This document shows positions 1 through 27,035 of a stretch of DNA of 27,035 bases, piece after piece; positions within the stretch are counted from its first letter, which is position 1; every line of letters starts with the position of its first letter. The notes under the pieces were generated by a model. The model saw only the letters and a list, made by a program, of their open reading frames with translations, ran no database searches and was not told the origin of the DNA. The stretch comes from a virus (Duplodnaviria > Caudoviricetes). The stretch is from IMG/VR virus record IMGVR_UViG_3300036770_008716, positions 1 through 27,035 of that record; one strand, 5' to 3'. The translations under genes and the position numbers were made by a program.

Positions 1-162
1 TTATGCTTCAGGAGCTAATCGAACGGGTTCTTGGAAATCCTGATCATGATCAAAGATCAATTCAAACAACTCGTCTCCATTAATGTTTCTATAGTGCTTC
101 TCATTTATGTAGAGATCAAACAAATTTTCACTTATCTTTACAACGCGCATATCATAAATCAT
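1..162 (-). CDS. small hypothetical protein (53 aa, MIYDMRVVK...PEA)
   Basis: Not in the ORF track; read manually. ATG at 162 has a GGAGA RBS upstream, TAA at 1-3, and a TATAAATA motif lies about 30 nt upstream. Confidence 0.65.
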   Translation of the reverse strand: MIYDMRVVKISENLFDLYINEKHYRNINGDELFELIFDHDQDFQEPVRLAPEA

Positions 163-193
163 TTGTTTGTCTCCACATAATGAGAAGAGACTT

Positions 194-201
194 TATTTAT
201 A
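194..201 (-). promoter_or_regulatory. T4-type late promoter (TATAAATA)
   Basis: Exact TATAAATA on the minus strand, intergenic, upstream of the RBS and ATG at 162. Confidence 0.6.
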
Positions 202-204
202 AGG

Positions 205-297
205 TCAGAACAGGCATACAAAAGCAGTCATACAAGTTACTGCAATTACTCCGCTGAGAAAGAACTCAATCTTCTGACCACGACTTCCGAGTAGCAT
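205..297 (-). CDS. 30-aa hydrophobic peptide (MLLGSRGQKIEFFLSGVIAVTCMTAFVCLF)
   Basis: Read manually. GGAGG RBS directly upstream; fills the gap after the stop at 299; single hydrophobic stretch. Confidence 0.5.
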   Translation of the reverse strand: MLLGSRGQKIEFFLSGVIAVTCMTAFVCLF

Positions 298-298
298 T

Positions 299-550
299 TT
301 ATCCTCCATTTTTTTCTCTGGTAATCAGCTCAACATTAATCTCAGGAATGAGACACATACCCTGTTGAACCATTTTCTTTTGGTAACACCGAGTGCAATC
401 GCGGCAAGCAAACTTTCTGGGTTCAGTCTTTGCTTCACGCTCCAATCGAACCCAATCATTCCAATGATCACGATTGGGGAAACACGGCGGCATGGCCGTA
501 CCAATCATTCTGCTCTGGTATTGTTCAATGGCTTCTTGCAAAATTTTCAT
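299..550 (-). CDS. hypothetical protein, Cys-rich (CxxCxxC)
   Basis: 83-aa ORF co-oriented with neighbours; CRDCTRC motif. Confidence 0.6.
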   Translation of the reverse strand: MKILQEAIEQYQSRMIGTAMPPCFPNRDHWNDWVRLEREAKTEPRKFACRDCTRCYQKKMVQQGMCLIPEINVELITREKNGG

Positions 551-607
551 AGTATAATTCTCGGCTTGGTATTTAGAGACAAAAACGTTCAGAAAAATGT
601 TAATTAT

Positions 608-829
608 TTACTTTAGTGCATCATTAACAGCTTTAACTACATTATCAGGAACATCACTCCTTCCGTTGATATACTCAGCTACAATCCTCAGACTACCACG
701 AAGGTAATCAAGTTCAGCATTCATATTATACCGTTCTTCGAGCATAGAGTCAATACTTTCTTGACGTTTACAAATACCGCAAACCCAAGTTCCCTTGCTG
801 TTATCGTGCCAGATATGCTTACATCTCAT
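608..829 (-). CDS. hypothetical protein with N-terminal CxH...CxxC Zn-ribbon
   Basis: GGAG RBS upstream; CKHIW...CGIC. Confidence 0.65.
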   Translation of the reverse strand: MRCKHIWHDNSKGTWVCGICKRQESIDSMLEERYNMNAELDYLRGSLRIVAEYINGRSDVPDNVVKAVNDALK

Positions 830-864
830 TTCGATTCTCCATTAGCGACCTATTAATAGGTCTT

Positions 865-1107
865 TTAGGGCTCTTGCGAACTATTAATAGATCTTTGAAT
901 GGCGTAGGGCGCAAGAGTCTTAAGAGCGCCAATACGATCTCCAGATTCAATCTGCCAGTATGCAACATCAATTGTTCGAATCAGCTCGGCTTTGTATTCT
1001 TCGCAAAATGCCTGGAGTTCTTTCTCAGTGAATACCCAAATATTTCCAGCGATCTCAGAAGGATCGGCAGGATCTTTTGAGTGCTTCCAGGCCAGCTCCT
1101 TCATCAT
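865..1107 (-). CDS. hypothetical protein
   Basis: 80-aa ORF; ATGA overlap with the upstream small ORF. Confidence 0.6.
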   Translation of the reverse strand: MMKELAWKHSKDPADPSEIAGNIWVFTEKELQAFCEEYKAELIRTIDVAYWQIESGDRIGALKTLAPYAIQRSINSSQEP

Positions 1108-1262
1108 ATCCTGATCTTCTTTGTAACTGCATCAGACATCAATGCAATTTTAGTCTGCAGCGGTATACTGTTGTCATTGATGAATGAGTGGGCTGGGCTT
1201 GTGTTGAAAGTTGATAAGTACATCCCAAGAGCCAAGAAGAATGCTTGCGGTAGGGTGTTCAT
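1104..1262 (-). CDS. small hypothetical protein (52 aa, MNTLPQAFFLALG...)
   Basis: Read manually. Fills the gap; its stop overlaps the next start (ATGA). Confidence 0.45.
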   Translation of the reverse strand: MNTLPQAFFLALGMYLSTFNTSPAHSFINDNSIPLQTKIALMSDAVTKKIRI

Positions 1263-1280
1263 ACATTTTCACACCGAAGG

Positions 1281-1628
1281 TTATACATGATCGTTGCACC
1301 TAGTTCTCAGCCAATTATTTTTAACTTGATTCCGCCCTGGTGCGCCACAAACATCACAGACATTATTGCTAAGGCACTCTGCCATTGCAATAGCCCCATC
1401 AATAAAGTCATCGCCGATATCATAGTATACGCGAAGAGCACCAAACTTTTCTTTGATAGTGACAATCTTAAACCGACCATCAAGAGAAGTTTGAGCAACA
1501 TGATGATTTAGTACATGTAGAAGATTCTTGATCAGTTCGTACCAACCATCGTTTACTTCAAAATACAGATTTGATCCAAGAATATCAAAATATTTTTCTT
1601 CAAGACGATGTACGAGTTCTCTGTTCAT
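1281..1628 (-). CDS. conserved phage hypothetical protein (KEKFGxLRxY...CxxCG type)
   Basis: GWYELI, IKEKFGALRVY and CDVCG...C..H motifs. Start set at the ATG overlapping the upstream stop. Confidence 0.75.
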   Translation of the reverse strand: MNRELVHRLEEKYFDILGSNLYFEVNDGWYELIKNLLHVLNHHVAQTSLDGRFKIVTIKEKFGALRVYYDIGDDFIDGAIAMAECLSNNVCDVCGAPGRNQVKNNWLRTRCNDHV

Positions 1629-1921
1629 TCTTGCCACCAAGTAATTTTCCCATGAATGTTTTCGAATTGTTCGATTAGCTCTTCGTAATCCAGAACTTCT
1701 TCTGTTTCAAGAGTATCGAGCCATCGTGTGAGTTTCGACCAATCATTTGAATGCATGATTGGAAGTGCATACTCTTCTGGGTACTCTGAGTCCGTACCGT
1801 AAATGTCGATACGACCAGCAGCCCAATGATCTCCATGCTTCTGCGTCCACACGAGAGACACGGGTCCCATCCAGTTTGTTCTATAGTGTATCACGGCTGT
1901 CTTCCGAATGCGCTGCGGCAT
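1625..1921 (-). CDS. hypothetical protein (start uncertain)
   Basis: C-terminal part of the 147-aa ORF. The longer N-terminus overlaps another ORF extensively. Confidence 0.55.
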   Translation of the reverse strand: MPQRIRKTAVIHYRTNWMGPVSLVWTQKHGDHWAAGRIDIYGTDSEYPEEYALPIMHSNDWSKLTRWLDTLETEEVLDYEELIEQFENIHGKITWWQE

Positions 1922-2075
1922 CTTCTTGCCATTTTGCAAAGGCATTGTCTGCTGCTTTGCCTGGAGTATCGCCATAGCCACGAATACCATATCGCATAAA
2001 GCGTTCGTCCTCCCACTCAAGAACTGAACGCCAATCACCAGGGCTTTTCTCCCAGACACGAATTTCAATAATCAT
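1881..2075 (-). CDS. hypothetical protein
   Basis: ATG at 2075 overlaps the stop of the upstream gene (ATGA). Confidence 0.6.
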   Translation of the reverse strand: MIIEIRVWEKSPGDWRSVLEWEDERFMRYGIRGYGDTPGKAADNAFAKWQEDAAAHSEDSRDTL

Positions 2076-2290
2076 TCGTCTACATCCCATTCTATGCCGT
2101 TATTATAGCACCACTGCTTCATGTTGTCAATGTCTTTTTGCGCCTCGGATTCATGGTAATTCCACTCTTCGAGGGTGTACAGATCTCCACCACAACCACA
2201 ATCACAACCAAACATAACGCCAAGTCTGCTTGGGATGAATTGTACAGATTGATAGTTGCGTACCAGTTCTTCCAACTCAGAGAATTTCAT
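2072..2290 (-). CDS. hypothetical protein with GCDCGCGGD motif
   Basis: 72-aa acidic ORF with a Cys cluster. Confidence 0.65.
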   Translation of the reverse strand: MKFSELEELVRNYQSVQFIPSRLGVMFGCDCGCGGDLYTLEEWNYHESEAQKDIDNMKQWCYNNGIEWDVDE

Positions 2291-2331
2291 GGTATCCAGA
2301 TTCCCTTTACAATATTCACAAAATCTTTTTC

Positions 2332-2715
2332 TCAGCCATTGTCACACCAGCCTCTGGGATCCAGTCCGCCATCACTGATAATGTCCGTATAACTCTTGTT
2401 CTGTTTCCGCTTCAGGGCTTCGATTGCAGGATCAGTATACATGTCCTGCAAGTCTCTGTAAAGCCTGCTGTGGAAACTGTCTTCACCATCGTCGCCAGAA
2501 ACCAACCAGTCAATACGCTGGGCATAAATCTGAGCCATCTTTAGATAGTAGAGCCCTTTCTTAAACTCTTCCATGGTCTCCGCAGAGAAACCATAGCCAA
2601 CTCGCTCGCCCCATTCATTGAGTTCCTGCGACTCATTGGCGTGGATCATCCGCTCTACTTCATCCGAGATATCTTGGATTTTGTATTGGTTGTAATCAAA
2701 GTGTCCGCCTGACAT
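2332..2715 (-). CDS. conserved phage hypothetical protein (MSGGHFDY...RIDWLVSGDDGE)
   Basis: Motifs recognisable from phage hypothetical proteins; GAGG RBS; TAATG overlap with the upstream gene. Confidence 0.75.
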   Translation of the reverse strand: MSGGHFDYNQYKIQDISDEVERMIHANESQELNEWGERVGYGFSAETMEEFKKGLYYLKMAQIYAQRIDWLVSGDDGEDSFHSRLYRDLQDMYTDPAIEALKRKQNKSYTDIISDGGLDPRGWCDNG

Positions 2716-2900
2716 TAGATTACCTCGTATTGATGAGTTTCCTCGATGCTTACCTCAAGGTTCCACATGTGCGAATAGACTGATTGCTCTTTAAGCCAAG
2801 CAAAGAATTTATCCTGTGCTTCAACAAGCGTATTAGCCTGGATAATAACTTTGCCAGTCCAGATGTTGCCTTTACTAGTTGCTGTTGCCAGATATTTCAT
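2715..2900 (-). CDS. hypothetical protein
   Basis: ATG at 2900 with GGAG RBS, directly after the upstream stop at 2902. Confidence 0.6.
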   Translation of the reverse strand: MKYLATATSKGNIWTGKVIIQANTLVEAQDKFFAWLKEQSVYSHMWNLEVSIEETHQYEVI

Positions 2901-2901
2901 A

Positions 2902-3114
2902 TCAATCTCCACTGTCAATGGTTTTGACTTTGTTGCAAAGTTTGCACTGGTACTCATTGTAGCAGCGACCAAGATTTCTCGTATGTTTCCAATCATGGTA
3001 GCAGCCTTCTTTTTCGACCGTACCGATACCTTTGCACTCGTGGCATGTAGACTGGGCGCCACTAGCCCATGTAATAAGACCCTGCCCTTTGCAGGTACGG
3101 CATTCATGTTTCAC
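2902..3114 (-). CDS. small Zn-finger protein (DnaJ-type CxxCxGxG repeats)
   Basis: CRTCKGQG and CHECKGIG plus a further C/H cluster. GTG start after a GGAG RBS, downstream of a promoter-like element. Confidence 0.65.
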   Translation of the reverse strand: MKHECRTCKGQGLITWASGAQSTCHECKGIGTVEKEGCYHDWKHTRNLGRCYNEYQCKLCNKVKTIDSGD

Positions 3115-3146
3115 TTTAATCTCCAACTCATCACTCTATACATACC

Positions 3147-3205
3147 ATTATACGCGGATGAGTAGAAAAAACTATAGCAAAAACTCTAATTAAATCAATG
3201 ACTTA
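3147..3205 (-). promoter_or_regulatory. conserved promoter-like element copy 1 (IHF consensus, two T5 tracts, TATAAT)
   Basis: AATCAATGACTTA at 3193-3205 matches WATCAANNNNTTR; TATAAT on the minus strand at 3147-3152; same architecture as copies 2 and 3. Confidence 0.7.
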
Positions 3206-3208
3206 GGC

Positions 3209-3637
3209 TTAACTGTTGATTTGTCTAAACTCGAACTCTGAGCCATTTACAGTGATCTCCACCAATTTATCGCCAGAATAGCGAAGATACTCGCGCCCAC
3301 CATCAATCATGTTATCGCCTTTGGTGACGCAATCATGGCGATATCGCGAGACAATTACTTCGCCGTCCTCGCAGAGAACACCAGTCAATCCAGCTGCGAA
3401 CGCTGACTCAGCATTGGTGATGTATACGTTCTCACCCTGAACAAAGAGGCCAAAGTAATTGCTATGGCCCTTCTCGCGGTCTGGGTTGGCCTGATAGAAT
3501 ACATCGACGGGTGAATCATTCCACCAGCCTGCGCTATGCCGAGTACACCATGCACCCATGTACTGGGCATCATACATATCTTCGGCTTTCCGAATACCTT
3601 CTTCGGTGAACCAATAGGGTTTGTTGCTGATAAACAT
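3209..3637 (-). CDS. hypothetical protein
   Basis: C-terminal part of the 204-aa ORF; ATG at 3637 directly follows the upstream stop; SRYRHD...IDGG.EY motif. Confidence 0.65.
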   Translation of the reverse strand: MFISNKPYWFTEEGIRKAEDMYDAQYMGAWCTRHSAGWWNDSPVDVFYQANPDREKGHSNYFGLFVQGENVYITNAESAFAAGLTGVLCEDGEVIVSRYRHDCVTKGDNMIDGGREYLRYSGDKLVEITVNGSEFEFRQINS

Positions 3638-3638
3638 A

Positions 3639-4046
3639 TTATTGCATTCCATCTTGATATGCTTCCATTTCAAATTGAGCTTGTTGTTCGCGCATCTTGT
3701 TTTCGCAGCCAGTAATCCAAGCTGTTCGAGCGCCAGGATTACCAGCATAGGTAGCAGGAACTCGACGCGAGCATGCGCTGTAGAATCCACCTCGACTTGA
3801 GGGAGCATACACTCCTCCGCCATATACTTGGTGTTCCCTGCTATGATTCAGAACAGCATTACCAGCCATGACTCCAAGTACAGCGCCGATGGCTTGCTCT
3901 GACGATGAACCGCCAAGACCATCAGCGATCTTGTAGCCAGCCATACCACCCAGTACTGTCGACATCAGCTGACCCGTGTCTTGAGCTGTTGCGCAGCCAG
4001 AAGTCAGAGCCATCGATGCAAGAAACGCTACAGTCTTGATTTTCAT
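3639..4046 (-). CDS. glycine-zipper 2TM lipoprotein
   Basis: Signal peptide with lipobox LTSG-C, followed by GGMAG...IGAVLGVMAG glycine zipper. Confidence 0.75.
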   Translation of the reverse strand: MKIKTVAFLASMALTSGCATAQDTGQLMSTVLGGMAGYKIADGLGGSSSEQAIGAVLGVMAGNAVLNHSREHQVYGGGVYAPSSRGGFYSACSRRVPATYAGNPGARTAWITGCENKMREQQAQFEMEAYQDGMQ

Positions 4047-4444
4047 TTACCTATCCTCTTTGCAACTTCTGCTACATGTTTGCAGTGCTTGCGATACTCA
4101 AACCCAACACAATTACACTTGAACTTCCCGTTCATGACTCCGACCAGATAGGTGTTGCCCTTAGCCTTGGAAACAACCTTGAATGCTCGGAAGCCAGTGG
4201 GGGCTGCTCGGCCTGAACCTGAGATATATTTGATAGACTCGACATAACGCAGGTCTATGTTCCGAACCCGAATATATTTATCGCCCGTCATGTTGAACGT
4301 GTTCGGGCGGTCCCACTTATCTGTGGGGACAACTCGACCCTCATACACTTCCTGCTTTGGTGGAGGCATATCGGGCCATGCATACCGAAAGTCGGTAGGC
4401 TTGATCGTCACTCGAACGAATGACTCAACGCTGGGCATATTCAC
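4043..4444 (-). CDS. SWIM-type Zn-finger protein
   Basis: C-terminal CNCVGFEYRKHCKH (CxC...CxH). Confidence 0.75.
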   Translation of the reverse strand: MNMPSVESFVRVTIKPTDFRYAWPDMPPPKQEVYEGRVVPTDKWDRPNTFNMTGDKYIRVRNIDLRYVESIKYISGSGRAAPTGFRAFKVVSKAKGNTYLVGVMNGKFKCNCVGFEYRKHCKHVAEVAKRIGK

Positions 4445-4635
4445 AGGACGTAGTTCACCAGTTCGTTTGCATACACTTCGATGGTTTCGGGTCCAAACCT
4501 GGACTCGGTCTCTACGCGAAGAAGGATATGCCCGTTCTCCTCGTAGACTTCCTTGATGCCCACATAAGTCCCCCAGAGGGGATAGAATGCAGTCTTGTAA
4601 AGACGAAGACGCTCGACGCTCATTTCAGTTACCAT
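4441..4635 (-). CDS. hypothetical protein
   Basis: ORF downstream of promoter-like copy 2; start chosen downstream of the -10 box. Confidence 0.55.
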   Translation of the reverse strand: MVTEMSVERLRLYKTAFYPLWGTYVGIKEVYEENGHILLRVETESRFGPETIEVYANELVNYVL

Positions 4636-4654
4636 ATCAGCTTCCACAATATCC

Positions 4655-4713
4655 ATTCTACCGTATTTTTCAACTAAAAATAGCATAAAAACGCCTTATG
4701 AATCAATAACTTA
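4655..4713 (-). promoter_or_regulatory. conserved promoter-like element copy 2
   Basis: AATCAATAACTTA at 4701-4713; two T5 tracts; TAGAAT at 4655-4660 on the minus strand. Confidence 0.7.
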
Positions 4714-4956
4714 GCGACCCATAGCTTCCAGCCAGGATAAAATCTCCCCACTGAGCTCTCTGGCTTTCGGATCCGCGCTCTTCAAATTCATTGTAGCCAG
4801 CTGTTTGGCGGCATTCAATGTTTGCACGATAGCAAATGCATGCTCAACGGTTGGGGGATTATCGTCGATCTTTGAATATTGTTTTTCGCCAAGACGAAGT
4901 TCGAGTGCTCGGACTCTAGCTTCAAGATCAGCGATTTTCTTTTGCATTGGTGTCAT
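4711..4956 (-). CDS. hypothetical coiled-coil protein
   Basis: AGGAG RBS before the ATG at 4956; KIADLEARVRALE heptads. Confidence 0.65.
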   Translation of the reverse strand: MTPMQKKIADLEARVRALELRLGEKQYSKIDDNPPTVEHAFAIVQTLNAAKQLATMNLKSADPKARELSGEILSWLEAMGR

Positions 4957-5132
4957 TGTTGAATTCTCCTGATTAGTTGTTCTCGCTCTTCCCACTCTTC
5001 TCGGTTATAATCTTTGCGCGGATCAAACTTCCATTCCCTTTGGTTCGTTTGTTGTTGGTTTCTCAGGTTTCTTCGGGCACGACGTTCGAATTTATCATCA
5101 TCATAGTCGCGGTAATTTCTGCTTTTACTCAT
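4953..5132 (-). CDS. small highly charged hypothetical protein (59 aa, MSKSRNYRDYDDD...)
   Basis: Read manually. ATGA overlaps at both ends, exactly filling the gap. Confidence 0.6.
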   Translation of the reverse strand: MSKSRNYRDYDDDKFERRARRNLRNQQQTNQREWKFDPRKDYNREEWEEREQLIRRIQQ

Positions 5133-5635
5133 AGGTTTAGTTTGGCTACCTCTTTTTCTCTCAGTTTTAAAATGCGCCTGAACTGTTCATAGGTTCCAAC
5201 GCTCCGACCATAGGCTTCAACTTCCCATGGGCTGTCCCAGTATTCAATAAAGTTATCTGTGTCTTTGTAGATCTTACCTTCATATCGTACTGAGCCATTT
5301 ACATAGTCAAACAGCTGATTGTTGGTATACTGCTTGACATGAATTAGTTCGTGAATAAGAGTAGCCACTATGTCCTTCATTCGAGTATCAATCTTCTTGG
5401 CCTTCTTGACCAATGACTTTTGTATTCTGATCTCAAACTTCTTTCGATCTTGTTCAACCCCAAGATAGCAACACTCACCGCCCCATGTTGCCTTTTTGTC
5501 CTTGATAAGGATCACATCAACGTCAATCTTTCGTTGCTTTGACTTGGTGATGTACTTATCGAGAGTAAACCTGGCTGCAAGTTTCAGGTATAGCATCTCT
5601 TCTTTTGAAAGTTTCTCTCCGCTGAATTTTAGCAT
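5129..5635 (-). CDS. phage zinc metallopeptidase-like protein (HExxH)
   Basis: TLIHELIHVKQ and downstream PWEVEAY; GGGGG RBS; late-promoter motif upstream. Confidence 0.75.
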   Translation of the reverse strand: MLKFSGEKLSKEEMLYLKLAARFTLDKYITKSKQRKIDVDVILIKDKKATWGGECCYLGVEQDRKKFEIRIQKSLVKKAKKIDTRMKDIVATLIHELIHVKQYTNNQLFDYVNGSVRYEGKIYKDTDNFIEYWDSPWEVEAYGRSVGTYEQFRRILKLREKEVAKLNL

Positions 5636-5661
5636 TGAAATACCCCCCGAGGAATCCAAAC

Positions 5662-5669
5662 TATTTATA
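5662..5669 (-). promoter_or_regulatory. T4-type late promoter (TATAAATA)
   Basis: Exact motif overlapping the upstream stop codon, about 27 nt before the ATG at 5635. Confidence 0.6.
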
Positions 5670-6717
5670 CAACCCTTAGCAGGATTGTATCCGCATTAAC
5701 CCTACCATTAAGAAGGGAAGGTTTGGAATTCACCCCATCCATGACCTTTCGTAGAACTAGTTTACCTCCATTGACAACGTCAGGCAAAACTTTTTCGGGC
5801 TTTCGAAGAGTCTTGGATATTGAGGAGCTGGCAGCATAACCCTCGATTGAGGAACCTTTGACCGATAGGCCTGAGGCATCCATGGCCACATAGACCCCGA
5901 GTTTTCGAGTCTTGACGTTATAGACCCAGAGCTGGGAAGCACCGACGATCTTGATAGGATCGACAGACTGCAGCTTTAGTTTGTTATCAGCCTTCATGTA
6001 CTTGATCTTCGAAACTTTCTTCTCGGCTGAGATGGGCTTCTTCTTACGAGGTTTGCGGGCAACCTTCTTGTTCTCAAGGAACTTGCTGGCGTCCGCTACA
6101 ATAGCCCCATAACAGCGAAGCAGATTCATCATACGCTTCTTCGTGTAGCTGGAGTATCCCTCGACCAGATCGGCGTCCTTGCCTTCGGCCGCGAGCATAG
6201 GCTCGGCTGCTTCCTTCTTGAAGTGATTGATGATGAATGGAACATGAGCGGATTTCACTCCGTTATCGGTCATCCACTTGTATGCGTCCATCTTCTGATA
6301 GTTGCCTGTGATGCCATATTCATCGACCAATCCCTCCAGATCAGCAATGAACTGTTGGGCTTTCTGTTCGACTAGCTCCTGGATGTTGACAACTTTTTTG
6401 CTGGCAACGGGAACTGCGAGCTCTTCAATCTTTTTATTGTACTCCTGCTCCATCTTGGCCGCAGTATCGCACTCTGGATGAGGCAGAACGCACCCACGAG
6501 ATACCATGCGCTTAGACCATGCCAGAGTCTCGAAACCTTCAACCCACTTCGGGTTCTTGGCGCCAAGATACTTGGCTGCGTCCTCCTGCTTCATGTTTAC
6601 GCCATACCAAGTCAGCGCTGCACCAATCTGCGCTCGAGTGGCTGGCTTGGTGCTATCCCACGTGGGCTCGTCGCTCTTGTTCTTGGAAATAATACGATTG
6701 CGAGTCTTCGCTTTCAT
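5665..6717 (-). CDS. basic hypothetical protein of T4-like phages
   Basis: 350-aa Lys-rich ORF with LWVYNVKTRKL...SKTLRKP...NGRVN C-terminal motifs; first gene after promoter-like copy 3. Confidence 0.8.
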   Translation of the reverse strand: MKAKTRNRIISKNKSDEPTWDSTKPATRAQIGAALTWYGVNMKQEDAAKYLGAKNPKWVEGFETLAWSKRMVSRGCVLPHPECDTAAKMEQEYNKKIEELAVPVASKKVVNIQELVEQKAQQFIADLEGLVDEYGITGNYQKMDAYKWMTDNGVKSAHVPFIINHFKKEAAEPMLAAEGKDADLVEGYSSYTKKRMMNLLRCYGAIVADASKFLENKKVARKPRKKKPISAEKKVSKIKYMKADNKLKLQSVDPIKIVGASQLWVYNVKTRKLGVYVAMDASGLSVKGSSIEGYAASSSISKTLRKPEKVLPDVVNGGKLVLRKVMDGVNSKPSLLNGRVNADTILLRVV

Positions 6718-6744
6718 GTCTTACTCTCGATGAAACATGATACC

Positions 6745-6804
6745 ATTGTACTAAGATATCTCTAGAAAAACTAGTATAAAAACTCGTTACAAATCAATTA
6801 CTTA
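6745..6804 (-). promoter_or_regulatory. conserved promoter-like element copy 3
   Basis: AATCAATTACTTA at 6792-6804; two T5 tracts; TACAAT at 6745-6750 on the minus strand. Confidence 0.7.
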
Positions 6805-7043
6805 ACGTCGCGCACCGATCCAACCCGAAATGAACGCCACTGATTGACACCAAGATCCCAGACAGCAATGGAATTGCCAGTCTCCTCGGTGAGCATTGGA
6901 GCCTTGTTTCGATATTCTTCAGGCAGGTACTGCGACTGTAGCGTACAACTCATTACTCGAACTGTACCGTCAACCTTTTCAAACGTTACAGACACAACTC
7001 CGTTGCGGAGACGATTGATCAAATCTTCACGTGTAAATAGCAT
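6798..7043 (-). CDS. WYL_2/DUF2693-like Sm/SH3-fold protein
   Basis: VTFEKVDGTVRVMSCTL...VWDL...WRSFR motif. Confidence 0.75.
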   Translation of the reverse strand: MLFTREDLINRLRNGVVSVTFEKVDGTVRVMSCTLQSQYLPEEYRNKAPMLTEETGNSIAVWDLGVNQWRSFRVGSVRDVK

Positions 7044-7044
7044 A

Positions 7045-7422
7045 TCACTTTGCCTCTTTCAGATATTTACGAACTAGTTTATCACTAAATCCAAACATTT
7101 CCAACAACTCAAACAATGCAGTTTTTATATCATCTATTTTATGCGAGTTTACTCGAAACATCAAGCCAGAATATCCTGACTTACCCATACGCTCAACATA
7201 CCCCATCTCGTCGCCAATGATAGCCGAGAACAACTCCGCTTTATCTCGCTCTTCTTGTTCTTTAAACAGCAGAATATTGTACTTATACCCCAAATCAGTT
7301 TTTCTATCTTTTTTCTTTTTATCAGTTAACTTAACATATCTTGAGTTCATATACTCTAAGTTCAATTGATACCAAATAATCAAATCGCAATCAGCAACAG
7401 CTTGCTTCTCTTCTTCGGTCAT
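7045..7422 (-). CDS. hypothetical protein
   Basis: 125-aa ORF, translationally coupled by a TAATG overlap. Confidence 0.65.
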   Translation of the reverse strand: MTEEEKQAVADCDLIIWYQLNLEYMNSRYVKLTDKKKKDRKTDLGYKYNILLFKEQEERDKAELFSAIIGDEMGYVERMGKSGYSGLMFRVNSHKIDDIKTALFELLEMFGFSDKLVRKYLKEAK

Positions 7423-7841
7423 TATTTTTCCTTAAGATGTTTGGCATGTATTTTACAGCCAATGAATTCATTATAATAGTCATCGCTCAACAACACATCT
7501 TTCTCGAACTGTAGCTTTGCTTCCCAGTAGGACATTGAGCCCTTTGATTCACACAGCTTCAGTATTTCTCTCTTAAACAACTTAGATCCTTTCTTTTCAA
7601 CAAGAAGTTTAACCTGCTCACTAGAACTATAATACTCTTTCCAGTCGGATTCGTCAACTTTTTTTCTGCGCTTGGTTTTACCTTTGAGAGGCGGGAGCTT
7701 TCTGACTGATATGAAGTTCTTTTTGCCGATATATTTCTTCCCAGTCTCAAGGTTGGTAATTTCATATACAAAGCCCTGAGCTGTTCCAATCATCTCAGAA
7801 GTAAATGGTTTGCCTTGATACAACCAAGGATTATCATACAT
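7422..7841 (-). CDS. short GIY-YIG (Seg-like) endonuclease
   Basis: GFVYEITN...KKYIGKK, WKEYYSSS, FKREIL, E and YYN motifs. Confidence 0.85.
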   Translation of the reverse strand: MYDNPWLYQGKPFTSEMIGTAQGFVYEITNLETGKKYIGKKNFISVRKLPPLKGKTKRRKKVDESDWKEYYSSSEQVKLLVEKKGSKLFKREILKLCESKGSMSYWEAKLQFEKDVLLSDDYYNEFIGCKIHAKHLKEK

Positions 7842-8157
7842 CTCTAGTGATCGATGTTATCTTGTCAATTTGAGCTTGAATGATAGGAACTCGATTTTCC
7901 CACTTGATGTAGGCTTTATCAGGATTCTTCATAAGGTTATAAAGCAGGGGCAGAATTAAACCTTCTACCTCTTTGAGTTTGGCTTTGTAGAATGCTTCGA
8001 TATACTGAGACTGCTGTGTCAGAACACCATCAATCTTATCCTGCAAAACTTTCAGATCATCAGTTGTTGCGACTGGCTGCGTTGTTGTTTGGGTTGCTGT
8101 TGTTGCTGCTTCTTCAGCATCAGCAAAAGAGAATCCAAAGTCATAGTCTCCGCTCAT
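7834..8157 (-). CDS. conserved T4-like phage hypothetical protein
   Basis: DFGFSF N-terminus and ILPLLYNLMKNPDKAYIKW.NR motif. Confidence 0.7.
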   Translation of the reverse strand: MSGDYDFGFSFADAEEAATTATQTTTQPVATTDDLKVLQDKIDGVLTQQSQYIEAFYKAKLKEVEGLILPLLYNLMKNPDKAYIKWENRVPIIQAQIDKITSITRDV

Positions 8158-9135
8158 TTAAACCTCAATCAAATTTTGATGAAAGATATTCCAACATGCT
8201 TCCCAAGACCATTCCTTAGTATTTATTCTACCAAGTTCAAAGCATCTATCAATAGCTGTTTCTAGGTTATCGTCAAGAATTCCGTTTATGCCAGAATCAA
8301 CAATATCGATTGGACCGACTACTGGGAATGCAGCAACAGGAGTTCCTGCACTCATCGCCTCTACCATAACAATACCAAAAGTATCCGTCTTACTCGGAAA
8401 ACAAAATACAGATGCATTTAGATAATATTGGAACAGTTCTTTCCCTGTTTTGTATCCAACAAACTTTGCCTTTTTATATTTTTGTTCTAAATGTTTCCTG
8501 TCTGGTCCATCGCCAACAATAACTATGTTATACTTGTCTTGGAGTTTCAATAATTCTTCTATGTTCTTTTCCTTCGAAACCCTTCCAACAAAAAGCACTG
8601 AGTTATCTGGCGCTCTTTCAAGTCCAGTTAGATTGGACATATCAACTCCCCGAGTCCACTCTACTATATTACCATCAAATTTATTCTCGATCAGAAGAGA
8701 CTTCATTGATTTTGTTGTTGTCAGAACAACCCCAGAATGCTTATGGAACCAACGAAGATATTTGTATGTGTAATCTGTTGGTATACCATACAAACTCTTC
8801 ATATATTCTGGAAATTTAGTATGATATGATGTATTATACCATAGATTATTTCTATCACAGTATAACTTAGCTGCTAGACCAATTGGCCCTTCGGTGGCAA
8901 TGTGAATATAATCGGGTTGTATTGATTCAATTTTTCGGCTGATTCTAAACGGAAAAGCCAGTTTGATCTCTTTGTAGGCAGGAAAAGAAAAATGAAAGAA
9001 TTCGCTAGGGTCGAGAAAGTGCATCTCATACCCAGAGCGTTCAGCTTCCTTAGCAAGGTGCTTAAAAGTGATAGCCACTCCATTGATTTGATCCTTTAGA
9101 TTGTCAGTAACAACTAAGATTCTATGTTTGCCCAT
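8158..9135 (-). CDS. agt: GT4 (GT-B) glycosyltransferase, Agt-like diacylglycerol glycosyltransferase
   Basis: ILVVTD...QINGV, IHIATEGPIG, TSYHTKFPEY, WTRGVD, FVGRVSKEKN, FPSKTDTFGIVMVEAMSAGTPV. GT4 call is firm; the Agt call rests on motif resemblance and adjacency to the plcP-like gene. Confidence 0.75.
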   Translation of the reverse strand: MGKHRILVVTDNLKDQINGVAITFKHLAKEAERSGYEMHFLDPSEFFHFSFPAYKEIKLAFPFRISRKIESIQPDYIHIATEGPIGLAAKLYCDRNNLWYNTSYHTKFPEYMKSLYGIPTDYTYKYLRWFHKHSGVVLTTTKSMKSLLIENKFDGNIVEWTRGVDMSNLTGLERAPDNSVLFVGRVSKEKNIEELLKLQDKYNIVIVGDGPDRKHLEQKYKKAKFVGYKTGKELFQYYLNASVFCFPSKTDTFGIVMVEAMSAGTPVAAFPVVGPIDIVDSGINGILDDNLETAIDRCFELGRINTKEWSWEACWNIFHQNLIEV

Positions 9136-9860
9136 GTCACTATCTGCCATTGTCCATCTGTATGTTCTACCAAAGCAGTTAGCGATTCGACCCAATCGCC
9201 ATCATTCATGTATATGATTCCATCTATTTCTTTAATTTCAGCATGATGGATGTGACCGCAGATAACCCCATCAAAACCTCTTTTTTTACAATAAGAAGTT
9301 AAATTATTCTCAAACTTATACATAAATGCTATTGCTTGTTTCACTTTATGTTTAAGATAACTGGAAAGCGACCAGTATCCAAATCCAAGTTTTCTTCTGA
9401 GCCAATTGAACTTTGAGTTTAGCGTTAAAACAAAATCATAGGATCGATCGCCGAGAAAGCTAACCCAAGGGACGATTCTGTTGATTCCATCGAACATATC
9501 ACCATGAACTACAAGATATCTTTTCTGATCTATTCCGATGTGCTCATACTGATTTGCTATTTCTATATTACCAAAAGAAAACTCATAGGGCATAAATGTT
9601 CTGAGAAACTCATCGTGGTTACCAGCAACATAGATTACCTTGGTTCCTTTCTTTGCATAGCTTAGGATCTTTCTAACTACATTGGTATGGTTCTGATCCC
9701 ATCTCCACCTATTCTGTTGGATCTTCCAACCATCAATTATATCACCAATCAGATACAATGTGTCACAGGTATTATTTTTGAGAAAATCTAAAAGATGAAG
9801 AGCCTTACAATCTTTCGACCCTAAGTGTACGTCTGATATGAATATACTTCTAAAGTGCAT
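9114..9860 (-). CDS. plcP: calcineurin-like metallophosphoesterase, PlcP-like phospholipase C (often annotated LpxH-like)
   Basis: ISDVHLG, GDIIDGW, GNHDE, HGD, GHIHH, NDGDWVES motifs, with GNHD rather than the GNRD of E. coli LpxH; YWSLS...KVK segment typical of the PlcP group. Confidence 0.78.
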   Translation of the reverse strand: MHFRSIFISDVHLGSKDCKALHLLDFLKNNTCDTLYLIGDIIDGWKIQQNRWRWDQNHTNVVRKILSYAKKGTKVIYVAGNHDEFLRTFMPYEFSFGNIEIANQYEHIGIDQKRYLVVHGDMFDGINRIVPWVSFLGDRSYDFVLTLNSKFNWLRRKLGFGYWSLSSYLKHKVKQAIAFMYKFENNLTSYCKKRGFDGVICGHIHHAEIKEIDGIIYMNDGDWVESLTALVEHTDGQWQIVTWANIES

Positions 9861-11587
9861 TAGTCAAAAAAGAATAGATGGAACAATCTGGAATCATCAA
9901 TGGTCTTACCAAAGTATTTAGACGCCGAGTGGAAGCACCTTGCATCAAAAAGAACTAATCGATTAAACACATTACCAATAGTATCAACCAATTCGAATTT
10001 AGTCTGATCGTAGAATCCACCAGCAAAACTTCTATCCTCTGGATCTTGATCAACATGTCTAGCATTAGTTATTCTGCTAGCCCACAAAGAAGTCCCACAA
10101 TCATATGGTGCGTTTGGCGTCAAATAAATCATACCAGCCCAAGTCTGAGAATCATAATGATAGACTAGCAGATCTTCAGGCGTACAATATTGGAAACTGC
10201 CATTCATTCCGTGCGATTCCCATTCGCGAATCTTAATGCCCATTATATTTTCAAATGCTTCTTTGATCTCAGTTGGTCTATATTTCTCAATAGATCTACT
10301 ACCTTTGTACCAGTTATTGTTTGCTTCAAATGCTGACCCAAGAGCAAAATTCCGAACCGCAATCGGATCAGCATAAAAATCATCAACAACAAAAATTCTT
10401 TTCTTTCTGTTTGGGTTAACTGTTAATTGATTTTTGAGTTCGCAGTAGTTCATCGATTCTTCCTTTTTGGTTGCGTTTTGTAGTGCAACATTATGCAGGT
10501 TTTTGGGATATTCACTGGTATCGTGATACATGTCAGTGCTGATAATAAACACAAAGTCGGGAAATGGCATGGTTCGTTCAGGTTTCATTATCTCTGTTGT
10601 ATATTTCAGCATCTCATCAAAATCACCAAGATGCATATACGTTTCTGCTAACCAAATTAGATGATCGTTTCTACGAGAACAAAAAGGTTCCGCTCTTTTG
10701 AAATATTCTATAGCCTTTTCTGTTTGGCCAAGAAATCGATAAGAATTTCCAATGCTATTCATAGCATAGTATCCCATCTCACAAAGCCTATTTGGTTGAT
10801 TTGTTCTATCGTAGTCGTGTTGAAAATTTACCCATTCCTTATAATAAAATATAGACCTTTCGGCATAATGCCTTTGTTGCTTTTCCCCCAAAGGAAATGA
10901 TTGGCATTTAAATGCATCCTCATAACTCTTACCAATATACCAAAAATGATACCAGTCTTTAAACAAACTCTGCTCACGAATCAATTTTTCTTCTAGAGCC
11001 AAAGCATCACTAACATATTTTGTGGGCAATACATAACTTTCGCCCCTAACTGAATCATCAGCTTTCATCCTAAATTCTTTAGGCAACGAATGCATACTGA
11101 AATTTTCATTTGTTACACCATCATCTAAATAAATTGTTTCATGTGCTGGGTCATGGTGAAATTTCCAATTCAATTTAGCATTCCATATCCAAGTTCTTTG
11201 GTAAATAATACCAGGTCCTAATGCTGCAACAGAAAATGCAGTTATATTTGTATCATCAAAAATAGACCAATCGAAACTAGGATCCACTTCAAGGACTTCA
11301 TCGCAATCCATTTTCATGATCCAGTTGCAACCATGATTTAAACTCTTGGCTCTTTGTAACAAATGATCTCTGTTCCAACCAAACCCAACCCAACCTTCTT
11401 CTACTTTATAAAGGTGCCCATCTATTCTATATTTCATTGCCCATTCTTTAACTACTTCTGGCGTACCATCAGTTGAGCCATTGTCTTGAATGACCCAATA
11501 GTCAATATATGGAGCTACAGATTCAAGCATTCTCCCTATGCTATGAGCTTCATTTTTAAACATGGTGATCATACATATTTTTTTCAT
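9860..11587 (-). CDS. fusion: GT2 glycosyltransferase + TPR + C-terminal 2OG-Fe(II) oxygenase-like (DUF6445-like) domain
   Basis: N-terminal MFKNE, DNGSTDGT, DCDE. Middle TPR-like helices (IGNSYRFLGQTEKAIEYFKRA). C-terminal VVDDFY, HYD, YLTP, NRLVLFD, FHS and R. Confidence 0.8.
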   Translation of the reverse strand: MKKICMITMFKNEAHSIGRMLESVAPYIDYWVIQDNGSTDGTPEVVKEWAMKYRIDGHLYKVEEGWVGFGWNRDHLLQRAKSLNHGCNWIMKMDCDEVLEVDPSFDWSIFDDTNITAFSVAALGPGIIYQRTWIWNAKLNWKFHHDPAHETIYLDDGVTNENFSMHSLPKEFRMKADDSVRGESYVLPTKYVSDALALEEKLIREQSLFKDWYHFWYIGKSYEDAFKCQSFPLGEKQQRHYAERSIFYYKEWVNFQHDYDRTNQPNRLCEMGYYAMNSIGNSYRFLGQTEKAIEYFKRAEPFCSRRNDHLIWLAETYMHLGDFDEMLKYTTEIMKPERTMPFPDFVFIISTDMYHDTSEYPKNLHNVALQNATKKEESMNYCELKNQLTVNPNRKKRIFVVDDFYADPIAVRNFALGSAFEANNNWYKGSRSIEKYRPTEIKEAFENIMGIKIREWESHGMNGSFQYCTPEDLLVYHYDSQTWAGMIYLTPNAPYDCGTSLWASRITNARHVDQDPEDRSFAGGFYDQTKFELVDTIGNVFNRLVLFDARCFHSASKYFGKTIDDSRLFHLFFFD

Positions 11588-13260
11588 CTATTAACTCCAA
11601 TATATTTGCCAAATTCTATTTCAAAAGTTTTGATTATATTATCTGTTGACCACTTAGATCTAAACTCATTAGTTGGTTCCAATCCCCTTTCTATAACTTC
11701 TTTTATAGTGTTGCAATCAAACAACAATTCTTCTTTCCAATTTATATTATTAAAACTTTTGCTTCTATTAACCATCAAAGGTTTTTCTGCCATTAAAGCA
11801 AAATCAACGCAGCTACTTATTCCTGGGCCAACATCATGATATAAGAACAAATTAATATCATTAGAGTTTAAAAATCTAACAGTATCCTCAATATTCATAT
11901 AGTCATGGCTAATGTTTATTATAACGTTAGGGTTGGCTAATTGCCTACATTTTTCTGCTATGACATGAGAAGTTCCTCGCTCAATACTATACTCGAAATA
12001 ATCAGCATATGATATATTAAAATTTATCATTACGGGTTCAGAAAATTGTTGATTTACAGCTTCAACTATGCCTGTGAAATTTTTATTCCACCCACCAAAT
12101 CCAAAGCTACCAATTTTAATAACATTTCCTGGTGGGTTATTGTCCAGATTCTCGAACTTTACCAGAGGCCTTTCTAATGCTATTTTTCCATCTTGTTCTA
12201 TAGTTGGGTCGCAAACAAAATGTTGCTTGATATTTGCAAACTCATAAATTGAGCCATGTCCAGTTATGACAAAATTTGGAATATCTTCTTGTTTGATTTT
12301 GGATAAACAATTCATCATCCAACCAAATGGGCCACAATTCCATATCACCCCATCATATTCTCTATCAAACTTTGAAATGAATTCTTCTTCGCTGGAAGCC
12401 TCAATTAAAACATACTCATACCTATTTGATTTTTGTAGATTTTGTAGAGTTAATTTGCCATATTCATACACTCCACATTTACTTGCAGAATTCATTACAA
12501 AGGCAATCCTACGCTTCTTGCTAAGTTCAGAGAAATGCTTTCTGGACTTTTCCAGAATTTCTTGATATGGAACATCGCCCAAATCGTCGTAATATCTGTT
12601 TCTCCAGGTGTTGTAGAAACTATATGCTTTTGGATTGCCAGAGCCTATCCATAATTCGCACAAATATGGTTGCCATTGAACGTTTTGATTGAAGTATGTA
12701 GGATCAAGTTTGTTTAGATAATTGGCGTTGGCCCACCAAAAAAATCCTTGGTAGTGTGGCGCAGGAAATTCAATTTCTCCACCTCGGAACGTTGCTAGAG
12801 GGATATATTCAACGCCAGCGCAATCATAATGTTCAAGGGCATTGATACAATCTTTCCAATTATGGATAAGAATTTTTTCGAAATACATTCTGAATTGCGC
12901 AGACCTTTTGCCTATCTCTGAATCCCTAGAAACACCTAGCGAGTGAAAAAACAATATCTTATATTCTGGATTCGCAGCAGAAAAAGCCCATATTCTCTGC
13001 ATAATTTGATTATAGGCTCTATACAATTTTCTATTTGTTGGGCGATCCTCTTCTAAGTCACCAAGATAAGTTATGTTATTTACTTTATCGGAAATTTTAT
13101 CCAAAGAAACAGGAGATTGCCCTTTAACAAACAAATCAATAAATTCTATATTGTCATAGAGCCCACTTGTTTTAATTGAATTGATCTGTTCATCGTACAA
13201 AGCATTCCAATTATCATCACCGCCATATTGGCCTATCATGTAGAAAATTGCAATTTTCAT
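11584..13260 (-). CDS. two-domain glycosyltransferase-like fusion protein
   Basis: N-terminal HSLGVS...HYQGFFWWANANYL...ELWIG domain; C-terminal GT-B-like domain (CGVYEYG, IGSFGFG..NKNF, GISSCVDFAL). Confidence 0.65.
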   Translation of the reverse strand: MKIAIFYMIGQYGGDDNWNALYDEQINSIKTSGLYDNIEFIDLFVKGQSPVSLDKISDKVNNITYLGDLEEDRPTNRKLYRAYNQIMQRIWAFSAANPEYKILFFHSLGVSRDSEIGKRSAQFRMYFEKILIHNWKDCINALEHYDCAGVEYIPLATFRGGEIEFPAPHYQGFFWWANANYLNKLDPTYFNQNVQWQPYLCELWIGSGNPKAYSFYNTWRNRYYDDLGDVPYQEILEKSRKHFSELSKKRRIAFVMNSASKCGVYEYGKLTLQNLQKSNRYEYVLIEASSEEEFISKFDREYDGVIWNCGPFGWMMNCLSKIKQEDIPNFVITGHGSIYEFANIKQHFVCDPTIEQDGKIALERPLVKFENLDNNPPGNVIKIGSFGFGGWNKNFTGIVEAVNQQFSEPVMINFNISYADYFEYSIERGTSHVIAEKCRQLANPNVIINISHDYMNIEDTVRFLNSNDINLFLYHDVGPGISSCVDFALMAEKPLMVNRSKSFNNINWKEELLFDCNTIKEVIERGLEPTNEFRSKWSTDNIIKTFEIEFGKYIGVNR

Positions 13261-13264
13261 GCCA

Positions 13265-14524
13265 TTAGATACTCAATAGATGAGGCCTGCGTTTGTCAGA
13301 CTTGACTGCAACTAGCCATGCATTAGTTACGGCGATTTGATCTTCCCACCAAATAGTATCAAGCCTGAACGACTGGAATCTAACATCTTTGTTGCGAATG
13401 AACATTGCTTTATCAGCTCTGGTGTAATACCAGAAACTATTTTGGTTCCAGTAACTAACATGAGTTGGATCTTGGAATGCTCCTCTACCGTCTGTGCTAG
13501 GAACTTCAATAAAAGCCCAACCACCATCAGCTAAAACCCGATATATCTCACACATTATTTTATGTTTATCGTGAAGATGCTCAATTATATGCGATGCGTT
13601 TAACACACCGACTGAATTATCAGGAAGTGGTATACCATCATTAAGATCAGCCTTAACGTTGCCTTCTTCTAAATCAATATTAATATCACATCCATCTCTT
13701 GGATTGATGCCGCCTCCAATTTCTACGATCGAAAGGTTGCGATCTCTTGCGTCTTTGCAAGCAAGATCCCATGCATGTTTTTGAAACAGTTCTACAGTAG
13801 TATCTTGTATTTGCTGATTTCTTTCAAGCCAAGTATTGTCACCAGTGATTCGATAGATATACAATGCTTTTGGTATGTGATGCATTTTTGTTTTAAGATA
13901 AGTTCGAATCATTAGCTCATGATCATCACAAATACTTAATCTTGGATCATGGCCCCCAATTTCTCTATAGACAGACTTGCGCCATGCGCGAACATGGTCT
14001 GGGGCGTACCAAATGAAAGATATACTATGGCTTGTTGGTTGGAAAGAATCCATTGCGATAAGTTTTTTACCTTTCCAATCAACTTCTTTATATGTCCATC
14101 CATATATGGAATTGTATGGATAAAACACATCAGTCATATGATATACTGCACAATCGCTAAAAGCAAATCCAACATCTTTATCTTGGAATGCTTCATTTAG
14201 TTCTTCAAGACAATTAGGCATCAATATATCATCATGATCAACTTCAACAAGAATATCACCTTCGCCAAGATTAAATGCTTGGTGTTTATTGAATCCGACG
14301 CAGTTGTTATCAAATCCACTTTTGTAGATAGATACCCGAGAATCTTCCCTGATTCTCGGGGGAACTTTATCAGGTGAACCAACACCATTAAGATAAATTA
14401 CCCACTCCCAATTTTCATAAGTTTGCTCAACCAAACTATCATAAAGATCATCAAGAAAAGAATTCTTAATGTGTGTTGGTGTAATAATACTAAACTTATG
14501 AAGTTTCACTTTATTTGATTTCAC
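13265..14524 (-). CDS. fusion: GT2 glycosyltransferase + class I SAM-dependent methyltransferase
   Basis: FSIITPT, QTYENWEWVI, VDHDD, IGG, DD.EL; C-terminal EIGGG, ADLN.GIPLPDNS, HIIEHL, EIYRVL.DGG, DPTH. Confidence 0.85.
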   Translation of the reverse strand: MKSNKVKLHKFSIITPTHIKNSFLDDLYDSLVEQTYENWEWVIYLNGVGSPDKVPPRIREDSRVSIYKSGFDNNCVGFNKHQAFNLGEGDILVEVDHDDILMPNCLEELNEAFQDKDVGFAFSDCAVYHMTDVFYPYNSIYGWTYKEVDWKGKKLIAMDSFQPTSHSISFIWYAPDHVRAWRKSVYREIGGHDPRLSICDDHELMIRTYLKTKMHHIPKALYIYRITGDNTWLERNQQIQDTTVELFQKHAWDLACKDARDRNLSIVEIGGGINPRDGCDINIDLEEGNVKADLNDGIPLPDNSVGVLNASHIIEHLHDKHKIMCEIYRVLADGGWAFIEVPSTDGRGAFQDPTHVSYWNQNSFWYYTRADKAMFIRNKDVRFQSFRLDTIWWEDQIAVTNAWLVAVKSDKRRPHLLSI

Positions 14525-16364
14525 ATGCTCCTCCTGCGCAAGCTGCCTGATCGGTCAGCGCGGTGTTATCGTCATATTCATGGACTTGAGAAAGATCAAT
14601 ATCATGTAGATGTTTTACCATCTCCTCAAATGTCTCACGGGTGCAGTCTTCGAATGGGGCTTGGACATAGGTTCCGCCATCATATGGAAGAACTGATATT
14701 CCCGTGTAGTTATCCCTGTTATCCCACATCCATTCTCCAACTGGTCCCCACTCATCTTCTCTAAGAGAAATGGTGCAAGATACGTTGTGGAAATTAGCGC
14801 CTGTACGATGTCCATTGCGAACCCACTCCATATTAAATTTCTTAACACGCTCAAGCAAATGCAGAGCACTCTCAGAACGAAGGATGGCTCCTTCGGGCGC
14901 TCTCTGAGGAATCGAGAGCACTGCCTCAAGGTGAGGCTTGAATACACAATCTTCAATCAAAGTTGGGAAGTTACTCTTTATATAGTTGTACATCGCTTCG
15001 TTCTTTCCAACACGCATGCGTCGAATATAATAGTCATTGTGCCATGCGTGAATACCAGAAGATGATCCAACTACAAGAGAGGTTGTGCCTGATGGTTTGA
15101 TCGTCGTTGTTCTCGCTGCGCAGTTTACGCCGATCTGATCAGCGATTTCTTTGTTTGCTTTTTTTACAACTTTTGCTGCTTCTTCAAGATTCAGATTAAT
15201 AACACCACCAGATGCGATACCCGTCATGCCAACGCCAATCAATGCTTCTTCTTCGGTAGTCTCTTTCCAGACATTACGAAGATAGTGGAAGTCGGTGTAT
15301 CCTGCCTGAAGCGTACCAATAAATGCGCCTGCTGCTGCTCTTGCGTTCAAATCTGCCTGATCATGAACATCAGATACATTAACTTCGGTCAGGTTACAGA
15401 ACTGATATGGGCGAAGTGAAATCTCTGCGCATGGATTGGTGAACAGTTCTTCATCGTTGGTCCAGAAGAATCCAGGCTCACCTGCTCCTGACAATTTAAC
15501 AAGATCCCAGATATGCTTGAACTCTTCTTCGGTTACTTTACCACGACGAAGTACAACTGAGTTGTTGGCTCGACCACGCTGCGGTGCATTCTCCCACCAT
15601 GCACCTGACTTGCAAGAAAGCATGTCATAGTCATCAAGGCTAAAACCCGCAATCATTGCAGCTCGACGAATGCCACCTGCAAGAACAGCGTCAGCAATAA
15701 AGCAGCAGATATCGTGAACTTCAATTGTCTTGAGCTTACGGCCAATTGCGCCATTGAGAATCTGGCGAATCTGATCAATACAGATACGCAGCGGATCTGG
15801 ACCAGGAGCTTTACCGCCGCTCGTTACAAGCAAAGCGCCCTTGGGTCGAATGTCTCGGAAATCAAATACGGGGTCAGACTTACCTGTTGTATAGGCTTTG
15901 ACTAGAACTTTAATTGCATCAGCCCAGCCTTCGATGGAATCGCCAACAAGAAAACGTCGCTGCTTCTCTGATGGCCCAACAATTGCAGGTAGTTTCTCAA
16001 CGTGATGTTTCTGTACGCTATAGCCAACTCCAGTACCACCAAGAAGCAAGAACATCAGTTCAGCAAATGCAACTGGATGTTCAATTGGCATATATGCACA
16101 GTTGAAGATGCGTGAGTTAGAAAGTTCAATTGGCATACCAGCGAACTGCATTGAACGCATTGAAGGAAGAACTTTCTTGGTGTATACAAATTCTTTATAC
16201 ACATTTTTAATTTCTGATTTGATACTTGGGTACTTCTTCATGTGCATAACCATGTTACGCTCACACAGTTCTTCCCAAGTCTCTCGGCGATTGATCTCGG
16301 GAATAAACTTGGCATACTTATTGAAAACAACAATATCTGAGAGAATTGACTGGGTTACATCCAT
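14511..16364 (-). CDS. nrdJ: class II (adenosylcobalamin-dependent) ribonucleotide reductase, monomeric type
   Basis: LPSMR, FNC, GTGVG, GGIRRAA, TNPCAEI, FCNL, TTIKPSGT and C-terminal CAGGAC; compact 617 aa; no nrdB alongside. Confidence 0.9.
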   Translation of the reverse strand: MDVTQSILSDIVVFNKYAKFIPEINRRETWEELCERNMVMHMKKYPSIKSEIKNVYKEFVYTKKVLPSMRSMQFAGMPIELSNSRIFNCAYMPIEHPVAFAELMFLLLGGTGVGYSVQKHHVEKLPAIVGPSEKQRRFLVGDSIEGWADAIKVLVKAYTTGKSDPVFDFRDIRPKGALLVTSGGKAPGPDPLRICIDQIRQILNGAIGRKLKTIEVHDICCFIADAVLAGGIRRAAMIAGFSLDDYDMLSCKSGAWWENAPQRGRANNSVVLRRGKVTEEEFKHIWDLVKLSGAGEPGFFWTNDEELFTNPCAEISLRPYQFCNLTEVNVSDVHDQADLNARAAAGAFIGTLQAGYTDFHYLRNVWKETTEEEALIGVGMTGIASGGVINLNLEEAAKVVKKANKEIADQIGVNCAARTTTIKPSGTTSLVVGSSSGIHAWHNDYYIRRMRVGKNEAMYNYIKSNFPTLIEDCVFKPHLEAVLSIPQRAPEGAILRSESALHLLERVKKFNMEWVRNGHRTGANFHNVSCTISLREDEWGPVGEWMWDNRDNYTGISVLPYDGGTYVQAPFEDCTRETFEEMVKHLHDIDLSQVHEYDDNTALTDQAACAGGACEIK

Positions 16365-16369
16365 TGTTC

Positions 16370-17038
16370 TTATCCTTCTACGAGTTCTTTAATTAGTGGA
16401 AATTGTTTTACTAACACTTCTGCACATTGCTTTGCAATCTCAGCATGCTCAAGTTGCGTCCCGTTCTTGGAACGGAGTTGTATATAGTGAATCCATGAAC
16501 GAAGTGTACCAGCCATATAGAGTCTTGATGCAGTCAACCCTTCGGGAAGCACTGCTCTTGCTTGCTCTTTGGCAATACCATTTTCAATAGCCCAATCATA
16601 AACTATTTTTGCCTGTTCAATCACTTGATCCTGATAGGCTTTCCATTCTTGCTCAAGATTGTAGTTGTCTGTCTTGATGCTGTTCTGCCTATTAACTGGA
16701 TCCTGTAGTCTAGCCTCACGCTTTACCATTTGCATTTGAGTTGGATCAGCATAACGCTGAGAAAACTCTTGAAAACTAAAACTGCGATGACGAAGAATCT
16801 GTCGAGCAATGTCTCTGGTCGTATTGATCTCAAGCGTAGCATGGACCATTTCAAACGGCGACCAGTGAGCGTTCTTAATCAAATAGTTAATCAACTTTGG
16901 TGCTGTCATTGTATTGGTTTGGTTTGATGGATTAGATACACGAGCAAAGTATGCTGTGAGTTCTTCCATCGTACCAATATCAGTCTCATCAAAAAAACTT
17001 GATGTTGCTTGGCTGAAACAAATCAATCTAACGCTCAT
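16370..17038 (-). CDS. thyX: flavin-dependent thymidylate synthase
   Basis: HWSPFE, RHRSFSFQEFSQRY signature, EQARAVLP, TQLEH. Confidence 0.95.
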   Translation of the reverse strand: MSVRLICFSQATSSFFDETDIGTMEELTAYFARVSNPSNQTNTMTAPKLINYLIKNAHWSPFEMVHATLEINTTRDIARQILRHRSFSFQEFSQRYADPTQMQMVKREARLQDPVNRQNSIKTDNYNLEQEWKAYQDQVIEQAKIVYDWAIENGIAKEQARAVLPEGLTASRLYMAGTLRSWIHYIQLRSKNGTQLEHAEIAKQCAEVLVKQFPLIKELVEG

Positions 17039-17039
17039 A

Positions 17040-18065
17040 TCAACACCTCTTCCAATTTATGAATTCCATCATAGCTCGACTGCCGCTGTATGTTCTTTGT
17101 TCTACTATCTTCTTCACATCTATACCAGCCAGCACCATATCATTAATATCTTTCTCTACAATTCCGTTCGGCCAAATCACAACATTATACCCGAGTTCAA
17201 TCGAGTTAGCTAATGTTTTTACGATCTCACGATTCCTCGGTTCATTATCATAAACTAGAACAACGTTGACGTTACTGCCGAAGTAATCTGCCACATTACA
17301 TAACCCACTGTCCCCAGAAGCAACAGCATTATCCAAAAAATAGCTGTCGAATTGCCCCTCGGTGATGTAGATTGTTTTTTCTTTGTCGGTTCTTTCGAGG
17401 CCATAGATTTTTTTCCCTTCGACGACTTTGATTGTGATGTATCGGAGTTTTGTGTCACTTAATGCTCTCCCAGAAATATTGGTAATGTTGCCCTCTTCAT
17501 CCCTATAAACTAGGATGATTCTGTCATCTTCTGGTAGATTTTCTTTTCCATGATCTGGGAAATCATGGAATAAAAAATCCCTGAAGTTCTCTGTATAGTA
17601 AATGTCATTCCACCGACCTTCAGGGATTCCCCTCTTGATTATATATTCGCGGGCATAGTGTCCAGGTTCAAGTTCAGAGATGTTTTTTAGATTAATTTTT
17701 GGAATAGATTTCTGAGTTGCAAACCTAGCAAAAGCATTGCCCTTCAGTTCATCAAATGATGGTTTCTTGTAATTGCTGTGGCCATTATCACCAGCTGCAT
17801 ATCGCTCAAGCACATATTGTTTGTGTGAGCTGAGGTCTACTTGCTTGAGGAAATTTGAAAATGAAGTGCTAACTGAACAGTTGTGACAACGATAGAAATA
17901 GTCGTTGTTCTTGCGGTAGATATAACCACGCGCTTTCAGTTTGTTCTTTGACGAGTCGCCGCAGAATGGACATCTGAAGTTGAAGAGATCCGTGTTCTTC
18001 TGAGTAAACCTTTCAAGTTTATGACTAATAGTAGAAAGATACTTTCTATCAATATAGACAGACAT
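17040..18065 (-). CDS. 61: DNA primase (T4 gp61-like)
   Basis: N-terminal Zn finger CPFCGDS...KARG...CHNC; TOPRIM motifs EGQFDS, YDNEPRN, KDINDM. Confidence 0.93.
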   Translation of the reverse strand: MSVYIDRKYLSTISHKLERFTQKNTDLFNFRCPFCGDSSKNKLKARGYIYRKNNDYFYRCHNCSVSTSFSNFLKQVDLSSHKQYVLERYAAGDNGHSNYKKPSFDELKGNAFARFATQKSIPKINLKNISELEPGHYAREYIIKRGIPEGRWNDIYYTENFRDFLFHDFPDHGKENLPEDDRIILVYRDEEGNITNISGRALSDTKLRYITIKVVEGKKIYGLERTDKEKTIYITEGQFDSYFLDNAVASGDSGLCNVADYFGSNVNVVLVYDNEPRNREIVKTLANSIELGYNVVIWPNGIVEKDINDMVLAGIDVKKIVEQRTYSGSRAMMEFINWKRC

Positions 18066-18108
18066 AAAATCACCATAATATTATCAGTCAACATAGTATA
18101 TACTATTT

Positions 18109-18510
18109 TTACTGCTGAGACAAAACTTCTTCGAAGATGAATGGATTGGTTCTGCCGAAGTTACGAAGCATGATGCCAGCCTGACTGTTAGCCTCGTTTT
18201 CGATATCACTTCCTGTGTTACCTGAATCATCAAAAAGTCTACCATCTCGATCTTGCTTACAGTGGACCATCTCGTGGGCTAGTGTTCGGAGGATGTCCGC
18301 AACGTGCCTTTCAGCTATGTTGACGTTGATTTTATTTTGCCCAACGTAGTATGACCCAAAACTTCTGTGTTCTTTTGCAAGTTTCTTATCATTCACCAGA
18401 TTAATCTCTGGCGCAGTACCTAATTCTAGCGTATCGCAAGCATAAGATACAAAACTATTTATAATATCGACTTTTCTTTGCTCTGCAATATACTGTTTGA
18501 ATGTTAACAT
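18109..18510 (-). CDS. HExxH metallopeptidase-like protein with internal-protein-like N-terminus
   Basis: LRTLAHEMVH..Q and ENEAN; N-terminus MLTFKQYIAE. Confidence 0.7.
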   Translation of the reverse strand: MLTFKQYIAEQRKVDIINSFVSYACDTLELGTAPEINLVNDKKLAKEHRSFGSYYVGQNKINVNIAERHVADILRTLAHEMVHCKQDRDGRLFDDSGNTGSDIENEANSQAGIMLRNFGRTNPFIFEEVLSQQ

Positions 18511-18894
18511 TTAATCTCCAAAAAATCCTGAGAATTTGGAAATTACCCAGCTGACGATTGCAGCTGCCCCTACGACCATCCATCTCCACTTATCCAGTTC
18601 GGCTATCTTTGCTCTTTCGATTTCGTGTTGTTTTTTCATATCTTCTCTGAGCAAATGCATTTCTTCCATAATCTTAGTTTCAACTTCTGTAATTTTGCTA
18701 TAGACATCCTTTAGATCTTGGTTTGTTTCGTTTCTTCTATCTTCCATTAACTTCTGAACCTTGTCGAGTGTGTCATCAAACTTTTGGTAGATGACGGAAA
18801 AGAAAGAGATTTTCTCTTTCATTGCACTCAATTCGACTTCTAGCTTTGTGAGCTTTGCGTCGTACATTCTGCGTTCTTGATAATCATCGCTCAT
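18511..18894 (-). CDS. coiled-coil protein with C-terminal transmembrane helix
   Basis: Heptad-rich body followed by KWRWMVVGAAAIVSWVI. Confidence 0.7.
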   Translation of the reverse strand: MSDDYQERRMYDAKLTKLEVELSAMKEKISFFSVIYQKFDDTLDKVQKLMEDRRNETNQDLKDVYSKITEVETKIMEEMHLLREDMKKQHEIERAKIAELDKWRWMVVGAAAIVSWVISKFSGFFGD

Positions 18895-19408
18895 TTATAG
18901 CGTTCTCTTGGGCTCTAATCCAATTCTGTAGAGCAATTAATTGCTCTGTTGTTTTTTTGCAGGTAGCGTAATTATCGACAACTCCTCCGAGTGCTTCAGC
19001 GGCTGTAAACTCGCTGGGGGTTGCATCAGCAGCGGAGGTGGAGTTGGCATGTACAGCTTTGGCGCTGGCGTCGTGGACGTGCACCCAACCAGAAGAGAGC
19101 ACCCCAGTATCAGGAACATACTTGATAACTTCAACATTCTTCGTTCTCCACTTAGTTACTTCGACTACCTTTTCAACATACTCAGTAACAACTTGAATAT
19201 CGACTTTGTTTTTCTTAGCAAGTAGTTCATTATATCTTCTTTCTTCTTCAACCCTAGCCTTGGCTATTTGGGCTTCATATTTATCGGTTGTATGCTCACC
19301 ACCTTTGTAATAGCCAAAGCCAAACAATCCAACTGCAGCTAAAACGAAAGCGCCGATTTTGACTAGCGGAGAATTAACCAATCTGCCGACTAGAGCAAAT
19401 GGAATCAT
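18884..19408 (-). CDS. i-spanin (Rz-like)
   Basis: N-terminal TM helix, helical periplasmic domain, GWVHVHDASA and C-terminal NY.TC...L.ALQ.WI; follows the holin and endolysin genes. Confidence 0.85.
   Translation of the reverse strand: MIPFALVGRLVNSPLVKIGAFVLAAVGLFGFGYYKGGEHTTDKYEAQIAKARVEEERRYNELLAKKNKVDIQVVTEYVEKVVEVTKWRTKNVEVIKYVPDTGVLSSGWVHVHDASAKAVHANSTSAADATPSEFTAAEALGGVVDNYATCKKTTEQLIALQNWIRAQENAINER
18937..19137 (-). CDS. o-spanin (Rz1-like lipoprotein), embedded in the i-spanin gene
   Basis: Alternate frame within the Rz-like gene; signal peptide with lipobox LLVG-C; Pro-rich mature region (PAPKLYMPTPPPLLMQPP). Confidence 0.85.
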   Translation of the reverse strand: MLKLSSMFLILGCSLLVGCTSTTPAPKLYMPTPPPLLMQPPASLQPLKHSEELSIITLPAKKQQSN

Positions 19409-19647
19409 TGTTGTTTGCCGCCAGCGAACTTCTCAGCAACTACGCTGGTTAAACCTGCCATGATGATATACTGCATGGCATCGACCATTTCTTTGGCGAC
19501 GTTTAAATCCCAGAATAAATCTCCGAGATAGCTGACGCAAAAGACGATGACACAGAGGAACGTAATAAACCTCTTGGAGGAGGCATTACCCTCTGGACTA
19601 TGGAGTGTTTCTGAGACGAAATTGGACATTTTTCTTATTGTTTCCAT
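19405..19647 (-). CDS. putative holin (2 TM helices)
   Basis: 80 aa, SSKR followed by two hydrophobic segments; lies between endolysin and spanin. Confidence 0.65.
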   Translation of the reverse strand: METIRKMSNFVSETLHSPEGNASSKRFITFLCVIVFCVSYLGDLFWDLNVAKEMVDAMQYIIMAGLTSVVAEKFAGGKQQ

Positions 19648-19657
19648 AAAGCCCTAT

Positions 19658-20278
19658 CTATTTAGTTTTTAGCACTTCTTTGGCTCGGTTATAGTAAGCA
19701 GTACGCTCTTCGAGGCCATGTCGGCCGCCGTTTATCTTCTTAGTAACTGTAACTACATCATCTTCATCTGATGGTGTATTTAGATTTCGACTATTCCAGA
19801 ACCAAATAGCTGACTTAATTGCCCCTTCGACAGTTTCCAGATACTCTGGGGTTTCGATTAGATTGACCCCAAGACCCTTTCCGCAATTAGTATAGTTTTC
19901 TTTACCAGTGAGCTGAATATAGCCTCGACCTCGGAACTTCCAACCTTCGCCAGATTCAGTTGGCCCATTACCCATTCGACTAGCATATATCTTATTTGCT
20001 ATTTTTTCTGGCTGGCGATGATACTGCGCTGCTATAGCTGGATCTTTATCGAAATATTTACCGAATAAAGAAAGCAAAGCCTCTTTGCTATAGTTTAGAT
20101 TTTCTAACTTCCTAGTAAATCCAGTGGACTCATGGGCGCATTGAGCAATAAACATAGCCATTCTGCGCTCGTTGGGAGCATCCTTAAATGCTGCATTTAT
20201 TTCATTAACAATGGTATCAATCTCAACTACTATCTCAACAGCAGGTACGATTTTGTAGAGTTTATCTTTGGTTAGCAT
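19658..20278 (-). CDS. endolysin, glycoside hydrolase family 19
   Basis: AMFIAQCAHES, ENLNYS, FRGRGYIQLTGKENY, TKKINGG..GL..R; start at a TGATG overlap. Confidence 0.92.
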   Translation of the reverse strand: MLTKDKLYKIVPAVEIVVEIDTIVNEINAAFKDAPNERRMAMFIAQCAHESTGFTRKLENLNYSKEALLSLFGKYFDKDPAIAAQYHRQPEKIANKIYASRMGNGPTESGEGWKFRGRGYIQLTGKENYTNCGKGLGVNLIETPEYLETVEGAIKSAIWFWNSRNLNTPSDEDDVVTVTKKINGGRHGLEERTAYYNRAKEVLKTK

Positions 20279-21513
20279 CAAGTGACCTCTTCCCAATTAA
20301 TAGAGGAACATACGTTTGGATTATTTGTTGTTGTTGTTATTGCAATAATAAATTCTCTGGAAAATCCAGTAAATGGATTTCGCTCTAGCTGATATTTAAA
20401 TGGCACATCAACCTGTCCTGTCGCTCCAGCAACTTGGTTTGTTGATGCAATATATCCAGCTTCATGTATAGTATTACCAACATTGACAGAACTTGCTGTT
20501 AAATTATATTCAACAATACTATCATCTCCTCTACTTTGCCAAGTGCCACCAATCGTTTCTCCTGATATAATAAAGTATTTAAAGTTGCCAGCAGTAAGAG
20601 AAAAAATCTGGAATGTTTTTGGAGTAACAATACCATTTATATTATTAGATTTTAACCGAATTGATACCAAAGGATATAGTGTGTTTGTTGAGCTTAAAGT
20701 TTTACCGCCATCTAACTCATGGCCAACGCTTCTTGGTCTACCTCGCAATTCGTATCCACCCTCAGATAATACAGTACTACAAATTAAAGTCATTGATCCT
20801 GCACCACCAATACTTTCAATTTCAGACCTTAATGGCAAACATGCAGTTTTCATATACGGTAACGCTGTGTTATTATTAGCAGAAGAATCTCTATTGGCAT
20901 GATGAAATTTATGCACCACATGAAATTCTCCGTCAATAACAAATCCGCATCTAACTGTACCAACTCCAAGCCATTCATAATCCATAAACCAAATTTGTAC
21001 ATTGTTTAGATTAAGGGTGATTCCACTTGGATTTGTTGTATTTGCTGCGCCATCTAGACGATCAACATTCCAAGAAGTTTTTGGAACTCTAACTTCTTGA
21101 ATTGTTCCTGATACAGAACTTCTTTTGACAATATTAATTGTTCCATCATTCTTTTCTAGAAATACCCCATCATCATTATTATAGTATCCAATTCTTTGAA
21201 TTATATTACTAGAGTTGCTAAAATGGAATGTTCTCATAACAAGCAAACTTTTCCCAGGCTGGTATGCAAATACTTTATTTGTTTCTCGGATTACTTTATC
21301 GCCTGTGGTAGCTACAGTAATATTCAACGTTGCTGAATTTGCATCGTATATTGATGTACCGCTACCAGAAACTGATTGAGCAAAATTTCTATCTGGAAAA
21401 AATCTTTGTGAACTATCAAACAAGGTTAATGGAGTTGAAGTTCTTAACCTTCCAAACGAATCTAGATTTGGTGAATCGTCGTATCTAATTCTATCATCCA
21501 GTAAATATGTCAT
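20278..21513 (-). CDS. putative beta-rich virion structural protein
   Basis: DSFGRLRTS.P.TLFD, YQPGKS, WLGVG.VR.GF motifs; Ser/Thr/Asn-rich; start at a TAATG overlap. Confidence 0.65.
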   Translation of the reverse strand: MTYLLDDRIRYDDSPNLDSFGRLRTSTPLTLFDSSQRFFPDRNFAQSVSGSGTSIYDANSATLNITVATTGDKVIRETNKVFAYQPGKSLLVMRTFHFSNSSNIIQRIGYYNNDDGVFLEKNDGTINIVKRSSVSGTIQEVRVPKTSWNVDRLDGAANTTNPSGITLNLNNVQIWFMDYEWLGVGTVRCGFVIDGEFHVVHKFHHANRDSSANNNTALPYMKTACLPLRSEIESIGGAGSMTLICSTVLSEGGYELRGRPRSVGHELDGGKTLSSTNTLYPLVSIRLKSNNINGIVTPKTFQIFSLTAGNFKYFIISGETIGGTWQSRGDDSIVEYNLTASSVNVGNTIHEAGYIASTNQVAGATGQVDVPFKYQLERNPFTGFSREFIIAITTTTNNPNVCSSINWEEVT

Positions 21514-22229
21514 TATACTATTCTCCACCCATTTCTGTATAGAAGCTGCACTGCTCCGTTGTTGATTCGAATTTCTGCCCCTTCTGGATCGTTGTCTATG
21601 TTACCAACAATCTTGATTGGATTTAATTGAGCAAATCCAGATTCATCTTTAATGATTACCATCTTACCGTTTATTACTGTTGTTGGTAATGTTATTGTTG
21701 TATATGAAGCATTGTTTACTCCAACATAACAGTCGCCTTCAAGTACAATATAATTGTTGGATGTAACATAGGTTGTAGTATGTTCGGTAAGGCGAAATGC
21801 GCCATCAACCCAACGCATGGTTCTGCCTTCGCCATAAGAAGTTCTATCGAAATCGTCAGTATCATTAATGCGAACTACACCAGTTCCGCCGCCTCCCCAA
21901 GACAACGTACCCATGCGCTGGACAAGTTCGGCAATTTGCTTTCGTATTCCGTCTAGTTCTGCTTTTTGGAAATCTGGTAGTTCGTTCTTGGCAAACTTAG
22001 GGCTAGAAATTGCATTGACAGTTTGCTGTACAATATCAGCTTTCTTTGGTGGTTCAAATGCTGGTGGTGCAGGTGGAATTTCTTCTTTGAGTATTTGTAT
22101 CTGTGGCTTCTTGAATAGTCTTGAGTTTAATTCTTCTTCGAGTCTAATTGATTCTTCGAGTTTAAGATCTGGCTGGCCCATATTGCGAGCCATCCTTGCC
22201 AGCATCTTTTTCTCATCAAGATTTTTCAT
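21513..22229 (-). CDS. hypothetical protein with C-terminal tail/baseplate-appendage-like beta domain
   Basis: Helical N-terminus, GGGG linker, C-terminal ITLP....GK.VIIKDESG motif. Confidence 0.6.
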   Translation of the reverse strand: MKNLDEKKMLARMARNMGQPDLKLEESIRLEEELNSRLFKKPQIQILKEEIPPAPPAFEPPKKADIVQQTVNAISSPKFAKNELPDFQKAELDGIRKQIAELVQRMGTLSWGGGGTGVVRINDTDDFDRTSYGEGRTMRWVDGAFRLTEHTTTYVTSNNYIVLEGDCYVGVNNASYTTITLPTTVINGKMVIIKDESGFAQLNPIKIVGNIDNDPEGAEIRINNGAVQLLYRNGWRIV

Positions 22230-22386
22230 AATACTTGCTCGAAGCTGCTATTGCCATCATTAACCACATAAACCACATTTGGCCTGTTACTTGTGTTGTG
22301 CCGCAGAAACCAGAATTTCCATAGAAATATTCATAGATTGCAAACACTAAGAATAGTGGAGTCCAAACGTACTTACTTGCTGCCAT
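22216..22386 (-). CDS. small membrane protein (56 aa, two hydrophobic segments)
   Basis: Read manually: MAASKYVWTPLFLVFAIY...QMWFMWLMMAIAASSKYYEKS. Fills the gap and overlaps both neighbours by 14 nt. Confidence 0.55.
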   Translation of the reverse strand: MAASKYVWTPLFLVFAIYEYFYGNSGFCGTTQVTGQMWFMWLMMAIAASSKYYEKS

Positions 22387-22696
22387 ATTTCAAATAAACC
22401 ATAGCGCCAGTTTTTTCGTTTTGAAGGATGATTGATTCTGCCCAGTTTGTTCTAGCATACTCACGGATCTCTTCAGCCACATCGCAACCATCAAGATACT
22501 TGGTGAAATGTTCATACTTTCTTTTGCCCAACAGAGCTTTGTAGTAAGTATCCTCATCAACAACCCACATTGCTCTACCAGCAAATCTGCTTTTCTTCGA
22601 TCTCTTTCTTACTGGTGGCGTGTCAGGAGGAAGTCCAGCAATATTGCCAGAACCCGCTGAATTTACTACATTTTCATTTGTCTTTTTTTCTTGCAT
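22373..22696 (-). CDS. hypothetical protein
   Basis: 107-aa ORF with NSAGSGNIAG..PD.PPV motif. Confidence 0.65.
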   Translation of the reverse strand: MQEKKTNENVVNSAGSGNIAGLPPDTPPVRKRSKKSRFAGRAMWVVDEDTYYKALLGKRKYEHFTKYLDGCDVAEEIREYARTNWAESIILQNEKTGAMVYLKYGSK

Positions 22697-22725
22697 CGGT
22701 TATAATAACTGTGTGGTTTGTTGAG

Positions 22726-23112
22726 TTAAATATTTCTTAATAACTTAGCTATATGCATATCAACTGGTATATCACTAGAAACTATATCTTCACCTCTAAT
22801 ACCAGTAACTATGCTCGGCATATAATTTAGATATATCAAGAAAGTCTTAAGACTACTGTAATCCAATTCATTGATCTTAAAGAACAAGATACGAGTCCCT
22901 GCCTCCGCGCCAAATGTATTGTATATCATATTTAAGTGATTCAAAATCAAATTTAGTTTTATCTCTCCTGTCGTTCTGTATCTTTGCAGTAGTCTTTTGG
23001 TATACTGAAATAATCTATAGTCTTCCTGAAACTCACTATGCAAATAATTCAATCCTTCGTAGGATTTTACTGCATAGATTAATATGTTGTCATTAGTTAA
23101 ATTAACAAACAT
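22726..23112 (-). CDS. conserved T4-like phage hypothetical protein
   Basis: EF.ED...F.Y.KRLL.RY...GE....LILNH...YN.FG motif. Confidence 0.75.
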   Translation of the reverse strand: MFVNLTNDNILIYAVKSYEGLNYLHSEFQEDYRLFQYTKRLLQRYRTTGEIKLNLILNHLNMIYNTFGAEAGTRILFFKINELDYSSLKTFLIYLNYMPSIVTGIRGEDIVSSDIPVDMHIAKLLRNI

Positions 23113-23115
23113 GCA

Positions 23116-23568
23116 TTAGGCATACTCGGCATCATTGCCGCTGTCGTCGTCTCTTCTTGCTGGCGGAATCCAGCGCCTTGGTTCTGCTTCTGTCGGTTCC
23201 ATTGCTGTCATTTCAGCTGACATAAGATCGTCAAGGTCTGCTCTGTTGACAATCTGAGCATAACCTTCGACGCCTTCTTCTTCAGTGCTATGGACCAAAT
23301 ACAGGTATAACCCAGATTCACCTAGAGCATATGCTGACTCAGCGTCAAGAGCTAGGAGTGGCATTTCGTATCCAGGTGGCAACTTAATACCAAACCGCTC
23401 AAGTGTACTACGAACAGCATTAACAAATACTGGAGCGTTAATAAAAGGTTTTTCAGTTACTTGATCTAGCTCAGCATTAATTGCCTCGACTTGAATCAGC
23501 GCCTGTTCAGGCACATCATCAATTACCATATCTTCCTGTTCAGCAATAAACTCTTTGAACTTCAGCAT
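23116..23568 (-). CDS. acidic protein with internal-protein-like N-terminus
   Basis: Begins MLKFKEFIAE, similar to the T4 capsid-targeting sequence MKTYQEFIAE. Confidence 0.65.
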   Translation of the reverse strand: MLKFKEFIAEQEDMVIDDVPEQALIQVEAINAELDQVTEKPFINAPVFVNAVRSTLERFGIKLPPGYEMPLLALDAESAYALGESGLYLYLVHSTEEEGVEGYAQIVNRADLDDLMSAEMTAMEPTEAEPRRWIPPARRDDDSGNDAEYA

Positions 23569-23570
23569 TG

Positions 23571-25337
23571 TTATACCTGTACGTTTGGAGTATTGTCTGT
23601 GTCATCATGAGTAGGGGCAGGTGAAGGATGCGCCTTCAGATCAACTTCAAGAGTAGGCTTTCGATCGATCTTATTGGTTACGCCTCGCTTTGACGCAAGA
23701 ACTTTATCGGCAACCTTCTTGGCCTTCTCTTCTTTCATTGGTTTTAGTGCAGGCTTTTTCTCATCTTTCTTCTTTTGCTTTGACTTTTTCTCAGCTCTAG
23801 CCATTAGCCAGCTGCCAACAATATTGCCAGGAGTTTTTGCTTCTTGCAATTTCTTTTTCATGATTGCTTTCTTGACTGCAGCTCGACGATTGTGGAGATA
23901 CATGTCAGTCTTATCAACATCTTTGTCATTGTCAATATCAGAAGTTTCCTTGCCAACTTTATCTAACCCTTCGGCCATAGCTGGCTTGGCTGCAATTTTC
24001 TTTCCAGCCGCTGCAAGTTTCTTGAGCATATCAAGTTTATCGTTCTTTACTGGCGGTTTGGCTTTGTTCTGACGTGCCATTATTGCAAGACCACGCCCAC
24101 CAACCTTACGATCTTGTTCTGGATCTGGATGCCAGTAATCGCCCCTTTCATCGATTTGCTCTGCTTCCTCTAGTTCAACTTCTTCTTTAGCAAGTTTATC
24201 CACAGCTTTGTTTATACCCTTTTGCCTTTTTGCATATCTTTTGCCGTGGAATTCTGCATTAGCAATATCCTTGGTAGTTGCAGCTGTCATCAAGGAAGTG
24301 GCTAATTGCGGAGCAGCTTTCTTAACATAAGACCCTAAAGTTTTTTTCGAGATCTCATCCATCTGCTCGACTTCTTCTTTGTTTAAATATTTTGCCAACC
24401 GTCTTTGGTCCAAATAAGATTTATGTGCACGAACGGCTTTACTGTATCTTTTCATTCTTTTAAATCCTATCGGCGGTTTTCCAGCACGATCACCCCATTC
24501 ATCAGAGTCGTGTCGTAAATGCTTCTTTTTTACAGTGTCTATGTAATCATAACGGGCGTCTGGATTATTTTTTATTCCAGTAAGTTCATCAATCTGCTCG
24601 ACTTCTTCTTTAACACTATACGTCGTGCTCTTCATTCCGCTTCTTGGATTAGTGTATTCACGGCGATATACTTTTCCGCCATGCTTCTTAGCGTGAGCAA
24701 AAGCATCTTTCTTATTATCAAACATATTTGACGGTGGCTTGATCATTGGTGACGCTTCTTCTTTCTTCATCTTAGCGATTTCGTCGCCAGTCTTGCCGCC
24801 ATACTTCTTCATTAAGCTATCCATCTGCTTCTTTTTATCAATATTAGCCTTGACTTTTGCAGCAAGTTTTGGATCAGCACGAAGCATCCAGCCTACGCCA
24901 GCCCCAGTTTGTTCTTTCATTTCTCTTTTCCTCTTAGCTTCTGCAGCTTCTCTTTCTTCTTTTTCTTTTTGCTTGAGATATTCAGCAACACTCAGTGTTT
25001 TAACCTCTCCAGCACCCCTTCGACCCAGAACATCAGTGGCTTTATCTTTTTCGCCACCAAAATCAAATCCACCTCCATGTTCACCGCCAACACCAGTACC
25101 TTTGGTGGCGCCATAGGCTTTAAGGCTCATTTGCTTCCTTCTTTCAGTTGCAACTTCGCCTTTTTCTTTTGCCTTCTTTCTTTGATACATCACATGCCAA
25201 GTTTCTTTATCTTGACCTGTGCTTTTTAACAGACGCTGAAACTCAGGCTTATGCCCGTGTTTATCAGTCAATCTTTTCTTTAATGCAGCTGACCCTTTTG
25301 TCAGTACTGCCATCCAGGCTCTAGTGTTCTCAGCCAT
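23571..25337 (-). CDS. Lys/Glu-rich modular protein, putative internal head protein
   Basis: 588 aa; repeated KEEVEQ(I/M)DE linkers; DIDNDKDVDKTD EF-hand-like motif. Confidence 0.7.
   Translation of the reverse strand: MAENTRAWMAVLTKGSAALKKRLTDKHGHKPEFQRLLKSTGQDKETWHVMYQRKKAKEKGEVATERRKQMSLKAYGATKGTGVGGEHGGGFDFGGEKDKATDVLGRRGAGEVKTLSVAEYLKQKEKEEREAAEAKRKREMKEQTGAGVGWMLRADPKLAAKVKANIDKKKQMDSLMKKYGGKTGDEIAKMKKEEASPMIKPPSNMFDNKKDAFAHAKKHGGKVYRREYTNPRSGMKSTTYSVKEEVEQIDELTGIKNNPDARYDYIDTVKKKHLRHDSDEWGDRAGKPPIGFKRMKRYSKAVRAHKSYLDQRRLAKYLNKEEVEQMDEISKKTLGSYVKKAAPQLATSLMTAATTKDIANAEFHGKRYAKRQKGINKAVDKLAKEEVELEEAEQIDERGDYWHPDPEQDRKVGGRGLAIMARQNKAKPPVKNDKLDMLKKLAAAGKKIAAKPAMAEGLDKVGKETSDIDNDKDVDKTDMYLHNRRAAVKKAIMKKKLQEAKTPGNIVGSWLMARAEKKSKQKKKDEKKPALKPMKEEKAKKVADKVLASKRGVTNKIDRKPTLEVDLKAHPSPAPTHDDTDNTPNVQV
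24361..24611. repeat. 20-bp direct repeat ATCTGCTCGACTTCTTCTTT (24361-24380 and 24592-24611)
   Basis: Identical copies read directly from the sequence; both encode the KEEVEQ linker. Confidence 0.8.
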
Positions 25338-25602
25338 CTGTTTCTGTTATCCTTACTACTAATTTATTTGATCCGCGTTTAACTCGATGATATGTATTGG
25401 CTGGGATTAGCAACATATCACCTGCAGTCAATGGTATAGGTAAACAGTTATCAAGCTGAAACTCCCAACCTTCTCCAGCCAAAACTTCGACGACTCTATC
25501 CTTCATGTCTTTATGCCAAGTCAGTTCTTCTGTCTTGACGGATTCAGAGAAAGATCGAATCTTCTGATAACTATTTATTTTCTGCTCAACAAATGGATAC
25601 AT
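25330..25602 (-). CDS. cupin-fold protein
   Basis: WHKD..DR.VEVL.G.GW...GD.L.IP...YHR cupin pattern; ATG at 25602 just after the upstream stop. Confidence 0.7.
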   Translation of the reverse strand: MYPFVEQKINSYQKIRSFSESVKTEELTWHKDMKDRVVEVLAGEGWEFQLDNCLPIPLTAGDMLLIPANTYHRVKRGSNKLVVRITETDG

Positions 25603-25604
25603 AC

Positions 25605-27035
25605 TTACCACCAAAGCTGCCCAGACTTACTAAAGAATCTGGGCCAACGACAAGCCCAATATCCTGCTGTGGTTTTATCATTATTGCTTAGACACCCATG
25701 GCGAGCAATGAAACTCTTGACAGCCTCTGGATTGTTATACTTCTTTTGCATACCTGATTTGCTAAAGCTGATCTTGCGAATCTTTCCGCCATCTCTCACA
25801 TATACAGCTCCGCCTTCGCCATCTCTCCATGGCTTACCGATTCCCTTTCCTTTGGTTGGATCAGAATCTTCTTCATTCAGCGGATAGTCAAGTGGAACTT
25901 GCTTACCTTCATATTCAGCAAACTCGCCAACATCGCTCTTGAGCATATCTTCTTCCCACTCATCAGCAGGCTTATATTTCTGCTCAGCATAAAGAGCCTT
26001 GGCTTCGCGAATTAACTCGAAGAACTTATCGCTTCCTGGGCGGAATACGTTCTCAGTAATTGGAGTCTTGGTATTGAGATGATATTCCATAGCCTCAGAA
26101 ATGGTAGCTTCCTTGAGCTGGACATACTTACCAAAACTTAATCTCTCCTGCACCATAGGATTACCAGGAGCCATAAACTCTTGGCCAGTAATCTGAGCGT
26201 TCAAGTCTGTTTTCGGCTTGTTGAGTTTCGTCTTGTCTTTTTTCGTTTTGAGGGTGGGGGTTGTATCAACAGTCTGGCCAGGGGTAGCATTAGCATAAGC
26301 AATCCTAGCTTCATCAGTTCCTTCTTCGTATGCTTCTTTAACTGGAACACAGTTTGGAACAGTTCTTCCATTTTTCTTTTTCAACCCTACTGCAGTATAA
26401 CCTTTCCAACAGGCTTTCTTCAGATCGCCCGTTGGCTCTTTGACTTCTTGCATCTTTTGTTTATGCTTAGGATTACGACGATATTTCATCTTATCCTTTT
26501 CAATCTTTGGCTTGTTGAATTTGTATAAATTTTTAGCCACTGGATTCTTGGCTTCGCCCATTACATACCCATTGTCGATCATGAATTCCAGAGTATTTTT
26601 AATCTGCTCTTGGAACATCAGAAGCTCAAACTGAGAGGCTTCGTTGAGATTCATTGTGTTCTTGAAGTTGAATGAATTCTCAAGCACTCCAACAATCTTT
26701 TCGCTATCGAGCCACTTACGAATTCGAACAGACTCTTCGAGTGGGCGCTCGCGCTGAGCATTTCTTTCGCGGCTGACTTTATTGGTTACAGTGACAACTA
26801 TGTGAGAGAAGTCATAGCCTTCCAGAATAGCCTTGGCTGTTTCGATCTTATCCAACTCAGCTCCGCAGTTAATTAGAATATTATCTTCGGAGATTTCAGT
26901 TGGATACTTGAGCAGCTGATCAATCTGAATCTCGTTCAGATCAAACTTACTGAGGATATTATTGATAACGTAATCCTTTCCGCTGCCTGGACCGCCAACA
27001 ATAAAGGTGGCTCTTTTAGCTTCGATTTCTTCTGA
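25605..27035 (-). CDS. multidomain protein, 5'-truncated: P-loop kinase-like domain + modular C-terminal domains
   Basis: Frame stays open to the window edge and includes FIVGGPGSGKD (Walker A-like) upstream of the track's start; internal CWKGY...VPNCVP and C-terminal F.ARH.C...TAGYWAC.W motifs. Confidence 0.75.
   Translation of the reverse strand, partial: SEEIEAKRATFIVGGPGSGKDYVINNILSKFDLNEIQIDQLLKYPTEISEDNILINCGAELDKIETAKAILEGYDFSHIVVTVTNKVSRERNAQRERPLEESVRIRKWLDSEKIVGVLENSFNFKNTMNLNEASQFELLMFQEQIKNTLEFMIDNGYVMGEAKNPVAKNLYKFNKPKIEKDKMKYRRNPKHKQKMQEVKEPTGDLKKACWKGYTAVGLKKKNGRTVPNCVPVKEAYEEGTDEARIAYANATPGQTVDTTPTLKTKKDKTKLNKPKTDLNAQITGQEFMAPGNPMVQERLSFGKYVQLKEATISEAMEYHLNTKTPITENVFRPGSDKFFELIREAKALYAEQKYKPADEWEEDMLKSDVGEFAEYEGKQVPLDYPLNEEDSDPTKGKGIGKPWRDGEGGAVYVRDGGKIRKISFSKSGMQKKYNNPEAVKSFIARHGCLSNNDKTTAGYWACRWPRFFSKSGQLWW

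What the first reader, a model, noticed from the sequence alone, without database searches (positions are those of the whole stretch)
8158..9860. Phage-encoded PlcP-Agt-like cassette: possible viral remodelling of host membrane lipids to release phosphate
Seen: an overlapping gene pair encoding a metallophosphoesterase (DVH/GD/GNHD/HGD/GHIH, NDGDWVES) followed by a GT4 enzyme (HIATEGP, YHTKFPEY, DTFG..EA). Known: in SAR11, roseobacters and rhizobia, phospholipase C PlcP cleaves phospholipids to diacylglycerol under P starvation, and the often adjacent Agt glycosylates DAG to P-free glycolipids. PlcP has GNHD where E. coli LpxH has GNRD. Inference: the phage may mine host phospholipids for phosphate to feed dNTP synthesis, since the pair lies in the same co-oriented, tightly coupled gene run as nrdJ, thyX and primase. 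Glycolipids would back-fill the membrane, or alter it to exclude superinfection. I do not know of this pair being characterised as a phage auxiliary metabolic system, but I could not check the literature.
Basis: partly seen in the sequence, partly recalled or inferred. Interest (0 to 1): 0.9.

Follow-up and report, generated by a model that had tools for sequence, protein, structure and literature searches.

The report
Phage-borne PlcP-Agt membrane lipid-swap genes
An uncultured T4-like groundwater phage carries intact relatives of the two bacterial enzymes that swap phosphate-containing membrane lipids for sugar lipids, so it likely remodels its host's membrane and probably recovers phosphorus from it during infection, although this copy has no recognisable phosphate-starvation switch in front of it.

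Summary
Observation confirmed. 9114-9860(-) is a PlcP-family phosphoesterase: 54% identical to the P. aeruginosa PlcP orthologue and 21% to E. coli LpxH, with GNHD instead of LpxH's GNRD. 8158-9135(-) is an Agt-type GT4 in which 14 residues reported as essential in SAR11 Agt can be placed by motif. The locus is phage DNA, not a chimera. IMG/VR holds at least 441 related stretches. In 70 of 80 fetched loci plcP is followed by a glycosyltransferase (Agt 42, a small GT2 28), and both genes are under purifying selection. Syntenic phages carry a second plcP lineage in other slots, and one sister pair differs by a clean plcP insertion. A phospholipid-to-glycolipid swap is therefore likely. Phosphorus recovery as its purpose is inferred. 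Nine literature searches found no description of the pair in a phage. This scan has already reported the same module on other phage DNA many times.

The parts
9114..9860 (-). plcP: PlcP-family metallophosphoesterase (predicted phospholipase C), 248 aa
   Evidence: 54% to the P. aeruginosa plcP-locus protein, 48.5% to the S. meliloti orthologue; 21% to E. coli LpxH; GNHD; falls with PlcP, apart from three LpxH
8158..9135 (-). agt: Agt-type GT4 (predicted diacylglycerol glycosyltransferase), 325 aa from the likely ATG at 9135
   Evidence: 36% to P. aeruginosa Agt1; 14 of 14 GTcp essential residues placed by motif; groups with plcP-linked bacterial GT4s, apart from other GT4s
9114..9135 (-). 22-nt overlap of the plcP stop and the likely agt start (translational coupling inferred)
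   Evidence: sequence
9860..11587 (-). upstream neighbour: GT2 + TPR + DUF6445 protein; its stop overlaps the plcP start (TAATG), so plcP has no intergenic promoter region
   Evidence: beside plcP only in this phage among 80 loci
11584..13260 (-). island gene, probable GT-B glycosyltransferase fusion (context, not part of the module)
   Evidence: no Pfam or PHROG hit; Atlas look-alikes are glycosyltransferases (lead only)
13265..14524 (-). island gene, GT2 + methyltransferase (context)
14511..18065 (-). primase, thyX and nrdJ: conserved phage backbone upstream of the island (context)
7834..8157 (-). conserved small phage gene marking the downstream edge of the island (context)
   Evidence: tblastn relatives in 15 other IMG/VR loci; several keep primase-thyX-nrd upstream

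Best explanation
This T4-like phage carries an intact plcP-agt gene pair, a likely host-derived module that is predicted to convert host membrane phospholipids into phosphorus-free glycolipids during infection, probably to recover phosphorus for phage DNA. Steps: (1) both genes would be transcribed within the phage's co-oriented gene run and translationally coupled (inferred from the overlaps); (2) PlcP, a binuclear metallophosphoesterase, would cleave phospholipids to diacylglycerol plus a phosphorylated head group (inferred from orthology); (3) Agt would add glucose, galactose or glucuronate from host UDP-sugars to the diacylglycerol and so refill the bilayer (inferred from residues and orthology); (4) host enzymes would free phosphate from the head groups for nucleotide synthesis (inferred, the weakest step). 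Shown here: the genes, their families, their phage context, their spread and purifying selection.
For: Orthology: 54%/48.5% to the P. aeruginosa and S. meliloti PlcP orthologues, which are 46.6% identical to each other, matching the 46% given for PA3219 vs S. meliloti PlcP in PMC8528852. LpxH's diagnostic Arg80 (PMC5016852) is His here; 63 of 63 viral rows have GNHD. IQ-TREE separates three LpxH from the PlcP group with 100% support. The GTcp essential residues of PMC8231724 are placed 14 of 14. The plcP->agt order matches the bacterial 'type 2' layout of PMC4796936 and the P. aeruginosa locus. A glycosyltransferase follows plcP in 70 of 80 viral loci. dN/dS is 0.02-0.06 for plcP (9 of 11 pairs; 2 saturated) and 0.06-0.17 for agt (8 of 8 pairs). 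Phosphate link in relatives: Pho-like boxes upstream in 27 of 77 loci vs 0 of 77 inside the gene and a shuffled mean of 0.3; a PstS-type gene within 8 kb in 7 of 80 loci, directly after plcP in L176, and a 'phosphate ABC transporter' gene beside it in pelagiphage Mosig. A rough budget with my own assumptions gives about 4 virions' worth of DNA phosphorus from half the lipid phosphorus of a small cell and about 19 in an E. coli-sized cell.
Against: No activity, lipid or expression data. This copy has no Pho box: best upstream PWM score -6.3 against 13.6-25.5 for training sites, and the best site in the whole window (9.5) lies within the shuffled maxima of 7.9-13.3. No pstS or phoH was found among the ORFs scanned in about 59 kb of an estimated 175-180 kb genome. 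50 of 77 relatives also lack a strict box. 8 of 80 loci have plcP with no glycosyltransferase behind it, and L168 has plcP alone. Chromosome and rRNA hold more phosphorus than lipids in the same estimate. The fold search ranks LpxH first, and no PlcP structure came up to compare. The host is unknown and may have its own plcP-agt.
Confidence: 0.68

Rival explanations
1. Same chemistry, different purpose: the phage changes the host membrane to alter receptor or porin function (superinfection exclusion), lysis timing or survival of the infected cell, and any phosphorus gain is incidental.
For: No Pho box in this copy. It sits among surface/glycan genes. PMC9804370 proposes that lipid renovation could change phage binding (passages). 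The lipid phosphorus pool is smaller than the nucleic acid pools.
Against: Relatives tie plcP to Pho-like boxes (27 of 77) and to PstS-type genes. The glycosyltransferase partner is interchangeable (GT4 or GT2) while plcP is constant, which points to phospholipid cleavage as the selected step.
Confidence: 0.18
2. The pair belongs to the surrounding glycosylation island and acts on another substrate: the GT4 glycosylates virion proteins, LPS or DNA, and the phosphoesterase trims nucleotide-sugars.
For: Three glycosyltransferase-like genes lie directly upstream. The same phage has a Tet/JBP-TAGT cluster and sugar-nucleotide genes. Generic GT4 PHROGs give weak hits.
Against: The upstream island genes accompany plcP in none of the other 79 loci, whereas the plcP-glycosyltransferase link holds in 70 of 80. 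The GT4 keeps the Agt-specific DAG-binding residues His, Thr-Arg and Trp and the DTFG motif.
Confidence: 0.08
3. The phosphoesterase is a true LpxH that supports host lipid A synthesis, as database labels state.
For: JGI, GenBank and PLSDB label relatives 'UDP-2,3-diacylglucosamine hydrolase'. LpxH is the top fold hit and the top NCBIfam hit.
Against: The NCBIfam scores are 48.9 and 39.9 bits against cut-offs of 134 and 190. Identity to E. coli LpxH is 21%. His replaces Arg80. The same label is put on the P. aeruginosa plcP orthologue. Genomes G152 and G072 hold a true LpxH over the cut-off as well as a separate PlcP-type gene.
Confidence: 0.04
4. The pair is host DNA joined to the phage by misassembly, or is the flank of a provirus.
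For: IMG/VR classes the record as 'provirus'.
Against: Single 35,471-bp contigs span 4000-20000 with no differences and flat depth in two runs (these may be the source of this DNA). A fourth run, not flagged as a source, bridges both junctions (9102-10799; 7192-8819). Phage genes flank both sides. GC and GC3 match the neighbours. The nearest proteins are viral (69-79%); the best of 401 Pseudomonadota genomes is 59%.
Confidence: 0.02

Closest known systems
Bacterial PlcP-Agt lipid-renovation pathway: P. aeruginosa PA3219/PA3218 (PMC8528852), SAR11 HTCC7211 PB7211_983/PB7211_960 and Phaeobacter MED193_17359 (PMC4796936, PMC8231724), M. trichosporium OB3b plcP-agt (PMC9239053)
   Same: Gene order plcP->agt with overlap; 54% / 36% identity to the P. 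aeruginosa-locus proteins; all metal-site motifs; all 14 GTcp essential residues placed by motif.
   Different: Phage-borne; belongs to a phage-specific clade (100% support); no Pho box in this copy; in relatives the partner is often a small GT2 or absent; 20 of 34 viral Agt rows have Glu at the GTcp Asp256 position, against 1 of 39 bacterial rows.
LpxH (UDP-2,3-diacylglucosamine hydrolase; E. coli b0524, P. aeruginosa PDB 5B49)
   Same: Calcineurin-like fold with a helical insertion (Foldseek E about 1e-11, TM about 0.6).
   Different: 21% identity, His for Arg80, far below family cut-offs, separate clade.
Pelagiphage Mosig EXVC030M gene Mosig_00120 (MT647606)
   Same: PlcP-type protein (49-50%, GNHD) in a cultured T4-like phage, next to a phosphate ABC transporter gene.
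   Different: Annotated as LpxH-like; no Agt in the 12.7-kb region read; a different branch of the tree. PMC9004378, which covers Mosig, has 0 occurrences of 'lipid' or 'lpx'.
Phage phosphate-acquisition auxiliary genes (pstS, phoH; phoH in PMC9004378, pstS in cyanophages recalled)
   Same: Host-derived phosphate-stress genes in variable slots of T4-like genomes.
   Different: Those genes import or sense phosphate; this pair would draw on an internal store, the membrane.

Membership tests
PlcP phospholipase C | Calcineurin-like metal motifs D-x-H, GD, GNH(D), H, GHxH | tested here: met
PlcP phospholipase C | Groups with orthologues of characterised PlcP (P. aeruginosa, S. meliloti), apart from LpxH | tested here: met
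PlcP phospholipase C | Mn-dependent release of diacylglycerol from phospholipids | not testable with these tools
   needs an assay; the Mn paper PMC6052262 was not held
Agt / GTcp diacylglycerol glycosyltransferase (GT4) | GRVAXEKN and FPSXTDTFG motifs; G16, G82, G85, H104, T162, R163, R190, K195, D256, T257, F258, G259, E264, W320 | tested here: met
   GRVSKEKN and FPSKTDTFG; G19, G83, G86, H105, T161, R162, R185, K190, D251, T252, F253, G254, E259, W311. Placed by motif and spacing, because the GTcp sequence itself was not available; Leu56 was not mapped
Agt / GTcp diacylglycerol glycosyltransferase (GT4) | Groups with plcP-linked bacterial GT4s, apart from other GT4s | tested here: met
   (FastTree 0.89 for the Agt group against four outgroup GT4s; moderate support)
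Agt / GTcp diacylglycerol glycosyltransferase (GT4) | Makes MGDG and/or GADG from DAG and a UDP-sugar | not testable with these tools
   needs lipidomics; even P. aeruginosa Agt1 and Agt2 differ in product
PlcP-Agt lipid-renovation operon | plcP directly upstream of agt | tested here: met
PlcP-Agt lipid-renovation operon | Pho box upstream, induced by phosphate starvation | tested here: not met
   no box in this copy; present in 27 of 77 viral relatives. I therefore file it as a variant, not as a Pho-regulon member
LpxH | Arg at the GNRD position that binds lipid X | tested here: not met
   GNHD
LpxH | Score over the TIGR01854 / PRK05340 cut-off | tested here: not met
   39.9 < 190.35 and 48.9 < 134
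T4-like phage genome | T4 replication core (gp43, gp41, gp61, gp44/62, gp45, RegA, UvsX) | tested here: met
   (window and record G004, which matches all 13 window proteins tested at 100%)

The most novel reading that the evidence does not exclude
Tailed phages have repeatedly captured PlcP and paired it with interchangeable glycosyltransferases, making the host membrane a phosphorus store that viruses routinely liquidate. This copy, which lacks a Pho box and is wired into the phage's own gene run, would remodel the membrane on the lytic timetable whatever the host's phosphate status. Infection itself would then be a source of environmental glycolipids and of 'plcP' reads now used as a biomarker of bacterial phosphorus stress.
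Probability: 0.3. Interest if true: 0.82.

Novelty: new variant of a known kind. Interest (0 to 1): 0.6.

Why it matters
Known phage phosphate genes bring phosphate in from outside; this module would tap an internal store and change the membrane of the infected cell. It is common (at least 441 IMG/VR stretches) yet hidden under the label lpxH, so auxiliary-gene surveys may file it under lipopolysaccharide synthesis (a Lake Baikal virome table lists 'lpxH' that way, PMC9611531; I did not see that sequence). plcP transcription has been proposed as a biomarker of phosphorus limitation in bacteria (PMC9239053), and viral copies would confound that. The hypothesis can be tested now: both enzymes have simple assays, non-pathogenic mutant hosts exist, and a cultured phage (Mosig) carries a plcP-type gene.

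Tried and rejected
LpxH assignment rejected. Chimera rejected. Pho box search in the window: none above shuffled background; the degenerate pattern was written after looking at relatives' upstream regions, so the 27 of 77 count is partly fitted, with shuffles as the control. A TAAATA hexamer at 9920, 60 nt before the plcP start, could be a late promoter, but 18 such hexamers lie on this strand, so I give it no weight. Co-location with nrdJ as evidence: 0 of 79 loci fetched through nrdJ relatives hold plcP (many are short fragments). Against that, L168 has plcP between primase and thyX, and a family I recognise as the ribonucleotide reductase small subunit (not scanned) occurs in 22 of the 86 loci clustered, with no null model. 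L085 and L086 (in bacterial MAGs) fall inside the viral clade and are probably mis-binned phage contigs (not proven). Independent capture of the two viral plcP lineages from bacteria is not shown: the branches between them have 78-82% support and I ran no clade test. No RNA holder listed. The AlphaFold model (pLDDT 79.7, pTM 0.76) and Foldseek cannot separate PlcP from LpxH. The Agt pattern scan of IMG/VR found only 8 relatives because it uses exact words. Xanthomonas phage X1's 'lpxH' (PMC13384950) did not come up; I did not check whether that record is in the collection. PMC6052262 (PlcP catalytic residues) was not held. No supplementary files were read; AMG tables in supplements could list this gene.

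Full report
OBSERVATION. The two ORFs lie on the minus strand at 9114-9860 and 8158-9195. The GT4 most likely starts at the ATG at 9135 (325 aa), overlapping the phosphoesterase stop by 22 nt. The phosphoesterase start overlaps the stop of the gene before it (TAATG), so the pair has no intergenic promoter region.

THE DNA IS PHAGE. I scanned the 43 minus-strand ORFs that form the gene run (of 133 ORFs listed). They include primase, thyX, nrdJ, a GH19 endolysin, an Rz-like spanin, a GIY-YIG nuclease and virion proteins. IMG/VR record G004 matches all 13 window proteins tested at 100%. Its further 32 kb (38 of 53 listed ORFs scanned, overlapping and opposite-strand ones left out) adds T4-type DNA polymerase, helicase, clamp, clamp loaders, RegA and UvsX. 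CheckV figures of 15% and 31% complete imply about 175-180 kb. The four strong holders are subsurface metagenomes of one study. Two runs, possibly the source of this DNA, give one 35,471-bp contig over 4000-20000 with flat depth and no differences. A run not flagged as a source bridges both edges of the pair. IMG/VR labels the record 'provirus'; I saw no host-like block to explain that label.

THE PHOSPHOESTERASE IS PlcP-TYPE. I fetched a P. aeruginosa locus in which this gene is followed by a GT4 and then cyaB, and an S. meliloti locus. I took them as the PA3219 and S. meliloti PlcP orthologues; their mutual identity of 46.6% matches the 46% in PMC8528852 (passages). The window protein is 54% and 48.5% identical to them and 21% identical to E. 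coli LpxH. PMC5016852 (passages) states that LpxH has Arg where other metallophosphoesterases have His; the window protein and 63 of 63 viral rows have GNHD. LpxH family scores are far under the cut-offs. A 38-sequence IQ-TREE tree separates three LpxH from the PlcP group at 100% and puts the window protein in a phage clade at 100%; a 129-sequence FastTree tree agrees. The predicted structure matches LpxH best, as expected for a sister family; no PlcP structure came up in the PDB. This test does not discriminate.

THE GT4 IS Agt-TYPE. It is 36% identical to P. aeruginosa Agt1. PMC8231724 (passages) lists residues whose mutation inactivates SAR11 GTcp; 14 of 14 can be placed by motif and spacing in the window protein, including His105, Thr161-Arg162, Asp251 and Trp311. 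It groups with plcP-linked bacterial GT4s, apart from four outgroup GT4s (support 0.89). Which sugar it adds cannot be read from sequence.

SPREAD AND SELECTION. A word-based scan of IMG/VR found 441 of 444 candidate stretches to be relatives; 80 were fetched, at 69-79% identity apart from the identical record, with 62 distinct proteins. Bacterial homologues occur in 124 of 401 Pseudomonadota genomes and reach 59% at best. Behind plcP lie an Agt-type GT4 in 42 of 80 loci, a small GT2 in 28, no glycosyltransferase in 8, and 2 loci end too soon. The flanking genes vary widely. dN/dS is 0.02-0.06 for plcP (9 of 11 pairs, 2 saturated) and 0.06-0.17 for agt (8 of 8). Among 50,697 GenBank phage records, 5 match plcP, the best being pelagiphage Mosig (50%, labelled LpxH-like, beside a phosphate ABC transporter gene); none has an Agt-level match (best full-length matches about 26%).

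A MOBILE GENE IN THIS PHAGE LINEAGE. Fifteen other loci were fetched through the small gene 7834-8157; several keep the primase-thyX-nrd backbone. Five of the 15 carry plcP, but of a second lineage (56% identity; clade support 96%) and in other slots: between primase and thyX (L168), after the WYL-like gene with a GT4 (L171, L172), and after a carbamoyltransferase, in L176 directly before a PstS-type gene. L169, a close sister of L168, has primase joined directly to thyX. The slot that holds the pair in the window is filled by other glycosyltransferase-type genes in L168, L169 and L171 and is nearly empty in L170, L176 and L178. So the position next to nrdJ is a hypervariable island, and it says little about dNTP supply.

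PHOSPHATE CONTROL. A Pho-like 11-bp-spaced direct repeat lies within 200 nt upstream of plcP in 27 of 77 viral loci, against 0 of 77 inside the gene and a shuffled mean of 0.3 (the pattern was partly fitted to these regions). A PstS-type gene lies within 8 kb in 7 of 80. This copy has no box (best score -6.3), and the best site in the whole window is within background. No pstS or phoH was seen in the ORFs scanned over about 59 kb, but two thirds of the genome is missing.

MECHANISM. Shown: intact genes, families, phage context, spread, selection. Inferred: PlcP cleaves host phospholipids to DAG and a phosphorylated head group; Agt glycosylates the DAG so the bilayer holds until lysis; host enzymes free the phosphate. 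A rough budget with my own assumptions (three phospholipid leaflets, half the area lipid, 0.65 nm2 per lipid, 180-kb genome) gives about 4 virions from half the lipid phosphorus of a small cell and about 19 in an E. coli-sized cell, less than the nucleic acid pools taken together but not negligible. I put the enzymology at about 0.9 and the whole explanation, with phosphorus recovery as the main purpose, at 0.68. The main rival is membrane alteration for other ends (0.18).

LITERATURE. Nine full-text searches returned no paper whose listing or searched passages describe plcP or plcP-agt in a phage. I read keyword passages, not whole texts, of PMC4796936 (0 hits for phage/viral), PMC8528852 (0 for phage), PMC8231724, PMC13691135, PMC9239053, PMC5016852, PMC9804370 (host remodelling and phage binding only), PMC9457565, PMC6030836, PMC9004378 (Mosig; 0 for lipid/lpx), PMC9611531 and PMC13384950 (both list a viral 'lpxH' under LPS or cell-wall synthesis) and PMC12837969 (lpxH in a table of host-type virulence gene names). 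Subscription journals and supplements were not seen, so absence from print is not proven. Earlier notes of this scan report the same module on other phage DNA in 14 distinct findings shown to me; these are unchecked AI notes and are not counted as evidence.

VERDICT. A real, intact, phage-borne variant of the bacterial PlcP-Agt pathway. It works like that pathway and meets its sequence and gene-order criteria, but not the Pho-box criterion. What this window adds is a Pho-box-less copy from groundwater and evidence that one phage lineage carries two plcP lineages in several slots. Novelty: new variant of a known kind. Interest 0.6.

Noticed in passing
viral Agt homologues, e.g. L005, L009, L016, L048: 20 of 34 distinct viral Agt rows have Glu (ETFG) at the GTcp Asp256 position, against 1 of 39 bacterial rows. 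D256E cut GTcp activity by more than 90% in PMC8231724, so this viral subgroup may have another donor or product. The window copy keeps Asp.
   Followed up: partly
L129:1387-4381 (same phage, record G004): Tet/JBP oxygenase, TET-associated glycosyltransferase and a further GT-like gene in a row: a probable DNA cytosine hypermodification cluster (the system is known to me from recall).
   Followed up: partly
L129:11959-15198 and L130:2-5524 (same phage): Sugar-nucleotide island: RmlC-like epimerase, GDP-mannose 4,6-dehydratase, two C-methyltransferases and a GT2.
   Followed up: no
window 9860-14524: Three glycosyltransferase fusions (GT2-TPR-DUF6445; a 558-aa probable GT-B fusion with no Pfam hit; GT2-methyltransferase) of unknown target.
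   Followed up: partly
L168:1437-2210 vs L169:2238-2240: Clean presence/absence of a lone plcP between primase and thyX in two sister phages.
   Followed up: yes
e.g. L019:8714-9364, L068, L048: A small BPL_N-domain gene lies within 8 kb of plcP in 22 of 80 viral loci, often next to it; role unexplained.
   Followed up: no
L028:8737-9624, L046, L047, L072: A RimK-type ATP-grasp ligase sits directly behind plcP, in two cases between plcP and agt.
   Followed up: no
L082 (Synechococcus phage S-SRM01, MW015081:210536-211240): A divergent PlcP-like protein (36%, GNHE) in a cyanophage, although PMC4796936 reports PlcP as largely absent from cyanobacteria.
   Followed up: no
L085, L086: Contigs in bacterial MAGs whose plcP falls inside the viral clade; probably mis-binned phage DNA.
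   Followed up: partly
window 7422-7841: Free-standing SegE-type GIY-YIG nuclease one gene downstream of the pair; the syntenic loci L168-L178 lack a match to it.
   Followed up: no
window 18511-20296: Lysis block (GH19 endolysin, Rz-like spanin, weak holin-like hit) directly upstream of the primase.
   Followed up: no
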